Below are positions 1 through 64,000 of a DNA stretch of 64,000 nucleotides, piece after piece. The notes beneath the pieces are model-generated. The model was not told the DNA's origin. It made no database searches and saw only the letters and a list, made by a program, of their open reading frames with translations. The translations under genes and the position numbers were made by a program. The stretch is from an uncultured Pseudomonadota bacterium (lineage in GTDB: Bacteria > Vulcanimicrobiota > Vulcanimicrobiia > Eremiobacterales > Eremiobacteraceae). Position 1 is the stretch's first letter, and each line of letters starts with the position of its first letter. Where the stretch lies: positions 288,001-352,000 of the forward strand of contig CAVTNB010000003.1 of NCBI GenBank assembly GCA_963736005.1, given 5' to 3'.

Positions 1-207
1 AATGCAGAAACGGCGAGCGTCACAACCCCTTCAGTGAGTTTCTTCAACAGCGGTCCCCCGTAAGCATCATAGGGCATTCATCTGCCCTGTGCAAGGTCGA
101 TACGGCCCGGTCCTTGTCCGGCTTTGCGGTACGTTGAGGGACGCCTCAAGGCTTTGCGCGGCCATTCAAAAGAGGCATCCCCCGCTTCAGGCAACCAAAT
201 CTTTCGA

Positions 208-648
208 ATGCGAACGATTCACTCGTCTCCTGACTTCGCGGCCCTCAAGGTGATCTTGTTGTTGCTTGCCATCCTGGCCACGGTGGCCGGAGTTCTGTTG
301 CTCTTTGGCGCCAGACCGCTCGCCGTGCTCGCACCGGCGGATCTCCATCTGCTACCCGTTCTCGGCGTCGGCTTGCTGATGGTCCTTGGGATCGCTGAAC
401 TCGGTTTTGGTTACCTAATGTACCTCGCGTCACGCGATCCGATCCGGTACGTCGGTGTCATCGACACGATCATCTTCTTCTTGTTCGCGGGTGCTCTCTT
501 CGATCTCTATGTCGCCTTTGCGCTTCACGCGCTTCTTGGTTCGCTGGGCTGGTTTGGCGCTGGTGTGCGCCTGGTGCTCGCAATAATCCTGACTGCACTG
601 CGTCCGCGCGGCGTTAGCGCCGTTACACCCTGGGAGGGTCGGTCATGA
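208..648 (+). CDS. small integral membrane protein
   Basis: About four hydrophobic helices. ATG at 208 chosen as start; stop overlaps next ATG (ATGA). Confidence 0.65.
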   Translation: MRTIHSSPDFAALKVILLLLAILATVAGVLLLFGARPLAVLAPADLHLLPVLGVGLLMVLGIAELGFGYLMYLASRDPIRYVGVIDTIIFFLFAGALFDLYVAFALHALLGSLGWFGAGVRLVLAIILTALRPRGVSAVTPWEGRS

Positions 649-992
649 TCAAGGACATGGCGTTTGTCGCTTACTCGGTCAGCGACATTCCGCGATCGGT
701 TGCTTTCTATCGCGATGTGATCGGTTTGCAACCGGGCGATATGGCAAGCGAGCACTGGGTGGAGTTTAACGTTGGTCCAACGACCTTTGGAGTCGGGCAC
801 GGTGAAGGCATTGGAATCAAGCCCGGGTCGCAGTGCAGCGCAGTCTTTGAAGTTGACAATCTTACCGAGTTGCGCAGCAAACTCGTGGCACAAGGGGTTA
901 CCATTACCGACGTCACGCAGGGCCCTGCATGCATGAGTTGCTTCGTTACAGATCCAGACGGAAACCGCTTCGCGTTGCACCAGCGCAGTTAA
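645..992 (+). CDS. VOC/glyoxalase family protein
   Basis: AFVAYSVSD...FYRDVIGL...FEVD...DPDGN glyoxalase pattern; GGAGG RBS. Confidence 0.9.
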   Translation: MIKDMAFVAYSVSDIPRSVAFYRDVIGLQPGDMASEHWVEFNVGPTTFGVGHGEGIGIKPGSQCSAVFEVDNLTELRSKLVAQGVTITDVTQGPACMSCFVTDPDGNRFALHQRS

Positions 993-1024
993 GCCGTTAC
1001 GTTGGGCGATTTTCCAATCGCCCG

Positions 1025-1582
1025 CTACATCGGTGGCTGGATCGCGTGCAGTGACATGAGCAGCAAAAGCATCCCTGGGTCGGTGCTCTGCTCGTGCGAA
1101 CCCATCAGTCCCTCGTGGTGCATTCCCGTCCAACCGCCGCCCATCCCAGGTCCACCCATGCCCGGCGGGCCTGGCATCGGTCCCTGCGGATTTGCAGCCA
1201 TCATCTGTTGATGCGCGGCATCCATGATCTGCCGCGACTGTGTCTCAACCGACGATGATATGTTCGCAATCGTCCGCCCTTGTGATTGGCTCAACGAGTT
1301 GTCGATGGTACGCGCGGCGGCATTGACATCTGGATTTGACGATATGGCCAGCTGGCCCACCACTTGCGCGAGCAGCGTCCGCTGCGACGCATTGAGGACA
1401 TTTAACGCTGCGAGCCGCGCCTGCGAATGGAGCTGCTCAACCTTTGCGTGCGCTTGCTCCATGGCGGCAAACGCCGCGCGCATTTGCGGCGAGGGTGTCG
1501 CATCCGAGGTAGCATCCGCGAGCGCGCCGATTGGCATAAGTATCATGGCGATCGCGAGGATCGCGAAACGAAAGCTTTTCAT
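1025..1582 (-). CDS. secreted helical Spy/CpxP-like protein with Pro/Gly/Met-rich tail
   Basis: Signal peptide MKSFRFAILAIAMIL..ALA; LNASQR/LSQSQ motifs resemble LTxxQ. Confidence 0.6.
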   Translation of the reverse strand: MKSFRFAILAIAMILMPIGALADATSDATPSPQMRAAFAAMEQAHAKVEQLHSQARLAALNVLNASQRTLLAQVVGQLAISSNPDVNAAARTIDNSLSQSQGRTIANISSSVETQSRQIMDAAHQQMMAANPQGPMPGPPGMGGPGMGGGWTGMHHEGLMGSHEQSTDPGMLLLLMSLHAIQPPM

Positions 1583-1655
1583 AATGATAAATCTAGCAGT
1601 CCTTGCTGGGATTGCTCTGGGAATGCGCTCAGAATAGCTCGAGCGCAGGTCCGGG

Positions 1656-2387
1656 TTACCGCGCGCGGAGCGAAATGTTTCCAACGCCCGTGGTAAGGTG
1701 CACCTGGATGGTCCCATTCCCAGCTTTGGTTTGAAGAGTTGCGCTCATCATGTGTTTCTCGGGCGATCCGAAAGCGGTCGAAATGTTGCCGATATGAGTC
1801 GAGGCGGAGATGGACGCATCGGCCGAGCGCGGCAAACTTAAGGTAATGGTTCCCGTGCCGGTGGAAAGCGTGATTCGGCGCGTGTTCAGCAGGCTTGAAA
1901 GACTTGCGTTAACGTTGCCGGTTTGGGTCTCCGCAATGAGATCTCCATCGCTTGCAGAAATATCGACGCTTCCAGTCGATGTTCTCGCAACGACGGTGCT
2001 TGCGATACCCGCAACCGAGATCTTGCCAACCGCTCCGCTTGCTGCCACAGAAACCGATCGAGGCACCCACACCTCTAAATCGATGCCGCACTCATCGCAT
2101 CCGTCAAATGGGATCGCTCTCAGGGTCACGTTTCCAGCATCTCTGGTCACGTCGACGCGCAGACGATCGAGTTCTCGTTGGTTGCCAGCACGTTCGTGGG
2201 CGGTCCACTTGACGGCATTGCTTTGCCACGTAATGACGGAAATGTTGCCGATGGACGTGGACAGCGTGGCCACACCCCCTGCCACGATCACCGCGCTCCC
2301 ACTCACATCCTTCGAGATTCCGGACGAGCCAAAAGCGCCCATGAGCGTGACCGCTACCATAACCGTGGCAAAGCGCAACGCAATCAT
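1656..2387 (-). CDS. DUF4097-type beta-strand repeat secreted protein
   Basis: Signal peptide plus repeated T/S-x-x-G-x-I/V motifs (TSIGNI, TSTGSV, TQTGNV, TGVGNI). Confidence 0.8.
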   Translation of the reverse strand: MIALRFATVMVAVTLMGAFGSSGISKDVSGSAVIVAGGVATLSTSIGNISVITWQSNAVKWTAHERAGNQRELDRLRVDVTRDAGNVTLRAIPFDGCDECGIDLEVWVPRSVSVAASGAVGKISVAGIASTVVARTSTGSVDISASDGDLIAETQTGNVNASLSSLLNTRRITLSTGTGTITLSLPRSADASISASTHIGNISTAFGSPEKHMMSATLQTKAGNGTIQVHLTTGVGNISLRAR

Positions 2388-2464
2388 TGCAAGCCCTTTC
2401 TACGATTTGCTCGAGCGGGTCCTTGTACGGGCCTATTCGAACACTAGGTCCACCTGTTAAAACG

Positions 2465-2848
2465 ATGAAAACAATCTCGGGAATCCACGCAATCGTCTTC
2501 AGCCAAAAGGCAGAGTCAGTTCGCGCCTTCTTCAAGGATGTACTCAAGCTGGATTCCGTCGACGCGCGTGATGGCTGGCCTATTTTTGCGCTTCCCCCCG
2601 TCGAGCTGGCCGTTCATCCCGCCGACAGAAAAGGCTGGGTCGAAATCTTTTTGATGACGGAGAGCATCAAACACACGGTCAAAGCGTTGCGAAAAAAGGG
2701 CATAACGTTTACCGGCGGCATTCAGGACAGAGGGTGGGGTCTTTTGTCGCGCGCAAAGCTCCCCGATGGCAGCACTATCGGCGTGTACGAGCCGCGCCAT
2801 CCCTCGCCGTTGACAACAAGAAAAAAGCGCCGCTCGGCGCGCAATTAA
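2465..2848 (+). CDS. VOC/extradiol dioxygenase-like protein
   Basis: ISGIHAIVFS...RAFFKDVL...GWPIFALPP..LAVHP...DRGWG...GVYEPRHP. Confidence 0.85.
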   Translation: MKTISGIHAIVFSQKAESVRAFFKDVLKLDSVDARDGWPIFALPPVELAVHPADRKGWVEIFLMTESIKHTVKALRKKGITFTGGIQDRGWGLLSRAKLPDGSTIGVYEPRHPSPLTTRKKRRSARN

Positions 2849-2881
2849 GCTACTTTTTCCAAACGTTCAAGGAGAGTTGTG

Positions 2882-3766
2882 ATGCCCCAGAGTTGGCCCT
2901 CGCTCCCCCTCGCGCAATGGCAGGACACAAAAGACACCCTCCAGTTGTACACGCAGATCGTTGGCAAGATTCGCATGACGCTTGCGCCACCCGAACCGCA
3001 GTGGGCTCACGTGACGCTCTATGTCACCTCACGCGGGCTGACGACGAGTCCCATGCCCTATCATGGGGAGACCTTCCAAATTGACTTTGACTTCATCGCC
3101 CACAAGCTCATCGTCAACAAGAGCGATGGCCAGGTCGGTAACCTCAACCTCGAAGCGCGCTCCGTCGCAAGGTTCTACGAATGCGTGATGTCGTTACTCG
3201 CCGATCTGGGGATCAGCGTTCACATCACACCCATGCCCCAAGAGGTCCCAGATCCCATCGCTTTCACAAACGATACGACGCATTCGTCCTACGATGCCGA
3301 ATACGTGCATCTGTTTTGGCGCGTTCTCTCTTTAATAGACTCGACACTCAAACGACATCGGGCTCCGTTTCGCGGCCGCCACTCACCGGTTCACTTCTTT
3401 TGGGGCGGGTTCGACTTGGCCTATACTCGCCACACGGGCAAGCCTGCATCCCCGCCACCGAACGCAAATTTCCTGTATCGAACGTCGATGGATGTGGAAG
3501 AAATCTACTCAGGCTTTTGGCCCGGCGATGCCCGCTTCCCAGAACCCGCGCTTGCCTGCTACGTGTACCCCAAACCGCCGGACATCGAGCGGCGAGTTCT
3601 TCGGCCCAGCACAGCGTTTTGGAACGCGCAGCTCGGTCTGTTTATCGTTCGCTATGAAGATATCCGCACGGCCCGGTCTCCGGAAGATGCGATCTTGGAG
3701 TTTCTTTCAAGCTCGTACGAAGAGTGCGCATCGTGCGCCGGCTGGGACCGCGCTATTCTCGGCTAG
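2882..3766 (+). CDS. DUF5996 family protein
   Basis: WPSLPL..W.DT..TLQLYTQIVGKIR and SPVHFFWGGFDLA motifs. Confidence 0.85.
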   Translation: MPQSWPSLPLAQWQDTKDTLQLYTQIVGKIRMTLAPPEPQWAHVTLYVTSRGLTTSPMPYHGETFQIDFDFIAHKLIVNKSDGQVGNLNLEARSVARFYECVMSLLADLGISVHITPMPQEVPDPIAFTNDTTHSSYDAEYVHLFWRVLSLIDSTLKRHRAPFRGRHSPVHFFWGGFDLAYTRHTGKPASPPPNANFLYRTSMDVEEIYSGFWPGDARFPEPALACYVYPKPPDIERRVLRPSTAFWNAQLGLFIVRYEDIRTARSPEDAILEFLSSSYEECASCAGWDRAILG

Positions 3767-4602
3767 CGTGACAGCGCCGCGAGGTTGGTTCGCAGCGCTC
3801 GCCAGACCAATTCGGCGCGACCAATCGTCGGCCGACCGGCTGATAGATCGAAGCGTTGGCGTTCCAACCTTTCAAGCAGCGCCCGATACAGATCCACGGC
3901 GAGCATGACCGTTACGCGGGAGCCGTCGTTCGGCAGCCGCGCCGCAAGCAGCACCCCCTCCGCATAGCACGCATGGGCGCGCTGCGCAATCGCCCGCTTG
4001 ACGTCCAGCAAGTCTCCCTCACCGTGGCGCGCAAAGGCGAGGTAGTCGCGGCCGAGGCGACGATCGTGTTCGGTATCGCGCAGCATGTTCGTCAGCTGCA
4101 TCGCGATGCCGATCTGCTCTGCGCGCCGGATGGAATCGGGATCCGACGCTCCCAACACCACTACCCCGCAACGACCCACACCGCCCGTGATCATGGAGGC
4201 GCATCGCTCGAGATCGTCGATGGAGTCTATTGGCGCGCCGTCCACCTCGGCGACGCATCCATCAACCACTCGGAGAGCGTCTTCGATCGAAATGGGGTAG
4301 CGGGCAAAGGCAGCGCGGACGGCGGGGAACCACGGCGCTGCGCTTTCATATGAAGGGCTTCGGATGTTGGCGAGGTCCTCACGTATGGATGCCAATCCCA
4401 CGCGGCGTTCGGACTGTGCGAAGCCAGGTTCGTCGGCAAGATCGTCAGCCGTGCGAAACACCCCATACAGCGCCTCGTGGGCGAGGCGTTTCGGCCGCGG
4501 CAAAAAGCGACTGGCGAAATAAAAACCCTTCGCCTCTCGAAACATCACGTGCTTGCACCAAGCGCGACTTTCAGATTCGCGAGAGCTTGACGCCGCAATC
4601 AT
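3763..4602 (-). CDS. phytoene/squalene synthase family protein (CrtB/HpnD-like)
   Basis: FYFASRFLP, LYGVFRTADDLADE and GIAMQLTNMLRD..D.RLGRDYL motifs. Start uncertain (4602 ATG or 4632 TTG). Confidence 0.85.
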   Translation of the reverse strand: MIAASSSRESESRAWCKHVMFREAKGFYFASRFLPRPKRLAHEALYGVFRTADDLADEPGFAQSERRVGLASIREDLANIRSPSYESAAPWFPAVRAAFARYPISIEDALRVVDGCVAEVDGAPIDSIDDLERCASMITGGVGRCGVVVLGASDPDSIRRAEQIGIAMQLTNMLRDTEHDRRLGRDYLAFARHGEGDLLDVKRAIAQRAHACYAEGVLLAARLPNDGSRVTVMLAVDLYRALLERLERQRFDLSAGRPTIGRAELVWRALRTNLAALSR

Positions 4603-4714
4603 CCGCGCGATGTACGGTGCAACTGTACGCAAAACCTAGCGCCCGCTGTGAGGCCAGGAACGCCGCGTCGGGCAGAGAAGCCCGCTTTTCGCGAACTCCG
4701 GGGTAGAGGTCCGC

Positions 4715-5653
4715 ATGTCTCTGTATGCATCCGATGTCTTAGAGCCACTTCTTGACGCAGGCGCGGTTCGGAGTGCGGTTCGCGAGCACTGCGTCCGGCT
4801 TCTCGACCATGCAGACCCCGGACTTCGCAATCGCCTCATGCCTGCTGCGCGTTACGTCGGTGGCAAGTGCATGGGCTATCCGGCGATTTGGTTTCTTGAA
4901 CGCATGCTGGGGCCACGAGGCATCTCTCTCGGTGGCATAATCGAGCGGTCCGAGCCGGCGCTGAGCGTCAGTTTGACGACGTCGATCGTTGACGACCTCG
5001 TCGATCGCGACGAGTCGATCGTCGCCGAGTACGTTGCTTTTCTCTACGTGCTCATCGCGCATGCGGCCTTTGAGGCGCCGACGGCCTCCAGAACGGATTT
5101 GCGTCCCCAAAGAGCGCTTCTCGATCGTGCGCTCGATGTGTGTATGGATCCAAACGCCGCTGACGGCGGCGCGGCTCGTCGAGGTAATCGCATTGGTCAT
5201 TTCTACCGCATGATCGCTCACGGACCAGCGGATGCATTCCTTCCCGAGCAGGTGGCGAGCGTGGTTGTCGAAGCCGTGGGAAGGTTTGGCGAATTCTGCG
5301 CGCACGTTGACGACTGGATCGATATGGAGCGCGACTTGGAGCGTGGTGTGAACGAGAACGTGGCGCTATCGCTGCTCCGAAGCCGGCGCAAGGCGCACGC
5401 CTCCGCGAAGCGAATCGACATGCATGCAGTGGACTCATTGGCCTCTGAAATGGGCGAGTTTCTGACCGGAAAGCTGCACGAAATCCGCTCCCTGCTCGCA
5501 CCGCTCGATGTGCCGAGGACCCTCGAAAGTCTCGAGCGCGTCGCAGTGCAGCTCCCGGGAACCCTTTTGGCGTGCACTGCGCGTGCGCACGTCAACTTCC
5601 ATGCAGTGCCCAACGCGCTCGCCACCGGGATCCGGCAGATCATTTCTGATTGA
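4715..5653 (+). CDS. class I isoprenoid synthase/prenyltransferase-fold protein
   Basis: Two aspartate-rich motifs, SIVDDLVD and HVDDWIDMERDLERG; helical composition. Confidence 0.65.
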   Translation: MSLYASDVLEPLLDAGAVRSAVREHCVRLLDHADPGLRNRLMPAARYVGGKCMGYPAIWFLERMLGPRGISLGGIIERSEPALSVSLTTSIVDDLVDRDESIVAEYVAFLYVLIAHAAFEAPTASRTDLRPQRALLDRALDVCMDPNAADGGAARRGNRIGHFYRMIAHGPADAFLPEQVASVVVEAVGRFGEFCAHVDDWIDMERDLERGVNENVALSLLRSRRKAHASAKRIDMHAVDSLASEMGEFLTGKLHEIRSLLAPLDVPRTLESLERVAVQLPGTLLACTARAHVNFHAVPNALATGIRQIISD

Positions 5654-6384
5654 TGCGCGCACATGCAACCCGTGCCGTGGCCACGCTGCTCCTCTTAGCG
5701 CTTTGCTCGTGCAGTCAGCACACCGATTACAGCGGCACGGTCCACACCGAAGCGGTTGACGTTGGCAGCGTCACCGGAGGGCGAGTCGCGAGTGTCTGGA
5801 TCTCCCCCGGGGATCACGTCGTGGCGAGTCAACTGCTCGTCCGGCTGGACGACCGCGTGCAACGAGCCGCTCAGAAGGTAGCGCAAACCCACCTCGATCA
5901 GGCGCAAGATCAATTGGACCAAGCGACCTTCGCGCAACGCTACGTCCAGCAAGCGCATCTGGCTGTCGACTCAGCGCAGGCATCGCTCGACGCCGCCAAC
6001 GCTGCGCTCGATGAGATGAGCATTCGCAGTCCCACGAACGGCACCGTCGAGTCCATGGACTTGCAGCCAGGAGACCTCCTCCCGCCTGGGGCCACTGCGG
6101 TTGTCGTTGACACGCTCAAAGAGCCGTTCGTGATGATTTACGTTCCCCAGCGCGAGCTGGGACCGTTCGCGGTGGGGCAGAGTCTTGTCGTTCGCAGCGA
6201 TGCGTTGCCGGGGGAAACCTTCGTCGGCATGGTTGAAGAGCGAGATCGCACAGCGCAGTTCACGCCGCGCGACGTGCAAACAACAGACGATCGCGCGACG
6301 CTCACCTTCGGCGTCAAGATCCGCATCAAAGATGCTGGCAACCGTTTGTACGGTGGCACAACGGTCACGGTCTCGCCGCCGTGA
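5653..6384 (+). CDS. HlyD family ABC exporter periplasmic adaptor (lipoprotein)
   Basis: Lipobox LCSC, lipoyl half-motifs, AQFTPRDVQT motif of YbhG-like adaptors. Confidence 0.88.
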   Translation: MRAHATRAVATLLLLALCSCSQHTDYSGTVHTEAVDVGSVTGGRVASVWISPGDHVVASQLLVRLDDRVQRAAQKVAQTHLDQAQDQLDQATFAQRYVQQAHLAVDSAQASLDAANAALDEMSIRSPTNGTVESMDLQPGDLLPPGATAVVVDTLKEPFVMIYVPQRELGPFAVGQSLVVRSDALPGETFVGMVEERDRTAQFTPRDVQTTDDRATLTFGVKIRIKDAGNRLYGGTTVTVSPP

Positions 6385-7319
6385 AGACGGCGGCGATCGC
6401 CCTCAACGGCCTCACCAAGTATTATGGTTCGCGGCCTGTGGTCGACGATGTGACTTTTTCTGTTGCATCCGGCTCCATCTTCGGTCTCCTTGGGCCCAAT
6501 GGCAGCGGCAAGTCGACGACCATTAAAATGCTGTGCGGGCTCCTCTTGCCCACCGCCGGCTCGGCCTATATCGATGGCCTCGACGTCGTGAAGCGCGGTA
6601 TGGCCGTGCGCTGGCGCATCGGCTATATGGCCCAGGCTTACACGATGTACGACGATCTCACCGTGGATGAGAACCTCGAGTTTTTCGCCCGCGCGTACCG
6701 CCTGTCGGCAAACCAGCGCCGGCAACGCAAGCAAGATGTCGTCGCGCTCACCGGCATCGAGCCGTTTCTCAACATGCGCTCCGCCTTATTGTCTGGAGGC
6801 TGTCAGCGACGACTGGCGCTCGCGTCGGCGCTCTTGCACGATCCACCGATCGTCTTTTTAGATGAGCCGACCGCCGGCATCGATCCCGTGGCACGCCGCG
6901 ATCTTTGGGATTTGTTCTTCCGCTTGGCGGAGGGCGGCAAGACCTTTTTCGTCACGACGCACTACATGGACGAAGCGGAACGCTGCTCCGAAGTGGGCTA
7001 CATTTTTGACGGCAAGCTGATTGCGTGCGGCACGAGCGCCGCGCTCAGACAGTTGGCTTCTGTGAATAGGCCGGACACCAGGCGCTACGCGATCGATGCT
7101 GAGGAACCCATGCCAACCTTCGCAGCCGTTCGAAACCTTCCGTACGTGCGCGATGCCACGATTTTTGGTCGTGAACTCCACGTGCTTGTGGAGTCCACCA
7201 CGTCTGTCCAACAGCTCGCCTCGGACTTGAAGAAGTTCGCCCCCGCGGAAGCAATACGACGGGTCGACCCATCCCTCGAAGATGTCTTTGTCACGCTCAC
7301 TCGCGAGCGTGATGCATGA
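6381..7319 (+). CDS. ABC transporter ATP-binding protein
   Basis: GPNGSGKST Walker A, LSGG signature, FLDEPT Walker B, TTHYMDEAE. Confidence 0.95.
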   Translation: MKTAAIALNGLTKYYGSRPVVDDVTFSVASGSIFGLLGPNGSGKSTTIKMLCGLLLPTAGSAYIDGLDVVKRGMAVRWRIGYMAQAYTMYDDLTVDENLEFFARAYRLSANQRRQRKQDVVALTGIEPFLNMRSALLSGGCQRRLALASALLHDPPIVFLDEPTAGIDPVARRDLWDLFFRLAEGGKTFFVTTHYMDEAERCSEVGYIFDGKLIACGTSAALRQLASVNRPDTRRYAIDAEEPMPTFAAVRNLPYVRDATIFGRELHVLVESTTSVQQLASDLKKFAPAEAIRRVDPSLEDVFVTLTRERDA

Positions 7320-8437
7320 GGGCGCTCTTCGATTTTCACGGGATGAGCGCGATGATTTATAAAGAAGCGCGCCACATTCTGCGCGAACCGATGACGCTCG
7401 CCTTGGTTATCGCCATGCCGTTTATGCAGCTGTTGATTTATGGGTATGCGATCAACCTGCGCGTCGAGCACGTGCCGGCCGTCTACTACAGCGAAGATGC
7501 GGGTCGACTCTCCGATGAGTTCGTCACCGCGCTGCAGAGCTCGGGTGAGTTCGACATCTTATCGCGGGTCAATTCGCCACAGGCGCTGCGAGAAGCCATT
7601 GTCGCGGGCAAGGCGCACGTGGGATTCGATATCCCAGAAAACTTTTCAGCAGACATCCTGCGAGACAAGCCAACGCCGGTGCAAGTGCTGGTGGATGGAT
7701 CGCAATCGAACATCGCGCAAGTCGCCTCAGCCGCCGCCGTCCAAATCGGTGCGGCCATGGCGCTTCGTCTGCGCGGCGTGTCCGATCAGCCGGAACCCAT
7801 CGACGTGCGCCCGATGATCTTGTTCAATCCGTCGCTGCGCACGCCAAATTTCTTAGTGCCAGGGCTCATCGGTCTCGTGCTGCAAAACATTACGATGGTG
7901 CTCATGGCGCTTTCCATCGTTCAGGAACGCACGCGCGGCACGCTCGATCAAGTCCTCGTGACGCCCATTGGCACGACCGCGTTGCTGCTGGGCAAGCTCG
8001 TCCCCTATGGAGTCGTCGGCTTCTTTGATTTCATGCTCGTGCTCGTTATGATGAGGAATATCTTCGACGTGCCGATCGCCGGCAACATTTTTGTGTTGCT
8101 GGTGCTTGGCGCGGGCTTTCTCATGACGTCGCTCGGCCTCGGGTTGCTTGTCTCCACCTATGCGCAATCACAGATCCAGGCGTTGCTGATCACGGCCTTT
8201 TTTGTGATTCCATCGGTCATGCTTTCGGGGATGTTCTTTCAAATAGAACTCATGCCCAAAGCCATGCAAGTAGTCAGCTATGCGTTGCCGCTCACGTATT
8301 TCCTCGAGCTCCTTCGGGGCATCATTGTCCGCGGCGCAACGCTTGGGGATTTGTGGGTTCCCGCCGTGGCCACGATCTTTTTTGGACTGCTCGCGCTGGG
8401 ACTTGCGAGCCTTCGGTTTGCGAGGACGGCGGGTTGA
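7316..8437 (+). CDS. ABC-2 exporter permease (YbhS/R-like)
   Basis: KEARHILRE, VDGS, ERTRGTLDQVLVTP, PLTYF motifs. Confidence 0.93.
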   Translation: MRALFDFHGMSAMIYKEARHILREPMTLALVIAMPFMQLLIYGYAINLRVEHVPAVYYSEDAGRLSDEFVTALQSSGEFDILSRVNSPQALREAIVAGKAHVGFDIPENFSADILRDKPTPVQVLVDGSQSNIAQVASAAAVQIGAAMALRLRGVSDQPEPIDVRPMILFNPSLRTPNFLVPGLIGLVLQNITMVLMALSIVQERTRGTLDQVLVTPIGTTALLLGKLVPYGVVGFFDFMLVLVMMRNIFDVPIAGNIFVLLVLGAGFLMTSLGLGLLVSTYAQSQIQALLITAFFVIPSVMLSGMFFQIELMPKAMQVVSYALPLTYFLELLRGIIVRGATLGDLWVPAVATIFFGLLALGLASLRFARTAG

Positions 8438-8438
8438 C

Positions 8439-9209
8439 GTGAGGCCCCGCAGACGGGTTTGGATTGCGGCGCTCGCCGCGTTTGTCGTGGTCGCGGGCGT
8501 GAGCATTGTGATCTTTTGGCGCGCTCTTGAAAATCCAGATGAACTGTGGGCGGTGGTGCAGTCCTGCGTTGCCGCCAAGAAACACGGTCACACACTGCGC
8601 GCGGGCTGTCTTTCGGTCGATGTGAAGAACGAGGTGGCCATCTTGCCAGGCATTTTTGGCCGCTACCACTACCTGGCAGTTCCGACCATCCGTGTCACCG
8701 GCATCGAAGATCCGCAAGTCAAAGACCCCCGCCTGCCAAACTATTGGGCATTGGCGTGGTCTGCGGCCTACCGGTATTTGCCCAAGCGCGCAACCAAGCA
8801 CGTGGCTGACATCGGGCTTGCTATCAACTCAGTTTCTGGCCGGACTCAGAATCAACTCCACATCCACATTGCCTGCGTTCAGCCGGTTATCCGGCAAACG
8901 CTTGCTGCGGACGAGCACGAAATCGGCGCGACCTGGTCGAAACCGATCATTCGCTACGGCACGCAAGATTATCGGGTGATGCGCGTGGATAGTCTTACGC
9001 TCGATAGGGTGAATCCGTTTTTCCTGTTGCAAAAGCTACCGGGAGCTTCTGACAACATGGGCCTGCACACCCTCGTGGTCACGGGCGCCACATGGGACCA
9101 CGGCAGCAAGTCTGGCTTTTACATTCTCGATGACTACGCGCACGACACTGACGCCGGCCCCGACTCCGGCCACGGTGAAGATCTGCTCGATGAGAACTGC
9201 CGATCGTAA
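8439..9209 (+). CDS. cdh: CDP-diacylglycerol pyrophosphatase family protein
   Basis: LAVPTIRVTGIEDP, LAINS..GRTQNQLHIHIAC, E.LLD..C motifs; N-terminal TM anchor. Confidence 0.85.
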   Translation: MRPRRRVWIAALAAFVVVAGVSIVIFWRALENPDELWAVVQSCVAAKKHGHTLRAGCLSVDVKNEVAILPGIFGRYHYLAVPTIRVTGIEDPQVKDPRLPNYWALAWSAAYRYLPKRATKHVADIGLAINSVSGRTQNQLHIHIACVQPVIRQTLAADEHEIGATWSKPIIRYGTQDYRVMRVDSLTLDRVNPFFLLQKLPGASDNMGLHTLVVTGATWDHGSKSGFYILDDYAHDTDAGPDSGHGEDLLDENCRS

Positions 9210-9228
9210 GAGATTGGCATCACCACGG

Positions 9229-10017
9229 TTAACGCTTTTTGAACGACTCGGTGAGCGACCGCCGAAGCTCGGCGCACTCGGGTGAGAACCATTGATCGAG
9301 GAATTCGTCGAGAGAGCCGCGGTCGTGTGCTTCGAGCAGGTGGCCGCGCTCCGCGTGAAGGGCGAGCTTGCTGAAGCCAAATGCGCCCCTGGGTTTGGCA
9401 GCCAGTTCGTGCGCCAAGTGTAACGCCGCGGCAAAGACGTCGGTCTCCGCGACGACTTCATCGACAAGGCCGATCTCCAGCGCCCGCTTCGGCTTCACGG
9501 CATCACCGGTGAGGATCATGCGAGCGGCTTGGCGTGGTCCAATCGTGTCGATGAGCAACCGCCGCACCAATGACGGCACGATGGCTCCGAAATTTATTTC
9601 ATTGACGGCAAACGCGTAGTCACCGGCGGCCATAACCCGCATGTCAAAGGCAAGCGCCAAAAACGCCCCGCCCGCAACCGTGTGCCCGGTCAACGCTCCA
9701 ATGACCGGCTTGGGCAGGCGCAACAAGCTTTCATAAACGTCAACGAAGCGTAAGAAAAACGCGCGCATGGCGGGAGGGTCGTACGAGAACACCTCGTTGA
9801 CGTCAAAGCCGGCGGAAAAGAATCCCGGCTGCAAACTGGCGACGACGACTGCTTGGACGGCATCATCGGCTCCCGCATCGCGGACTGCTGCGGAAAGTTC
9901 TTCAACCATCTGGCCGTTCAGCGCGTTTGCCTTCGGTCGCGATAAATTGAAGATCCGCACCTCATTATGATCGCGCACCTGAATGAAGTCCAAGCGGGAC
10001 CCACGCGGTGGCGTCAC
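9229..10017 (-). CDS. enoyl-CoA hydratase/isomerase
   Basis: KANALN, FSAGFD, PKPVIGALTGHTVAGG, ALEIGLVD. Confidence 0.92.
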   Translation of the reverse strand: MTPPRGSRLDFIQVRDHNEVRIFNLSRPKANALNGQMVEELSAAVRDAGADDAVQAVVVASLQPGFFSAGFDVNEVFSYDPPAMRAFFLRFVDVYESLLRLPKPVIGALTGHTVAGGAFLALAFDMRVMAAGDYAFAVNEINFGAIVPSLVRRLLIDTIGPRQAARMILTGDAVKPKRALEIGLVDEVVAETDVFAAALHLAHELAAKPRGAFGFSKLALHAERGHLLEAHDRGSLDEFLDQWFSPECAELRRSLTESFKKR

Positions 10018-10652
10018 GCTCGCCCTCGGTTGATTTGACGGAAAGCGACGCTAATGCGCGGGCCCACCAGAGCGCGTGTTTTTGGAATGCCATGCTCGAA
10101 GTTGAGGTGGCTTTCATAGCTCATGACGAGCAAACTTCCAGGCTCGAGATCGTGATCGAGCACGCGCCGAGGCTTCGATTTGCTGCGAATCGTCATACGC
10201 CGCGTGGCTCCAAGACTCACGAGAGCCACCGGTGCATTCTCGGGGCCTCGCTCGACATGATCGCCGTGGGGTGCAACGCTATCGTTGCCATCGCGATAAA
10301 AATTCAGACCGGCCGAGGTAAACGACACACCGCAAAAAGCTTCGACGAGAGGCCGCATCCCTTGGATCGGCGCGGGGACCGTTGGATCGTCAAGTGCGTA
10401 CGATGCCACCAAGCGAGGAACATCGACCACTCGATCGTACATTGGTCTGCGTTCCGCGCGCCACTGGACGCTCGCTCGGAGTTCGTCGAACCAGGCGCGG
10501 ATTTGTGGCTCATTGAAAAGCGCCCGCTTGTAGACGATGCGACCGGTCGTGTCGTCGACGAGCGTCTCGACGTCAGGTTGCGGAAGGAATGAAAATTGCG
10601 TCACGATTGGGTACGATTTTGATGCTGCATGAATAAAGCCCGCTTTGATCAC
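10014..10652 (-). CDS. AlkB-like 2OG-Fe(II) dioxygenase
   Basis: LNFYRDGNDSVAPHGD, SLGATR, HGIPK, RISVAFR. Confidence 0.92.
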   Translation of the reverse strand: MIKAGFIHAASKSYPIVTQFSFLPQPDVETLVDDTTGRIVYKRALFNEPQIRAWFDELRASVQWRAERRPMYDRVVDVPRLVASYALDDPTVPAPIQGMRPLVEAFCGVSFTSAGLNFYRDGNDSVAPHGDHVERGPENAPVALVSLGATRRMTIRSKSKPRRVLDHDLEPGSLLVMSYESHLNFEHGIPKTRALVGPRISVAFRQINRGRA

Positions 10653-11455
10653 GATTTTCTATTTGATCCCACGCGGTGTGGACGCCGACTTGACAGCGTA
10701 GCATCCATTTTTCGCAGCTTCCAAATATTTTCGGCTGGCCATCGCCGTGCCCACTCCCGCGTCACGTACTTCGTATAGCTCGTCGTTGCATCCGGCGGCG
10801 GGCGCAGCTCGATCAAGTCCTCGAGTGTAAAGCCGTGGCGGCGAAAAAGGCGGATCCACTCGCCGTAAGGCAATTGAAAGACGACGGTGTTCTCATCCTC
10901 CCCGCCACGCATCTCAAAGTAGTCGCGCTGCAGTGACGTTTCAAGCCGATCATCTGCATCATTCCAGCACACTTCAAGCAACGGGCTGGCGATGTTGAAC
11001 GCAAAAAGTCCGCCGGGCCGCAGGAGACGACTCGCTTCCGCCACCGTGCGTTTCGGATCCGCGAACGACATCGCCCCATGATCGCAAAAAACAACGTCAA
11101 AGGAGGCGTCAGGCAAGGGCACCGATTCGCCGCTGCCAGCAACGAGCGGAAAAGAAACTCCCGCCTCGCCCATCAGGCGTCTGGCGTGTTCGAGTTGGCG
11201 TGCGGAAATGTCGAGACCGACCGGCCGGGCGCCGCGCTTGGCCAAAAAGATGGACCATTGCGCGCCGCCGCACCCAAACTCTAATATGTCTTTGCCGGTT
11301 GGATCTCCGAGCACGTTGAGGTGCGACTCTGGAATGGCCCAGACACCCCAGGCCAGCTCCTTTTTGTTCAGCTGCTCGCCGTGAACGCTCTGATAGTCGT
11401 CGCTCGTTCTGTCCCAATACGACTGATTCTTGATGACGTGATGGGGAAGCTTCAT
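10649..11455 (-). CDS. class I SAM-dependent methyltransferase
   Basis: ILEFGCGGAQ, GLDIS, FDVV, LLRPGG motifs. Confidence 0.92.
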   Translation of the reverse strand: MKLPHHVIKNQSYWDRTSDDYQSVHGEQLNKKELAWGVWAIPESHLNVLGDPTGKDILEFGCGGAQWSIFLAKRGARPVGLDISARQLEHARRLMGEAGVSFPLVAGSGESVPLPDASFDVVFCDHGAMSFADPKRTVAEASRLLRPGGLFAFNIASPLLEVCWNDADDRLETSLQRDYFEMRGGEDENTVVFQLPYGEWIRLFRRHGFTLEDLIELRPPPDATTSYTKYVTREWARRWPAENIWKLRKMDATLSSRRPHRVGSNRKS

Positions 11456-11513
11456 CGCATGGCGATGTTCGCATCGACGTCACCCGGATCATTGTTCGCG
11501 CCTCGCAGCGCTT

Positions 11514-11987
11514 CTATCCGCTGGTTATCGGTCTCGCGACGAAGTCGAACGTCATTGGGAACGCTGCACCTTGTGCAAGCTGCGATGTCGCATCCTGTGG
11601 ATAGGCATCCAGTTCCGCTACCGCACCTCTGGCAATGGCGCTGCCCGCAAGCGTCCCATCAGATTGGCGAGTTGCGTTGATCTGGAAGTTACCGTTGTCC
11701 AACGTAAACCAGCAGCGACCCTGATCGCACGAGCCAGAAACGGGAACATAGTTTCCCTGTGGGGCTTCTCGGTACCAGCCGCTGACAATTCCCCCCGAGC
11801 TCACCACAAATTGCAGCGTGCCGGGGAAAAAGCCAGTTTGCGACTGTGGGTCCGTCTCGCTCAGCGTGGTTGAATAGCTGACGACCGGCTGGTTCGTCTG
11901 GGCGGATGCCGCAACTGGTGCAATAACAAGTGCGGCCGCAGCTCCAATCAAGAGCGCATTTTTGAGCCTAAGAATCATGCAAATCAT
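11514..11987 (-). CDS. secreted hypothetical protein
   Basis: Signal peptide ending ASA; beta-rich mature part. Confidence 0.65.
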   Translation of the reverse strand: MICMILRLKNALLIGAAAALVIAPVAASAQTNQPVVSYSTTLSETDPQSQTGFFPGTLQFVVSSGGIVSGWYREAPQGNYVPVSGSCDQGRCWFTLDNGNFQINATRQSDGTLAGSAIARGAVAELDAYPQDATSQLAQGAAFPMTFDFVARPITSG

Positions 11988-12060
11988 TGTTCAACTATAA
12001 CAGACGCTGGTGAGAACCGCCTGAGACGGGTTCCGCATCCCGAAACTCGAAGTACGACCC

Positions 12061-12540
12061 ATGCGTAAAGTCAATACCAAGGACCTATCTGAGCTCACCT
12101 GGTCATCGCCAAAAGGAAAGTTCACCGGTGCGGGCCTTCAGCTCTCCGAAGCACTAGGGCGGGAGCCAAAGTCCACGGACTTGATGCGGCGGCATCCGTT
12201 TGATGTCGAGATCCTCCGCATTGCTGCCGGGAAAACTCCCTACCCGTATCACTCGCATAGCGCTCAATGGGAATTCTATCATGTGATTTCTGGCAAAGGG
12301 ATCGTGCGCCACGAGGCAGGGAGAACTCCTATCGAAACGGGTGACGCATTCATCTTTCAACCAGGTCAAGCACACCAGCTCATCAACGACGGAGCGGAGG
12401 ACCTGATTGTGTACGTTGTGGCCGACAATCCTATTGGCGAATCGTGGCACTACCCGGATAGCCAGAAATGGGGCGTGTCATCGCCAGAGCGCCGAACAAT
12501 GCGCTCCGAAGCCCTTGATTACTTCGACGGGGAAGAATAA
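12061..12540 (+). CDS. cupin domain protein
   Basis: PYHSHSAQWEFYHVISGKG...GDAFIFQPGQAHQL. Confidence 0.9.
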   Translation: MRKVNTKDLSELTWSSPKGKFTGAGLQLSEALGREPKSTDLMRRHPFDVEILRIAAGKTPYPYHSHSAQWEFYHVISGKGIVRHEAGRTPIETGDAFIFQPGQAHQLINDGAEDLIVYVVADNPIGESWHYPDSQKWGVSSPERRTMRSEALDYFDGEE

Positions 12541-12567
12541 ACTCAGCCGACTCGCGCTACAGGATTG

Positions 12568-13134
12568 TCAAGAACACGCATCAACGTCGTGAGGTTCGTT
12601 CGCTCGATCGTTGAATTGCGTCATCCAACATCGCCCCAAGAGCGAGCAGTAACAGATTGAAAGATTGAGGCGAGGCGCCATTGCAAGAAGGAGGCGGGTG
12701 ACGCCCGCTCCGCTCACTTGGACAAGCGTCACTTGCTGATTCGCGGGCAAAACTTCGCCTGACTGGATCGAGGAAACCATCACCCGCGTATCGTGACTCT
12801 TCGATGCGCTCGCCGCCTTCGCGACGAGCGGATCTACAATTGCATTGAGCGATGGAACGCGTTTGCCGTCGACTGTGATGTCGACGGTCCGAAGGAGCGC
12901 TGGACCGACACCGTCGTTTCGCATGGCGACGCTTAGCGACGATGCTCCTCGGGTAACATCGAAAGATACGTAGGGCCAAACCGTTGCCGAAAATTGCTGA
13001 GAGATGACGTGCGTTTGGTACACCAAGGCAGCCGATGTGATGGCGCTAATGAGCAACGCGCTGCAGGCGATGATCACGTCGTAACGGACGGCCTTATCTT
13101 GCATAACGTTATGGTTCCCTCGCATCCCTATCAA
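12568..13134 (-). CDS. membrane-anchored hypothetical protein
   Basis: One N-terminal TM; VWPY, N.GVGPA, ICYCS..G.CW motifs. Confidence 0.7.
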   Translation of the reverse strand: MIGMRGNHNVMQDKAVRYDVIIACSALLISAITSAALVYQTHVISQQFSATVWPYVSFDVTRGASSLSVAMRNDGVGPALLRTVDITVDGKRVPSLNAIVDPLVAKAASASKSHDTRVMVSSIQSGEVLPANQQVTLVQVSGAGVTRLLLAMAPRLNLSICYCSLLGRCWMTQFNDRANEPHDVDACS

Positions 13135-13161
13135 ACCGTTTGGCTATGGTAAACTAACAAC

Positions 13162-13839
13162 ATGAGCGACCTAGCGAGAAAAACGGTCCTTGGATTCGCG
13201 TTTCTTATCGTCGCCTTGGGAGTCTTGCTTTTGGCTCCTGCATGGACGCTTCATTTCTGGCAGGCATGGGGCTACCTGTTTGTCTTTGGCACTTCAGCCG
13301 CACTGGTGACCGCCTACTTGTGGAGGTACGATCCGAAGCTTCTTGAGCGCCGGGTACGAGCTGGCCCCTTAGCCGAGAAAGAAACAGGCCAGAAACTGAT
13401 ACAATCCTTGGCAAGCGTCGCATTCATTGGTGCCCTTGTCGTTCCTTCGCTCGATCATCGCTTTGCGTGGTCGCACGTTCCGGTCTCAGTTGTGATTGCG
13501 GGGGACGTTTTAGCGGCTCTCGGCTTTCTCATCATTTTTGTTGTCTTCAGGGAGAACCAATTTGCCGCCGGGACGATCGAAGTTTCCCAGGGCCAAGAAG
13601 TCATTTCAACAGGGCCGTATGCAATCGTTCGTCATCCCATGTATGGAGGCGCACTTGTTCTGCTCTTAGGCACCCCTGTGGCACTCGGATCGTGGTGGGG
13701 GCTCCTCACGTTCATACCGATGACCTTCATCATCGCATGGCGGCTGCTGGATGAAGAGAGATTTCTTTCCAAAAGTCTTTCCGGCTATGCGCAGTATTGT
13801 CAAAAGGTTCGCTATCGTTTGGTACCGCTTCTTTGGTAG
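13162..13839 (+). CDS. isoprenylcysteine carboxylmethyltransferase family protein
   Basis: VISTGPYAIVRHPMYGG, DEE..L, GY..YC.KVRYRLVP. Confidence 0.92.
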   Translation: MSDLARKTVLGFAFLIVALGVLLLAPAWTLHFWQAWGYLFVFGTSAALVTAYLWRYDPKLLERRVRAGPLAEKETGQKLIQSLASVAFIGALVVPSLDHRFAWSHVPVSVVIAGDVLAALGFLIIFVVFRENQFAAGTIEVSQGQEVISTGPYAIVRHPMYGGALVLLLGTPVALGSWWGLLTFIPMTFIIAWRLLDEERFLSKSLSGYAQYCQKVRYRLVPLLW

Positions 13840-13878
13840 AGCCTGCTCGCCTAGAAAACCGGAAGGGCAAGCATCGGA

Positions 13879-14538
13879 TTGGGGGAATCAACGCACCGCG
13901 TGCTTAGCACCTCAATACGCTTGTGGTACTGCGCAGCAACAGCGATTATCGCTGCCGCGATTGCCGATCCATGCGTCGAATTTGCCTCGAACTCCGGGTG
14001 GTTCGGTCCCGGGCGCTTTACGGATCGAAGCAACCTGGATGTCGTGCCAGCTCTGCTCGTTGGGCTGGCCGTGATCGCCTGGTATGTCGGCCTGCGTATT
14101 CGCGAGGTCGCCTTAGGTCTGCGTTTTGAGGTCATCCACCGACGCATGGTGGCGAGTCATGCTTTCGCCACAGACCTACTGATGGTGCTTTGCGCGGCAT
14201 TTTCCATCCAGCTGCTAGCCCTTTTTGGGATGGAAACAGCAGAGCAGGCAGTTGTCTACGGTCATGTCCTTGGCGGGTGGATATGGCTCGGCGGCCCCTT
14301 CATCGCGAGCCTTACCGTGCACGGACTTTTTTGCATTCTCACTGCTCTGGCGCTCGCGACGCTCTTATACCGCTTCGAAAGAAATGCGGGTCGGGTCGCC
14401 CGCTTCATCCTTTACGCAGGCCGGCGTTCGCGCGAAGCGTATGCGCCACTGCGTCGTGACAAGGATTCCTCCGTCCTTCGTCAACCCTCACTCCACAGTC
14501 GAATCGGCGAACGCGCGCCTCCGCTTCTCGCGTCGTAA
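13879..14538 (+). CDS. membrane protein with C-terminal RAPP motif
   Basis: About four TM segments; ends ...HSRIGERAPPLLAS. Start uncertain. Confidence 0.65.
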   Translation: MGESTHRVLSTSIRLWYCAATAIIAAAIADPCVEFASNSGWFGPGRFTDRSNLDVVPALLVGLAVIAWYVGLRIREVALGLRFEVIHRRMVASHAFATDLLMVLCAAFSIQLLALFGMETAEQAVVYGHVLGGWIWLGGPFIASLTVHGLFCILTALALATLLYRFERNAGRVARFILYAGRRSREAYAPLRRDKDSSVLRQPSLHSRIGERAPPLLAS

Positions 14539-14616
14539 CCTACCGTAACTCTTGCCGGTGCCTCGCAGAGCGAAAATATCTCGCTGTGCGTGCGTTACTG
14601 CTGTGGAGCGCATATA

Positions 14617-15864
14617 ATGAAACCTCGTTCACTTTTGTGGAAGCGCCTCGCCCTTGTGGTCGCGTGTTGCGCCATTGCAATCGTGCTCTTCAAACTTGCC
14701 GCCACCCTCGTGCGGTATACGCCACAGTATGCGGGTGGCATCGCCGCTCGGCTGTCGATGGGTGCTCGTCCGATGAATATCTTGGTCGTTGCGAACAACG
14801 CTCGGGGTGTTGCGGCCAACGATCCGCTCGGTTTGGGTACGGCGGCCGGCCAAGCCGATGTCATTATCTTGGCGCGAGTTGACCCCAAGGCCCACACGAT
14901 TTACGCGATAACGATACCGCGAGATGCTCTTATCGCGCAACCACAATGGCACAACACCGTGCCAAAAATCAAAACATTGTTCTTCATGGGAGATCAGCTG
15001 GCGCCGCCGCGCGGACCAGAAGATCTCGCTGCTGCGGTCGCTTCACTCACCGGGCTACCGGTCGACGGATACCTCGTCGCGAACTTTGCGGGCTTCAAAG
15101 AAGCCGTCGACTTGGTTGGTGGCCTCACGATCGACGTCAAGGCGAGGATTTACGATCCAGTCAACAGCCACGCGGACTTTGAGCCAGGCATCCAGCATAT
15201 GAACGGAGCGCAGACGCTCGCGTTCGTCCGCGTCCGTCAAAACGCGGCTGGCAACACGTACAGAGTCAACGATTATCAGCGCATGCAAGCTGAAGTTGAG
15301 GTCCTAGGTCTCCTCCGCAACAAGTTGCTGGACCCCGCACACGTCTCAGCGCTCTTGCCAAAATTCATCGCACGTATGAGACACAATATCGCGACAAATC
15401 TCTCGCAGGAAACGCTGGTTCGCGTGGGCGTCGCAATGGCTGGGGCACCCGTCTATCAAGTGCCTTTGGGATCACCTACCGACTCGATGGTTCTCGCGCG
15501 AGCACACGTCGCGGGCCTGAATCGCGAGGGTCTCATTGATGAGGCGGAATACGACGTGCTCGACCCCTCCGACGTACGCCAGCATCTGGCGCAATTTGGA
15601 GCGCGCGCGTCAAACAGCGGCTTGCCGCCTTTTCCCCGACCCGCGTCCATCCACGTGGATCTGTACGGCACCACGCATCTTGCCCTGCATCTTGCGCATC
15701 TCGGCTTCACGCGCATTCATCGCCTTGGACCACCCACAGGCGAGAATCGTCTCGTCTATCCGGCTGCGAATCCGGCATCAGGGTGGGAGGTTGCGCGGGA
15801 TTTGGAACTGGGGAACGTCTACGTCGAACCCGGGGACAGCGCCAGCGTAACAGTATATCAGTAA
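14617..15864 (+). CDS. LCP (LytR-CpsA-Psr) family protein
   Basis: N-terminal TM, ADVIIL, TIPRD, FKEAVDLVGG, LAFVRVR, DYQRMQ. Confidence 0.9.
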   Translation: MKPRSLLWKRLALVVACCAIAIVLFKLAATLVRYTPQYAGGIAARLSMGARPMNILVVANNARGVAANDPLGLGTAAGQADVIILARVDPKAHTIYAITIPRDALIAQPQWHNTVPKIKTLFFMGDQLAPPRGPEDLAAAVASLTGLPVDGYLVANFAGFKEAVDLVGGLTIDVKARIYDPVNSHADFEPGIQHMNGAQTLAFVRVRQNAAGNTYRVNDYQRMQAEVEVLGLLRNKLLDPAHVSALLPKFIARMRHNIATNLSQETLVRVGVAMAGAPVYQVPLGSPTDSMVLARAHVAGLNREGLIDEAEYDVLDPSDVRQHLAQFGARASNSGLPPFPRPASIHVDLYGTTHLALHLAHLGFTRIHRLGPPTGENRLVYPAANPASGWEVARDLELGNVYVEPGDSASVTVYQ

Positions 15865-15886
15865 GTCGAGCGTTTGCCTTGAGCAG

Positions 15887-16303
15887 TTAGAACTTGATCC
15901 CGGCTTTTTGCACTTCTTGATACGGAATGAGCCAAACCAACGATTCGTCGTGCAGGTCCACGACCTGAATTCTGTTTCCGAACGGATCGTGGAAATCGCA
16001 GCGAAAGCCTGGAATGAGTCTAAGGCCGTATTTTTTGGTCACTTTCTCTCGCACGTGGGCGATCTGTTGCTCGTCTTTGACGATGAGCCCAAAATGCCGC
16101 ACCCTGTCGGGCTGCATCGCCTTGACTTCAAAAAGCGCCAAGAATTGGTGCTCACCAAGCTTGAAGAATGCGTCGCCCTCCCCTTCATCTTTTTTTTCGA
16201 GGTTGAAGACGTCTGAGTAGAAGTCGACTGCCTTCTTCACATCGGTAACCTCGATCGCGATGTGGTTCAGTCCGTATACTCTTACCTTCGGGTCAGTCGA
16301 CAT
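15887..16303 (-). CDS. VOC family protein
   Basis: LNHIAIEVTD...FYSDVF...HFGL...DPFGNRIQVV; GGAGG RBS. Confidence 0.9.
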   Translation of the reverse strand: MSTDPKVRVYGLNHIAIEVTDVKKAVDFYSDVFNLEKKDEGEGDAFFKLGEHQFLALFEVKAMQPDRVRHFGLIVKDEQQIAHVREKVTKKYGLRLIPGFRCDFHDPFGNRIQVVDLHDESLVWLIPYQEVQKAGIKF

Positions 16304-16325
16304 GTGAGGTTCCTCCAATCTTGAC

Positions 16326-17297
16326 CTAGAGGGTCAACTGCTTCCCCACGCCCCCAGCGACCGCTCGCTCATACACGAGCCGAGCGCAGGCGACGTCTTC
16401 GATAGCGATGCCGAGCGAGTCGAAGATCGTAATGTCGTCATGGCTCCGCCGGCCGGGAGCCTTGCCGGCGATGACATCGCATAGCAGAGTCAAAGCTGGC
16501 TTCGCTGGTAGTCGGCTCTCGCGCATTGTGAGGATAATATTGGCGCTCTCGTTGAGTGCGCCGTCCATCGAATCAACGACGATCGTTGCGCGCGCCATAA
16601 GCTCGCCTGGGAGCTCTCGAGCAGTTGGGCCGCTCATACCGACCGCATTGACGTGCGTGCCAGAGTCAATGTCGGACGACGCAAGGATCGGATCGCGCGC
16701 CGACGTCACCGTGCAGACGACGCCGGCACCGTGACACGCATCGCTCGGGCTTGTGGCGACGCGCGCACGCAGCTCGCACTTGCCGGCGAAATCCACAAGG
16801 TCGGCCGCTTTGGTTTGCGTGCGGCCCCACACCCGAAGCTCTTCGATGTGCATCACCTCGCGCAGCGCGCTCATGTGAGCACGGGCTTGCACGCCCGTGC
16901 CCAGAATCGCGACGACGCGGGCATCGGGTCGCGCCAAGGCGCGAGTGGCGAGCGCGGAAGCGGCCGCCGTGCGTATTTCAGTGATGAAGCGGCCATCCAT
17001 AATGGCCTGTGGTTGTCCTGTGCGCGGATCGAATAGTGCGACGAGCGCTTGGTGCGTGTGCATGCCCGTCGCGGCGTTGCCGGGAAAGAAGGTGACGAGT
17101 TTAGCGCCTAACGCCGCGGACTCACCTCCAATCGAACCCGGCATCGCGCCCAATATCCCACCATCTGTGGTCGCCACGGTCCGCAGCGGCATGCAGATTT
17201 GCTTTGCCGCCTGAGCGCGAAACGCACCCTCGAGAGCGGTGAGGACATCACCCATCGGCAACAGCGACGCGACCTCGCGTTCATTGAGAAATATCAA
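16326..17297 (-). CDS. ornithine cyclodeaminase/mu-crystallin family protein
   Basis: KLVTFFPGN, ITEIRTAAASA, GTGVQARAH, FDSLGIAIEDVA. TTG start overlaps the upstream stop (TTGA); the 523-aa ORF call is over-extended. Confidence 0.9.
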   Translation of the reverse strand: MIFLNEREVASLLPMGDVLTALEGAFRAQAAKQICMPLRTVATTDGGILGAMPGSIGGESAALGAKLVTFFPGNAATGMHTHQALVALFDPRTGQPQAIMDGRFITEIRTAAASALATRALARPDARVVAILGTGVQARAHMSALREVMHIEELRVWGRTQTKAADLVDFAGKCELRARVATSPSDACHGAGVVCTVTSARDPILASSDIDSGTHVNAVGMSGPTARELPGELMARATIVVDSMDGALNESANIILTMRESRLPAKPALTLLCDVIAGKAPGRRSHDDITIFDSLGIAIEDVACARLVYERAVAGGVGKQLTL

Positions 17298-17557
17298 TCG
17301 CTCGATAATCCCTCCGCTGACGGGGGAAGCGCGAGTCGACCAGTGATCGTTAGATCCTGCACGCGCAGCGACTTCACCGCAAGCTCGCCGACCTCGAGCT
17401 CCCCAAATCGGGCGCTGGCGACTGTGCTTTTGCGTATCGCGACCACACCTAGCGCAAGCGAACCGATAGCCAGTGCACCGATTGCAAACGCGCCTATAGC
17501 GAGCGCACCCAAGGCAACTGCACCGGCGCTGGCCCTGCTGATGTTGGCACTCTGCAT
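17294..17557 (-). CDS. small membrane protein with GAxAI pentapeptide repeats
   Basis: AAGGAG RBS; GAVAL-GALAI-GAFAI-GALAI-GSLAL repeats; coupled to the cyclodeaminase gene. Confidence 0.7.
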   Translation of the reverse strand: MQSANISRASAGAVALGALAIGAFAIGALAIGSLALGVVAIRKSTVASARFGELEVGELAVKSLRVQDLTITGRLALPPSAEGLSSD

Positions 17558-17736
17558 AGCAGTGCTCCTTGCGGAAAGCTACACGGGCGGAATGGTCCAG
17601 GACGAATCCGATGCGTGCAAGGTTCCGCAGAATCCTTTGCAAGCTTGCGCTCAAGTATAATCGTACGCACACAATTGCAGCAGTTTGGGGCGCCAGTCTC
17701 GTCGAACTCCAGGCGACATTCGGGCCGAGGTGTGTT

Positions 17737-19020
17737 ATGAGCCGGATGACGGCGGTATGGTCCATTTTTCTGGCAATCGGTGCCGCGTATGTTGTCGCGT
17801 GCGGCGGTAACAGCGTTGCAACCTCCGGCCAAGGGGCAGCCTCAAGCCCCACACCAGGCGGTAGCAGCAATCCGGCGCCAACGACAAATCCGAACATTCA
17901 TATCGGTTCGGGCTTCGTTTCGAATACGATCGCGTCGGTGCCGAGTGCTCGCGAAGTTGCCGCGTTGCCCAATGGCGATTTGCTCGTCGGTACAAGCGGT
18001 GCACAAATTTATATCGTTCCTAATGCCGAGAGTGCGGGGGCAGCGGGGGCAGCGTCAACATTTATCACGCTGCCAGACTCGCCGGCTCAAAGCGTCGCCC
18101 TTTCGGCCGATCACTCGGCAATTTATGCTGCGACACAATACGGTGTCTATGAGATTCCGTACCATCTGGGCGATCAGAGCGAGCCGAATTCCTCCGCTGT
18201 CAAAATTGCCTCGGTTCGCACCGGTTCGATCTCACCGGGTTCCGACGGTGACGTTCACCACACGAGCTCGGTTGTGGCCTCCGCGTCGACCCTCTACGTG
18301 GGTGTTGGTTCGTCGTGCAATTCTTGCGTCGAAGTAGATCCAACTCGCGCAAGCATTCAAGCGATGAACCTGGACGGCAGCAGCATGCACACAATTGCGA
18401 CGCGAATTCGCAATCCCATCGCCCTTGCGATCAATCCAGCGACCGGAGCCCTGTGGGCAGCTGGTGCAGGTCAAGATAACCTACCCTACACCCACCCGTA
18501 TGAGTTTGCTGACGCCGTCACCCTGCAAACCGGTTCGCCCGTCGACTACGGCTGGCCGGATTGCGAAGAGAATCGCGTTGCATATAAGACGGGGGCTGAT
18601 TGCTCGTCGGTTGCCGTCCCTCGAGTGGAATTTCCAGCCTACGCAACGCATATTGGAGCCGTCTTCTATCCGGCAAGTGCGACTGGCGCCTATGTCTTTC
18701 CGGCGTCGATTCGTGGCGATCTTTTTGCGTCTTCCCACGGATCGTGGCATTGCTGCCCTTCAACTGTGCCCGAAGTGGCATACGTTCCAATGAACGGTGA
18801 TACTCCAAGGACCGCTGTGAATTGGTCGAATCCGGCGACGCAGTTGGTGCCTTTCATGTGGGGCTTCGGAACGAGTGCGAATACAAACTACATCGGTCGT
18901 CCGACAGGCGTCACCGTCGGATCGCAGGGGAGTTTGTTCGTCGCGGATGATCAAGACGGCGTGATCTATCGCATTCGACCAGCATCGAACGTGACGTCGC
19001 GGTTGCATAAACAGCGCTAA
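17737..19020 (+). CDS. PQQ-dependent sugar/sorbosone dehydrogenase-like lipoprotein
   Basis: Lipobox VAC, LYVGVGSSCN, RNPIALA..P.TG.LW, DYGWP.C, GRPTGV....GSLFVADD. Confidence 0.85.
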   Translation: MSRMTAVWSIFLAIGAAYVVACGGNSVATSGQGAASSPTPGGSSNPAPTTNPNIHIGSGFVSNTIASVPSAREVAALPNGDLLVGTSGAQIYIVPNAESAGAAGAASTFITLPDSPAQSVALSADHSAIYAATQYGVYEIPYHLGDQSEPNSSAVKIASVRTGSISPGSDGDVHHTSSVVASASTLYVGVGSSCNSCVEVDPTRASIQAMNLDGSSMHTIATRIRNPIALAINPATGALWAAGAGQDNLPYTHPYEFADAVTLQTGSPVDYGWPDCEENRVAYKTGADCSSVAVPRVEFPAYATHIGAVFYPASATGAYVFPASIRGDLFASSHGSWHCCPSTVPEVAYVPMNGDTPRTAVNWSNPATQLVPFMWGFGTSANTNYIGRPTGVTVGSQGSLFVADDQDGVIYRIRPASNVTSRLHKQR

Positions 19021-19176
19021 CAAATTTCATTTCGTTCTTGGGGAAGATAGCGCGTCCCACACTTTGTCCCCCGTTCCATTTGCGCAAGATTAAAACTTGA
19101 TCTGGGACGTTTAGCCCCTGACCGTCCGTGTGGTTTGGGAAAAAGATTAACGTCATCCAGAAATGGGGGCCAACTA

Positions 19177-20268
19177 ATGAGAAAACTTGCTTTCCTTGTA
19201 ATGATTACGACTCTGACGGTGCTGATCGCAGTGGCGCCGACACCGTCACTGGCGCAGGTCTCGATCGGCGTCGCGATTGGGATCAACATCGGACCGCCTC
19301 CGGTTCCTGTCTACGTGCAGCCACCGGTGCCAGCTCCGAATTACATCTGGACGCCTGGCTATTGGGCGTGGAGTCCCGATGGCTACTACTGGGTTCCGGG
19401 AACGTGGGTGCTCGCGCCGGCCCCTGGCTTGCTGTGGACACCAGGTTACTGGGCTTGGGATAACGGCGCGTACGACTGGAATCCTGGCTATTGGGCACCG
19501 CAAGTCGGTTTCTATGGCGGAATCGCCTATGGCTACGGCTACTTCGGCTATGGTTACGTTGGTGGCGAGTGGCAAGACGACGACTTCCGCTACAATACAG
19601 CCGTGACGAACGTCAACACGACGATCGTGCGCAACGTGTATGTCGACAGAACCGTCATCGTCAACAACACGACCGTGAACCGAGTCTCGTTTAACGGCGG
19701 CCCGCATGGGATTCAGGCTCGGCCGACCTTGCGCGAACTTGCCGTGGAGCATTTCGAACGCCACGACCCACCTACCGCGGCACAGGTGCAGCACCAGCAA
19801 ATCGCGGCCGAGAACCGGAACTTCCTGGCGAAAGTCAACCACGGCCGGCCAGCAGTTACGGCGGTTGAGCGCCCGCTGACTCGCACGAACCTACCCCGCA
19901 ACTTCGTGGCAATTCGGCCGCAGCACTACGTAAGTGCGAAGCAGCACCTTGCGCAAACCCGCAAGTCCCAGACTGCCGCGCACCTGCAGGTTGCACGCCA
20001 TTCGCAAAGCGTGGCGCACCCGCAGATTGCCCGACACCCGCAGAACGTCGCACATCCGCAGGTGGTCCGGTATACGCAGAGCAGCACGCGTCACCAGGTT
20101 GCCCGCTATACGCAAGGCGTTGCGCACCCGCAGCCGGTCCGACATCCGCAGAGCGTCGTGCATCCGCAGGGCGTGCGGCCTCCACAGGGCGTCATGCACG
20201 CACAGACTGCCCGTCCGCATAGCGTAGCGCATCCGGCTCCGCATCCGCACGCAACTGGACACAGCTGA
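19177..20268 (+). CDS. YXWGXW repeat secreted protein with His/Pro/Gln repeat tail
   Basis: Repeated WTPGYWAW/WVPGTW; C-terminal HPQ.VR..Q.V repeats. Confidence 0.88.
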   Translation: MRKLAFLVMITTLTVLIAVAPTPSLAQVSIGVAIGINIGPPPVPVYVQPPVPAPNYIWTPGYWAWSPDGYYWVPGTWVLAPAPGLLWTPGYWAWDNGAYDWNPGYWAPQVGFYGGIAYGYGYFGYGYVGGEWQDDDFRYNTAVTNVNTTIVRNVYVDRTVIVNNTTVNRVSFNGGPHGIQARPTLRELAVEHFERHDPPTAAQVQHQQIAAENRNFLAKVNHGRPAVTAVERPLTRTNLPRNFVAIRPQHYVSAKQHLAQTRKSQTAAHLQVARHSQSVAHPQIARHPQNVAHPQVVRYTQSSTRHQVARYTQGVAHPQPVRHPQSVVHPQGVRPPQGVMHAQTARPHSVAHPAPHPHATGHS

Positions 20269-20292
20269 TCATCCGCTAGGCGAGCTTCGCCG

Positions 20293-20332
20293 ATCCATAC
20301 GCCGGGCGTATCACGCCCGGCGTATGGATTTT
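20293..20332. terminator. hairpin between convergent genes (probable terminator)
   Basis: ATCCATACGCCGGGCG-tatca-CGCCCGGCGTATGGAT followed by a T-run. Confidence 0.8.
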
Positions 20333-20335
20333 ATC

Positions 20336-21232
20336 TCAAGCGAGCCATTCGGGATGTAGCTCGGTACTATCAAAATGCGGGCTTACTTTGTAGAGCTCGG
20401 ATTCGCCGTTTTTAGCAGCCTTTGAAGTTCTTGCCAGGAGCTCCACACGTTGCTCTGGCGTCATTGGCGTGAAGGTGTCGATCACGTCTAGTGCTTGTTG
20501 CAAGATTGCCATAGAATCGATCCCCGTGATCGTGACGCTCACTTGGAGGCTCATGGCGTAACGCAGGCACTCTGGTGCGCTGACCGTGTTACTTTTCAAA
20601 ATGAATGGATCACCCATGGGCTTCATACCGAGAACGCCCATCTGCTTCTGCAGCGCCATTGGAAGCACGGTGTGCTCGAAGCTATGATAGTGCGCATCCA
20701 TTACGTTGAGAGGCATTTGTACCGTGTCGAAGCGGAAGTTGTGTTGATCTGCAACCTCGAGCATGTGTCTGTGGATCTCAGGACTCTTGTGGCCAGTGAA
20801 GCCAATGTAGCGTAACTTTCCTTGGTCGCGGGCGCGAAGGACGGCTTCTAGCGCTCCACCTGAGGCGAAAATTTGCTCGGGCTCTTGCATGCGAATCACT
20901 TCGTGGAACTGCAAAAGGTCTACGTGATCGGTCTGAAGGCGCTGCAACGACTCCTCGACCTGTCGCGTGGCGCCTTTGGCGGTGCGGCCATCGATCTTGG
21001 TCATCAGGAATGCCTTCTCGCGATAACCGTCGCGCAGAGCGTTGCCCATTCGTCGTTCGCTCTCGCCCTCGCCATAGTCCCAGCTATTGTCGAGAAAGTT
21101 GATGCCATGATCCAGCGCTGTACGCACGATGCGGATTGCAAGCTGCGCATCCTGTGGCTTACTTAAATGGAAGCCACCGATCCCCAAGATTGAGACGCGC
21201 TCACCGGTCTGACCGAGCGTCCGGTATTTCAT
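20336..21232 (-). CDS. aldo/keto reductase
   Basis: MKYRTLGQTG, GINFLDNSWDY, SLQRLQTDHVDLLQFH, GKLRYIGFTGH. Confidence 0.95.
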   Translation of the reverse strand: MKYRTLGQTGERVSILGIGGFHLSKPQDAQLAIRIVRTALDHGINFLDNSWDYGEGESERRMGNALRDGYREKAFLMTKIDGRTAKGATRQVEESLQRLQTDHVDLLQFHEVIRMQEPEQIFASGGALEAVLRARDQGKLRYIGFTGHKSPEIHRHMLEVADQHNFRFDTVQMPLNVMDAHYHSFEHTVLPMALQKQMGVLGMKPMGDPFILKSNTVSAPECLRYAMSLQVSVTITGIDSMAILQQALDVIDTFTPMTPEQRVELLARTSKAAKNGESELYKVSPHFDSTELHPEWLA

Positions 21233-21369
21233 GCAAAACCTCCACATTAAGAGTGCTCGACGAGCCTTCACCCCTGCGTTGCCCCCTCCTCGCGAGTCGT
21301 GACCGAAGGAGAATGCTCGCTTCGGAGGGTACGGGTGTTGACCTTAAGCTAGAGATGAGGGTGAAATTA

Positions 21370-21750
21370 ATGGCTACCGCAAGCAAAATTGGAATCCGAG
21401 GCGTCGATACGACAGCGTACTTGGTCAAGGACCTCGACCGCGCCACGAAGTTTTACACTGACCTGTTGGGCTTTGCCCCGACGCTTGACTTCCAGCCTAT
21501 TGGGGTGGAATGGACGTTTCCGACGGGCGAGACTTTCGGTATCGTCAAGCCACCGAATGCGCCTTGGGAAAAGGGTGGCGGGGTTCACTTCGGAGTTGAT
21601 GATATCAACGCGACGGTTGCAGCCTGCAAGGCGAACGGAATTTCGTTCGAAGATGACGCGAAGATTTACGAGACCCCTGGCTGTTTTCTGGCATTCGCCT
21701 TTGACAGCGAGGGGAACGATTTCATACTCCATCAATTAAAGCCGCGCTGA
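21370..21750 (+). CDS. VOC family protein
   Basis: YLVKDLDRATKFYTDLLG...HFGVDDI...DSEGN. Confidence 0.9.
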   Translation: MATASKIGIRGVDTTAYLVKDLDRATKFYTDLLGFAPTLDFQPIGVEWTFPTGETFGIVKPPNAPWEKGGGVHFGVDDINATVAACKANGISFEDDAKIYETPGCFLAFAFDSEGNDFILHQLKPR

Positions 21751-21886
21751 CCTGGACGTGGGTGGCCGCTAGCCCGTTAGCGGCCCAACTCACCCCAGTG
21801 ATACTGGCCACAACCGACCGGGTCTTTTCATAGGATCCTCACGAAATTCACCGCATCCTAAACGTCGCTGTGACGATGTTTAAGAC

Positions 21887-23245
21887 ATGTTCAGCGCGTT
21901 TCGCTTCTACCTGGCCGTCTTGTCGGCACTCGTCCTTGCCGTAGGTATGGCTTTTTCTGGGTGCGGAGGCGGAGGCTCGACGTTCCCAAGCACGCCTAAC
22001 TCGGCAAGCCCGACACCGGCAGCGTCAGCGACCGTGCCACCGGGTACGATCTATCAAAGTCTCTACAACGCCATAGCGCCCGAAGTCAGTGGCTTTACAA
22101 CTTCCGTCGACCAGAGCTGTCCAAATCCCGGCAACTCGACCGAAGTTTTCGCGGAAGACAATGCGGCGAACAGCAACACCATTTTCACATGGCTGCCAAA
22201 TAAGTCGGCAGCAGAGGTCACTGCCTCAGTCACGAACGCGATTGACTATGCACAATCAATGCAGCAGATGATGGGTATCCAAGGAGTCACGATTGACATC
22301 TCCTATCCCATGCTCGTGAACAACGCGGCAAATCTTCCCAATTCCAATTTTACGACCCAAAACTACTCCGCATATCTTAACTACTACCAGCGAGTTGTCT
22401 CTGGCATTCAAGCTCTTGGCATGAAGGTGAACGTGGAAACGAATATCATCTTTCCGTCGTTACTCACGCCGCCGCAAACGCCAGCGCAATACTACAACGG
22501 CTTGACTGAGACCATGCTCGAAAATGGAGTTGCGGAAGTTGCCCAGCACGTTATCAATGACATCAAACCAAATGATATTGATCTTGCAACCGAACCGTCG
22601 ACGATCGATTACAACACAGGGCTTTCAGGAATCGACACCCCCAGCGGTTTTGCCAGCTACGTCGCCGCAATTCAGGCGCAGATTTCAACCACTGGCTCTT
22701 CAACCATCGAGGGGGCTGGTTCGGACGATTGGGAAACGTACACTTTCTATGCCGACCTGCAGACCAACGGTCAGTCCTTCCAGCACTTCGATATTCATAT
22801 CTACCCGCCCGATTTTCTTCAAACCAATGCGATAGCGTATCTGCAAACTCTAAAGTCAACGGGTGTACCCACATTCGTCACGGAGAATTGGATCGACAAA
22901 GAATCTCAATCTGTCGACCACATGATTATCGTTCAGTCGACCACGATTGAAATTCGTGACGCGTACTCATTCTGGGCGCCGCTCGACGCGCAGTACGTCA
23001 CGACGATACTTCGCTTAGCCAACTGCAACAATGCGCAATTCATCAGCTTTAATCATGTGAATCAACTGTTTGCTTACATCGAATATAATTCGACCACTGC
23101 AAACTACACCTACCCACAAATGCAACAAGCTGAAACATCAGCACGCCAAGCTGCCATCGCAGCCAACACGCTCACGCCCGCCGGTGACGCCATTCGCGCG
23201 TACTTCGGTCTGACGCCCCTTGCTCGATCCAGGCACTCTCGTTAG
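21887..23245 (+). CDS. secreted lipoprotein, possible glycoside hydrolase TIM barrel
   Basis: Lipobox SGC, Pro/Thr linker, TEP...DIHIY...VTE pattern resembling clan GH-A. Confidence 0.6.
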   Translation: MFSAFRFYLAVLSALVLAVGMAFSGCGGGGSTFPSTPNSASPTPAASATVPPGTIYQSLYNAIAPEVSGFTTSVDQSCPNPGNSTEVFAEDNAANSNTIFTWLPNKSAAEVTASVTNAIDYAQSMQQMMGIQGVTIDISYPMLVNNAANLPNSNFTTQNYSAYLNYYQRVVSGIQALGMKVNVETNIIFPSLLTPPQTPAQYYNGLTETMLENGVAEVAQHVINDIKPNDIDLATEPSTIDYNTGLSGIDTPSGFASYVAAIQAQISTTGSSTIEGAGSDDWETYTFYADLQTNGQSFQHFDIHIYPPDFLQTNAIAYLQTLKSTGVPTFVTENWIDKESQSVDHMIIVQSTTIEIRDAYSFWAPLDAQYVTTILRLANCNNAQFISFNHVNQLFAYIEYNSTTANYTYPQMQQAETSARQAAIAANTLTPAGDAIRAYFGLTPLARSRHSR

Positions 23246-23306
23246 CGCAGCCTGACTCTTCGGGCCCGGAGGATCGGACCGTCCACAAAAGGGATATTCT
23301 GGGTCC

Positions 23307-23915
23307 ATGCCGCTGCAAAACAGGGTTACTCCATTTGGCGAGATCGTCGCGCTCACTGGGCGTGGCCTCGTGATGGGTAACCGTGGCATCTTGCATGATG
23401 ATGAGAGGCGCATAGTCCGATACTCACAAGTGCGACGCTGGTTGGCCTGCCGAACAGAGTTCCGTGGAATTCGCCGCGTCATCATGCGGCCGCACTCGTA
23501 CACCGAACTCTTTTTTCTCGACGAGGCGACCGCGTTCGCCGCAGGGCATAGGCCATGTGCCGAGTGCAGGTACGCTGACTATCAACGATTCCGAACCCTA
23601 TGGGCGAATTGCCATGGCGAGCCGGTGAACGCTGACCTCATCGATAGACAACTCCATTGTGATCGGCTCGCCGGACGGCGCGCCAAACGTACCTACCTGG
23701 GTGATCTCGTCAATCTTCCAGATGGTGCATACATCGCCATGGACGATCGCGCGTGGCTCGTCTGGGGCACCACACTTTTCGGCTGGTCAGCGCTCGGGTA
23801 CACGGAACGGCGCCGGCGCTCAACACACGGCAAGGTAGACGTGCTAACTCCGCGGTCTACGGTTGCCGTCTTGGCGGCCGGCTACCGTGTGGCTATCCAT
23901 CCGAGCGCGACGTAA
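23307..23915 (+). CDS. conserved hypothetical protein with Ada-like Zn motif
   Basis: MPLQNRVTPFG, MGNRG.LH, YTELFFLDEATA.AAGHRPCAECR. Confidence 0.85.
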   Translation: MPLQNRVTPFGEIVALTGRGLVMGNRGILHDDERRIVRYSQVRRWLACRTEFRGIRRVIMRPHSYTELFFLDEATAFAAGHRPCAECRYADYQRFRTLWANCHGEPVNADLIDRQLHCDRLAGRRAKRTYLGDLVNLPDGAYIAMDDRAWLVWGTTLFGWSALGYTERRRRSTHGKVDVLTPRSTVAVLAAGYRVAIHPSAT

Positions 23916-24270
23916 GTCGCTGGGCGATTTGCCAATCGTTGCCGCACGGGTCCTTGACCATCGCGCGGCGATCCCCATACGGCAAATCTTGCGGTCCCTC
24001 CAGCGACACGGCACCTGCTTCCAATGCCCTCCGGTAGGTCGCATCGACGTCATCAACATAGAGGTAGAGAAAAGCAGGCATCGGATCGCGCGGACCGACC
24101 CCATTTACCATGACCATCGAGTCGCCAATTCTCAGCTGCGACGGTGTGTCCGTGGCAAACTCTCCTGTTGCGCCGAACGCGTGCTTGAGGAACCGTACGA
24201 GTTTGGCCGGATCCTGAACCACCAGCCGAGGAGTGATGCTATGCCAACCTTCAGGAATCGATTTCGCCAT
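23893..24270 (-). CDS. VOC/PhnB-like glyoxalase
   Basis: IPEGWHSITPRL, YVDDVDATYRRALEAGA, YGDR..MVKDP.GN.W. Confidence 0.92.
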   Translation of the reverse strand: MAKSIPEGWHSITPRLVVQDPAKLVRFLKHAFGATGEFATDTPSQLRIGDSMVMVNGVGPRDPMPAFLYLYVDDVDATYRRALEAGAVSLEGPQDLPYGDRRAMVKDPCGNDWQIAQRLTSRSDG

Positions 24271-24708
24271 CTAACGTACAAATCGCACGGTGATCGGATA
24301 GCGGTACGGTTCGCCCTTATTCGTTCGAACCGACGCGATAACCACGCTTACGAAATCGATAATGATAAGAATTACGAAGAAGAGCATGACCACCAGCAGG
24401 AGGATTGGAGGATAAGGCTTGGCTACCGATCCGTGAACTGTTAAGGCGATCGCAGAGATGAAGGTTGCAATATAGGCGATCATCAGAACGAACCAACAGA
24501 TCGATATAAGAATCTGAAAGTTCAATGCTTCACGCCCAGCGAACGCGATGAACGGATCATCGTCCTTCTTGATGAGATAGACGATCAGAGGACCTAAAAT
24601 ATTGCCGAACGGCGCTCCTAAGAATATGGCAAACGCAGAGAGATGACAGACGGTTGCCCAATTGCGCGCGTTGGCGTCGGGTAGAGTCGATGCTTCAACC
24701 ACGAGCAC
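24271..24708 (-). CDS. DUF4870 membrane protein
   Basis: WATVCHLS, GPLIVYL.KK, EALNFQI, G.PYRYP. Confidence 0.9.
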   Translation of the reverse strand: MLVVEASTLPDANARNWATVCHLSAFAIFLGAPFGNILGPLIVYLIKKDDDPFIAFAGREALNFQILISICWFVLMIAYIATFISAIALTVHGSVAKPYPPILLLVVMLFFVILIIIDFVSVVIASVRTNKGEPYRYPITVRFVR

Positions 24709-24829
24709 GTCCTTCCATCAACAAGTCTTTATATCCGTCAGATTAGAGTTGTTAAGGGCCCTAGGGTGGAAAGGCATCGCCATATCAAGCCTGCACAAGA
24801 CTTGCGCGTCATGAAAATGAGGAGCAAAT

Positions 24830-25984
24830 ATGTTCATGCACCGGCTGATGATATCTCTCGTTGCGCTTTTGACCATCGCTTTTCTAGATGTTCCGACCGC
24901 GGCAATGGTACAACCCGGGCAGCCGTCTACATCGATCAGTCAACCGGCACCGAGCGGACTCGCGGTCGTTATAGAGGATGTGCCGCAAAGCTCATCATTA
25001 GATTTGAAAACATTGAATAATCCATATATCAGCGGCGTTGCCTTGCAAATCCACTGGAGCGACATCGAGCCTGTCGAAGGGAAACCGGACTGGTCGAAGC
25101 TGGACGCACTGTTCGCCGCAGCGCAGACCTCAAAGAAATGGGTGCACCTCCTCATCTTCCCCGGCTTCTTTACGCCTGCGTGGGCGCTCAAGGGCGTAAA
25201 AACCGAAATGTTCGCAATCCAATATGGACCCGGACACGGCACAGTCGAGAAACTTCCGATGCCCTGGAATAAGCTCTACCTCAACCGTTGGTTTGCATTC
25301 TTGAGTCAACTGAGCACTAGGTACGGAAACTCGCCTGCGTTTAGAATGGTTGCAGCAGACGGACCGACGTCGGTTTCTGCGGAGTGCACATTACCAAACA
25401 CGCCGAAGGATCTTAAAAAGTGGCAATCTCTCGGCTATCTGCCGTCTAAATACATTGGGGCATGGCAGCAGGTCTTCCAAGTTTATTCAACCGACTTTCC
25501 CAATCAATACATTTCTTTCTCGGCAGGGGCCGGGCAAGTGGGCATCAATGACCAGGGCCAAATCGAGCCAGGAGGTCAGGCCAGCACGAGACAGGCCATC
25601 GTCGACGCAGCGATGACCACCTTGGGTCGCCGATTCGTCCTTCAGTCGAGTAACGTGCATGCCGGCGCTGGTCCACACAGCCCCAATTCAGAAACTGATG
25701 ATAAATTTGTCATTGACTATAGTGGACGCGTTACTACGGGTCTGCAAATGCGCAGCGCCGCCGAGAACAGCAGCGGCGTGATGGGTGCTCAGGGAAATGC
25801 GCCCCTGGCCTTGCGAAGATCGATCGATCTTGCCATGGAGCCGAACTCTTCGGGTCAACATATAAATTATCTGGAAATTTATGAACCCGACGTGTTGGCT
25901 GAGGAAATGCAATCCGTGCTGAGTTATGGAGCGTCCCTCTTCAAGCCTCGGCCGCCCGTGCTGCCTCGGACTACTCCGCAATAG
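24830..25984 (+). CDS. secreted glycoside-hydrolase-like protein
   Basis: Signal peptide; WSDIEP.EG..DWS.LD, P.W, PMPWN resemble GH42/35-like barrels. Confidence 0.65.
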   Translation: MFMHRLMISLVALLTIAFLDVPTAAMVQPGQPSTSISQPAPSGLAVVIEDVPQSSSLDLKTLNNPYISGVALQIHWSDIEPVEGKPDWSKLDALFAAAQTSKKWVHLLIFPGFFTPAWALKGVKTEMFAIQYGPGHGTVEKLPMPWNKLYLNRWFAFLSQLSTRYGNSPAFRMVAADGPTSVSAECTLPNTPKDLKKWQSLGYLPSKYIGAWQQVFQVYSTDFPNQYISFSAGAGQVGINDQGQIEPGGQASTRQAIVDAAMTTLGRRFVLQSSNVHAGAGPHSPNSETDDKFVIDYSGRVTTGLQMRSAAENSSGVMGAQGNAPLALRRSIDLAMEPNSSGQHINYLEIYEPDVLAEEMQSVLSYGASLFKPRPPVLPRTTPQ

Positions 25985-25995
25985 TCTTACTGCCC

Positions 25996-26484
25996 TTATT
26001 TCGACGAAGTAGTACCCCACGTCCAGCCCTGCGCTTTCCACGCAGCGCCCGTTTTTGCCAGTACGAACGTCCAAGTTCCAGTTTGGGTAACCGGCTTTCC
26101 ATTTTGCACGGCGGTGAAGATCGTCGGCACAACCATATAAGCTCGATTACCAGTCTGCTCCCAAAATTGAATTGCCTGATGCGTGACGTGCGGCTTCGTC
26201 ATATTATTGGCCTTCATCCATTCGTTAAAGCCGACCCACCATTTGGCACTGGCACCAGGGCCATCCCAGCGGTAGGGAGAGAAGTTGTCAAAGATGACTG
26301 CGTCGGCCGTGTGTGCACTGTTCCACGACGACTCGTTACCGGCATTGAGGGCGTTGAATGTCGTGACGATGGGCGCCATCAAGGCGCTGCTTGGGCCTTT
26401 GGTTGCTGCCTGCGATAAGGACATGAGCGTACCCGTCAAGGCGATTATCAGCGCGCAAGCGGCAAAGCGAGAATCAACCTTCAT
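25996..26484 (-). CDS. secreted SnoaL/NTF2-like protein
   Basis: Signal peptide; AYMVVPT, G.WTFVL...WK...W.W; GGAGAGG RBS. Confidence 0.8.
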   Translation of the reverse strand: MKVDSRFAACALIIALTGTLMSLSQAATKGPSSALMAPIVTTFNALNAGNESSWNSAHTADAVIFDNFSPYRWDGPGASAKWWVGFNEWMKANNMTKPHVTHQAIQFWEQTGNRAYMVVPTIFTAVQNGKPVTQTGTWTFVLAKTGAAWKAQGWTWGTTSSK

Positions 26485-26530
26485 TGAAGTCCTCTCCTAA
26501 CATTGGGGCCTCCTTCGACGGAAATGGTGC

Positions 26531-27130
26531 CTATGCACTCGCAGGCAACGGCGACACCGGCCATGGGTTGTGGAGTGCAAGCCGCCGGATACCCTTGGGA
26601 TAGGTGGTCGGATGCAATCGCTCCCAGTCCTTAGAGAGAACCGTCACGTATTCAAAGTTTTCCCACAGGGCGCTACTCCCAGTAGCATCACGACTGAATG
26701 CGGTGAAACGCTCTAGAACGTTCCAGTTTCGAATGACGACAAAACAATAGCGATCAAGGAACAGCTTCTCATCGACAATCCCGTTCTTCACGAGAATTCC
26801 AAGCTCTTCGATACTGTTCCCAATGAGAACTGCCGCTTGGCGAAGTTCGACATATCCAGGCACAACGTCAAGGGTCGGCAGGCCTCGCCCGAGACCAACA
26901 ATATAGCCTCGGAATGTTGCGTCTTCAAGCGCGGACTTCAGCTGCCCAGAAACAAGATGTTGCGCCTCCTGAAACGCCTTGCTTTGGAACCTCTCTCCGA
27001 TATTGAGCATCGCATTGATCTGGTTTCCCGTCCGCAAGTGCCGTAGTTGCACCAGCGCTGCGATGGCGGTTGCAGCCACGATGACAACCGTCATGACGGT
27101 TCCGAAAGTATTAATGAGCTCGAGCGACAT
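26531..27130 (-). CDS. DUF4760-like protein
   Basis: N-terminal TM ATAIAALVQLRHLR..NQ; WENFEY; YPKG. Confidence 0.75.
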   Translation of the reverse strand: MSLELINTFGTVMTVVIVAATAIAALVQLRHLRTGNQINAMLNIGERFQSKAFQEAQHLVSGQLKSALEDATFRGYIVGLGRGLPTLDVVPGYVELRQAAVLIGNSIEELGILVKNGIVDEKLFLDRYCFVVIRNWNVLERFTAFSRDATGSSALWENFEYVTVLSKDWERLHPTTYPKGIRRLALHNPWPVSPLPASA

Positions 27131-27285
27131 GGGGACCTCCAACCACAGATGCGGCTGCACCTAAGAAAGGCAGCAGCTGATACCCCATTAGTTTGGGTCG
27201 CCGGACGACGTGACCTCGATGGTGAGACTCATAGGACAATCACCATTCCTCCCAAACCTGTGCACCAAGCATGGGAGGTAACAAC

Positions 27286-27837
27286 ATGTCGCAAGAAACC
27301 TTGGCCACCGCGGCCGCCATCGGTACCTTTGTCGTCATAGCCGCGACCGCGATCGCAGCCGTCGTGCAGCTGCGTCATCTGCGGGCGCAGAATCAGTTGA
27401 CCGGCTTGCTCACGGTCTTGGCACGCGTGGAGGATCCGCAATTCAACGCGTGGGTAGATGCTGCGAGGAAAGTGATAAAATCGCGCATGTCCGAGCCAGC
27501 TTACCGACGCTCAATCGTGGACGGGACCTTTGAGCGCGATAGCAACCCGTGGTTAAACCTGGGAAATTCGTATGACTGGGTTGGCAGCCTCGTCAAGCAT
27601 AAGCTTATTCCTGAGGAGTCGCTGCTCGATGTGTATTCGGGCCGAGTTATTCAGGCGTGGGATATCGTTGAGAGCCTCGTCCCATTGATGCGTAGGCGGG
27701 GAGGTCAGGCGGTGTGGGAAAATTTTGAATACTTAGTCGTTCGAGCACGCGAATGGAACGTGCAAAATCCGAAAGGCGCTTATCCGAAAGGCGTGCCAAG
27801 ATTGCCGATTGATATCATGTGGCCCGAGCTCGCGTAG
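27286..27837 (+). CDS. DUF4760-like protein, paralog of 26531-27130
   Basis: ATAIAAVVQLRHLR..NQ; WENFEY; YPKG; GGAGG RBS. Confidence 0.75.
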   Translation: MSQETLATAAAIGTFVVIAATAIAAVVQLRHLRAQNQLTGLLTVLARVEDPQFNAWVDAARKVIKSRMSEPAYRRSIVDGTFERDSNPWLNLGNSYDWVGSLVKHKLIPEESLLDVYSGRVIQAWDIVESLVPLMRRRGGQAVWENFEYLVVRAREWNVQNPKGAYPKGVPRLPIDIMWPELA

Positions 27838-27919
27838 ATAGCTCGTGTGGCCGCGATTGTCGGTTGCCTTGGAGCGCCTTACGAGTTTCTTGCTGCTCTT
27901 CTGTCACTGGCAAATGTTT

Positions 27920-28792
27920 TTATCCCGCTGGGTCACCGTGACGGGATCTGGAGCCATACCGTGAGGCATAGGCTCGCGTCATCACAGCTCCCAAGAGATA
28001 GATTTGCGCTGAATAATATAGCCATACGAGAATGACGATCATCGCCGTCGCTCGGCCATATTCAGTTTCTAATCCGCTGCGCACCATAAAGAATCCGATG
28101 CAAAATTGACCAGCGATGAACAGGATCGCGGTACTCGCCGCACCCACCCAGACGTCGGTCCACCGCACGTCCGTATCGGGCAAGACCTTGAACGTGACTC
28201 CGAATAGCAGCGTCGTTGCCGCAAGCGATATGAGAAGGTTGATCGCGTACAAGGACCACCCGGGAACCGGAGTCTGTCCAACCGCAGCATGATTTGCTGC
28301 CGCGATAAAAGTCGTCACGGCAACTAACGCGAGGATCAGAAGCACTGATCCAGCGACGAGGAGCACTGACAGAGCGCGTCGGCGAAGCGAGGAGACAATT
28401 CCACTGCCGCTGCGTGGCTTGACTTCCCATACGGTGTCGAGCGTCTGTTTGAGTTGTTCGAAGACGCCGGCTGCTCCAACAAGCAACAATATAGTGCTCA
28501 CGATGGACGGCACAAAGGTCGGCGACCGCTTCGAGAAGCTGGAAGCGAGCCCACGAATGATGCCGGTTGCATGCGAGCCGATGAGTGTCTTGAGCGGTCC
28601 CAAAATATCTGTCTGGGCCGCGCTTCTCCCAACGAAGACTCCTCCGACTTCTGTCAGGATGATGAGCAACGGCCCAAGCGACAAAGCCAGGTAAAAGGCG
28701 AGCCCGGCTGCTTGAAGAGATAAGCGATTCATCTGCCATTGGCGGATCGCGTCTCGCACGAGGAGGTCGAAAGCTTGGATTGACTGGCGCAC
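27920..28792 (-). CDS. YihY/BrkB family membrane protein
   Basis: AAGLAFY..LSL.P, F.QL...L..VW, VLPD, WLYYSAQI.L.GA. Confidence 0.92.
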   Translation of the reverse strand: MRQSIQAFDLLVRDAIRQWQMNRLSLQAAGLAFYLALSLGPLLIILTEVGGVFVGRSAAQTDILGPLKTLIGSHATGIIRGLASSFSKRSPTFVPSIVSTILLLVGAAGVFEQLKQTLDTVWEVKPRSGSGIVSSLRRRALSVLLVAGSVLLILALVAVTTFIAAANHAAVGQTPVPGWSLYAINLLISLAATTLLFGVTFKVLPDTDVRWTDVWVGAASTAILFIAGQFCIGFFMVRSGLETEYGRATAMIVILVWLYYSAQIYLLGAVMTRAYASRYGSRSRHGDPAG

Positions 28793-28929
28793 AGATGACC
28801 TTGCAAGTTCGGCTGCGAACTTGCGCTGACCTAGCCCGCGACGGTGCTCCGAAGGAACCCGCGGAGGTGCACGTATTTGAGGTGCGCAACTGATAACATA
28901 TTCCGTAGTGGTGAAAGGCAGGTAGGCGC

Positions 28930-29694
28930 ATGCGCTGGATAAAGAACTTTGCGGTACCGTGCGTGATCCTGTTTGGAATCATGACCCTTGACGTGCGCGC
29001 AAGTGTGTCGCCTGGGACACCCGTTCCTGCAATCGTATTGCGAGCCGCTGCGGTGTATGCTACCAATGTGCGCGGCATCATCGGCATGCAACGTCACTTC
29101 TCGACAGTGCTTCACGCCGGACCGTTTCATCATACGGAGGACAGCGACAGCGGGCAATTAATGAGCGACGGGACATTTGTGAAGATCAAGTACATCAGAA
29201 TCGCCGATGATAATAAAGCATTTAGCGCACAACAGATCGCTCAGCGCGACTCGCAAACGAATCAGGACTGGGCTGTGGGGAAGATCTTCTTCAAAGAGCC
29301 TTATGACAAGCGCTTCATCGGCGATTATGTCTTCGACCCCCCGCAAGCATGCGCGGCGTGCCCCGCGGGAACCGTTGCCGTCGCCTTTGGGAGTGGCATC
29401 AAAGACACGCAACATGGCAGCGGAACGATGTGGATCGAGCTGGCGAACGGCCGCGTCGATAGGCTGACATACATCCCAAACGTGCTTCCGTCACATTCCA
29501 CCTTCGGCACTGTGACGGAGACGAGCGGATGGGCGATGCCCAACGTCTGGTACGTGACTCGAATTGACGGCACGTATCAAGGCACAGCTTTTCTGCTAAG
29601 AGGCACGGGGACGTTTACGGGTGTGTTCGACCACTTCCAGCGCTTTTCAGCGGTGACACAAGGCGAGGCTGCGCTTCATGACGGCACAATTTAA
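28930..29694 (+). CDS. secreted hypothetical protein
   Basis: Signal peptide, beta-rich body, single CxxC. Confidence 0.7.
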   Translation: MRWIKNFAVPCVILFGIMTLDVRASVSPGTPVPAIVLRAAAVYATNVRGIIGMQRHFSTVLHAGPFHHTEDSDSGQLMSDGTFVKIKYIRIADDNKAFSAQQIAQRDSQTNQDWAVGKIFFKEPYDKRFIGDYVFDPPQACAACPAGTVAVAFGSGIKDTQHGSGTMWIELANGRVDRLTYIPNVLPSHSTFGTVTETSGWAMPNVWYVTRIDGTYQGTAFLLRGTGTFTGVFDHFQRFSAVTQGEAALHDGTI

Positions 29695-29884
29695 CCCATC
29701 GTTACCTCGGCGCCACGCCGAAACCCCAAACCTAGCGATTTCCGCACAGGACCGCTACAGACTCAAATTCGAACAAATACGACATTAAGTCCAGTCTCCG
29801 ATTGGGCGACCATGAGTTTCACGCCAGTGAAGCCTTGACTTACCCGACACTTGTTTGGTCGCGGTGTCGAACGAAAGGAAATTT

Positions 29885-30346
29885 ATGAAACGAGCAATCT
29901 TAGGGGTAGCCCTTATGGTCCTTGCCACGTTCAGTTTGGTGAGCATTTCGTCGGCGACAATGACGTCGAAGGCGAACGCATTGGCGCCCACGATCGTCAT
30001 GCCTGATGATCTCAAATGGGCGCCGGTCAACGGCCTCACCGGGGTTCAGATGGCTGTGGTTTGGGGTGATCCGAATAAGCCTGGACCGTACATAATACGC
30101 CTGAAACTCGTTGACGGCGCAATGGCACCACCACATTGGCATCCCGATGATGAGCGCGCAACGGTTCTCAGCGGAACGTTCATGGTCGGCGTGGGTGATA
30201 CGGTCGACCCCTCAAAGATGAAGGCACTCGGTGCTGGAGCATTTGTCTTCATTCCAAAAGGCGTGCACCACTACGCGCAGGCCAAGGGCGCGACCATCGT
30301 TCAGGTCAGCGGGATGGGTCCGTTCGTGATGAATATGGTAAAGTAA
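29885..30346 (+). CDS. secreted cupin (DUF4437-like)
   Basis: GDP.KPGPY, PPHWHP.DE..TVLSG, P.GVHHYA, G.GPF. Confidence 0.88.
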   Translation: MKRAILGVALMVLATFSLVSISSATMTSKANALAPTIVMPDDLKWAPVNGLTGVQMAVVWGDPNKPGPYIIRLKLVDGAMAPPHWHPDDERATVLSGTFMVGVGDTVDPSKMKALGAGAFVFIPKGVHHYAQAKGATIVQVSGMGPFVMNMVK

Positions 30347-30354
30347 GGTATCAG

Positions 30355-30383
30355 GCCGCGCCTGCTCATCGAGCAGGCGCGGC
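30355..30383. terminator. hairpin between convergent genes
   Basis: GCCGCGCCTGCTC-atc-GAGCAGGCGCGGC, 13-bp stem. Confidence 0.65.
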
Positions 30384-30401
30384 GTCCTCATATCCCCGAT
30401 A

Positions 30402-30959
30402 TCAACCCCGCTCGTTCAATATGGTCAACAGCTCGTCGGTTGTGGCCGTCTCACCGATCCGAGGAAAAATCTTTTCGATGCTGTGTCGGTGCGCGTCGGC
30501 GTCAAGGTCAGTCATCGCATCCACTACTAGCACGACGTTATAGCCGCGATCGTACGCGTTACGCGCCGTCGACTCCACGCCGCGGCTCGTCGAGATTCCA
30601 GTGAAGACGACCTGGGTTACCTTGATTCGACGCAAGAATTGCTCCAAAGAGGTCCCATAGAACGCACCCACTTGCAGCTTGGTCACCGTGTGATCGCTCG
30701 GCTGCCGATCGAGCTCGGGAATCAGCTCCGTCCAGTCAGCCGGTGGTTTGAAATTTGATTTGACGTCGGTGCGCCCCGGAGCAAGAGCGGTGACGTTGAC
30801 GAGAACGACCGGCAAGCGATGCTCGCGGAAGGCCCGCGCTAGGCGCGCAACCCGATCGATGATTTCAGACGCGGGGTGAATGGTCGGCATTGCGACGACG
30901 CCTTTTTGCATGTCGATCACAACTAAGGCGGCAACACTGTCGATTTGCGTGAGTGGCAT
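30402..30959 (-). CDS. isochorismatase family hydrolase
   Basis: ALVVIDMQKG, TK...GAFYGT, GISTSRGVESTAR.AYDRGY. Confidence 0.92.
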   Translation of the reverse strand: MPLTQIDSVAALVVIDMQKGVVAMPTIHPASEIIDRVARLARAFREHRLPVVLVNVTALAPGRTDVKSNFKPPADWTELIPELDRQPSDHTVTKLQVGAFYGTSLEQFLRRIKVTQVVFTGISTSRGVESTARNAYDRGYNVVLVVDAMTDLDADAHRHSIEKIFPRIGETATTDELLTILNERG

Positions 30960-31137
30960 TTGCCCTTCCCTTCCGATGAGAAGCTTGGAAATCGTTGCGG
31001 CTCCGGCGTGAACCGATGCCCGACGCTAATTGTCGCTGCACGAGACGTTTACCTGAAACGAGTGAGGCTCGGGTTTTGACTAGGAGAGGCGGTTTCGAGC
31101 GCTTAAAATTGCAAAGCACCAAGACCAGGAGGGCATT

Positions 31138-31722
31138 ATGGGTAGCAGTTCTGAAGCGGGAACACTCCGCTGGCTCACATCGGTTGACGACGCGGTTACG
31201 CAAGCAAAGTCGACCGGAAAACTTGTGCTCTTGGACTTCTTCAGCCCGACCTGAGGAGGTTGCAAAGCGCTGGATACCGTGACGTATCCTCAATCCTTCG
31301 TCCAAGCCATCATCAACGACTATTGCGTCCCTGTTCAGGTGAACAATACAATCGATGGGAACGAACCTGTCATCGAGCGGTTCCGTCATATCTGGACGCC
31401 CGATCTGCGCGTTCTTGATGAGAGCGCTCTCGAGCTGTACCACTGGAACGGCTATCTGCCGCCTGCGGAGTTCGCGGCGCGCCTGCTTGCCGGATTGGGG
31501 TTTGCCCGGCTACGGCTGCGCCAGTTCGAGGCAGCCGAAGGCCTGTACGCGGACGCTCTACGCCGTTTCCCGACGACGTTCGCAGCACCGGAAGCGCAGT
31601 ACTTCAGCGCGGTGACGGGCTATCGCAAGACGGGCGAAGCCAACGCCCTGCTGCATGGCTGGCACGAGCTCGAAAAGACCTACCCGCAGTCAGAATGGAC
31701 TGCAAAACAGAACTTCGATTGA
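31138..31722 (+). CDS. thioredoxin-fold/TPR selenoprotein candidate (U39-G-G-C42)
   Basis: AGGAGG RBS before ATG 31138. In-frame KLVLLDFFSPT-TGA(31252)-GGC-KALD continues into ORF 31279-31722. WTP cis-Pro motif; TPR-like C-terminus (FP.T..APEAQY). Confidence 0.85.
31255..31299 (+). promoter_or_regulatory. putative bacterial SECIS element
   Basis: Apical hairpin GGATAC-CGTGAC-GTATCC (31272-31289). Loop starts 23 nt after the UGA, with G at loop position 2. Confidence 0.65.
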
Positions 31723-31788
31723 AGAAGCGGCGCCAGCAATGGACAGGCTAAAGGATGGCGACGCACCCAACTGTGAGAAGAATACCAA

Positions 31789-32259
31789 ATGTTAAGGCGC
31801 TATGCTTTGGTGGTAGTTGTTGCAAGTGCGCTGGCGGTCGCTGCCGCGCACGCCGACGAACCCGAAACTAAGCAAACCCCAAACTCACAAATCATTGTGT
31901 TAAACTGCTACCCGCACGAGCACGGCGCTGGGGTATCGCATCCATGGATCGATCCGTATGGAAACTGGCACTATACCGGTGCATTCCCAAATGATGAGGG
32001 CTTCTTGGGCGTTGACTATCGAAACGACGCGAAGATGTCTGCAACCGAAATCGACTTTGGACTTGTCGTTCGGGACTCGCTTGTAGCGACGGCAAAGGAC
32101 ATCGGCACCTTCTCGCCGGGTATCGAGATCAACCATGAGTTCGTCATAAGCCGCGAAGTTTTTCCGATCGGCACGGCGTTCCCATACTGCGCGGTACTGC
32201 GCGTTAAATACAGCGATGGGTCAGAGTGGCGCAATCCTACCCCGCCGCCAACTGGGTAG
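31789..32259 (+). CDS. secreted hypothetical protein
   Basis: Signal peptide ending AHA; D.GTFSPG, C....V.Y.DGS.W. Confidence 0.7.
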   Translation: MLRRYALVVVVASALAVAAAHADEPETKQTPNSQIIVLNCYPHEHGAGVSHPWIDPYGNWHYTGAFPNDEGFLGVDYRNDAKMSATEIDFGLVVRDSLVATAKDIGTFSPGIEINHEFVISREVFPIGTAFPYCAVLRVKYSDGSEWRNPTPPPTG

Positions 32260-32316
32260 GCAACAGCCCGCGACAACAATGAGTCTCCTATAGGGACGTT
32301 CTTCGGGGGCGCAAGG

Positions 32317-32357
32317 TGGCGTCAGAACTGCTCCGTTTTTCCGCATGCCAACACCCC
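32317..32357. repeat. degenerate right-end TIR copy (type C)
   Basis: TGGCGTCAGAActgcTCCgtTTTtCCGC...CCA..ACCCC aligns with 46679-46721 in the same orientation. Confidence 0.7.
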
Positions 32358-32602
32358 CAGATTCACGGTGGGGTAGTTAGACTTGCGCCGGAAATGCCGC
32401 ATTATCTGCAATCAAAGCGAGAATTTGTCTGAGCTTAAGCTCGCACTGCTGAAAAACGTGAGTTGCCCCCCCTGTTCCCAAAACACCAGCATTTCCAGCG
32501 CAAGTTAAGGCAGAGCGTTCCGACGTCTCCTTGAACATCTCTTGAGACCTCGTTGAGCAAAGCTTTAGGACTTTCATGGCGCTCACCTGGTATAGTTCGC
32601 GG

Positions 32603-33289
32603 ATGAGAAAAGTACTCAGACTCGCACTTGTCAGCGCCAGTCTATGGCTAGCCGCATGCGGCGGCGGAGGTAGTTCACTGCCCGCACCGGGTGAGACCCC
32701 ATCTCCTGGCCCCTCGCGTAGCCCGTTGCCTTTCTTGCCTCTCAAGGTCGGCAATACATGGACTTATGCGTGCTACCTGGGCACCCCGGTGCCGGGAGCG
32801 TCAACATTCCCCAAGACCAACCAGGTGATCGGCTCAACAACCGTTGGCACCACAGTGACGTACGAGTACCAAGAGCAGCTTCCCACTTCTCCCACAACGG
32901 GCAGCACTCAGATACAGCTGCTCGCTAACGATACGAATGGTAACGCCCTTCTATATGGCTATATGGCAAATCCGACTGCATCACCGATGGCAGTGACACC
33001 GACGGTTATCATTCCCCATGTTCCCGGCCCTCCGCTTACATCGTTCTATGATTATCCCGCCCAAGGAGGCGGAACAATCAGCCGCGTGTTCTGCTGCACA
33101 GGCAATACAAACCTCACGGTCTTCGGCGTTCTTCCGGTCAGCGAATATTTCGACGGCTCTCAGGTGTTGTCGTCGACAACCGACGGCTATGGCTATGAAA
33201 TTGGCAAAGGCGCCATGGAAGAAGTGCACAACTCCAATAACGCGAGTCCAAAAGTCGACTGCCTAATCACAGCCACGCCCTCGCCATAG
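32603..33289 (+). CDS. lipoprotein, hypothetical
   Basis: Lipobox LAAC, GGGG linker, PLKVGNTWTY motif. Confidence 0.75.
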   Translation: MRKVLRLALVSASLWLAACGGGGSSLPAPGETPSPGPSRSPLPFLPLKVGNTWTYACYLGTPVPGASTFPKTNQVIGSTTVGTTVTYEYQEQLPTSPTTGSTQIQLLANDTNGNALLYGYMANPTASPMAVTPTVIIPHVPGPPLTSFYDYPAQGGGTISRVFCCTGNTNLTVFGVLPVSEYFDGSQVLSSTTDGYGYEIGKGAMEEVHNSNNASPKVDCLITATPSP

Positions 33290-33404
33290 ATGTAGCGTCA
33301 GCACGCGTTTACGACGTCCTGGCCGCTTGTTCGTCAAGACTTCATGGCGCCAAGAAGGGCCAATCTGCGAGCGACACAGCCGATGTCGCGGCCCATGATA
33401 AGTT

Positions 33405-33432
33405 TCGGGCCATCGGTTAACCGATGGCCCGA
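33405..33432. terminator. perfect 28-bp palindrome between convergent genes
   Basis: TCGGGCCATCGGTTAACCGATGGCCCGA. Confidence 0.65.
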
Positions 33433-33452
33433 GGTTTGTGACCCGATCGTTC

Positions 33453-36400
33453 TTACATCTTGAACTGGAGTTGGAAAGTCATTTGGAACGGGTTGAATCC
33501 ACCTGCGTATGGTTGGTTGAGGTAAGGATAATTGTATTGTGGGATTGCCGGCGCAACGTTCCCCACAGGATCGTTTGGCCCCGTACCGTTCCAGAAGTTC
33601 GATACGGCAAGGCCGTTTGCACTATAGAAGCAGGTTTGATTGCCAGGTGGAAACGCTTTGGTCCATGGTGTCGAGGAACCGCCGAAGCATGTGTTGAGGA
33701 TGTTCGCAAAGATTATACGCCCGGTAACCGTGGGGCTGATCTCTGCACTCACTTGAGCCGCAAGATTGAGTAACCACGGCTGTCTGTACTGACCAACTGA
33801 ATCGAATGTGCCAGTTGTTGGATTGGGAATCGCAAGCAAGCCGCCATTAACAAGCGACGCGCCGCAGGTGACGAAGTTTGCCTTACCAGGGTTACCGTCG
33901 GGTACTCCCGCTGCGCCCTGGTTTTGGCCACACGTCCTTGGATCGTAACCAATGATGTCAGTCGGGTCACCGTAATTATCTCCCGACAGCAGCGAGAATA
34001 TCGGACTAATCGAGAATCTCTGATGCTTGAAGGCGAGGTATCCGTGGAATAGATATGGCCACACATTTGAGTTTGCGCCGTTTAGCGCCCCACTCGGAAA
34101 CGTTTGATACGGCAAGTACGATCCATTCCGATCCAGATCTGGTTGCCTCGGATCAAAATAGTAGGGGTTGATAATCGTGCTGCCCGTCGCCGAGGGACTC
34201 AATGTTATGTTAGAACCGGAGACGATGCATTCGGACGGCGCGGCCACGCCGCCATCGTAGCACGGCGCGCCTTTGAGACCTTGAACGTTTCCAGCCGACG
34301 TGAGTGCGTTGAAGCCGTCGATGAAGCCGTTCAAAACGTCGATTCCATTGGTTCCATTGGGTGTGTCGAGCAGCTTCACTGTTGCGTGGGTGTACGTAAA
34401 CGAGAACTGGCCCGATAGACCATCGGCACCTGGGTTGCCACCACTAATCGAGAATTCGACACCCTGCGCTTGTTCGTTACCGTACGGGAAGCCGCTAGCA
34501 AAGTTGGGTCCCAGCGTTACTGTTCCATACTCGTCGTGCGACGACCGGAAGAACGGCGACAAACGAAAGGCCCAAGTCGAATGGGGAATTCGCTGCTCCA
34601 GCGAAAGATCGTAATTATTAGCTGTCACCGGCGGCAAATCGTGCCGAGGCGTGGTGAACCCCAAACCCCAGAAGTTCACAAAATTGAATGCTGCCGCATT
34701 CTTGCCGGCTCCCGGCGCATACAAGTATTCTGTGAACGCCGTCTCAACCGGTTGGGCATAACGGCCGTAATTGAACCGAATGACCGTGTCATCGCTCAAC
34801 GAGTAGGTGCCACCAAAGCGGGGTAGCCATTCACTATGATCGATGGGGCCGCTGATCGAGTTGGTAAACAACAAGTGTCCGTCGAGGCCATCGGGATGAA
34901 CCGTCGGCTTCCCGGTGATCGGGCTGTTCGGGCAGGTCAAATCGATGTACGGCGCAGCCGGTGGCGCCTGCAGTGGGCCAAGCGGCAGGCGCACGGGCTG
35001 TCCTGTCGCTGGGTCGTAGCAATACTCCTGGGCGGCTGCGTGGAACCAGAAATTGTTGTCAGCCGTATCAGAATTTGCCAAGTCATATTTGTAGTTCTCG
35101 AATCGTATCCCACCGTTTAACAAAAGCTTATCACTGACTTTAAATTCGTCCTGGAGACCGCCCGTGGTAAACGTAGGAGCGACCGTGTTATACGTGCCGG
35201 TCGGGCCCAAGAATGAGACGTGCCATGCAGCTCCTGCAGCCCCCGCGGCACCGACGATCGGGACTCCTCCCTGGGTTGGACTCGTGAACGTTCCTGTAGC
35301 CAGCGGATTGCTGCACCAGGTTCGCTCTCCGGCGGTAATTGGTGCCCCAGTATTCGGGTCGGTTCCCGCGACTGCTGCGTAACAATTGCCGCTGGCGTCG
35401 GATAACACGGTAGCCGACGAACCAGGTCCATTGAGCATTTCACTGTTGTTGAACCGTAGCGTGTGTGCCGTGGTGAGATTGGTCGTGAAGTTCAACAGAT
35501 TCCGGTCGCTTATCTGATCTTGGAACTGCAGTTCGCCGCCGTACGTGTGTGAAGACAACTCGTAATCGGGAGCGGCAAGCGTCGGAGCCAGCTGTGCGAG
35601 TCCAATTTCATAAGTGTACACGGTGTCAATTGGAGCGTTTTCCAGCCAATTCGAATACAGCGAATATGCAAAGAACCGAAGGTACGCATTCGAACCCATC
35701 GCGTGCGTATATTGGAACTTGCCGATCTCGTCGCTTACCGATATACCGTCACGCGCGTCGACGCCAATCGTCGAATTGAGCGCCCGGTTGGTTGGGGAGC
35801 TTGGGAACATGTACCGGATGTACGGAAGATTTGACCCATTATTTCCGGCACCGGTCGTCGTCACGGTCTGTCCGAAGCTCGTACCATTCGGCCACGCATA
35901 CCCATCAGCGTAACATGGTGCCGGAGTGGCACAAATGCCTAAGAGCGTAATCAGATTCAGAAACCCGGTTCCTCCTGTGAGGGTCGCGACATTTGCGAGG
36001 CCACCGTCATCATTAATGCTGCTGTAGTATTTTTGCGGTAGAAACGAGCCGCTGTACAGGGTTTGAATGTCGTCACGACTGCCATCGTGCGGGTGCGGAA
36101 TGCCAAAGTGGAGATTTACAACGGCCTCGTGGTCGGAGTAACCCGCGCCGCCATATGTTTCTCCGGTCCCGACATTGTCATTGATGACTTGCGGTAACCC
36201 CTTTATGAAACATCCCGCATTCGTGTTTGGATTCGGTATCGGCCACGTCAAGACTCCGCCAGGTCCAACGCTGCAATATGGAAGCGTTCCTTCGCCATAG
36301 AACGTAAAAAGTGCCGCATTGTACGACGAGGGGTTTAAGAAGGGCGAAGTTACGGATTGCCCACCATTAAACTGATCAAGGTAACGGATGCTTTCTGTGA

Positions 36401-37277
36401 AATTCGAGACGCCGGCATAGTATGTGAACTTACGGTCCGGAGTGGCACCGCCGATGTCGAGTTTTGCGCCATTCCAAAGCGACGGGGAACCAACGGAGAG
36501 ATCTAAGTTCGCAAAACCCGGATAGGTTCCAGTCTTGATCACTTGGTTTATGAAACCGGAGACCGTTGACGTGGACGAACTCGCCGGGGCACCCCCCGTA
36601 TACACTTCTATTTGCTCGTTGCCCAACGTTGACAACGTGTCGCCGTTGTACTGGTCAAATGCACGATTTACGGGCACGCCGTCATATTCATATCCAACCT
36701 CAGTGTAGTTGCCCCCGTGGATGAACACGGTTTGACCCCAGCCAGCGTTGCTCGAGAAGTGATAGATGCCAGGGACGTTATCGAGCGCCGAGTATGCATT
36801 TTCCAGGTTATTACCACCGCCGGACGCTTGGACCGCTTGAATCTGCGTCGCGTTCATCGTGTAGACGTTCGAAGTTTGGCTCCTGCTGACAAGCGATGTC
36901 GACGCGCCCAAGACAGTTACTTTTCCCAGGGTCGCAACGGTTCTGCGAGTTACAAGGTTGACCGTTTGCACCTGGTCGGCAACGACGGTGACGCCCAATT
37001 GAACGACGGAATCGTATCCTTCTTTGCTGGCGGTCACCGTGTACGTGTCGGCTGCGAGAGACAGCATCGCATAGTGTCCATGCGAGTCAGTAAGCGCCGT
37101 AGAGCTTTGTGATGGTGAAGTGGCCGCAACACGGGCACTTGTAATTGGCGTTCCATCGGTGAGAGAAACATTACCATTGATTGCCCCAGTTGTACCCGCC
37201 AGTGTCCTTGTTGCCTGGAAAGTAAACAACACTAGGGCTACCAATATACCTACACGGTATAAGCTCCTTACTAGCAT
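33453..37277 (-). CDS. TonB-dependent receptor with N-terminal carboxypeptidase regulatory-like domain (Oar-like)
   Basis: Signal peptide, AGTTG.ING, TD..G.Y, YEYDGVPVNR plug, GFINQVIKTGTYPG, PRFGGTY barrel strands. Confidence 0.9.
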   Translation of the reverse strand: MLVRSLYRVGILVALVLFTFQATRTLAGTTGAINGNVSLTDGTPITSARVAATSPSQSSTALTDSHGHYAMLSLAADTYTVTASKEGYDSVVQLGVTVVADQVQTVNLVTRRTVATLGKVTVLGASTSLVSRSQTSNVYTMNATQIQAVQASGGGNNLENAYSALDNVPGIYHFSSNAGWGQTVFIHGGNYTEVGYEYDGVPVNRAFDQYNGDTLSTLGNEQIEVYTGGAPASSSTSTVSGFINQVIKTGTYPGFANLDLSVGSPSLWNGAKLDIGGATPDRKFTYYAGVSNFTESIRYLDQFNGGQSVTSPFLNPSSYNAALFTFYGEGTLPYCSVGPGGVLTWPIPNPNTNAGCFIKGLPQVINDNVGTGETYGGAGYSDHEAVVNLHFGIPHPHDGSRDDIQTLYSGSFLPQKYYSSINDDGGLANVATLTGGTGFLNLITLLGICATPAPCYADGYAWPNGTSFGQTVTTTGAGNNGSNLPYIRYMFPSSPTNRALNSTIGVDARDGISVSDEIGKFQYTHAMGSNAYLRFFAYSLYSNWLENAPIDTVYTYEIGLAQLAPTLAAPDYELSSHTYGGELQFQDQISDRNLLNFTTNLTTAHTLRFNNSEMLNGPGSSATVLSDASGNCYAAVAGTDPNTGAPITAGERTWCSNPLATGTFTSPTQGGVPIVGAAGAAGAAWHVSFLGPTGTYNTVAPTFTTGGLQDEFKVSDKLLLNGGIRFENYKYDLANSDTADNNFWFHAAAQEYCYDPATGQPVRLPLGPLQAPPAAPYIDLTCPNSPITGKPTVHPDGLDGHLLFTNSISGPIDHSEWLPRFGGTYSLSDDTVIRFNYGRYAQPVETAFTEYLYAPGAGKNAAAFNFVNFWGLGFTTPRHDLPPVTANNYDLSLEQRIPHSTWAFRLSPFFRSSHDEYGTVTLGPNFASGFPYGNEQAQGVEFSISGGNPGADGLSGQFSFTYTHATVKLLDTPNGTNGIDVLNGFIDGFNALTSAGNVQGLKGAPCYDGGVAAPSECIVSGSNITLSPSATGSTIINPYYFDPRQPDLDRNGSYLPYQTFPSGALNGANSNVWPYLFHGYLAFKHQRFSISPIFSLLSGDNYGDPTDIIGYDPRTCGQNQGAAGVPDGNPGKANFVTCGASLVNGGLLAIPNPTTGTFDSVGQYRQPWLLNLAAQVSAEISPTVTGRIIFANILNTCFGGSSTPWTKAFPPGNQTCFYSANGLAVSNFWNGTGPNDPVGNVAPAIPQYNYPYLNQPYAGGFNPFQMTFQLQFKM

Positions 37278-37841
37278 GAGGGACCCCTTTCTGCACTGTG
37301 CATGAGAGAGGGTACACGTCACGTCGCGGGCGCGTGCCCGCAGCGTAGACGCGGACATCGGCCTTCCCCCACGAAAGGTCAATTTCAGCGCGTTAATTAT
37401 GCGGTAAGCTCCCTTTAATCCTTTACTGAAAAAAGTAAAAAGGGCTTGGATTTATGCCAGGGTTTCGACCACAATTTCAGCGTTTATGTAGATGCCGATC
37501 GATGGTGTGAATTTTTCCGCTGGTCTTTCAACCGACGAACGACGCATCTATGATGCGAACGGGTACCCCTGCCACACCGAAGGCCTACACATTCTTGAAC
37601 GGTAACTTGCAATCAGTTTACCAACCATAGGTATCTAACGACCCACTCGCCGTGCCCAACTGTAACGCAGGGGATGTTATCGGCGACTCTATTCCCGGAG
37701 GCAGCAGCATAACAGAGGAACACCAGCGTACTTGGTCTAGCATAAGTGCAGGGCTCTATATATGACACTCTATGTCGAGTATAGCGAGGTAGGATTGACG
37801 TTGTCGGAAAGACGTCACCTCATGGCGACTAATCGAGGTAT

Positions 37842-38333
37842 ATGACGAATAATAGCACCTCCGAGCGTGATGGCCGCAAGGACTTTGATTTTCTCATCGG
37901 GACCTGGCGCACCCATTACAAACGCCTTTCCCAACCGCTTAGCCAAAGTCACGATTGGTACGAATGCGACGGCACCTCGGTCGTTCGCTCCTTATGGGAT
38001 GGTAGCGCAAATATCGAGGAGGGCGACCTTCGATGTCCAAAGGAGTACATTCGCAGCCTGACGCTTCGCGTATACAGCGCCACATCACACCAATGGTCGC
38101 TTTACTGGGGAACAGAAAAACGAGGCTTGGCACCAGGTGCGCAGGTGGGACATTTCGATGATAACGGTTTGGGCGAATTCTTCGCAGACGAGACGTTCGC
38201 AGGCAAGGTAATCGTCGTGCGTTATCAGTGGAAGGTACCGAGTGGCGATCGCCCCCACTTTGAACAAGCATTTTCCGAGGACAAAGGCAAAACGTGGGAA
38301 ACGAATTGGATTTGCGACTACACGCGCACATGA
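37842..38333 (+). CDS. DUF1579-like protein
   Basis: DFDFLIGTW, TLR.Y, W..YW, EQAFS.D.GKTWETNW. Confidence 0.85.
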   Translation: MTNNSTSERDGRKDFDFLIGTWRTHYKRLSQPLSQSHDWYECDGTSVVRSLWDGSANIEEGDLRCPKEYIRSLTLRVYSATSHQWSLYWGTEKRGLAPGAQVGHFDDNGLGEFFADETFAGKVIVVRYQWKVPSGDRPHFEQAFSEDKGKTWETNWICDYTRT

Positions 38334-38548
38334 CTGGAGGCCACAACCGGACGTTTGGGTTGGATCCATTTGATTCAACCCGTGTCTGATCGAATATTTA
38401 ACAATAATGCCTTCCGCTAACGACTTCAAACAGATCTAGGCCATCCATGCATACAGTGCGGGTTGGTGCGTGGGAAAAAGCGGTGAGGCCTTCCTCAGTA
38501 AGGCCGCTGTAGCTGACGAACAATCCCCGGGTCCACTGCGCTCTGCGT

Positions 38549-39067
38549 TCAGTTTTCAGGAGAATTCGTAGGCGCTAGAATAGGGCGTTGTCGGCGGGTC
38601 CTGTCGACGCCCGAGGCGGAAAGGATCGCATTAACGTCGTTTATCAAAGCGAGGGTGAGCACACTATTGGGCGCAGGCGCGCAAGCGAGATCGGGCGATC
38701 TCCAGCCGAGCCATTGGATGTACGCCGTCGTTGCATTCCCGGCGTACGTCCCGCAAAACTCTTTCGCCGCCGCATTCCCGTCGCGCGCCGCTTTGAGATC
38801 AGCGAAGAACCGGTGAGCGAGCGAGGCCGAAATCGTAAAGGTTTTTACGGGGCCATGCGTCGCTCTCCCGCGATCTTGCAGCGTGAGATCGGCGTTGCCG
38901 TCGGCCCACACGTCCATTTTGTATCCCGACCAATCCGTCGAACCCGAATCGACGACCGTCGCACCGTCGCGCGCCGGCGTGTTCGCCGCGCAAACGGCAA
39001 GCGGTAACACCATCAACGATAAAGCAAATGCCACGCGAGCGATTCGCAAGCTAAAAGACTTGTTCAT
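38549..39067 (-). CDS. secreted hypothetical protein
   Basis: GGAGGGG RBS, signal peptide, DSGST...GY, SPDL.C. Confidence 0.7.
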
Positions 39068-39230
39068 TTCCCCTCCTAAAAATAGCCCAGCACTCAGTCA
39101 GCGAAGTCGTTGAAGCGTTCGTCAATGAAGTGCCAGTCTAGCGTGCCGAAGCCGCTTGTTTACCCGATCCGCAGAAGCGACAAATCGTAGTTTTTTATCG
39201 CGGCTTCGACGACACGATTCTGGTTGTCAA

Positions 39231-40274
39231 TTACGGAACGAATCTTCCGATCTTGTTGCTCGAGCCCTCGGTGATCCAGAGATTGCCGTCGTGCCCGACC
39301 GATATACCGGTTGGATTGCTGCCGAAGGCGGCGGCTGGGTACTCAGTGATGGTCCCGGCAAGCGTGCTTTTTCCTATGCTGCCGTCTCCCTCGACGAACC
39401 AGATATTGCCATCAGGCCCGGCGGTGATTCCGAGCGGGTTACTGCCGACGGTGGGGCCTGGGAACTCAGTGATGACCCCGGCCGTCGTGATCTTTGCGAC
39501 CTTGGAGGTCGCGACCTCAGTGAACCAGAGGTTGCCGTCGGGTCCGGCGGCGATGCGCCCAGGCGCTGAACCGGCGGAGGGGATAGAGAACTCGGTGACG
39601 CTGCCCGCGGTCGTGATCCTTCCGATCTTATTGGCTATTGCCTCGATGAACCAGAGATTGCCGTCGGGCCCGGCCGTGATATCCACGAGACCTGGGTTGG
39701 TGGTGGGGAGCGCGAACTCGGTGACGGCGCCAGCGGTCGTCATCCTTCCGATCTTACCGCCGAGGTTTTCGGCGAACCAGAGATTGCCGTCAGGCCCGGC
39801 GGTAATCGCGATTGGAAGGGTTGTGGAAACGGGGAACTCTGTGATGGCGCCGGCGGTCGTGATCCTCCCGATGTCATCGCCGGCGGTGGCAATCTTGACG
39901 AACCAGAGATTACCGTCGGGCCCAGCGGTGATACCGAAAGGGATGTCGCCGCCGGTGGCGGGGATAGGGAACTCAGTGATGGTCCCGCCGGGTGTGATCC
40001 TTCCGATTTTGTTCGCCCCGTGTTCGGTGAACCAGAGATTGCCGTCGGACCCAGCTGCTATACCATAAGGAAAGCTGTTGGCCGTCGGTATCGCATACTC
40101 TGCGACCAAGCACGAGCGGCACGGCGTCGGCGTCGGTGTTGAATGGGGTGGTGGACCCTGAAACGCGCTTGCGCCCCCGCCACCACCGCATCCGGCGACA
40201 GCAAGCGCCCCGAATAAGATTCCGACAAGAGGGATGGAAAGGGCCTCGTGCAGTCCTGCCGATGGTCTCCGCAT
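39231..40274 (-). CDS. Vgb (virginiamycin B lyase)-like beta-propeller lipoprotein
   Basis: Lipobox AGC; seven GI.AGPDGNLWF.E...KIGRIT..G.ITEF blades. Confidence 0.9.
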   Translation of the reverse strand: MRRPSAGLHEALSIPLVGILFGALAVAGCGGGGGASAFQGPPPHSTPTPTPCRSCLVAEYAIPTANSFPYGIAAGSDGNLWFTEHGANKIGRITPGGTITEFPIPATGGDIPFGITAGPDGNLWFVKIATAGDDIGRITTAGAITEFPVSTTLPIAITAGPDGNLWFAENLGGKIGRMTTAGAVTEFALPTTNPGLVDITAGPDGNLWFIEAIANKIGRITTAGSVTEFSIPSAGSAPGRIAAGPDGNLWFTEVATSKVAKITTAGVITEFPGPTVGSNPLGITAGPDGNIWFVEGDGSIGKSTLAGTITEYPAAAFGSNPTGISVGHDGNLWITEGSSNKIGRFVP

Positions 40275-40431
40275 ATCAAATCTCCTCGTCAATGGTGGGG
40301 TTCCTGTGCAAATTTTAGTACACGCGGCTCGTCGGCACATCCGTAAACTTACGTAATATTACGGACGCTCTTGGCCGGTCATTTGCCCTATAATCGTCAC
40401 GGCGGTCAAAGCCTAGAATCGTGAGCACCAT

Positions 40432-40926
40432 GTGATCGACGACCCATTAACCGCTGACGAGCGGGTGCAACAGTTTTGGGATGCGTACGCAGCTTCCGCT
40501 CGAGTAGGCGTTGAAACGTTCACGGTGGTGAGGTTCGGCGATAGCTCTGATCTCGCCGATGAACTGGCCACACAGGTCGTTGCCGGTGAGAAGCGCGCAA
40601 CGACCAATCTTCTGCGAGATTACACCGAGCTCGGCAAGCCCATGCCCAAGCCTGGGTGCTTTGGCGTGGTGATAGACGGCAAGAACTCGCCGCGTTGCAT
40701 CGTTCACATACTACAAGTCGACATCAAGCCTCTTGGCGACGTCGATGAGAGCTTTGCCCGGGATGAAGGGGGCGGCGACCGCAGCCTTGAGTGGTGGCAA
40801 TCCGCCCACGCACGCTATTTCAAAAGGCAGGGTGCCCGCGAGGGGTTCGCGGTTGACGACGGCACCGAGGTTATTCTTGCACGATTTGAGGTTGTGTGGC
40901 CCCTTGAGCTTTCAGACCGACCCTAG
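40432..40926 (+). CDS. ASCH domain protein
   Basis: FGDS..LADEL...V..G.KRAT, FA.DEG.GDRSL.WW..AH..YF. Confidence 0.92.
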   Translation: MIDDPLTADERVQQFWDAYAASARVGVETFTVVRFGDSSDLADELATQVVAGEKRATTNLLRDYTELGKPMPKPGCFGVVIDGKNSPRCIVHILQVDIKPLGDVDESFARDEGGGDRSLEWWQSAHARYFKRQGAREGFAVDDGTEVILARFEVVWPLELSDRP

Positions 40927-41097
40927 TCCTGTAATCAGCCACCCCGAAAGGCCCACGAATCTTCACTGTGCGGGCTCGCTTTATAAAATCGCCGCGCAAA
41001 TCGTTAACGGGCGTTGTCGTGGCGATCGTGGAATATGCATGCCCGGCGTCCCAAGGTGGTCGCTTGAGTTTGGGTTTTGGTGTAACACAAACCGGAC

Positions 41098-43539
41098 ATG
41101 GACGTTGCCAAGACGACGACAACCACACTCCTCTCTCCCCTCACAAAGCGGGAGCAAGAAGTGTTGGAGCTTATGGCATTCGGACTTGCCAACAAAGAGA
41201 TCGCCGACAAACTGTCATTGAGCCGGCGCACCGTCGAATCGCACATCGATCGATTGCTTGGGAAACTCAACGCGCCGACCCGAGCACGTGCGGTCGTCGA
41301 GGCCGGACGGGCTGGTCTGCTTGGCGGTCAGACCCTGAAGAACGCCGCCTATTCGGCAAACGACCGTCCTAACAACCTGCCGTTGCAGCTGACGACGCTT
41401 TTGGGTCGCGAGCAAGATCTGGTTGAGGCGAAGTCCTTACTTGAAGCCCATCGCCTCGTCACCATGTCGGGATCGGGTGGCGTCGGCAAGACGCGGCTTG
41501 CGTTGCGGGTAGGCGTCGATCTCCTTGAGCAATATCCCAACGGCGCCTGGTTGTGTGATTTTTCCCCAATCTCAGATCCGGGGCTTGTTTCCAGCGCCGT
41601 AGCAAAAGCGTTGGTTGTTCGCGAGCGACAAGATCGTCTGCTTGTCGAGTCTATCGTCGACAGCTTAAAGCGCAAACAAGCCTTACTGATTTTTGACAAT
41701 TGCGAACACGTCCTGGATGCGACTGCGGAACTCGTCGACGCAATCTTGCATAACTGCCCCAACATCCGAATTCTCGCGACCTCGCGCCAAGCGTTGGGCA
41801 TCGTAGGGGAGCTGGTATATCGGGTTCGCTCACTTGCAGTGCCCGACTCAACCGAAGGTTTGAAAGCCGACGAGGGCTTGCGCTATGGAGCCATTGCTCT
41901 TTTTGTCGACCGAACGCAGGCGTCGGATGCCGGCTTTGCTTTCACCGACGAGTACGCACCCATCATTGCTGAGATCTGTTCTCGCTTGGACGGTATTCCA
42001 CTGGCCATTGAACTGGCAGCGACGAGAAGCAAGGTCATCAACATTCAGAGCTTAGCCCGGAGTCTGGACGATCGCTTCAAGGTGCTGACGACAGGGGGTC
42101 GCACGGCTCTGCCTCGCCATAAGACTTTGGCCGCGCTCATCAGTTGGAGCTACGACCTGCTCGCCGCTCACGAGCAGGCGCTCTTTATGCGCTTAGGCAT
42201 CTTTGCCGGAGGCTTCAGTCTGGCTGCGGCTCGAGTGGTCTGCTGCGGCGATGGTCTCGATGAGATCGACATTCTGGATCTGCTGTCGTCATTGACCGAC
42301 AAGTCGTTGGTCGTCGCTGACACCGGCGGCGAGCACGAACGCTATCGCCTGCTCGAATCCACACGCGCCTATGCGTTGGAGAAGCTCGCGGCTGCAGGTG
42401 ACCGCGAGCGGCTGGCGCGCCGTCACGCCGAGTATTTCCGCGACCAGGCGCAAGAGTCTGACAAACGTTACGATACGGAATTGATTGGACGGCTCGCGAA
42501 CGCGGCTGGGGAACTAGACAACTACCGAGCCGCATTGGAGTGGTCGGTTGCCGACGGGCACGATGCGGTGCTGGGCGGTGTCGTCGCTGGGTCGCTGGAG
42601 CGGCTCTGGCTTGACGGCGGCCTAGCGGCGGAGGGACGTTATTGGATCGAACGTGCGCAAGCGGGCCTTAGCGAATCAGCGCATCCACAGCCGGCGGCCC
42701 GGCTGTGGCGCGCGCTGACCCGCCTGTCCTCAGGCACGCGCAAGCGCGACTACGCGGAGCGAGCCTTCACGCTGTACCAGTCTGTGGGCGACGGCCATGG
42801 GGCGGCCCGGGCGCTCCTCGAGCTTGGGCATGCTCTCTATCAAATGGGCCGCTTCGAGGAATCAAGTGAGGCGGTCGCACGCGCGCTTGCGGCGCTGCAA
42901 AAATACGGGGATAAACGAGGAGTGGCTCGGTGCCTTGGCCGTCAGGCGGACATCTATCGGTCTCGCGGCGATGTCGCTACGGGGCGCGAGCTGTATACCC
43001 AGGCGCTTGAGGCATTCAAGGCCCTTGGAGACGAGGACGGGACAACCATGGTGTTGGCAAATCTCGCGGAGGCCGAATTCAGAGAGGATCATGTTGAGCA
43101 AGCGCTGCGCTTAGCGAGCGAGGCCCTGGAGATTAACGCTCGTGGGAAGAACGCGACGAACTTGGCGCTTGAATCCGTCAACAGCGCTGCGTATTGCATT
43201 GCGCTGGGAAAGCTGGATCGCGCACGTGACGTCGCGCGCGAGGGACTGCGTTGGGCACGACAAGCGCAAGATGCACTAAATATCGCACTCGCATTGCAGC
43301 ATTTTGCGCTGCTCGGGGCGTTGCACCGAGAAGTGGATATTGCGGCGCGGCTCATCGGTTACGTCAATGTGCAGCTCAAAGAGCTCGGGTCGGAGCGTGA
43401 GTACACCGAAAAGTGGGGCTACGAGAAGCTGATGACCGGACTACACGAGCGACTGAGTGAGGCCGAGATAGAAAAGCTCGCGGCCGAAGGCGCGGTGTGG
43501 TCGGAAGATCAGGCGATCGAAGAAGCACTTAAGGTCTAG
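41098..43539 (+). CDS. LuxR-HTH + STAND ATPase + TPR regulator
   Basis: LTKREQEVL...NKEIA; GSGGVGKTRL; DNCEH; LDGIPLAIELAA; TPR tail. Confidence 0.93.
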   Translation: MDVAKTTTTTLLSPLTKREQEVLELMAFGLANKEIADKLSLSRRTVESHIDRLLGKLNAPTRARAVVEAGRAGLLGGQTLKNAAYSANDRPNNLPLQLTTLLGREQDLVEAKSLLEAHRLVTMSGSGGVGKTRLALRVGVDLLEQYPNGAWLCDFSPISDPGLVSSAVAKALVVRERQDRLLVESIVDSLKRKQALLIFDNCEHVLDATAELVDAILHNCPNIRILATSRQALGIVGELVYRVRSLAVPDSTEGLKADEGLRYGAIALFVDRTQASDAGFAFTDEYAPIIAEICSRLDGIPLAIELAATRSKVINIQSLARSLDDRFKVLTTGGRTALPRHKTLAALISWSYDLLAAHEQALFMRLGIFAGGFSLAAARVVCCGDGLDEIDILDLLSSLTDKSLVVADTGGEHERYRLLESTRAYALEKLAAAGDRERLARRHAEYFRDQAQESDKRYDTELIGRLANAAGELDNYRAALEWSVADGHDAVLGGVVAGSLERLWLDGGLAAEGRYWIERAQAGLSESAHPQPAARLWRALTRLSSGTRKRDYAERAFTLYQSVGDGHGAARALLELGHALYQMGRFEESSEAVARALAALQKYGDKRGVARCLGRQADIYRSRGDVATGRELYTQALEAFKALGDEDGTTMVLANLAEAEFREDHVEQALRLASEALEINARGKNATNLALESVNSAAYCIALGKLDRARDVAREGLRWARQAQDALNIALALQHFALLGALHREVDIAARLIGYVNVQLKELGSEREYTEKWGYEKLMTGLHERLSEAEIEKLAAEGAVWSEDQAIEEALKV

Positions 43540-43715
43540 ACTCGCAAGCAGATATCAGCAAGACTAGTTCTTTATGTCGAGGGCAGCACGAATAGTAGGG
43601 TGTTCCCAAAACCGCCGCATTTTGAACGCAAGTTTATCTACCCAGACGTTTTGACCGGGGTATAGTGGAACGCGGGAAAATGGACAACTCTTGACGCCAG
43701 TAACCTCGTTCATTC

Positions 43716-43898
43716 AAACGTCCGGTGCCTGCGAACCAACGTCCGATGCCCCTGCAATTGCGATCAATTGGTTGCACGTAGCGAACCGGTGAAACGTCCG
43801 ACGCACACGCTTTTTCCCGATAGAGCGCTCCTTTTATGGCACTTCACCCTTGCTACGGCATTGCGTCTGCAAACGCAATCAAACGGCCAAACGTCCGG
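43716..43898 (-). repeat. four AACGTCCG subterminal boxes
   Basis: Copies at 43716, 43738, 43792 and 43889. Confidence 0.85.
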
Positions 43899-43941
43899 CT
43901 CGATGCCCAGTACAGAGCGTAACTAATACCTGAAAGGCGAA

Positions 43942-44136
43942 CTAACTCCGCGCCTTGGCGCACTCAGGGCACGTGTTGTAAACACCAGGTCCTTGCTGCC
44001 CCCGCATCATCTTCCACTGCGCAGCAGTTCCTGGAGTAATCTTCGTTGTGCAGCGACCGGCAACGTGGGACTCGGATGGGCACCCACCACATCGGCATGC
44101 GACGTCTCCCTTTTGATCGATTCCGAATTTAATCAT
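43942..44136 (-). CDS. small Cys-rich putative Zn-finger protein
   Basis: AGAGGA RBS; CRCGGC..H...C...CPEC in 64 aa. Confidence 0.55.
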   Translation of the reverse strand: MIKFGIDQKGDVACRCGGCPSESHVAGRCTTKITPGTAAQWKMMRGQQGPGVYNTCPECAKARS

Positions 44137-44429
44137 ATCTCATTCCTCTTTTAAACGCTCCGTAAAAACAAAAGGCGAAACGACCTCTTTGCGGCCATTT
44201 CGCCTCGGCTTCCACACCGTTACAAGCGTGGGCTACGGAGTGCTGTGTTGGTTCGCGGGATCTCTGATTGCACCTTGCTTTTTCTTGTACCATCGGGTGA
44301 GTATTGGATGTTGCTTTAGCCGATGTGATCACCCACGGCTGGCGTCAGAACTAGACGGTTGTAATTCGCAAGCGCGACAAACGTCATCTTTTTTGAGCCG
44401 AAAAAGATGACTCTAAGCGGTGATCAACC

Positions 44430-45038
44430 CTAGCTGGGCAGGAGCACCAAGTCTGCCGCTTCCTCAGCATCTTTGAGGAGCGTCTTGCGCGGCGTGCCTA
44501 TCCGCGCACGCACGGTCAGGCCACGAGCAAAATCCGTAACTTGGATCGCGCGCACGGCTACCGGAAAGTCAGGCGGAATGTCCCCCGCACAGATCCCGTC
44601 GCGGAAACGGCGCTCCACCAGCGCCACGGCGCCCGCGACCGTACTCTGCAGGAACCGCCGAACCTCAGCGTCGTTCAACAGCGGCGCGACGCACACCAGA
44701 AGGCAGCCCCGGGCGGACCCTTTCTCGGTCGCGCTTGCGACGGCGTACCTCAGAAAGCTTGCGAGCGAGTCGCGCAGAGCCTGCGGCGCGAGGAGTGCCT
44801 TCGCGGCGAGAGCGCCCTTCCTCTCGGCGTACGCGTGGAGGACACGCAAGAATATCTTCCGCTTGGACCCAAAAACTGAATACAGACTCGGCCGCCCGAC
44901 TCCCATCCCGGCGACGAGATCGTCGATCGTCACTCCGTCGTAGCCTTTCAACCAGAACACCTGGGTCGCTTTTTCCAGCGCGTCCCTCTCGTCGAAGCTG
45001 CGCGGTCGTCCACGTGGCCTGGCGGTATTTTGAAACAT
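44430..45038 (-). CDS. TetR family regulator
   Basis: RGRPRSFD, FW.KGY, GVGRPSLYSVFGSK, RGCL. Confidence 0.93.
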   Translation of the reverse strand: MFQNTARPRGRPRSFDERDALEKATQVFWLKGYDGVTIDDLVAGMGVGRPSLYSVFGSKRKIFLRVLHAYAERKGALAAKALLAPQALRDSLASFLRYAVASATEKGSARGCLLVCVAPLLNDAEVRRFLQSTVAGAVALVERRFRDGICAGDIPPDFPVAVRAIQVTDFARGLTVRARIGTPRKTLLKDAEEAADLVLLPS

Positions 45039-45168
45039 TTGGTTCGAAACTCCTTGTTCTTGGTCATCCAATCCATTATAGTACGGAAAGGTTCGAAATT
45101 GGCAAGTCGACCCCTGGCCTCGCGGGGGCCTCACGACCCGACCTTTCCCCTTCACCACGGAGACGCCC

Positions 45169-46143
45169 ATGGAACATTCAATCGCTCTCGTCACCGGCAC
45201 CACCTCCGGACTTGGACATGCGGCAGCCCGCATGCTAGCCGCGGAGGGCTACCGCGAGGTCATCGTCACCGGGCGCAGCCTGGCCCGGGTACAGGAAACG
45301 GCAGCTGGGCTCGCAGCTGAGACCAAGACGCAGGTTTTTACACCGCTAGAGCTGGATCTGGACTCGCCGTCTAGCGTTCAATCCGCACTCGCCGAGCTCG
45401 TCAAGCGAGGTCGGCCGGTCGATTTCCTACTGCTAAATGCAGGGATGGTCGGAGGTAAGAAGCGCGTGGTCACTGCGGCGGGCGTCGAGGCTTCTCAGGC
45501 CCCGCTAATCGGCCATCATCAACTGACTGTTGGGTTGCTCCGCGCCAACCTGCTGAGCCCCGACGCGCGGATTGTTATCGCCGGCGCGGAACCTGCCCGA
45601 GGGGACGTGCCCCTGTTCAGCTTCACCGACGTGGCGGCCTTCGCGGCCAAACGCCACCAGGGTGACCGAACCGCCGCTATTGAAGCCCTGCTGCGCAACG
45701 GGCCGAACGTGAAGTACGTGCCCAACCGGGCGTATGCCGATGCGAAGCTCATCATCGCTTGGTGGGTCGCGGCGCTGGCGCGCCGGCTACCCTCCGGCAT
45801 GGCCGTATACGCCGTCTCGCCCGGTAGCGCGCCCAACACCAAGGCGGTGCGTAACGCTGGCCCGGCCTTGAAGTGGCTGATGATTCCGCTGGTGAAGCTC
45901 ATCCCCGGCATGTCTCAGACGCCGGAGACCGCGGCTCGTCGCTACCTCCAGGCATCGGAGTTCGGAACCGACGTGTCGGGGCAATTCTTCGCCTCGGCGC
46001 CCAAGAAGCTCATCGGCCCAATTGAGGCAATGCGCCACCCACACTTGCACGATCGCGCCAACCAGGAAGCCGCGTGGCAGGCCGTCGTCAAGGTCTCTGG
46101 CGTCGACTTTTCTTATCCCGCATCCTTGAGCGCGTTGTCCTGA
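45169..46143 (+). CDS. SDR family oxidoreductase
   Basis: TGTTSGLG, LNAG, YADAK catalytic motif. Confidence 0.92.
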   Translation: MEHSIALVTGTTSGLGHAAARMLAAEGYREVIVTGRSLARVQETAAGLAAETKTQVFTPLELDLDSPSSVQSALAELVKRGRPVDFLLLNAGMVGGKKRVVTAAGVEASQAPLIGHHQLTVGLLRANLLSPDARIVIAGAEPARGDVPLFSFTDVAAFAAKRHQGDRTAAIEALLRNGPNVKYVPNRAYADAKLIIAWWVAALARRLPSGMAVYAVSPGSAPNTKAVRNAGPALKWLMIPLVKLIPGMSQTPETAARRYLQASEFGTDVSGQFFASAPKKLIGPIEAMRHPHLHDRANQEAAWQAVVKVSGVDFSYPASLSALS

Positions 46144-46190
46144 AGGAGCGCCGGTTGGCGGACGGATACTGGTGGCAACGGGTTGGACCA

Positions 46191-46662
46191 CCGGACGTTG
46201 GCCGCGGTGACGAATCAAAGCCGAATGACCGGACGTTTGTCGGCGGATCCAAAACCGGAAGTTGGGGCTGCTTGTGTAGTATCCCAAGCGAAAAGACACT
46301 ATTGCCATTAGGCACTGAAACCCGGACGTTGCCCCGTTTTATGGCGTTTTGTAGATTGCATTGCACATTGCAACCCTTGAATCGCGGCAAAGCCCCGGGA
46401 TTCACCGGGGGAAGGCGTATGCCCCGGACGTTATTCAGACGCTTGATAACCATTCGTATGATCGCGATTGCAAGTACCGGACGTTTGATTGATCGTCTCC
46501 TGAATAATCTCGACAATTCGTAACTCAATCGCCTAGCTTGAAATTGAATTCAAAATCGACCGCAAGCCCGCAAATATACAATTGTGGGCAATGCGATCAT
46601 CGTAAGCAATTAAGTAATCAAATCGGGAGGCCCGGACGTTAGCAGCTGGGCACCGGACGTTT
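46191..46662 (+). repeat. seven CCGGACGTT subterminal boxes
   Basis: Copies at 46191, 46229, 46322, 46424, 46477, 46632 and 46653. Confidence 0.9.
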
Positions 46663-46797
46663 GGCAGATCAGCCCGACTGGCGTCAGAAGTTGTCCAATT
46701 TCCCGCGCTCCACTATACCCCCCAGACGTTCGACCGCGGAGGAGAAATCGTTGGCGGTTTATAATTAGCCACTAAACCATTAGGAGCTGAACTACTC

Positions 46798-47349
46798 ATG
46801 AAAACCACTCCCCGGACGGACGGCGAAGCACCGACCGACATGGTGTTGTTGCGCCGTGGCGTTGCCGGAATTTGTGACCGCTTTAGCGGCAGCGATTACG
46901 ACACCATGAACACATTTCTCACGCTGAAGCGCACCGCTGCAGACCTTGAAAATCTTTCGACTGAGTACTGCAAGCAGGGCGACGTTTCGCCCGGGCGTTT
47001 GGGCGTGCTCATGGTTTTAAACGCCAATCCTGAAAAGCAAATACCTCTTAGCGAAATTGGCCAATACCTGGTTGTGTCGCGGCCGAACATTACCGGTCTC
47101 ATCGACGGCCTGGTCGACGAAGGTCTCGTCAAGCGCATCAATCACCCCGAGGATAGGCGCATGATCCTCGCGCAACTCACCCCTCAGGGGCGAGACTTTA
47201 TGCGAAAATTCGTACCATTCCATTTGCGAGTGGTCAGTAGCGCGATGGCCGGGTTGACAAGAAACGAAAAGCGCCAACTCGTATCTCTCCTCGACAAGCT
47301 TCGCCTCCATCTACACGGCGTTAAGATCCCACATCTAGAGGAAGCATAA
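46798..47349 (+). CDS. MarR family regulator
   Basis: VSRPNITGLIDGL...GLVKR..HPEDRR....LT..G. Confidence 0.93.
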   Translation: MKTTPRTDGEAPTDMVLLRRGVAGICDRFSGSDYDTMNTFLTLKRTAADLENLSTEYCKQGDVSPGRLGVLMVLNANPEKQIPLSEIGQYLVVSRPNITGLIDGLVDEGLVKRINHPEDRRMILAQLTPQGRDFMRKFVPFHLRVVSSAMAGLTRNEKRQLVSLLDKLRLHLHGVKIPHLEEA

Positions 47350-47352
47350 GTC

Positions 47353-48564
47353 ATGGCAGTCGCCGCACGAGCACCAGAACCCGTGACCGGTCGCAAGCGC
47401 CGCGTTCTTATTCCCGTTATTGCTGTTTTGGTCGTCATCGGACTTTTTTATGGCATCCGCTTCCTGATATTTTCAGCCCATCACGTTGGTACGGACGACG
47501 CTGAAATTGGCGGCAACATCACAACGATTAGCGCGAAGGTCAAAGGCCAGGTTGTCGCAGTCTACGTGAGCGAAAACCAGTTCGTTCACCGCGGTGACAG
47601 GCTTATTCAACTAGACGATCGCGACTACAAAGTAGCGCTGGCACAATCGCAAGCGGCCTACGAACAGGCCGTCGCGAACCTGCAAGCGGCAACCACGGCG
47701 GTTCCCCAGCAGTCCGCGATGACCGCGGCTCAAACCGCGCAGGCCCAAGCGGGCATCTCACAATCATCAAGCGGGGTACTCAACGCACAGGAACGGGCGG
47801 ACTCAGCGCGCGCCAACTACATGGCCGCCCAAGCCAACGCGGTGAAAGCCGCGAACGACGTTACTCGTGCTCGCACCCTCGCGTCGGAAGGCGCGATCGC
47901 CAAATCAGACCTTGATTCTGCCCAGGCGGCCTACGTGACTGCCCTCGCCAACCGCGACGCCGCGAGACAAGCCATCGATGCTGCGGAAGCCGCTGTCAGC
48001 CAGGCGCAGGCCCAAGTTGTCGGCAGCCAAGCGCAACTCGAGCAGGCGCAAACGGGCACGCAGACAACCGAAATCAAGTCGGCCCAAGCGCACGTGAGCG
48101 CGGCGCAAGTGCAAGCCGCGGCCGCAGCACTTGCCAACGCAAGACTGCAGGAATCATACACGAGGATCACTGCGCCTGTGGACGGCGTCGTCAGTAAGAA
48201 GTCTGTCAATGTCGGCGACCAGGTCTCCGTCGGGCAGCCGCTGATGGCCCTGGCCGATCAGACGCATCTCTGGGTTGACGCAAATCTTAAAGAGACGCAA
48301 ATCTCAAACGTCCGCGTTGGACAGCCAGTAGACATCACGGTTGACGCGTTCCCGCATCGTGTATTTAAAGGTAGCGTCGCAAGCATTTCGGCGGCGACCG
48401 GCGCTACCTTCGCCCTGATCCCACCCGATAACGCGAGCGGCAACTTCACCAAAGTCGTGCAGCGCATACCCGTGCGCATCGCGATCGATCCAAGCTCCGA
48501 TCCCGAGCACTTGCTGCGTCAAGGGCTGTCCGTCGAAGTCAGCATCGACACGACTAACCATTAG
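47353..48564 (+). CDS. emrA: EmrA-type HlyD adaptor
   Basis: TDDA, coiled coil, ANLKETQ, PPDNASGNFTKVVQRIPVRI. Confidence 0.9.
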   Translation: MAVAARAPEPVTGRKRRVLIPVIAVLVVIGLFYGIRFLIFSAHHVGTDDAEIGGNITTISAKVKGQVVAVYVSENQFVHRGDRLIQLDDRDYKVALAQSQAAYEQAVANLQAATTAVPQQSAMTAAQTAQAQAGISQSSSGVLNAQERADSARANYMAAQANAVKAANDVTRARTLASEGAIAKSDLDSAQAAYVTALANRDAARQAIDAAEAAVSQAQAQVVGSQAQLEQAQTGTQTTEIKSAQAHVSAAQVQAAAAALANARLQESYTRITAPVDGVVSKKSVNVGDQVSVGQPLMALADQTHLWVDANLKETQISNVRVGQPVDITVDAFPHRVFKGSVASISAATGATFALIPPDNASGNFTKVVQRIPVRIAIDPSSDPEHLLRQGLSVEVSIDTTNH

Positions 48565-48575
48565 AGATTAGACTA

Positions 48576-48601
48576 GGCGGACCTCAAGGTCCGCCGCTAC
48601 A
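48576..48601 (-). repeat. GTAG-type REP palindrome (family 1)
   Basis: GGCGGACCTCAAGGTCCGCCGCTACA. Confidence 0.8.
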
Positions 48602-48610
48602 GACGCGATT

Positions 48611-50179
48611 GTGAAGCAAAGACAGCCGCTCATTACGGGCAACAAGTGGCTCATCGCCGTTCCGGTGATGCTTGCGGCACTGATCGCGGTTTTGGACGCA
48701 AGCATCGTCAATGTCGCGCTGCCCAACATGCAATCGAGCTTCGGCGCTGGCGTCGATGAGATCGATTGGGTAATCACCGGCTATCTCATCTCGAACGTCA
48801 TCATCATCCCGACGACGGGATGGATGTCGAGCATCTTTGGCCTCAAACGCTATTTTGCAATCAGCCAGATTGTGTTCGTCATTGCATCGTTCTTGTGCGG
48901 CATTTCTTGGAATCTGCCCTCGCTTATCTTCTTCCGCATCCTGCAGGGCATTGGTGGAGGCGCAATCCTCCCGGTTGCCTTGACGATCTTGCTCGAGGCG
49001 TTTCCACCGCAAGATTTCGCGATGGCATCGGCCCTCTTCGGCGTCGGCGCAACGCTTGGTCCAGCCATTGGCCCGACGCTCGGCGGCTGGCTGACGGACA
49101 CGCTTTCGTGGCAGTGGATTTTCTTCGTGAATGTGCCGATCGTGACGGTCTCTGTGATCTTGAGCCAAATGCTGATCGGCGAAAACAAAGAAGTGCTCGC
49201 CGGGCGGCGTGCGGCTCCGATTGATTTCCTCGGGCTCTTGACCGTCGCGGCGTGGCTGGGCACGTTGCAGGTCTTGCTTCAGGAAGGTCAGCGTGATGGC
49301 TGGTTCGAGTCGCCCTTCATCATTACGCTCGCGGTGATTTCGGTCGTCTCGTTTGTGCTGTTTCTCTACTTCGAATTACGCTTGCCCAATCCGTTGATCA
49401 ACTTGCGCATCTTCAAGAATCGAAATTTTGCCATTGGTTCGTTTGCCGGTGCCATGCTTGGTGCGGCCCTCTTTGGAGCTATTTTCATTTTACCGCTCTT
49501 CGCCGGCTTGCTCTTGCATTATACAGCACTACAGATTGGGCTTGTGCTCTTACCTCCGGCGCTTGTGAGTCTCGTCCTCTTCCCAATCGTCGGCCGGCTC
49601 GCGAGCGTCGTGGACTCTCGCATTCTAATGGCGATCGGTATTGTCTTGTTTGTGATCTCGCTCTTTGGCAATGGCTTCATCAACTTGCAAACGTCCTGGC
49701 AAACACTCGTCTACTTGCAAATCTTCCGCGGTGCGTCGCTCCCGTTCTTGTTTACATCGGTAGGCGCGCTCTCGCTCACCAACATCGCTCCGCAAGAGAA
49801 AGCCGACGCCTCTTCGCTTTTCAACTTAACGCGAACGCTGGGCGGCTCTATTGGGATCGCGGTCATCGGAACGACGCTTGTCAACCGCCAACGCTTTCAT
49901 TTTGAGCGCTTTGGCGAGTCAATCACGCAATTCGGCGTGGCCACGCGCGAGCGGCTGTCCGAGCTAGCGACCGGCATTACCGGCCATCTCGGACCGGGGC
50001 AGGCGAGCTCGCAAGCGCAGGCGGTGTTAGCCCAACAATTAAGCCAACAAGCCTATGTGTCCGCGTTCAACGACGTTGCACTCGCCCTCGCAGCAGGTTT
50101 TGCGCTTGCCTTGCTTTTGATTCCGTTGTTCCGCATGCGCGGGCGCGTGCCGAGTGGCGGCGCTCCATTGGCCGAGTAG
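48611..50179 (+). CDS. emrB: DHA2 MFS efflux permease
   Basis: LDASIVNVALP, WVITGYL, GPTLGGWL, ASSLFNL.R.LGGSIG. Confidence 0.92.
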   Translation: MKQRQPLITGNKWLIAVPVMLAALIAVLDASIVNVALPNMQSSFGAGVDEIDWVITGYLISNVIIIPTTGWMSSIFGLKRYFAISQIVFVIASFLCGISWNLPSLIFFRILQGIGGGAILPVALTILLEAFPPQDFAMASALFGVGATLGPAIGPTLGGWLTDTLSWQWIFFVNVPIVTVSVILSQMLIGENKEVLAGRRAAPIDFLGLLTVAAWLGTLQVLLQEGQRDGWFESPFIITLAVISVVSFVLFLYFELRLPNPLINLRIFKNRNFAIGSFAGAMLGAALFGAIFILPLFAGLLLHYTALQIGLVLLPPALVSLVLFPIVGRLASVVDSRILMAIGIVLFVISLFGNGFINLQTSWQTLVYLQIFRGASLPFLFTSVGALSLTNIAPQEKADASSLFNLTRTLGGSIGIAVIGTTLVNRQRFHFERFGESITQFGVATRERLSELATGITGHLGPGQASSQAQAVLAQQLSQQAYVSAFNDVALALAAGFALALLLIPLFRMRGRVPSGGAPLAE

Positions 50180-50199
50180 ACCCTACTTCAGGAAAAACC

Positions 50200-50225
50200 C
50201 GCGCGAATAAATTCGCGCGACTACA
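50200..50225 (-). repeat. GTAG-type REP palindrome (family 2)
   Basis: CGCGCGAATAAATTCGCGCGACTACA, identical to 59434 and 59468. Confidence 0.85.
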
Positions 50226-50227
50226 AG

Positions 50228-51745
50228 CTATGTTTTTTGGCTGACCGCAGCGAGGAAATATGCCGTCCTTTGCGGCGCACCACCTAAAGCTTGCGCTGCG
50301 GCTAAATTGTTTTTCGCGTCGGGGACGTTGGTCAAAATAAGATCGATCATTCCGGCAACGAAACGGCCAGGCTCATACGCAGGATTTACCTGCGTCGCCC
50401 TGTTGGCATTGACCGCAGCCGAACCGATATCACCAGTTTGCAGCTCTACAACCGCGAGACTCGTGTAGATTTCAGCGCGCCCTTGGCGCGAGAGAGCGGT
50501 ACCAAAGAGTGTTGCTGCTTGCTGCATGTCTCCATTCGCTTGGGCGGTGAGACCAGCGTAATATGGCCCGCGCCAATCATTGGGCGCAGCTTGTTCTGCG
50601 GCGCTAAATGCTTTGGAAGCCAATGCCATGCGGCCGCTGAGCAGAGCTGCAGCGCCGACGTTGAGCATCGCCTCGACGGCTGGCGGCCTACTTGCCAGCG
50701 CAAAATTGAGCCTCGTGTTGAGCACGGCGCTGGTTTGGCTCGCGTCGGCCTCCGGTAGTGAGCGAGTAAATCCGAGATCTTGCGTTACGTCAAGCAGATA
50801 GCTTCGCGCGTCACCGGAGACAATCGAAAGCGGCGTCGAGGTCGGAGCTGTTGCGATGATTCCGCCTTTCGGCGTGGCCGTTGCCCATGGTGGACGAGCC
50901 GGCGTTGGCGTTTGGATTGCGATGGGCGTCTCCACGATCGTCGTGTGCGCGTGCGTCAATGTTGGGGTTGGACTCGGCCGCGCAAGTGCAATGACCTTCG
51001 TAGGCGTGGGCACGGGGGATGGCGGGGGTGATGGCGCGGGTGACGGACTCGGGGCGGCAATTGGCTTGACCGTCAAGAGAGGACGCCGCGTTTTCGTGTT
51101 GCGTGGATCGACGCCTACCCTACGATAGAGAGCCACTGCTTCGCTCTTGCGCCCGAGTTTTTCGAGAGCCTCGGCACGACCGATCGTCGCCGGTCGATAG
51201 GTCGGCGAGCGACGCAGTTCGATTTCGAAGTCCGAAAGCGCAGCGGCGTAGAGCCCTTCTTCCAATTCCACCACGCCAAGGTCATAATGAATGAAGGGCT
51301 GGTCTGGAGCGGTCGCGGTGGCTACGCGAAGTTGCGCGTCGGCAAGCTCCTTTTTGCCTTGCTGCTCGTAGAGCTGCCCAAGCGCCACGAAATTCCAAGG
51401 ATAGTGCGGATCCGCGCTTTCCCCTGCGCGATAGTAGCGCTCAGCTGTTTGGGGATCATTTGCCCGCTGGGCGACGTTGCCGGCTCGGTTTGCGACGGAC
51501 GCGTCGGTTGGACTTTCCTGGACCGCACGCTGCGCAAGCGCAAGCGCCTGAGGAGCATCTCCTCGGGAAATGGCTTGCTCGGCCATATCCATCGCGCTCG
51601 CCTGCGTCTGCGTCGGAGTGCCCGCGTGCAGCCAACTGAGCCCGCCGAACTTGCCAGGCAAGAAATTCAGAATCACGGCAACAAGCGCTGCAGCCGCGAC
51701 CAGGATCGCGACCCAGACGAGAATCCGCTCGATCAGTTGCGCCAC
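50228..51745 (-). CDS. membrane-anchored TPR protein
   Basis: N-terminal TM; two TPR blocks separated by a Pro/Thr linker. Confidence 0.85.
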   Translation of the reverse strand: MAQLIERILVWVAILVAAAALVAVILNFLPGKFGGLSWLHAGTPTQTQASAMDMAEQAISRGDAPQALALAQRAVQESPTDASVANRAGNVAQRANDPQTAERYYRAGESADPHYPWNFVALGQLYEQQGKKELADAQLRVATATAPDQPFIHYDLGVVELEEGLYAAALSDFEIELRRSPTYRPATIGRAEALEKLGRKSEAVALYRRVGVDPRNTKTRRPLLTVKPIAAPSPSPAPSPPPSPVPTPTKVIALARPSPTPTLTHAHTTIVETPIAIQTPTPARPPWATATPKGGIIATAPTSTPLSIVSGDARSYLLDVTQDLGFTRSLPEADASQTSAVLNTRLNFALASRPPAVEAMLNVGAAALLSGRMALASKAFSAAEQAAPNDWRGPYYAGLTAQANGDMQQAATLFGTALSRQGRAEIYTSLAVVELQTGDIGSAAVNANRATQVNPAYEPGRFVAGMIDLILTNVPDAKNNLAAAQALGGAPQRTAYFLAAVSQKT

Positions 51746-51830
51746 GTGTTGTGCGTCTTCGCTCCAAAGGACTAGGCTGTTGCGACGTTGTGCCTATGGG
51801 CCCTGTATTTTATTCCTCGAAAGTTCGAGG

Positions 51831-54800
51831 ATGCGCTGCCTCCAGCGGCTGCCTAACCGAGCAGTTCGGTATTTGGCGTGGCTGTGTCTTTTTTTGATGC
51901 TCTTCCCAGGATTTGTGGTCGCTGCGGGCACGCCGACAACCGGGGCGGTCCCGGTAGTGACCAATATTTCCGGGGCAGTGTCGGTGCGGGGTCGCGACGG
52001 CGTGTCACGCGACGTTCTCTCGTCGCGCATCATTCACTCCGGCGACACCTTGATAACGGGCGTCGATTCGCTGGCGCTCGTCAATCTGGCCGATGTGGGC
52101 AGTGTGCGTATTGGACCGGCAAGCACGGCCATGGCGTCCGTTTCAGCGAGCAGCCTCTTCGTCAACATCTCGTCGGGATCGGCGTGTGCCCAAGCGCTGA
52201 GCCGCGGGGTGACGATAGCGGCGGGATCGCTGACCTTTGCGGCGGACGACCAAACCGCAATCTTCAGTCTCATACGCGATTCCAGCACGACAACAATCGC
52301 GGTATATCAAGGAAGCCTGACTGCCAGGCTCGGTAAGTCAAGTTCGTCTAAGCCTATCACTTTCAACGCTGGCGAGGCGGCGGTTAGTTCCGGAAACGGG
52401 GCGCTCCAACAAGTGGCGCTCGACAGCGTACAGCCGTCATTCGCCGCGCTCAAGTGTCCGGATGATGACGTCATCGCGCGCGTCATGCCCACACCGGCCC
52501 CCAGTGGCGGCCATGGTGGTGGAGGGGCAGGCGGAATTCTGGCGGCTCTTCTTGGCTTGGGTGCGATTGCGGCAGCAGCTGGCGGGCATGGTGGGGGTGG
52601 CGGGGGCGGTGGTTCGTCTCCGCCGACTGCTCCGCCATCGATTCCGCCGGGCACACTCAGTGTCAATCCAGGCAGCCTTTCGTTTCTGGTTGCCGGTCCG
52701 ACCCAAACGTTTACTGCTTCCGAATCTAGCTATTCTGGACCGATCAACGCCGCGAGCAACGATACCTCGGTCGCAACCGTAACGCCCGCATCAAGCCCCG
52801 GTCCGGGGCCCGTCACCTTTACGGTCACCCCGGTGGGTCAGGGCAGCACGACGATTGCAGTGACCGACAATCATGGCGGTTCGCAAAGCGTTAGCATCAC
52901 CGTGACGCCGCCGGGCGACCTCTCTGTCAATCCTGGCAGTCTGACGTTCGTCCTCCCGGGGGGATCGCAAACATTCAAAGCGAGCGAATCGTCGTACACT
53001 GGCGCGATCACAGCGCATAGCAACGATACGACCGTTGCAACAGTTTCTGGCTCGGGTAACGGTCCGGGTCCGGTCACGTTCACCGTTTCACCCGTCGGTG
53101 CAGGCACGACCACCATCACTGTGCACGGTGGAGCGGCGCCAGCCACGGTCAGCATCACGGTGGTTGGCCCGCTCACGACCGACAAAGGATCGCTTACGTT
53201 CCTCGGAACGACAACCAATCAAAACTTCACGGCAAGCGATCCGTCGTATACAGGCGCGCTCACCGCGATGAGTGGCGACATAACCGTGGCGACAGTCTCG
53301 CCGGCATCGCATGGTGGGCCCCAAGCGACATTTACGGTCACACCGGTTGCTTCAGGGAACACGACCATAACGGTTAGCGATACGCTTGGCGGCAGCGCCA
53401 CCGTGAATGTCAGCGTGTCAACGGGAGGGCTGACGGTAAATCCAACAAGCTTAACGCTTACGGTTGGTGGTTCCACAGAAACGTTTACCGGGAGCGAAGC
53501 AAACTACACGGGTCATATATCTGCGAGTAGCAACGACACCGGCAAAGCGACTGTCTCCCCGGCATTCGGTCCTGGTCCGGGTCCCGTGACGTTCACGGTC
53601 ACCCCGGTTTCGGCCGGCAACCCGGCTATCGCCATCACCGACAACCACGGAGGTGGCCCGATCTTCGTCAACCTCACAATCACGGGCCCGCTCACCTCAC
53701 CTGCAAACGTAACCTTTGATGGGTCGTCTTCGTCTCCGCAAAATGTCAATGTCACCGATCCTAATTATAACGGTAGCATCACTGCGAACAGTTCTGACGC
53801 CAGCGTCGCCACGGTCAACTCTCCACAAAACGGACCAAATGCCACGTTCTCTGTCACACCAAAAAAGCAAGGCACGGCGACTCTCACATTTACTGACGCG
53901 AATAACGGCAGCGACACAACGCTCGTGACTGTGAATCCCGGGTCGCTCACCGTCAGCACGTCGTCGGTCACGCTCAATGGAGCGGGCGACACCGCGCCAT
54001 TTACTTCTTCCGAACGTTTCTACACAGGCGCTATTTCAGCTGCGACCGATGATAACACGGTCGCCACCGTAAGCCCCGCTTCTGGCAGTGGGCCCGGCCC
54101 AGTATCGTTCACGATTACAGCGGTCGGACCAGGAACGACCAACATCACAGTGACGGATAACCACGGAGGCTCGCAGCCGATCAGCGTCACCGTTAACGCC
54201 ACGCCCGTCCTCTCCCCGGGCTCGCTGTCGTTCACGGACGTTGGCACGGGCAAGCCCGTCACTATCTCCGAACCTGGTTACAACGGAAACCTTACGCGCA
54301 CGGGCGACACGTGCGGATCAATGGGCATCGCGACCGTTCTTCCAAACCCGGTTGCCGTCTCGGGAACAATCACCGTCACTCCCTCGTCAACTGCTTCTGG
54401 CGGAACCTGCCAGTTTGCGTACAAGGATTCATTTGGCAATACGAGTGCACCAGTCACCGTTACCGTTGGGCCATTCGGGCCAGTCTCCCCAAATCCGACG
54501 TCCCTGACGTTTATGGACGTCGGAGCTGGCAATGCCCAAACGTTCACCGCGTCGGAAACCAAATATTCTGGACAGCTTACGATCGACGCAAGCGCGTGCG
54601 CCGGTATCGCAACGGTAAGCCCCAACTCGGGGGCGAGCGGCACAACCTTTACGGTCACGCCGGTTGGAAGTGGTGGCCCGTGCGATGTCAACGTCAGCGA
54701 CGACCATACGCAATCGGCCACGGTGAGCGTGACGGTTGGCCCGTTTGGGCTTGTGGTTCCCAGTCCCGGGAGCTTATCGCTGACCTTTACAGGACCCAAC

Positions 54801-55751
54801 AAATCGTTCACAGTGAGCGAGACCGGCTACAACGGGAACTTCACAATTGACCAAAGCTCGTGCACGTCGATAGCGAGCGTAAGCCCGAGTTCCGGCACCT
54901 CGTCCCAAACGTTTACCGTGATGCCGTTGGGCGCGGGCAACTGCGGGGTCGTCGTCAACGATGACCACAGCGGAACGGCAACCGTCGATGTGTTTGTCAC
55001 TGCGGGCTCGATCACTGTCACTCCGAACACGTTACAATTCCCAGCAAACAGCACTGGCACCATGACCTTCGTTGCATCCGACAGCGCGTGCGGTGTGTTG
55101 GATACGATGACCGCAACAGCCGATGGCACCATCGCCGCAAGCGTGTCACCAAGCGGAATAACCTTGTGCCAAGGCGCCAACATTACGTACACGGTCACAG
55201 CAGGCGGATCTAACGGCCGGGGCTCAGTGATGCTCATCGATACAGCAGGTGGCGCGGCTACTGTCAGCGTGGGTGTGGGCATGAGCCCGCTTAACAAGAA
55301 GCATCATCCAGCTGGTTTGCATAAAGGGGTCCCGTTGGCACCTGGACATACTCGCCCGGGCGGAGTCCGAACCCCCTTGCCATTACCCGTACCGTTGAGA
55401 CCGGTTTCGCCTGGCACTCCGATTGGAGGCGGCGCTTCGCCCCCGTCGGCATCGAATAATCCGCTTGAGACATCCGCAAGCACTCTGATGCTCGTGTCGT
55501 CAGGGCCTGCTCAATCGGTCCGCGTCTCGGAGGCGGGATATGCGCGTCAGTTCACCATCCTGAGTTCGAACGCCAGCGTCGCTATGACGAGTCTTCAAAC
55601 GGCTGCCGGACCAACCGTGACGCTCACCATCTCACCACGCGCGGCAGGCACCGCGACGATCCGAATAGCCGACGACCACGGTGGCGTGCAGACAATCCAA
55701 GTTATCGTGCGTCCGAACGGACCCAAGAGTCCGCCGCTACAAAGATTCTAG
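51831..55751 (+). CDS. large FecR-like + tandem Ig-like repeat surface protein
   Basis: GDTLITG..S.A FecR-like N-terminus; ~85-aa repeats (P.SL.F....FTASE..Y.G.I...S.D..VATV...TFTVTPV..G). Confidence 0.8.
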   Translation: MRCLQRLPNRAVRYLAWLCLFLMLFPGFVVAAGTPTTGAVPVVTNISGAVSVRGRDGVSRDVLSSRIIHSGDTLITGVDSLALVNLADVGSVRIGPASTAMASVSASSLFVNISSGSACAQALSRGVTIAAGSLTFAADDQTAIFSLIRDSSTTTIAVYQGSLTARLGKSSSSKPITFNAGEAAVSSGNGALQQVALDSVQPSFAALKCPDDDVIARVMPTPAPSGGHGGGGAGGILAALLGLGAIAAAAGGHGGGGGGGGSSPPTAPPSIPPGTLSVNPGSLSFLVAGPTQTFTASESSYSGPINAASNDTSVATVTPASSPGPGPVTFTVTPVGQGSTTIAVTDNHGGSQSVSITVTPPGDLSVNPGSLTFVLPGGSQTFKASESSYTGAITAHSNDTTVATVSGSGNGPGPVTFTVSPVGAGTTTITVHGGAAPATVSITVVGPLTTDKGSLTFLGTTTNQNFTASDPSYTGALTAMSGDITVATVSPASHGGPQATFTVTPVASGNTTITVSDTLGGSATVNVSVSTGGLTVNPTSLTLTVGGSTETFTGSEANYTGHISASSNDTGKATVSPAFGPGPGPVTFTVTPVSAGNPAIAITDNHGGGPIFVNLTITGPLTSPANVTFDGSSSSPQNVNVTDPNYNGSITANSSDASVATVNSPQNGPNATFSVTPKKQGTATLTFTDANNGSDTTLVTVNPGSLTVSTSSVTLNGAGDTAPFTSSERFYTGAISAATDDNTVATVSPASGSGPGPVSFTITAVGPGTTNITVTDNHGGSQPISVTVNATPVLSPGSLSFTDVGTGKPVTISEPGYNGNLTRTGDTCGSMGIATVLPNPVAVSGTITVTPSSTASGGTCQFAYKDSFGNTSAPVTVTVGPFGPVSPNPTSLTFMDVGAGNAQTFTASETKYSGQLTIDASACAGIATVSPNSGASGTTFTVTPVGSGGPCDVNVSDDHTQSATVSVTVGPFGLVVPSPGSLSLTFTGPNKSFTVSETGYNGNFTIDQSSCTSIASVSPSSGTSSQTFTVMPLGAGNCGVVVNDDHSGTATVDVFVTAGSITVTPNTLQFPANSTGTMTFVASDSACGVLDTMTATADGTIAASVSPSGITLCQGANITYTVTAGGSNGRGSVMLIDTAGGAATVSVGVGMSPLNKKHHPAGLHKGVPLAPGHTRPGGVRTPLPLPVPLRPVSPGTPIGGGASPPSASNNPLETSASTLMLVSSGPAQSVRVSEAGYARQFTILSSNASVAMTSLQTAAGPTVTLTISPRAAGTATIRIADDHGGVQTIQVIVRPNGPKSPPLQRF

Positions 55752-55758
55752 CCGTTTA

Positions 55759-55784
55759 AGCGGACCTAAAGGTCCGCTGCTACA
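55759..55784 (-). repeat. GTAG-type REP palindrome (family 1)
   Basis: AGCGGACCTAAAGGTCCGCTGCTACA, identical to 59395. Confidence 0.85.
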
Positions 55785-55798
55785 ATACTTCAGGCTCG

Positions 55799-56629
55799 AT
55801 GAAGCACGAGCTGGAAGACACCTTTGGCGATATCGTTCGCAAAGCGAGTGATGGTACCAAGACCCGCATTGAAAGCCTGAGCGCCGAGACGGGCATTCCC
55901 GTAGCTCGGTTGAGAACGTTTCTCGCCGACGAGACCCAGCCTACAGAGGCAGAGGCAAAGGCCATCGCCCTTGCTCTGGGGTTGGACGTCGCGAAACTGG
56001 TCGATTCCGGACTGAAGCGCTGGTATCCGAAAGAAAAGGCACTCCCAAATTTTCTCGCTCACCAAATCAACGCGCCGCATCCAAGCAACGGGTATTTCTT
56101 GTTTCTTCGTGACCGCAAGATCGGCGCGTTTGTCGATCCTGCGGGCCGGCCTTCGAACATCATCGACGGCTTTAAGAGCGCCGGCATCGACCTCCAATAC
56201 ATCTTGCTCACTCACAAACATCTCGATCACAGTGACGCACTCGAACCCGTGCGCAAGGCATTTCCCAACGCAACGCCGGTCATCCATCTTCTCGATGGCA
56301 TAACGCTCGGTGGGGCAGCGCGCGATGCGACCCCGATCGTCGATGGCGCCAGCCTTCCATTCGGCGATGGTGAGATCCGCATGCTGTACACCCCCGGTCA
56401 CACCGATGGATCATCGTGCTTCATCTATCAAGGAAATATTTTTACGGGCGACACCATGTTTGCCGGCTCGCTGGGTAAGCTATTTGGCGATCGCTTCGGC
56501 TATGCCGATTTGCTGCGCAACGCCCGATCGAAGATTCTTTCACTCCCGGAAGAGACTGTCGTGTTCCCAGGACACGGCCCGGCCTCGACAATCGCGCAGG
56601 AGCGTGCGCACAATCCGTTTTTCCCCTAA
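55799..56629 (+). CDS. HTH-fused MBL-fold metallo-hydrolase
   Basis: THKHLDH, TPGHT, FTGD, PGHG; N-terminal XRE-like helices. Confidence 0.9.
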   Translation: MKHELEDTFGDIVRKASDGTKTRIESLSAETGIPVARLRTFLADETQPTEAEAKAIALALGLDVAKLVDSGLKRWYPKEKALPNFLAHQINAPHPSNGYFLFLRDRKIGAFVDPAGRPSNIIDGFKSAGIDLQYILLTHKHLDHSDALEPVRKAFPNATPVIHLLDGITLGGAARDATPIVDGASLPFGDGEIRMLYTPGHTDGSSCFIYQGNIFTGDTMFAGSLGKLFGDRFGYADLLRNARSKILSLPEETVVFPGHGPASTIAQERAHNPFFP

Positions 56630-56696
56630 TACATTCCTCATGTGAGCTGGCTCCGCGGCGAAGGCCGGTTCGAATGAGGCCACGAAGTTTTCCCCA

Positions 56697-57620
56697 ATGC
56701 GTTTCGAAAGAATTTTGCGAGCCCAACCCGTCATTGCCATTGCCATCATTTGGGTGCTTGCCGGATGCAGCACAAATGCGGGCTTCGGCACCCCCGTCTC
56801 CGGACCACAACCGGTGAGCAACGGTTATCCGCAGCCCGGAGTTAACTCGCCAGAACCAGTTGGCAGCGGTTTTTTTAACCCAAATGCCACGCCCTCACCG
56901 TATGGATCTCCGGAGCCCTCTCCCACACCCGTGCCCAACACGCTGTCGATTGTCGGTGCAGCGCTCCGCCTAGCCTACGATGGATCGGCCAAGGATCCCA
57001 CAAAGGCGCCTCGCCTGGTTGAGTTGTCGTTTGCCTTGCAAAACACAACCCAGAACTCAGCCAAGATTGCCACGGTGAGCGCGCATGGCGATACGACGGC
57101 TTTCCCCGATTTTCCGATCTCGCTGACCGCACCGCCAAATCAAACTTCTGCGGTTGCATCGCTTGTCGTCAAGACCTCCGACGACCCGCTGAAATACAAG
57201 AGCATTCTTTTCTCCTTCCTCGACGGGCAAAGAAAGATGCTTGGCTCTGTGAAGCTCGACGTTCCCCAACCTGATTCCACCTTCACGGGTCTTGACGTGA
57301 AGCACCCGAAGGGACCCTTATCGATTGATGGTGCTGAAATTTCCCCGATTAACGCGGGTCAAAGCGTGCATTTTGAATGCACGTTTGCCGTGACGAATCC
57401 CGGTGCCGCCCCGGCTTCGATTGCCGAGTTCGACATACGGCCGCCCAAAGGCAACACCATTAAGATTGCCATACCAATGGTTGTGCCGGCGCGGTCCGCA
57501 TCCGGGTTTGTGAGCATCGTCGTACCGTACAACGGCAAGAACCTACCGTCCGGCAACTATGTGATCACGGCGCAGCAGAGCGGAATCGTTCTTGCAAGCG
57601 CGTCGGCAGTATTGCTCTAA
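56697..57620 (+). CDS. lipoprotein, hypothetical
   Basis: Lipobox LAGC, Pro-rich linker, two beta-rich domains. Confidence 0.75.
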   Translation: MRFERILRAQPVIAIAIIWVLAGCSTNAGFGTPVSGPQPVSNGYPQPGVNSPEPVGSGFFNPNATPSPYGSPEPSPTPVPNTLSIVGAALRLAYDGSAKDPTKAPRLVELSFALQNTTQNSAKIATVSAHGDTTAFPDFPISLTAPPNQTSAVASLVVKTSDDPLKYKSILFSFLDGQRKMLGSVKLDVPQPDSTFTGLDVKHPKGPLSIDGAEISPINAGQSVHFECTFAVTNPGAAPASIAEFDIRPPKGNTIKIAIPMVVPARSASGFVSIVVPYNGKNLPSGNYVITAQQSGIVLASASAVLL

Positions 57621-57641
57621 CTCAACAGCAAAAGGGAACGC

Positions 57642-59389
57642 ATGCCTCGGGAACGTGACGTCCTCGAAGTTGACGTCCTCTTTGTCGGCGCTGGTCCGGC
57701 AAGTTTGGGCGGTGCTATTCGCCTTGCGCAGCTGTACCGAGCACACAACGAGGCCATACAAGCCGGCACAAAGACCGGTCCGAAGCTTTCGACCGACAAC
57801 ATCCTCGTCATCGACAAAGCAAAAAACATTGGCGACCACGGTATCTCTGGGGCGGTGCTCGATCCGCGCAGTATGATCGAACTTTTTGGGGATTTCCTCG
57901 GGTGCCGGATGTCCAGTTGAATCGCCGGTGACATCCGACGAGTTCTGGTTGCTGTCGAAGTCGGAGCGAATCAAGGCGCCGTTCTTGCCGCCGCCCATGA
58001 ACAATCACGGCAAATATGTGGCAAGCCTCAACAAACTTGTGAAGTGGCTGGCAAGTCAGGCTGAAGCTCTCGGCGTCCAAGTCTTCGCGGAAACGGCGGG
58101 TCAAGAGCTGCTCTACGACGGCGATCGCGTGATCGGCGTGAGAACTGGCGACAAGGGTGTCGACCGCAATGGTCAGCCAAAACCAAACTACGAAGCGGGC
58201 CCCGATCTTCTGGCGAAAGTGGCTGTCTTAGGCGAAGGTCCGCGCGGCACGCTTGCCAAGCAACTCGACCGCAAGCTCCAACTCTCAAACGGACGCAATC
58301 CACAAGTCTATTCCATCGGGATCAAAGAGCTGTGGCAGATGCCGAAGGGCTCGACCCCGGCCGGAGCAGTGATTCACACGCTTGGGTATCCGTTGAAACC
58401 AGAGACGTTTGGCGGCGGCTTCATTTATTCTATGGCTGACGATATTTGGGATGTCGGATATGTTGTGGGTCTGGATTATCGCGACCCGATCCTTGAGCCG
58501 CACGCCGAGTTTCAAAAATTCAAGGAGCACCCTACGGTGGCGGCCTTGCTTGCGGGCGGTCAGATGTTCCGCTACGGGGCAAAGGCGATTCCCGAGGGCG
58601 GCTGGTGGTCGATCCCTCACCCTTATGCTGACGGCGTGCTGCTCATTGGCGATACCGCGAGCATGCTCAATCCGCATGCGACTCAAAGGCATCCATCTCG
58701 CGCTCAAGTCCGGGATGCTGGCGGCGGAGACGTGCCTCGAAGCCATCCTCGCAAACCAAGGTAGCGGCGGACCTTTAGGTCCGCTCTCCGGGTACCAAGA
58801 TCGCATAGAACATTCATGGATCCGAACCGAGCTCTATGCCGCGCGCAATTTCCATCAAGGATTCAAACGCGGCAGAATTGCCGGCATGATCAACGCGGCA
58901 CTCGGACATATCACGGGCGGACGAGGCTTTGGAATCTACGACCGCCTGCCCGGCGATGCGGGCTATGAACGCATGGAGAAACTGGTCGATTATTTTGGCC
59001 GCAACGTGCCTGGCTTCGAACGGCCGAAATACGACGGTAAGCTCACCTTCAACAAGCTTGATGACGTTTTCCGCAGCGGCACGAAGCATGACGAAAATAG
59101 TCCGTGTCACTTGCACGTGGCCGATACGAATATCTGCGCCACCCAATGCGCGCACGAGTTCGGCAACCCATGTCAGTATTTTTGTCCGGCGGCCGTCTAC
59201 GAAATGGTGCCGGCTGCCGTTGGGAGCGCGACGATCACCAAAAACGGCTTCAGCCGATTCGGGCAAGCGCTTGCAGATCAATTTCGCAAACTGCGTGCAC
59301 TGCAAGACGTGCGACATCATGGACCCGTATCAGATCATCGACTGGGTGCCCCCGAGGGCGGCGGCGGTCCGGTGTATACGGGATTGTAG
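57642..59389 (+). pseudogene. ETF-ubiquinone oxidoreductase, four apparent frameshifts
   Basis: VGAGPA, SGAVLDP, GIKELW, GAKAIPEGG, LKGIHLA.KSG, CPAAVYE, NCVHCKTCDI and PEGGGGP.Y motifs are spread over different frames. Confidence 0.85.
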
Positions 59390-59394
59390 CGCAA

Positions 59395-59493
59395 AGCGGA
59401 CCTAAAGGTCCGCTGCTACATTTATAGGACGAACGCGCGAATAAATTCGCGCGACTACATTGGGGAGCGCGCGAATAAATTCGCGCGACTACA
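59395..59493 (-). repeat. cluster of three REP palindromes
   Basis: Family 1 at 59395-59420; family 2 at 59434-59459 and 59468-59493. Confidence 0.85.
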
Positions 59494-59504
59494 TGGGCGT
59501 GGGT

Positions 59505-60821
59505 TTATTGGAGGAAGGTTTGCTCGAACAGCGCGTTAACCCAGCCGAACTCTCGCCGGGTATAGCGGCGCGGATCGTTAACATCGAAGGACTCGTGGAG
59601 CGCGCCATCGCCCGCGTTTGAGAGCGCAAGCTCGCGCACGATCTGGTTCTTCTCCTCGGCTCCCGTGGCCGTGCGGTATTGGACGATGAGACTCATCGGC
59701 CACACATAGTTCCAGGGCGTGTGCGCGCTGCCGACGCCGCTTGCATAGCGGCCATGATAGTAATACGGATTACCCGGGCTAAGCACAAAGGCACGCGTCG
59801 CCGCATTCACGCGCTTATTGTAACCGTAGCCCAGCAGTGGCGCGGAGAGCAAGCTTGGCACATTTGCGTCGTCCATGAACTTCGCATGCCCCAAACCATC
59901 AATTTCGTAGGCATAAATCCAGCCATGCCGCGGCGACCAGAAGACCGCTCTGGCTTCAATCGCTTCCGAAATGCGTTCCGCTGCGATCAGCGCTTTGTGG
60001 GCGCTCGTCTCGTCGTTGTAACGATCGTGAAAAAGCGTTGCCATGTCACGCAGGGTGGTGGCCGCAAACATATTCTCGGGAATGTTGTAGTTGTAAGCCT
60101 GGGGATCGTCGCTAGGCCGGTAGGCGCTCCAGACAAGACCCGTGCCGTCCTTCGCTGCGTGCTCGTTGCGGTGATAGGTCGAGTGATCGTTGTGTTGTTG
60201 CTCGACGAGCAGCGTTTTCAAAATGATGTGCAGTTCAGCATAGAAGTGCGGGTCGTAAATCGATTCGTCGCCGGTCGTTCTCACGTACTGCTCCGCTAGC
60301 CTGACCGGATAGCAAAGCGAGTCGAGTTCGAACTTTCGCTCGGCGACTCCATAGTCGCGATGAAAGGCGTTCGCATACGGATCGATGGCAATGAGCCGTT
60401 CTTGCCGGGCGATAACGCCATGAATGAGCGTACGATCGTGAAGCATCGACATTGCTTGGACGCTCGAGTCGCGTAACCACATGGCATCGATGTCGCCCGT
60501 GCTGACGTACGTGGTGCTGTCAGATGTTCGAAAAAATAACGCGGCATTGACGTCGACCGCGTGAGGATAGATCGCTGCGATATCGGCAGCGCCGCCGGTG
60601 GACACGCACGAGAGCACGGCGAGGAGTGCTGCACCAAGCAACTGGACGACGACGCGGGCGGGCTTGCGAGCGGCAGGCTTACTGCCTGCCGCATAATGAT
60701 TCGGTTCTTGGCTGCTCGCGTCGGAAATAGTCACAGAATAGTTATCGTCGCTTGGGCGGCAAGTTTCAGCGACATCAAGCGGGCCATACGTCCACGACCG
60801 GAGAGTCCTCAACCACCGCAA
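59505..60821 (-). CDS. GH125 exo-alpha-mannosidase family protein (true start probably ~60650)
   Basis: TGDIDAMWLRDSS, DPYANAF, ERKFELDSLCY, RPSDD, MDDANVPSLL, LHESF, F.W.N.LF. Confidence 0.92.
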   Translation of the reverse strand: MRWLRTLRSWTYGPLDVAETCRPSDDNYSVTISDASSQEPNHYAAGSKPAARKPARVVVQLLGAALLAVLSCVSTGGAADIAAIYPHAVDVNAALFFRTSDSTTYVSTGDIDAMWLRDSSVQAMSMLHDRTLIHGVIARQERLIAIDPYANAFHRDYGVAERKFELDSLCYPVRLAEQYVRTTGDESIYDPHFYAELHIILKTLLVEQQHNDHSTYHRNEHAAKDGTGLVWSAYRPSDDPQAYNYNIPENMFAATTLRDMATLFHDRYNDETSAHKALIAAERISEAIEARAVFWSPRHGWIYAYEIDGLGHAKFMDDANVPSLLSAPLLGYGYNKRVNAATRAFVLSPGNPYYYHGRYASGVGSAHTPWNYVWPMSLIVQYRTATGAEEKNQIVRELALSNAGDGALHESFDVNDPRRYTRREFGWVNALFEQTFLQ

Positions 60822-61926
60822 CGTGCGCGATGGCGGCGCCTGGATACGCGAGAATGCCGTCCTCGAGCCCGATCACCCAAGAATCTGCTTGGACGCGAAC
60901 GAGGCCGTCGCCGATCGGTCGCCCCCACAGGTCGCGGAGGTTCGCCACCACTCCCTGCGCAGGTAACGTGTCGCCCGCTTGCACGCGATAATCAAGGATG
61001 CCGGCGGCCGGAGGATACGGCCCATCTTCACGGCGTAAGCGGTGCGCGGACTTGGGTCGGGGTAGCTCAGGCATCGGCTCTCGCTCTCCCGAGAGCATTC
61101 CGGCCCACCGCAGCAAGTTTCGCAAACCGATGACGGCGGCACGCGCGTTTCGCTCGTCAACAACGGTGTGCGGTCCAAGCTCCACCGTGAATGCCGGCAA
61201 CCGCAGTTCTTGTAACGCCGCTCCGGTGGTGGAGCGATGGAGTTCCCGAGCGATATATCCCCCCACGCGATATTCCATAACCACTGGAAAGCCGAACGCC
61301 GCCGCCATTTCGTCCAAGCGCTCCGATAAGGCGATCGCCGAAGCTTTCTCAGCCTCTTTGCGATACAACACGCGGTCGCGGATTGAGAAAGGGACCGAAA
61401 GTATCGATGCCGTGTGCAGATCCACATAATACGAAGCCGATTCCCGAATCGCTTCAAGCAGTCGAGCCGTCAATCGCTCGTAGACCGTCGGCTCGCGCGG
61501 TTCGCCCGTATCGCGACGCATGCCAGGAAAGGTTCGATTCGGATCGCGGTCATCGTAGTATGGATGGCGGCGGTGCGTGCGCAACCCAGACGGATTGAGC
61601 GTGGGCATGGCGACAATCGTTCCGCGCAACTCGTTGCACAACTGAGGCGTGAGCAAACGATGGATCACGGGAATCCCGCATACTTCGTTGCCGTGGATGT
61701 TGGCCGTCAGCCAAAAAACAGGCCCATCTTCTCTGCCTTGGGCTATGATCACGGCAAGCGAATCGCTGCCGCCTGTGGGGAGCGCCGGACCCTCGAAGAG
61801 CCCATAGCTCAATTGGCCTGGTTCGGCGTGGCAGGTTCCCACGGTCAACGCAGTCCGGGGCACGCTTGGTCTCCTCTTACGGGCCGACCCAGTGAACGAT
61901 GGCGACTTGCTCGTCATCGACTTCAA
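60775..61926 (-). CDS. succinylglutamate desuccinylase/aspartoacylase (M14) family
   Basis: HGNE, NP.G, D.NR.FPG, DLHT, TVELG. Start uncertain. Confidence 0.88.
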   Translation of the reverse strand: MKSMTSKSPSFTGSARKRRPSVPRTALTVGTCHAEPGQLSYGLFEGPALPTGGSDSLAVIIAQGREDGPVFWLTANIHGNEVCGIPVIHRLLTPQLCNELRGTIVAMPTLNPSGLRTHRRHPYYDDRDPNRTFPGMRRDTGEPREPTVYERLTARLLEAIRESASYYVDLHTASILSVPFSIRDRVLYRKEAEKASAIALSERLDEMAAAFGFPVVMEYRVGGYIARELHRSTTGAALQELRLPAFTVELGPHTVVDERNARAAVIGLRNLLRWAGMLSGEREPMPELPRPKSAHRLRREDGPYPPAAGILDYRVQAGDTLPAQGVVANLRDLWGRPIGDGLVRVQADSWVIGLEDGILAYPGAAIAHVAVVEDSPVVDVWPA

Positions 61927-62329
61927 CCGTCACGACCCCGGACGGGAATCGAATCTTGGTTGGGCGGCCTTCGTTCAATGTCACCGAGAGCATGGATCGC
62001 TCGATCCGCTCTCCTTGACGCGACGTTTCGCGGATGATGAGCGTGCGGCCGTCTTCGACGCCCATATAATCGTAGACAACGCTCTCGACAAACGGGGTTG
62101 TCATACGCGAGGTTGTGCTATCCATGCTGTCGGAGCGAACGTTTTCCCGCTCCTGCTGTAACTTGATGTCGATGTGCACCTCGGCAAAGAGTCGATCGCC
62201 GAGCGTCGCGCGATGGGCGCCGGCTTTTGGAAACGCGAGCGTCGGCTCCCATCTGGTCGTTCCTCGACTGCCGGTCGGCGCCGTTTCTTGCTGGCTGACT
62301 TCCGTTGTCCATCGTCTTGATCTGGGCAC
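61877..62329 (-). CDS. hypothetical protein
   Basis: ORF fills the gap between genes; no recognisable motif; start uncertain. Confidence 0.45.
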   Translation of the reverse strand: MPRSRRWTTEVSQQETAPTGSRGTTRWEPTLAFPKAGAHRATLGDRLFAEVHIDIKLQQERENVRSDSMDSTTSRMTTPFVESVVYDYMGVEDGRTLIIRETSRQGERIERSMLSVTLNEGRPTKIRFPSGVVTVEVDDEQVAIVHWVGP

Positions 62330-62413
62330 GGTACATCCCCTATTCCGTCAAGGTCACGCGAAAAGGTTGTATCCTTATAATCGGCATACATTTGCCTTAA
62401 CGGGAGACCATCT

Positions 62414-63685
62414 TTGCCTTTCCAACCCTCGTCCCTGCGCGACGGCATTTTTAACCGCACGCTCCGTGCGCTGCGGCACCGAAACTACCGGCTCTATTTT
62501 TCCGGACAAATCTTTTCCCTCATCGGTACCTGGATGCAGATTGTCGCAGTCGGCTGGCTCGTCGTCCGCATCACAAACTCGCCGTTCTTGCTCGGCGTGG
62601 TCACGGCGATGGAGACGTTACCCTCGCTCTTCTTTTCGCTGATTGCGGGCGCGGGCGCGGACCTGCTCGACAAACGCCGCGTCGCGATCGTGACCCAGAG
62701 CTTGTCCGCACTCCAGGCCTTGGCGCTGGGCGTCCTGGTTGTGACGGGCCGCGCGACCTTCTGGAACATCTTTTGGCTGGCGCTGGTTGCAGGTCTCATC
62801 AATGCACTGGATCTCCCCGTGCGGCAATCACTGATCTTCGATATTGTCGGCGCCGAGGACTTGCTCAATGCCTCCGCGCTCAACTCGGTGGTTTTCAACA
62901 TTGCGCGAATTGTCGGGCCGGCGATCGCGGCGCTCATTATCGAGCGAGCAGGTGAGGCGGCCAACTTCTTTGCCAATGCGGCGTCCTACATGTTCGTCGT
63001 GGCCGCGCTGACCGCCATGCGGACCGAGCCTCCCCAGGCCAGGGAAGGAGCTCATCTGGTCTTGCTGCGCCATGCGATGGATGGGGTGGCCGCAATCGCA
63101 CGCCACCCGCTGCTTTCGCGCATCTTTGTCGCGCTCATCGTCTACAGCATCTTTGGATTCAACTACGTGCTACTCATGCCCGTCATTGTGAAACTCGAAT
63201 TGCACCGAACTGCAGGCGCGCTTGGGTTGCTCTTGAGCAGTTTAGGGGCGGGGGCCCTGGCCGGTTCTTTAGCGCTCGCCGGGCGCGCGCGCAGCCGCTT
63301 TGAATCGCTCGTTGCGATGTCCTTTCTGTTCCCAGCTTCGGTCATTGCCTTCTCGCTTGCCAAGCAACTGGCGTTTGCAGCGATCCTTGTTGCCCTGCTG
63401 GGCTTTTGCATGGTGCAGTTTGTCGTTCGCCTGACCACGTTTTTGCAGACGGAGGCAGGGCCGCAGATTCGCGGGCGAGTTCTTGGACTTTACAACATGC
63501 TCATGATGGGGCTGGCACCACTTGGATCGCTGCAAGCCGGCGCGATTGCCGAGCGTTTCGGTGCGTCTGTCGCCCTGGGGGTCGGCGCGGACGTCTGCCT
63601 GATCGCGTCTTTTTGGTTATGGATGGGCAGGCCGAAAAAGCTCGCGGTGAGTGAAAGCGAAGCGTTGCCACTCGCCGCCCGCTAG
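62414..63685 (+). CDS. MFS transporter (DUF894/H+ antiporter-like)
   Basis: ALRHRNYRLYFSGQ..SLIGTWMQ, D.PVRQS, ALNS..FN.ARIVGPA. Confidence 0.93.
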   Translation: MPFQPSSLRDGIFNRTLRALRHRNYRLYFSGQIFSLIGTWMQIVAVGWLVVRITNSPFLLGVVTAMETLPSLFFSLIAGAGADLLDKRRVAIVTQSLSALQALALGVLVVTGRATFWNIFWLALVAGLINALDLPVRQSLIFDIVGAEDLLNASALNSVVFNIARIVGPAIAALIIERAGEAANFFANAASYMFVVAALTAMRTEPPQAREGAHLVLLRHAMDGVAAIARHPLLSRIFVALIVYSIFGFNYVLLMPVIVKLELHRTAGALGLLLSSLGAGALAGSLALAGRARSRFESLVAMSFLFPASVIAFSLAKQLAFAAILVALLGFCMVQFVVRLTTFLQTEAGPQIRGRVLGLYNMLMMGLAPLGSLQAGAIAERFGASVALGVGADVCLIASFWLWMGRPKKLAVSESEALPLAAR

Positions 63686-63692
63686 GTAAGCC

Positions 63693-64000
63693 TTAGGCCG
63701 GTTGGGCGAGGGGCGCCAACAATCGCTCGATGCGGTCGAAACCTTCGCGTAACTTTTCCATTGACGCGGCGTACGAAATCCTCACGTGGTTGGGCGAGCC
63801 AAACGCGCTGCCTGGAACGATCGCAACTCGCGCTACGTCAAGTAAAGCCATGCAGACATCATCACCACCGTTGATCACCCGATCGCCAATCGTCTTGCCG
63901 AAAAGCGCCCCTACGTTGGGGAAGACGTAGAACGCGCCCCGCGGCGTGACTTCCAAATCCAGACCCGGAATGGAGCGAACGCGGTCTATCGCATAGCGGC
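63693..64000 (-). CDS. PLP-dependent aminotransferase class I/II, C-terminal part
   Basis: P.GAFYVFP, VAIVPGSAFG...VRISYA; runs off the window end. Confidence 0.9.
   Translation of the reverse strand, partial: RYAIDRVRSIPGLDLEVTPRGAFYVFPNVGALFGKTIGDRVINGGDDVCMALLDVARVAIVPGSAFGSPNHVRISYAASMEKLREGFDRIERLLAPLAQPA

Follow-up and report, generated by a model that had tools for sequence, protein, structure and literature searches.

What process has placed gene units with ends of their own, one after another, upstream of a drug-efflux operon (marR with emrA-like and emrB-like genes) in an uncultured soil bacterium? The locus was analysed within a 64-kb stretch of the genome of this organism (G000; 2.84 Mb, 84% complete), referred to here as the window, and a preliminary description of that DNA had read it as a casposon-like row of units, stacked at one site by an enzyme supplied in trans. 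Casposons are large, rare, self-replicating transposons that draw interest chiefly because CRISPR adaptation is presumed to descend from them. The ends and the 14-15-base duplications of the locus match those of casposons from relatives, and it therefore seems that the cargo genes were stacked at this promoter by an integrase of CRISPR type.

Ends, junctions and cargo in the window

Re-inspection of the sequence confirmed the three junctions (J1, J2, and J3) of the preliminary description at their positions (Table 1). Ends of two types, B and C, start with GGGTAG or GGGTATAG, and in relatives and metagenome contigs the two types pair with each other. The type-C TIR pair was borne out as well: its arms are complementary at 41 of 45 positions, form the longest inverted repeat of the window and bound a TetR+SDR cassette (43657-46721), with a chance expectation of about 2e-10 for at least 41/45 across all window position pairs. 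A second, inner inverted-repeat block of the window measures 31 nt (77%). The 3-kb C element also carries subterminal repeats that the first reading had overlooked, with 12 copies of AACGTCCGG (at most one mismatch) in both arms, pointing inwards, vs. 17 copies in the other 61 kb; the B ends are without this repeat. The TetR+SDR gene pair is 82-92% identical in five other genomes, where no C-type ends were found within about 1.5 kb of flank on each side.

A C-end profile, which included the window's own C copies, recovered from the 2.84-Mb genome both intact type-C ends, with E values of 8.1e-13 and 3.4e-12, and the orphan right end at J1, the best match beyond the C ends having E = 2.9. The orphan end is therefore genuine as had been claimed, although decayed, and it retains the subterminal GAACGTCC. 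For the type-B pair (23/30) the outcome was mixed: about 39 such pairs are expected over all window pairs, so that alone it is not significant, and it is credible only because relatives such as G004 and G047 have this B end too. An inverted, partial third B copy, also missed at first, was found a short way in from the left end (32472-32513), and 34 nt of its inner part are 82% identical to positions 43601-43634 of the right end. The inner motif of the B ends (AAATGCGGCACTTTTGGGAACAC), imperfectly palindromic, is retained where termini are gone.

The repeat flanking the C element at J2 and J3 is 14-15 nt long, with one indel and one change (CCAGACGTTTTGACC vs. CCAGACGTTCGACC). When spacer similarity was compared with random window pairs, J2 and J3 stood out (longest common subsequence 12; P = 0.0012, 20,000 pairs), as did J1 and J3 (P = 0.014), whereas J1 and J2 did not differ from chance (P = 0.64). 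The CAGA-containing site proposed as common to the junctions did not hold up as a conserved target motif, the duplication sequence being different in every genome.

For the 11-kb stretch between the B ends no matching flanks were found, and its gene order differs in G002; it is probably a composite of older units. Its LuxR and B-end segment is 92.3% identical to that of G047, from another genus, vs. 78% to that of G002, from the same genus, and homology with G047 ends at base 43644, one base beyond the B terminus (43643). A separate "LuxR cassette" with a left end at about 41008 was considered and discarded, as no end was found there, only a 78-nt intergenic insertion.

Table 1. Coordinates of ends, junctions, cargo and marR operon in the window.
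Feature	Position	Strand	Basis or remark
Orphan decayed type-C end	32316..32357	-	Terminus 32357, interior leftward; nhmmer C-end profile E = 2.5e-9 genome-wide
J1 spacer CAGATTCACGGT	32358..32369	.	14 nt CCAGATTCACGGTG with ends counted as GGG/CCC
Type-B left end (GGGGTAGTTAGACTTGCG...)	32370..32413	+	B profile E = 1.6e-8; left ends of G047 and G002 are of the same family
Internal inverted partial B copy	32472..32513	-	Inner motif present, terminus gone; B profile E = 6.7e-9
Genes between B ends	32576..43539	.	ORF237 and four Pfam-assigned genes
TonB-dependent receptor	33453-37382	-	Pfam
Vgb-lyase family	39231-40340	-	Pfam
ASCH	40432-40926	+	Pfam
LuxR/NB-ARC/TPR regulator	41098-43539	+	Pfam
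Type-B right end (...GTTTATCTACCC)	43600..43643	-	B profile E = 8.2e-10
J2 spacer AGACGTTTTGACC, left target-duplication copy of C element	43644..43656	.	Repeat CCAGACGTTTTGACC spans 43642-43656
Type-C left TIR	43657..43701	+	45-nt inverted repeat, 91%
Left subterminal repeats, 4 copies AACGTCCGR	43717..43898	+	Motif count
TetR-family regulator (cargo)	44430..45233	-	Pfam TetR_N 2.5e-11; longest ORF, start probably later
Short-chain dehydrogenase, SDR (cargo)	45169..46143	+	Pfam adh_short 1.8e-16
Right subterminal repeats, 8 copies AACGTCCGG (at most 1 mismatch)	46191..46661	-	Orientation opposite to left arm
Type-C right TIR	46677..46721	-	Partner of 43657-43701, 45 nt, 91%
Right target-duplication copy CCAGACGTTCGACC	46722..46735	.	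Adjoins C right TIR
marR promoter and marR operon, fixed "anchor" side	46736..50179	+	Pfam; 13 marR loci compared
marR	46798-47349	+	Pfam
emrA-like	47353-48564	+	Pfam
emrB-like MFS	48611-50179	+	Pfam

Recurrence at the marR promoter

In the window the marR -10 box (TATAAT) lies 24 nt past the right duplication copy. Among 13 marR loci compared, an end terminus was found 37-40 nt upstream of this box in nine, with differing cargo; three (G003, G012, and G010) have no clear end, and the contig of G001 stops before the promoter. Insertion recurs at one place, where 23-24 nt separate the end of the duplication from the -10 box downstream. The same end types bound different cargo in relatives and in metagenome contigs (Eremiobacterota). 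The G002 element (B...C, 1268 bp) is flanked by the duplication GCTACAGCACCGAC (14/14), and that of G009 (C...B, about 9 kb) by one of 13/14 with one indel; intact duplications were also found at the metagenome loci L070, L073 (15/15), and L076 (16/16). Abutted ends in G047, L082, L086, and L087 are separated by spacers of 13-16 nt, and L070 and L082 have homologous interiors but exchanged end types. In the marR array of G007 there is a homologue of the casposon polymerase that has lost its N-terminal part (E = 3e-33).

Two claims of the preliminary description gained from these loci. The long target duplications are real, measuring 14-16 nt and being perfect in G002, L073, and L076; the polarity, with the newest unit nearest marR, is seen in G000, G002, L073, and L076, where units with intact duplications adjoin the marR promoter and older units are decayed. 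The single-copy empty site that it had suggested looking for was not seen in clean form among the marR loci examined. The duplications of G000 and G002 at this same place differ (5/14 positions) though their flanks are 86-90% identical, a mismatch that needs extra events to explain and counts against reading the locus as a casposon array. C ends occurred in 6 of 385 genomes of the class and the B inner motif in 12. Ends in G000 are confined to this locus, and a high-copy MITE or REP reading was rejected.

Cas1 and family-B polymerase elements in the same family

No integrase gene was detected by Pfam among the 22 ORFs of the 28-52 kb interval, in agreement with the preliminary description, and Cas1 was found neither in these ORFs nor in the whole G000 genome at its 84% completeness. 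G000 gave no match with the family-B polymerases of G007 or G020 described below, and none (0) with the Tn3-type transposase PF01526, for which control genomes did match. The C element has no 5-bp duplication (flanks TGACC vs. CCAGA) and shows long repeats instead; the reported absence of Tn3-type 5-bp duplications was likewise borne out at the junctions, where repeats are of 13-16 nt, and a Tn3-family reading was rejected for want of both this duplication and TnpA. Array ORFs scanned by Pfam yielded no recombinase. As no Cas1, polymerase or Tn3 transposase was found in G000, the cassettes of the window are non-autonomous and probably fossil.

Elements with Cas1 and polymerase are present in two of the 32 genomes of the family (G007 and G020), and absent from G000, G002, G009, and G047, whose arrays are the best. 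In G020 an 18.7-kb insertion carries Cas1 (464 aa) and a 984-aa polymerase, with TIRs of 35 nt (86%) and a perfect 14-bp duplication, CTTGGGTTCGCAGA, one copy of which forms the empty site in G005. The G007 element (about 16.4 kb; TIRs of 83 nt, 84%) is in tandem arrangement, one duplication copy being followed by a second left end; no tRNA target was found there. The best solved-structure match of its Cas1 was 6OPM (E = 4e-18), an entry code that appears in the paper on the structure of the M. mazei casposase (Hickman et al., 2020, PMC6977970). The Cas1 of both genomes ends in a C-terminal CxxC...CxxxC and a basic tail, a layout that agrees with the family-3 Cas1 of AceAut-C1 as given by Krupovic et al. 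(2014, PMC4046053), and matched only generic Cas1 models in NCBIfam. The polymerase family consensus carries Exo I-III and Pol A-C motifs, and 23 of its 37 members match DNA_pol_B_2 (best E = 1.1e-9); comparison with solved structures, by single sequence and by profile, gave no match. No HNH gene was recognised by Pfam in the two elements, and for an element in G044 no second end or duplication copy was found within 6 kb. A 6.1-kb unit of G016, with cargo only and neither Cas1 nor PolB, shows the non-autonomous principle with G007-type TIRs.

These ends are probably related to those of the window. The ends of G007 and G016 have in common with type C a GGGGT start and a CTGRCGCYA block; those of G020 start with GGGAT, and AACGTCCGGT repeats are common to G020, G007, and G016 ends and the window C element, whose AACGTCCGG subterminal repeats also occur at the ends in all three genomes. 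A profile built from G007 and G016 ends only had the two C ends, correctly oriented, as its two best matches in the G000 genome, at modest E values (0.17 and 0.78). The Cas1 loci of G007 and G020 scanned with B and C profiles gave no match, and it was the subterminal repeat, together with the boundaries of the islands, that linked them to the window. The M. mazei casposon end in the crystal terminates in ...TATATCCC-3', and its integration target measures 14 bp (Hickman et al., 2020, PMC6977970).

Full-length elements with cas1 and polB, the search for which the preliminary description had recommended, are flanked by probably related ends in G007 and G020, but searches of species genomes, metagenomes and viral contigs yielded none whose ends are themselves of type B or C. 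The C-end pattern occurred at 4 loci in 185,579 species genomes, with no autonomous element; a match in Labrenzia, in an unrelated context, was judged to be due to chance. The B pattern was found at 19 metagenome loci (L078, L083, and L085 were left out as duplicates of L077, L079, and G009), and of 111 ORFs called in 16 loci the 75 scanned by Pfam included no Cas1 or PolB. Viral contigs gave 0 matches for end patterns or Cas1.

Proposed origin of the array

From these comparisons the region is likely to be a tandem array, now fossil, whose units derive from bacterial casposons, carry cargo and are non-autonomous. These units are bounded by ends starting GGG(G)TA, to which type C adds the inward-pointing AACGTCCGG subterminal repeats. 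A Cas1-family integrase (casposase), coming in trans from an autonomous element with Cas1 and family-B polymerase, would bind these ends and join the CCC-3' terminus of each to a target strand, with a distance of 14-15 bp between the two joining points, giving rise to the flanking duplication. Because insertion recurs at one fixed site, new units would enter beside the marR promoter, and older ones would be displaced outward and decay. The casposon-like stacking of the preliminary description is supported by the duplications of relatives, the Cas1 and PolB elements and the polarity at marR; supply in trans, together with casposase catalysis and the mode of site recognition, is the part that we infer. 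Weighing against this reading, besides the unlike duplications of G000 and G002, are the failure to find an autonomous element with B or C ends in the collections searched, the scarcity of Cas1 and polymerase in the family, the modest similarity of C ends to the autonomous TIRs, the missing AACGTCCGG repeat of the B ends, the unmatched flanks of the B...B stretch and the lack of a solved-structure match for the polymerase profile.

It is improbable that some non-Cas1 transposase (e.g., a DDE enzyme, as in Tn3-type mobile insertion cassettes) makes the long duplications, the likeness to casposon ends being convergent. Tn3-family repeats have a G-run start and a length of about 45 nt, as the ends have here; the genomes with the best arrays are without Cas1, and in G007 and L074 there are IS3-type rve genes close to B ends. 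However, these two IS3 copies are the only transposases in the 56 + 75 array ORFs, the junction repeats never take the form of a 5-bp duplication, the G000 genome has no Tn3 transposase, and the Cas1 and PolB elements are flanked by probably related ends in which this subterminal repeat is also present. Integrons and integrase-less attC clusters show promoter-proximal, polarised stacking of small accessory-gene cassettes, and are like the arrays in this stacking and in that the enzyme is missing from the array in most genomes. Diverse accessory cargo, junctions that are imperfect palindromes and the swapped ends of L070 and L082 would also fit an integron-like or dif-module-like system, in which abutted ends plus spacer would be one tyrosine or serine recombinase site and the direct repeats its crossover cores. 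We consider this very unlikely: each genome has a repeat sequence of its own and hence no crossover core is held in common, the marR-side copy lacks a second arm, Pfam finds no recombinase gene, tyrosine recombinases included, in the array ORFs scanned, attC and attI sites are apparently lacking, the G020 and G005 pair shows a true duplication of a single-copy target, and the junctions consist of transposon ends and target duplications.

Least credible of all is an absence of mobility, with the "ends" being conserved regulatory palindromes upstream of marR and the remainder ordinary rearrangement. The fixed distance from end to promoter in nine genomes and the palindromic inner B motif that outlasts lost termini are in its favor, but perfect 14-16-nt duplications surround units with unrelated cargo, ends also occur away from marR (G009), and the LuxR and B-end segment shared at 92% between genera stops one base past the terminus.

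Among known systems, Tn7 is characterised by 5-bp duplications and TnsABCD, neither of which was found here. Tn7-like islands at attTn7, a comparison also drawn in PMC4779613, are similar in their fixed distance from a conserved gene feature and in the accumulation of decayed elements. CRISPR arrays are alike in leader-proximal addition, in duplication of the target at each insertion and, by our reading, in a Cas1-family enzyme, whereas the units here are kilobase gene cassettes with their own ends rather than short spacers, their 14-15-nt duplication lacks the conservation of a CRISPR repeat, and there is neither Cas2 nor an effector. According to Krupovic et al. (2014, PMC4046053), family 3 bacterial casposons (AceAut-C1 type) have TIRs, duplications of about 15 nt and intergenic insertion as here, with published casposon TIRs of 25-602 nt (45 nt, 91%, for the window C element), and the G007 and G020 elements appear like them in the Cas1 zinc-binding motif, basic tail and family-B polymerase; the window units, in contrast, are without Cas1 or polymerase, carry cargo only (TetR+SDR, others) and are stacked at one promoter. 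The Methanosarcina tandem casposons and solo TIRs, as described by Krupovic et al. (2016, PMC4779613) and Hickman et al. (2020, PMC6977970), share neighbors split by one 14-bp duplication, reuse of one site, solo ends and a CCC-3' terminus, and their site-specific integration requires target-adjacent sequence. Those arrays comprise two autonomous or decayed full casposons at a tRNA-Leu or intergenic site, whereas here up to three or more units with mixed end types and ordinary cargo stand at a promoter site in a bacterium. A limited literature search found no paper naming both "casposon" and "Eremiobacter".

Casposon-type ends here bound ordinary cargo, and throughout a bacterial family the units form a polarised row beside a single promoter. 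If a casposase acts in trans, Cas1-family enzymes would also build integron-like accessory-gene arrays, leader-proximal CRISPR growth would have a bench-testable transposon counterpart, and cargo adjacent to the efflux operon would be exchangeable between genera, given the 92% identity across genera of both the SDR gene and the LuxR segment. More tentatively, a Cas1-type integrase could serve as a natural gene-cassette acquisition platform, adding regulators, detoxifying enzymes and defence genes, borne by non-autonomous casposon derivatives, one by one beside the drug-efflux operon and in every case at the end nearest the promoter, with the promoter region in a role like that of a CRISPR leader. 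If true, this platform would offer a present-day parallel to the step proposed to lead from casposon to CRISPR array, and would amount to an integron-like system that relies on another enzyme.

The array of ends upstream of marR

The three junctions between element ends (J1, J2, and J3, from left to right) that precede marR, the first gene of an efflux operon, kept on re-reading of the sequence the layout assigned to them in the preliminary description. The type-C ends enclose genes for a TetR-family protein and a short-chain dehydrogenase (SDR; both by Pfam) together with non-coding arms of ~730 and 520 nt, and a second block inside the pair displayed complementarity of 77%. The sequence AACGTCCGG (≤1 mismatch) was present in 12 copies in these arms (four left, eight right, in inward orientation) and in 17 copies in the other 61 kb of the window; B ends were devoid of it. 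The flanks of the C element, CCAGACGTTTTGACC and CCAGACGTTCGACC, resembled each other (P = 0.0012, longest-common-subsequence test). The likeness of this duplication to the subterminal repeat (AACGTCTGG) may be a clue to targeting, or else due to chance.

The orphan end of J1 proved to be a genuine, decayed C end (E = 2.5e-9 across the whole genome). The B pair of the window matched at 23/30 positions, which is weak alone since ~39 such pairs are expected in the window by chance; a third B copy, inverted and partial, had been overlooked. No B or C ends were found at further places in the 2.84-Mb genome. In relatives and metagenomes, the inner motif of B ends was kept where termini are gone, and the additional copies lacking a GGGTAG terminus (AAATGCGGCACTTTTGGGAACAC) lay each just 3' of the stop of one small gene, oriented like the nearest full end.

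Other repeats of the window included hairpins (AGCGGACCTAAAGGTCCGCTGCTACA), REP- or terminator-like, in both orientations 3' of genes, and a second palindromic family (GCGCGAATAAATTCGCGCGACTACA). A long open reading frame with internal repeats at periods of ~261 and 513-516 nt probably encodes a repetitive surface protein.

Location of the features described and cargo found beside marR
Feature	Location	Characteristics
Type-C TIR pair	window 43657-43701 / 46677-46721	45 nt, 91%; longest inverted repeat of the 64 kb
Third B copy	window 32472-32513	inverted, partial
LuxR gene + B right end	window 41008-43644	
3' end of LuxR/NB-ARC/TPR gene	window 43400-43540	last 140 nt
Periodic repeat	window 19951-20202	36-nt period, five copies
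Hairpin repeats	window 48575-48601, 55715-55784, 58758-58790, 59390-59422	
Second palindromic repeats	window 50197-50229, 59431-59497	three copies, two tandem
Repetitive ORF	window 51570-55751	1393 aa
B inner motifs without terminus	L035 6110-6137; L062 11471-11495; L088 1117 and 2021; others	
IS3-type transposase genes	L063 3731-4591 (G007); L074 3947-4813	HTH_21 + rve + rve_3
Casposon of G020	G020:C52 (L069 3988 to L107 3703)	
Casposon of G007	G007:C3 (L068 5924 to L095 2366)	
Cargo-only unit of G016	L109 (G016:C85) 3632-9771	6.1 kb, G007-type TIRs
marR-adjacent cargo	G000 (studied genome)	TetR+SDR
marR-adjacent cargo	G002	MarR-like + cupin
marR-adjacent cargo	G022	membrane protein
marR-adjacent cargo	G044	sulfatase-like protein
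Cargo	metagenome contigs	AbiE and HicB modules, Mrr-type nuclease, NmrA, sulfatase and Vgb-lyase paralogues

Recurrence beside marR, target duplications and polarity

C ends occurred in six of 385 genomes of the class and the B inner motif in 12, namely the studied genome, seven of 31 others of its family and four of 348 of the large sister family (two matches with the reversed pattern as control). The C-end pattern matched four loci in 185,579 species genomes, three of them from Eremiobacterota: L043 and L044 adjoin marR, and the third is a contig of G002 (same genus as the studied genome) with a C end beside marR. A Labrenzia locus was discarded as a probable chance match. The B pattern was matched by 19 metagenome stretches. 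In nine of the 13 marR loci compared, an end (B, C, or of another type) had its terminus 37-40 nt 5' of the TATAAT box, so that one stretch of 14-16 nt separates the end from the -35 position; no clear end was present in three (G003, G012, and G010). In this comparison the G001 contig stops before the promoter and the G008 genome is flagged as unpublished. No clean empty site, as looked for in relatives after the preliminary description, appeared among these loci.

Relatives and metagenome contigs confirmed long target duplications, as proposed previously for the window, and B ends proved to function jointly with C ends. A 1268-bp unit of G002 with a B left and a C right end carried GCTACAGCACCGAC on both sides (14/14). 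Repeated flanks were also obtained for a C...B unit of ~9 kb in G009 (CGTTCCTAAGGGC and CGTTCCTAAAGGGC), a B...B unit in L073 (CGCGCAGGCGCCTTA on both flanks), the unit of L076 (TATTGTTCCCAACTAG, twice) and a C...C unit in L070 ((C)TGTTCGCCTGACG, twice), and back-to-back ends in G047, L082, L086, and L087 were spaced by 13-16 nt. Units with intact duplications lay directly beside the marR promoter in the studied genome, G002, L073 (contig stopping after the -35 box), and L076, and farther units had lost termini or partners, which fits promoter-side addition and agrees with the earlier proposal that the newest unit is nearest marR; in L070 another left end comes next after the C...C unit. The proposed "CAGA" target signal was abandoned because the duplications of different genomes share no motif. 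Duplications of the studied genome and G002, at the same place, differ (5/14 positions), indicating separate insertions into a fast-changing target.

Casposon-like ends and the search for the enzyme

Neither transposase nor recombinase was detected among the 22 scanned ORFs of the window (Pfam, 28-52 kb), in line with the preliminary finding of no integrase gene, nor in the relatives' arrays and metagenome contigs, except for IS3-type rve genes (G007 and L074). These genes have inserted into arrays beside marR, and their distance to a B end ranges from 80 nt to 3 kb. In the studied genome (84% complete) no Tn3 transposase or Cas1 was found. Within the family, Cas1 was restricted to two of 32 genomes, G007 and G020, as a solo gene beside a protein of ~1000 aa that its motifs identify as a family-B polymerase. 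The two polymerases are homologous (4e-110) and belong to a family of 3441 cluster representatives (E ≤ 0.001), whose consensus holds the Exo I-III and Pol A-C motifs; DNA_pol_B_2 was matched by 23 of 37 members, and no solved structure was matched by sequence. The solved structure closest to G007 Cas1 was 6OPM (4e-18), an entry code named in the M. mazei casposase paper (PMC6977970). The two Cas1 proteins finish with a zinc ribbon (CxxC...CxxxC) followed by a basic tail, the C-terminal layout of the family-3 element AceAut-C1 (PMC4046053). Polymerase homologues, many of them broken, appeared in 80 of 385 class genomes, with neighboring Cas1 looked at in G007 and G020 only.

The elements of G007 and G020 are complete casposons. 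As compared to G005, G020 contains an insertion of 18.7 kb with TIRs of 35 nt (86%) that start GGGATACTACAC and contain AAACGTCCGG; both of its flanks read CTTGGGTTCGCAGA (14/14), a sequence present in single copy in G005, which represents the empty site. With respect to G022, G007 contains a 28.6-kb island enclosing the Cas1+polymerase element of ~16.4 kb, with TIRs of 83 nt (84%, start GGGGTTAATAAGG), AACGTCCGGTG repeats (two left, ten right) and the flank (CC)GCGCACAACGCT; beyond this one duplication copy, another element begins immediately with its left end. The G016 unit carries only cargo (DNA glycosylase, glyoxalase-like protein, and hydrolase) in a genome where Cas1 and polymerase are absent, and is followed by a 12-16-nt spacer and a G020-type end (GGGGATACTACAC).

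In the alignment, C, G007, and G016 ends all started GGGGT and contained, similarly spaced, a CTGRCGCYA block and AACGTCCGGT; G020 ends start GGGAT and share with C ends only AACGTCCGGT. A profile built from G007 and G016 ends alone retrieved the two C ends, correctly oriented, as its best matches in the studied genome, at weak values (E = 0.17 and 0.78). In the crystal structure from M. mazei, the casposon end finishes ...TATATCCC-3', and the target into which it is integrated measures 14 bp (PMC6977970); the ends described here finish ...CTATACCC(C), ...ATCTACCC, and ...GTAGTATCCC. A homologue of the casposon polymerase, truncated at its N-terminus but with the YG and DTDS motifs (3e-33), lies in the marR array of G007. 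The suggested search for autonomous cas1 + polB elements yielded two complete ones with ends modestly resembling C ends, and the enzyme for the B and C ends themselves was not found.

Cargo and proposed history of the stack

The cargo adjacent to marR was different in every genome. The LuxR segment of the window was 92.3% identical to G047, of another genus, vs. 78% to the same-genus G002, and the homology to G047 ended one base beyond the B terminus. The last part of the LuxR/NB-ARC/TPR gene matched dozens of relatives' sites (70-88% DNA identity, several per genome), which points to a large family of paralogous regulators whose 3' ends are unusually conserved. The SDR gene was 92% identical in G047, and the TetR+SDR pair occurred at 82-92% identity in five genomes that belong to other genera and families, with no B- or C-type ends within ~1.5 kb on each side; it is apparently a captured host gene pair.

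In Methanosarcina, tandem casposons with a single shared 14-bp duplication between them, solo ends and the repeated use of a specific site have been described (PMC4779613). In titles and beginnings of abstracts of the papers listed we found no cargo-only casposon units (supplements may list solo or mini elements), no pairing of different end types and no repeated targeting of the same promoter by casposons in different genera of a bacterial phylum; no literature naming "casposon" together with "Eremiobacter" was found, and in PMC6452270 "non-autonomous" refers to TnpB elements.

We consider it probable that the array of the window is a fossil in which non-autonomous derivatives of casposons are stacked. 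The oldest unit would be of C type, reduced to its end. The middle would be the 11-kb stretch between B ends, likely composite because its flanks do not match and gene order differs in G002. The youngest unit would be TetR+SDR between C ends, beside the marR promoter.

Follow-up and report, generated by a model that had tools for sequence, protein, structure and literature searches.

The window analysed here, a stretch of 64,000 nucleotides from an Eremiobacterota genome, contains a 3,065-bp segment (43657-46721) which is bounded by inverted repeats, flanked by a short direct repeat and located beside the promoter of a marR-type operon. The features of the locus are:

43600-43644, + strand: end of an older related element, 'type B' (GTGTTCCCAAAA...TCTACCC), known from its motif in relatives and interpreted as a right end directed towards the insertion site
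43642-43656, no strand: first copy of the target-site duplication (TSD), CCAGACGTTTTGACC, differing from 46722-46735 by one substitution and one indel
43657-43701, + strand: left terminal inverted repeat (TIR), 'type A', from the inverted-repeat pair, an end-pattern search and end alignment
43702-43900, - strand: left arm with four reverse-complemented copies of the subterminal repeat (A)CCGGACGTT(T), from motif counts
43942-44136, - strand: orphan 64-aa Cys-rich ORF from the ORF list, putatively coding
44327-44350, + strand: internal partial copy of the junction between right arm and right TIR, 21/24 identical to 46667-46689 and stopping after 13 nt of the TIR
44430-45041, - strand: TetR-family regulator, cargo (PF00440, E 1.5e-11, 44.3 bits against a cut-off of 24)
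44437-46155, no strand: horizontally spread TetR-SDR module, with 82-92% identical copies elsewhere
45169-46143, + strand: short-chain dehydrogenase/reductase (SDR), cargo, divergent from the TetR gene (PF00106, E 1.8e-16, 60.6 bits against a cut-off of 26.6)
46176-46676, + strand: right arm with eight subterminal repeat copies, seven exact CCGGACGTT and one CCGGAAGTT, from motif counts
46677-46721, - strand: right TIR, type A, on the same evidence as the left
46722-46735, no strand: second copy of the TSD, CCAGACGTTCGACC, from comparison with the first
46736-46797, + strand: marR promoter region as conserved target flank; its TATAAT (46760-46765) is 38 nt away from the TIR tip, and TAAACCATTAGG at 46773-46784 is likewise conserved
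46798-47349, + strand: MarR-family regulator (PF12802, E 1.4e-11), first gene of a marR-hlyD-emrB-type operon beside the site, its downstream genes taken from the ORF list

The first-pass annotation had described a transposase-less element with 45-bp TIRs carrying four mismatches, a flanking direct repeat and boundaries that are ambiguous within C-runs, and each of these points was confirmed. The two TIRs match at 41 of 45 positions (91% complementary), with the sequences as first written, and a 32-nt end pattern allowing up to three mismatches finds just the two element ends, both in the window and across the whole 2.84-Mb assembly, with no match in 100 shuffles. The flanking repeat measures 15 nt on the left and 14 nt on the right, with the G/C runs allowing readings of 14 to 16 nt; the bordering 5 nt on the two sides are unlike each other. 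No transposase family was matched in a Pfam search of the element's ORFs, and no Cas1 or polymerase family was found among the ORFs of 43657-46721. The internal partial copy of the right-arm/TIR junction scores 31, against a shuffle mean of 16.1 and maximum of 28 (none of 500 shuffles reaches 31), and demonstrates in-place rearrangement of the element. The arms, originally described as long and non-coding, are not featureless. They hold a clustered 9-mer, CCGGACGTT, with ten copies in the window, nine of them within the element (expected 0.87; largest shuffle 3), of which two are reverse-complemented in the left arm and seven forward in the right arm. The slightly looser motif ACCGGACGTT(T) occurs 12 times in the arms, and clusters of CCGGACGTT are confined to this element in a whole-genome scan. 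The ACCGGACGTT repeats may serve as protein-binding sites. An Rfam search of the region gave no match.

The cargo initially listed, a Cys-rich microprotein and a divergent TetR/SDR pair, likewise agrees with the ORF list and Pfam. The TetR protein has the N-terminal helix-turn-helix domain of its family (PF00440) and the SDR protein has the Rossmann-type adh_short domain at residues 5-96; its catalytic part is divergent, since the PF00106 match covers these residues only. The 64-aa ORF is without a Pfam match; a search of about 5.8 billion proteins of 35-112 aa gave no homologue, and tblastn found nothing in any of the loci retrieved. Copies of the TetR-SDR module are present in five of the 40 relatives searched, three of which belong to another taxonomic family, with identities of 92% (G022), 88% (G007), 85% (G030), 83% (G034) and 82% (G036). 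They occur in unrelated contexts, lacking the arms and the inverted ends; the arrangement that would have spoken against capture, TetR-SDR syntenic with marR in relatives lacking the TIRs, was looked for and is absent, the copies of all five relatives being located elsewhere. In contigs from public reads (soil runs, small shares) the module is covered from many organisms. None of these contigs bridges either junction by 31 letters or spans the element, and they are neutral on empty or excised alleles.

Upstream of marR, 38 nt separate the element tip from the -10 box, placing the tip just upstream of the -35 region. Across 13 type-A ends from 12 sources (L044 and L045 being left out as duplicates of G009), nine face a -10-like box, and the tip is exactly 38 nt away in eight of these; for the ninth the distance is 38 nt to TATATA and 40 nt to TATAAT. 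In sequence, the 38 bases in between vary freely. The conserved palindromes of the promoter flank probably represent the MarR operator. A 45-nt bipartite type-B motif is located 37-40 nt upstream of a marR-type -10 box in six relatives (G004, G007, G014, G016, G022 and G009), and in G390 two type-B copies face each other across 14 nt. The order older end, 14-mer, new end is common to the window, L042, G009 and G390. The marR promoter region is free of any such end in G003, of the same genus, and in G012, while G004 has an older type-B end alone, followed directly by the promoter. The segment is a real mobile-element insertion, as follows from the TIR pair, the 15/14-nt repeat and the relatives' empty sites (G003 and G012, with only the type-B end in G004).

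Type-A and type-B ends form a small family confined to one taxonomic family of Eremiobacterota, with one or two per genome at one defined site, which sets aside the possibility, considered in the first-pass annotation, that the TIRs are independent dispersed repeats. The search it had proposed, for the TIR with different cargo, found such cases in relatives at the same site, and just the window's pair in its own assembly. Among 260 genomes of the class, exact copies of the type-B motif are limited to the window's own family, and one-mismatch matches outside this family occur at about the control frequency. No ends were found by blastn in a plasmid collection, nor either end type in viral contigs. 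Complete two-ended elements are few, namely those of the window, G002 and G009. At the same site, G002, of the same genus, carries an insert of 1,268 bp that encodes a MarR-family protein and a cupin; an inverted type-B end bounds it on the left and a type-A end on the other side, and a perfect GCTACAGCACCGAC repeat of 14 nt (up to 16 nt) flanks it. In the 9,094-bp element of G009, also at this site, the left end is type A and the right end type B, with CGTTCCTAAGGGC and CGTTCCTAAAGGGC (13/14 nt) as flanks, so that the two ends are of different subtypes in both genomes. Most ends are solo, with no partner within 10-48 kb in G285, L041, G022 and G007. The L041 locus is 97.3% identical to the window over 600 nt beside the site and its TIR matches at 40/45 positions; its cargo is unrelated, and the arm segment is displaced by other genes totalling about 1.8 kb. 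The cargo of the related elements comprises regulators, oxidoreductases, a cupin and toxin- or defence-like genes, and the ORFs adjoining the TIRs at different loci are mutually unrelated. With empty sites, other cargo at the site and the module found elsewhere without the ends, the original view of a non-autonomous mini-element with a captured regulator-enzyme module is supported.

Cas1 is encoded in two of the 32 genomes of the same taxonomic family, G007 and G020. The G007 Cas1 ORF (447 aa; PF01867, E 1.9e-33), for which the best solved relative is 6opm_A (E 4.1e-18), adjoins a divergent 1003-aa ORF. The code 6opm is that of a structure in the M. mazei casposase paper (PMC6977970, in the part available). 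There is no cas2 among the 12 neighbouring ORFs scanned, and no CRISPR-like array was seen at the locus. The 1003-aa ORF codes for a putative family-B DNA polymerase, judging by the precomputed Pfam labels of its homologues and by motifs read by eye. Among 120 listed homologues, one of them a Henriciella marina protein, at least 16 carry PF03175 and at least 18 carry PF00136; the protein itself matches Pfam only below threshold (PF03175, E 0.007) and matches no PDB sequence. Both ORFs are contained in a 16,443-bp element (G007:C3:448924-465366) with TIRs of roughly 85 nt and a flanking repeat, GCGCACAACGCT, of 12 nt, or 14 nt if the ends are read as GGG/CCC (12-18 nt overall); a second left end directly after the shared repeat marks a tandem element. 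In alignment, the TIRs of the window's element and of the G007 casposon have a common end plan, GGGGT..., CTG(A/G)CGC, AAACGTCCGGT and AACGTCCGG in this order. The ACCGGACGTT(T) motif, with 12 copies in the window's element, has 15 in the G007 casposon ends and tandem arm; in both elements the left-hand copies are reverse-complemented and the right-hand ones forward. The ends and subterminal repeats of the window's element are thus shared with a Cas1 + PolB element. The intact G007 element has a different TIR subtype and a different target, and no nucleotide similarity to the window's element was found outside the ends. At the marR site of G007, about 0.9 kb from the type-B end, a truncated polymerase-like ORF shares 30% identity with the G007 polymerase over residues 472-769 of the latter (E 7.5e-33), and a remnant of a polymerase C-terminus (58% over 145 aa) lies within the A/B-bounded element of G009. 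Further ends and repeat clusters occur in G007 at other loci which lack Cas1 or PolB.

The repeat clusters at G007:C2, G007:C5 and G009:C16 are without clear TIRs and may be remnants. At the second Cas1 + PolB locus, in G020, neither the 9-mer nor resolvable TIRs were found in the 20 kb examined. No cognate casposase for the type-A and type-B ends was found, Cas1 being absent from G000 (the window's genome), G002, G009, G285 and G358. No Cas1 (PF01867) was matched across the whole assembly of this genome, which is 84% complete, nor did tblastn with the G007 Cas1 and two G007 polymerase-like proteins give a match in it. The window's element is probably immobile now, since its host assembly lacks Cas1.

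The nearest known systems are the bacterial 'family 3' casposons and the M. mazei family 2 elements (Krupovic et al. 2014, 2016; Hickman et al. 2020). Casposon TIRs range from 25 to 602 nt with a median of 56 (PMC4046053, available portion). The available portions of PMC4046053, PMC4779613 and PMC6977970 describe TSDs that often overlap the TIR and have a median length of 15 nt (14 bp in M. mazei), site-specific insertion requiring flanking sequence, tandem casposons with one shared TSD between them, solo TIRs, a 3'-terminal C at the casposon end and an intergenic location in bacteria. The window's element and its family resemble them in having TIRs of tens of nucleotides (45 nt in the window, within the casposon range), a duplication of about 14-15 nt overlapping the G/C ends (15/14 in the window, 14 in G002, 13/14 in G009) and a 3'-terminal C. 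They also share insertion at a single defined intergenic position that depends on the sequence beside it, tandem stacks in which neighbouring elements have one duplication in common, and TIRs that occur alone. Measured against an autonomous casposon, the window's element has the TIRs, the TSD, the site specificity and the stacking, but lacks Cas1 and family-B polymerase. It differs further in having no other casposon gene, only the TetR-SDR pair and the orphan ORF, and, in G002 and G009, left and right ends may be of unlike subtypes. The casposons in the available portions of the same three papers include no Eremiobacterota host and no target upstream of a marR -35 region.

The most probable reading, with a probability of about 0.78, is that the window's element is a non-autonomous bacterial casposon derivative carrying a horizontally spread TetR-SDR module. 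Its ends, subterminal repeats, duplication length, site specificity and tandem stacking are of the casposon (Cas1-driven) type rather than those of a DDE transposon. A considerable possibility, at slightly under even odds, is that the segment never moved as a unit, and instead represents the in-place remnant of one full-size casposon or of two stacked ones, from which cas1 and polB were deleted and into which TetR-SDR was brought by recombination. The internal junction copy, the sharp borders of the TetR-SDR module and its presence elsewhere without these ends, the near-identical flanks of L041 around another interior and a displaced arm segment, the decayed polymerase remnants in G007 and G009, and the imperfection of the window's own duplication and TIRs are all consistent with such a history. 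The 1.27-kb G002 insert argues against it, since with its perfect repeat and no casposon gene it resembles a small unit inserted recently, as do the extra ends and repeat clusters of G007, which carries an intact casposon, at loci without Cas1 or PolB. Arrival as a 3-kb unit moved in trans and survival as the leftover of a larger casposon are about equally probable.

Mobile insertion cassettes and MITE-like IS derivatives similarly have passenger genes and no transposase between inverted ends like those of an autonomous element, and mobilisation in trans is presumed for them. Cargo-only IS derivatives are a known kind, and those such as MIC231 and the Tn3-derived TIMEs stem from DDE transposons and produce 3-12-bp duplications. 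The autonomous relatives here are instead Cas1 + PolB elements and the duplication is 14 nt. It is improbable that the segment is such a cassette of a conventional DDE transposon (Tn3-, IS1202/ISTde1-, IS4- or Tn7-like), with a merely coincidental likeness to casposons. The GGGG at the ends of the window's element would suit this origin, as Tn3-family ends also start with GGGG, and IS3-type rve genes are present in two islands, L039 and G007. The IS3-like copies in G007, G002 and L039 were rejected as the mover, being ordinary insertions bounded by TG... inverted repeats of their own. For the Tn3 family and TIMEs, PF01526 is absent from the five genomes searched and the 5-nt flanks differ. Tn3 and Tn7 both duplicate 5 bp, which the 14-nt duplication fits in neither case. 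Tn7, with its TGT ends and TnsABCD proteins, inserts at attTn7, at a fixed distance from a gene-adjacent conserved sequence, and repeated Tn7-like insertion builds islands in which older copies decay, much as at the marR site; it differs in that the rve family is absent from the window's genome. The rve, Tn3 DDE and DDE_Tnp_1 families are all absent from this genome, and among the five genomes searched (G000, G002, G009, G285 and G004) there are only two rve matches (G002 and G285), both elsewhere in the genome. A Pfam search of all larger ORFs, covering the window's element together with related elements and islands (G009, G285, L041, L039, L040, L042, L043, G022, G007 and G002), found no transposase beyond the IS3-type, the rest being cargo. 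The ISTde1 group would also suit this origin in duplication length, its direct repeats measuring 15-17 bp according to the abstract of bioRxiv 10.1101/2022.12.17.520857 and 16-17 bp according to its text; the IS1202-family ends given in the available part of that source begin with TGT, against GGGG in the window, and with rve absent from G000 this family was also rejected. An identical 10-mer array and end plan moreover bound a Cas1 + PolB element. Tn7-like insertion has itself been likened to that of casposons (PMC4046053 and PMC4779613, available portions).

Least probable of all is an island exchanged by a tyrosine or serine site-specific recombinase, with the 14-nt repeat as att core and the ends as recombinase-binding sites: one site per genome beside a conserved sequence, ends facing over a short spacer as in a recombination site, and tyrosine recombinase genes in five of the five genomes searched (non-discriminating, because present in every one) would accord with it, but the repeat differs wholly between hosts while being (nearly) the same on both sides in the window, G002 and G009, pointing to target duplication rather than a shared core, the 14-nt spacer is too long for tyrosine or serine recombinase overlap regions, which are far shorter, and all three complete elements lack a recombinase gene.

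If the element is a casposon derivative, it would have kept the cis requirements of a casposase, a stand-alone Cas1 integrase, in its 45-nt TIRs ending in a 3'-C and its arms packed with ACCGGACGTT, while in place of cas1 and polB it carries the TetR-SDR module, itself spread horizontally, and a small orphan ORF. The casposase that presumably performed the integration would have attacked the two strands in a staggered manner, 14 nt apart, and gap fill-in would have yielded the flanking duplication. Insertion would be fixed relative to the marR promoter, with the tip 38 nt upstream of the -10 and just upstream of the -35, and the conserved promoter/operator flank would be the sequence recognised. 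An older related element would have inserted earlier at the same site, with its end persisting at 43600-43644, and new insertions would push older ones away from the promoter. The likeness to CRISPR spacer acquisition lies in a Cas1-family integrase, staggered attack across a short sequence beside a conserved 'leader', duplication of that short sequence at each event and displacement of older inserts from the leader. The inserts here differ in being kilobase-sized and TIR-bounded, the duplicated 14-nt unit is not conserved in sequence, and neither cas2 nor effector genes are present.

Casposons are rare and mostly archaeal, and have a Cas1 integrase held to be ancestral to CRISPR adaptation. 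In the available portions of PMC4046053, PMC4779613 and PMC6977970, they carry cas1 and polB in every case by definition. The literature searched holds no report of cargo-only casposons or of casposons in Eremiobacterota, and that on a '14-bp target site duplication' concerns eukaryotic retroelements only. A Cas1 clade of 430-490 aa in soil bacteria comprises 214 protein clusters (E <= 1e-10), which are likely casposases. A cargo-only derivative would imply that casposon ends suffice in cis and that a casposase can spread ordinary accessory genes, with repeated insertion at one leader-like site building stacks of end, 14-mer and end. It is tentatively suggested that the casposases of soil bacteria mobilise arbitrary end-bounded cargo as 'mini-casposons', repeatedly into one promoter-proximal site and each time duplicating 14 nt beside a leader-like flank, which would make the marR stacks a living analogue of the proposed casposon-to-CRISPR step and a new way for bacteria to exchange gene cassettes. 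Foreign DNA would then be captured repeatedly by Cas1, directed by the leader and without the element's own genes, and the proposed path from casposon to CRISPR array would become testable on natural material.

The 3,065-bp element at 43657-46721 of the window, upstream of marR, is bounded by the 45-bp terminal inverted repeats (TIRs) reported in the first-pass annotation (arms 43657-43701 and 46677-46721, 45 nt, 91% complementary), and the flanking duplication claimed there is likewise present, as CCAGACGTTTTGACC on one side and CCAGACGTTCGACC on the other. The TIR pattern occurs only twice in the window, both times at the ends of the element (0/100 shuffles match), and the whole assembly again holds just these two copies. 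The contents are as first described, with a putative Cys-rich microprotein and a divergent TetR/SDR pair, the latter two genes being identified by Pfam searches of the ORFs; the 64-aa Cys-rich ORF returned neither a Pfam match nor a homologue in a protein homology search and is thus an orphan. The long arms are also present, but the stretches called non-coding are arrays of one short repeat. The 9-mer CCGGACGTT is found in nine copies in the element, against 0.87 expected across the whole window, reverse-complemented in the left arm and forward in the right, while the flanked form of the motif, ACCGGACGTT(T), occurs 12 times. In a scan of the genome, clusters of the 9-mer were restricted to this element.

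The insertion site was compared among 40 relatives and by direct reading of the loci, and no conclusion depends on the unpublished genomes flagged in the screens. The marR promoter is free of any such end in G003, a genome of the same genus, and in G012, while in G004 a 45-nt motif (GTGTTCCCAAAA...TCTACCCC) stands alone, followed by the promoter. This motif is also present at window 43600-43644, directly left of the first repeat copy. The TIR pattern of the element (type A) was found in five of the 401 genomes of the phylum, every one from the window's own family, as well as at three loci in the species-genome collection and nine metagenome loci. Thirteen type-A ends from 12 non-redundant sources were surveyed, two loci (L044 and L045) having been dropped as identical in sequence to G009. 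Nine of the 13 face a -10-like box, and in eight of these nine the tip lies exactly 38 nt from it; for the ninth, the distance is 38 nt to TATATA and 40 nt to TATAAT. The 38 intervening bases are otherwise dissimilar across genera, the first 14 being the duplicated bases, directly followed in several sites by a TTGAC-type -35 box. Conserved at the target are the promoter and TATAATTAGCCACTAAACCATTAGGAGC ahead of marR, the latter single-copy in the genome. The anatomy of the element, its insertion and the site rule are established by these data, and the site is highly specific. Left of the site, at 41098-43539, the window encodes an 813-aa LuxR-HTH/NB-ARC/TPR (STAND-type) regulator, of a family that, among the relatives searched, numbers up to approximately seven paralogues per genome, 65-81% identical at the nucleotide level.

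At the identical position, the cargo of a 1,268-bp insert in G002 (same genus) consists of one MarR-family and one cupin gene, and the insert has a perfect GCTACAGCACCGAC repeat on both sides. It is bounded on the right by a type-A end and on the left by the GTGTTCCCAA... motif in inverted orientation; because it serves as an end here, this motif, a copy of which lies at window 43600-43644, represents a second end type (type B). In the 9,094-bp element of G009 the left end is type A and the right end type B, the flanks being CGTTCCTAAGGGC and CGTTCCTAAAGGGC, and G390 has a pair of type-B ends that face one another with 14 nt between them. The order of type-B end, 14-15-mer and left end of the next element is shared by the window, locus L042 and G009. 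Insertions therefore recur at one site, the older ends being displaced from the promoter. The cargo differs: a near-identical strain (L041) matches the window at 584 of 600 flanking positions and only 40 of 45 TIR positions, its interior is unrelated (CAAX protease, DUF5069, SpoIIE and P-type ATPase), and no gene common to any two of the elements compared was found. A third end type (GGGGTATAGTAGAGGCCATCCGG...) is located at G009:C11 ~345,594 on the minus strand (loci L038 and L017). It comes after a type-B end plus 15-nt spacer and lies on the strand opposite to that of the type-A left end, 1.2 kb away, so G009 has two back-to-back insertion sites with an SDR gene between them. Several small, mutually unrelated genes are also followed, 2-25 nt past their stop codons, by the inner half of a type-B end (GGTGTTCCCAAAAGTGCCGCATTT), which forms arrays at three loci.

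Arrays of GGTGTTCCCAAAAGTGCCGCATTT, all in the same direction and beside a marR-type site
G022:C1, ~890.3-892.0 kb (locus L063)
G007:C2, 7278-7857 of locus L064
G009:C11, 3471-3928 of locus L036

These cassette-like arrays may be stacked one-gene elements minus their outer ends, or a separate 3' signal.

The TetR-SDR module is itself a traveller: it recurs with 82-92% identity in five of the 40 relatives, of which three belong to another family, and its unrelated contexts there bear out the proposed capture of a regulator-enzyme module. Its left border in other genomes (L019 and L023; G022:C5 and G034:C2) is marked by a conserved CTGACGCCGCATTTCGACGCCGT, adjoining tRNA-like sequence in two cases. 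The octamer CTGACGCC also terminates the type-A TIR, which may be coincidence.

Family searches of five genomes found neither Tn3 DDE nor DDE_Tnp_1 transposases, and the rve family is absent from the window's genome. Three IS3-like copies (G007, G002 and L039) were rejected as the source of the ends, having TG... ends of their own. A 14-nt duplication matches, to our knowledge, no IS family. The ISTde1 group comes close in direct-repeat length (the abstract of the preprint gives 15-17 bp, its text 16-17 bp), but its ends begin with TGT (bioRxiv 10.1101/2022.12.17.520857).

Casposons, transposons moved by a Cas1 (casposase), have been described with 14-15-nt duplications, site specificity and tandem stacking (PMC4046053, PMC4779613, PMC6977970), all of which are also features of the window-type elements. 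In family searches Cas1 was absent from all five genomes with type-A ends and present in two of the 32 genomes of the window's taxonomic family. In the related genome G007, a 447-aa Cas1 ORF adjoins a divergent 1003-aa ORF. This Cas1 is stand-alone, with a Cys-rich, basic C-terminal extension; none of the 12 ORFs scanned around it matched a cas2 family and no CRISPR-like array was seen. Its best solved relative is 6opm_A, 6opm being the code given in the Methanosarcina mazei casposase paper (PMC6977970). Among the 120 homologues listed for the 1003-aa ORF, at least 16 carry PF03175 and at least 18 PF00136; its own Pfam match is weak (E 0.007), and its exonuclease and polymerase B/C motifs were recognised by eye only. 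One homologue belongs to Henriciella marina, a published bacterial casposon host (PMC4046053), and may be the polymerase of that casposon.

Cas1-encoding element of G007
G007:C3:448924-465366, 16,443 bp (loci L105 and L107), Cas1+PolB-like element with TIRs of ~85 nt

The Cas1 ORF and the divergent 1003-aa ORF, which is polymerase-B-like, are both contained in this element. The repeat flanking it (GCGCACAACGCT) is 12 nt long, 14 nt on a GGG/CCC reading of the ends and up to 18 nt through the G/C runs, and a second left end directly follows the shared repeat. The element is apparently an intact casposon in Eremiobacterota, with a second element in tandem. Several of its large ORFs (786, 377, 243 and 216 aa) are without Pfam match.

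AAACGTCCGGT...AACGTCCGGT is present in the G007 TIRs, and nine forward copies of the 9-mer lie in the right 3 kb. Alignment A1 displays one end plan common to the window's element and the G007 casposon, and the motif context of the 9-mer is identical in both; the family of ends is thus shared with a Cas1+PolB element. Counted over whole genomes, the 9-mer clearly outnumbers its reversed control in G007 (56 vs 32) and G009 (57 vs 32) and does so more mildly in G020 (37 vs 21), with no excess in G002 (31 vs 39) and G022 (29 vs 30), and it clusters at further ends in G007 and G009. At the marR site of G007 a truncated polymerase-like ORF lies beside a type-B end followed by a MarR gene, and the G009 element retains a remnant of the polymerase C-terminus, which ties the type-A/type-B elements to casposons. 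The window's element is accordingly read, with a probability of about 0.78, as a casposon derivative without casposon genes. A casposase would have integrated it, the ACCGGACGTT arrays being putative casposase-binding sites. By analogy, the promoter/operator flank of marR may be the sequence recognised, since published casposases require 15-30 bp beside the duplication (PMC6977970).

Mobilisation in trans as a small unit and decay in place are about evenly balanced. That the element is a casposon which decayed where it stands and was never a small mobile unit is tenable at somewhat under even odds: at 44327-44350, just left of the TetR terminator hairpin (~44383-44411), the right-arm/right-TIR junction is present a second time in truncated form, which shows rearrangement of the element in place and suggests a joining of the TetR-SDR module and the present right arm onto an older, shorter element, while the small insert of G002, with its perfect repeat, speaks for the movement of small units.

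No mention of non-autonomous casposons was found in the literature searched, which covers few subscription journals; titles and abstract openings yielded nothing relevant on casposons with miniature inverted-repeat elements, and neither 'non-autonomous' nor 'MITE' occurs in the text of a 2023 review. The literature searched likewise held no report of casposons in Eremiobacterota. A large clade of Cas1 proteins of 430-490 aa from soil metagenomes (clusters P0121-P0240) includes that of G007; among its source names are Eremiobacteraeota, Candidatus Cybelea, Dormibacteraeota and Gemmatimonadaceae. Every member carries a CRISPR-associated annotation, but many may be casposases. As the host assembly (2.84 Mb in 6 contigs, 84% complete) yielded no Cas1 by family search or by tblastn with the G007 protein, the window's element, a casposon derivative in the reading preferred here, is probably stranded in its host.
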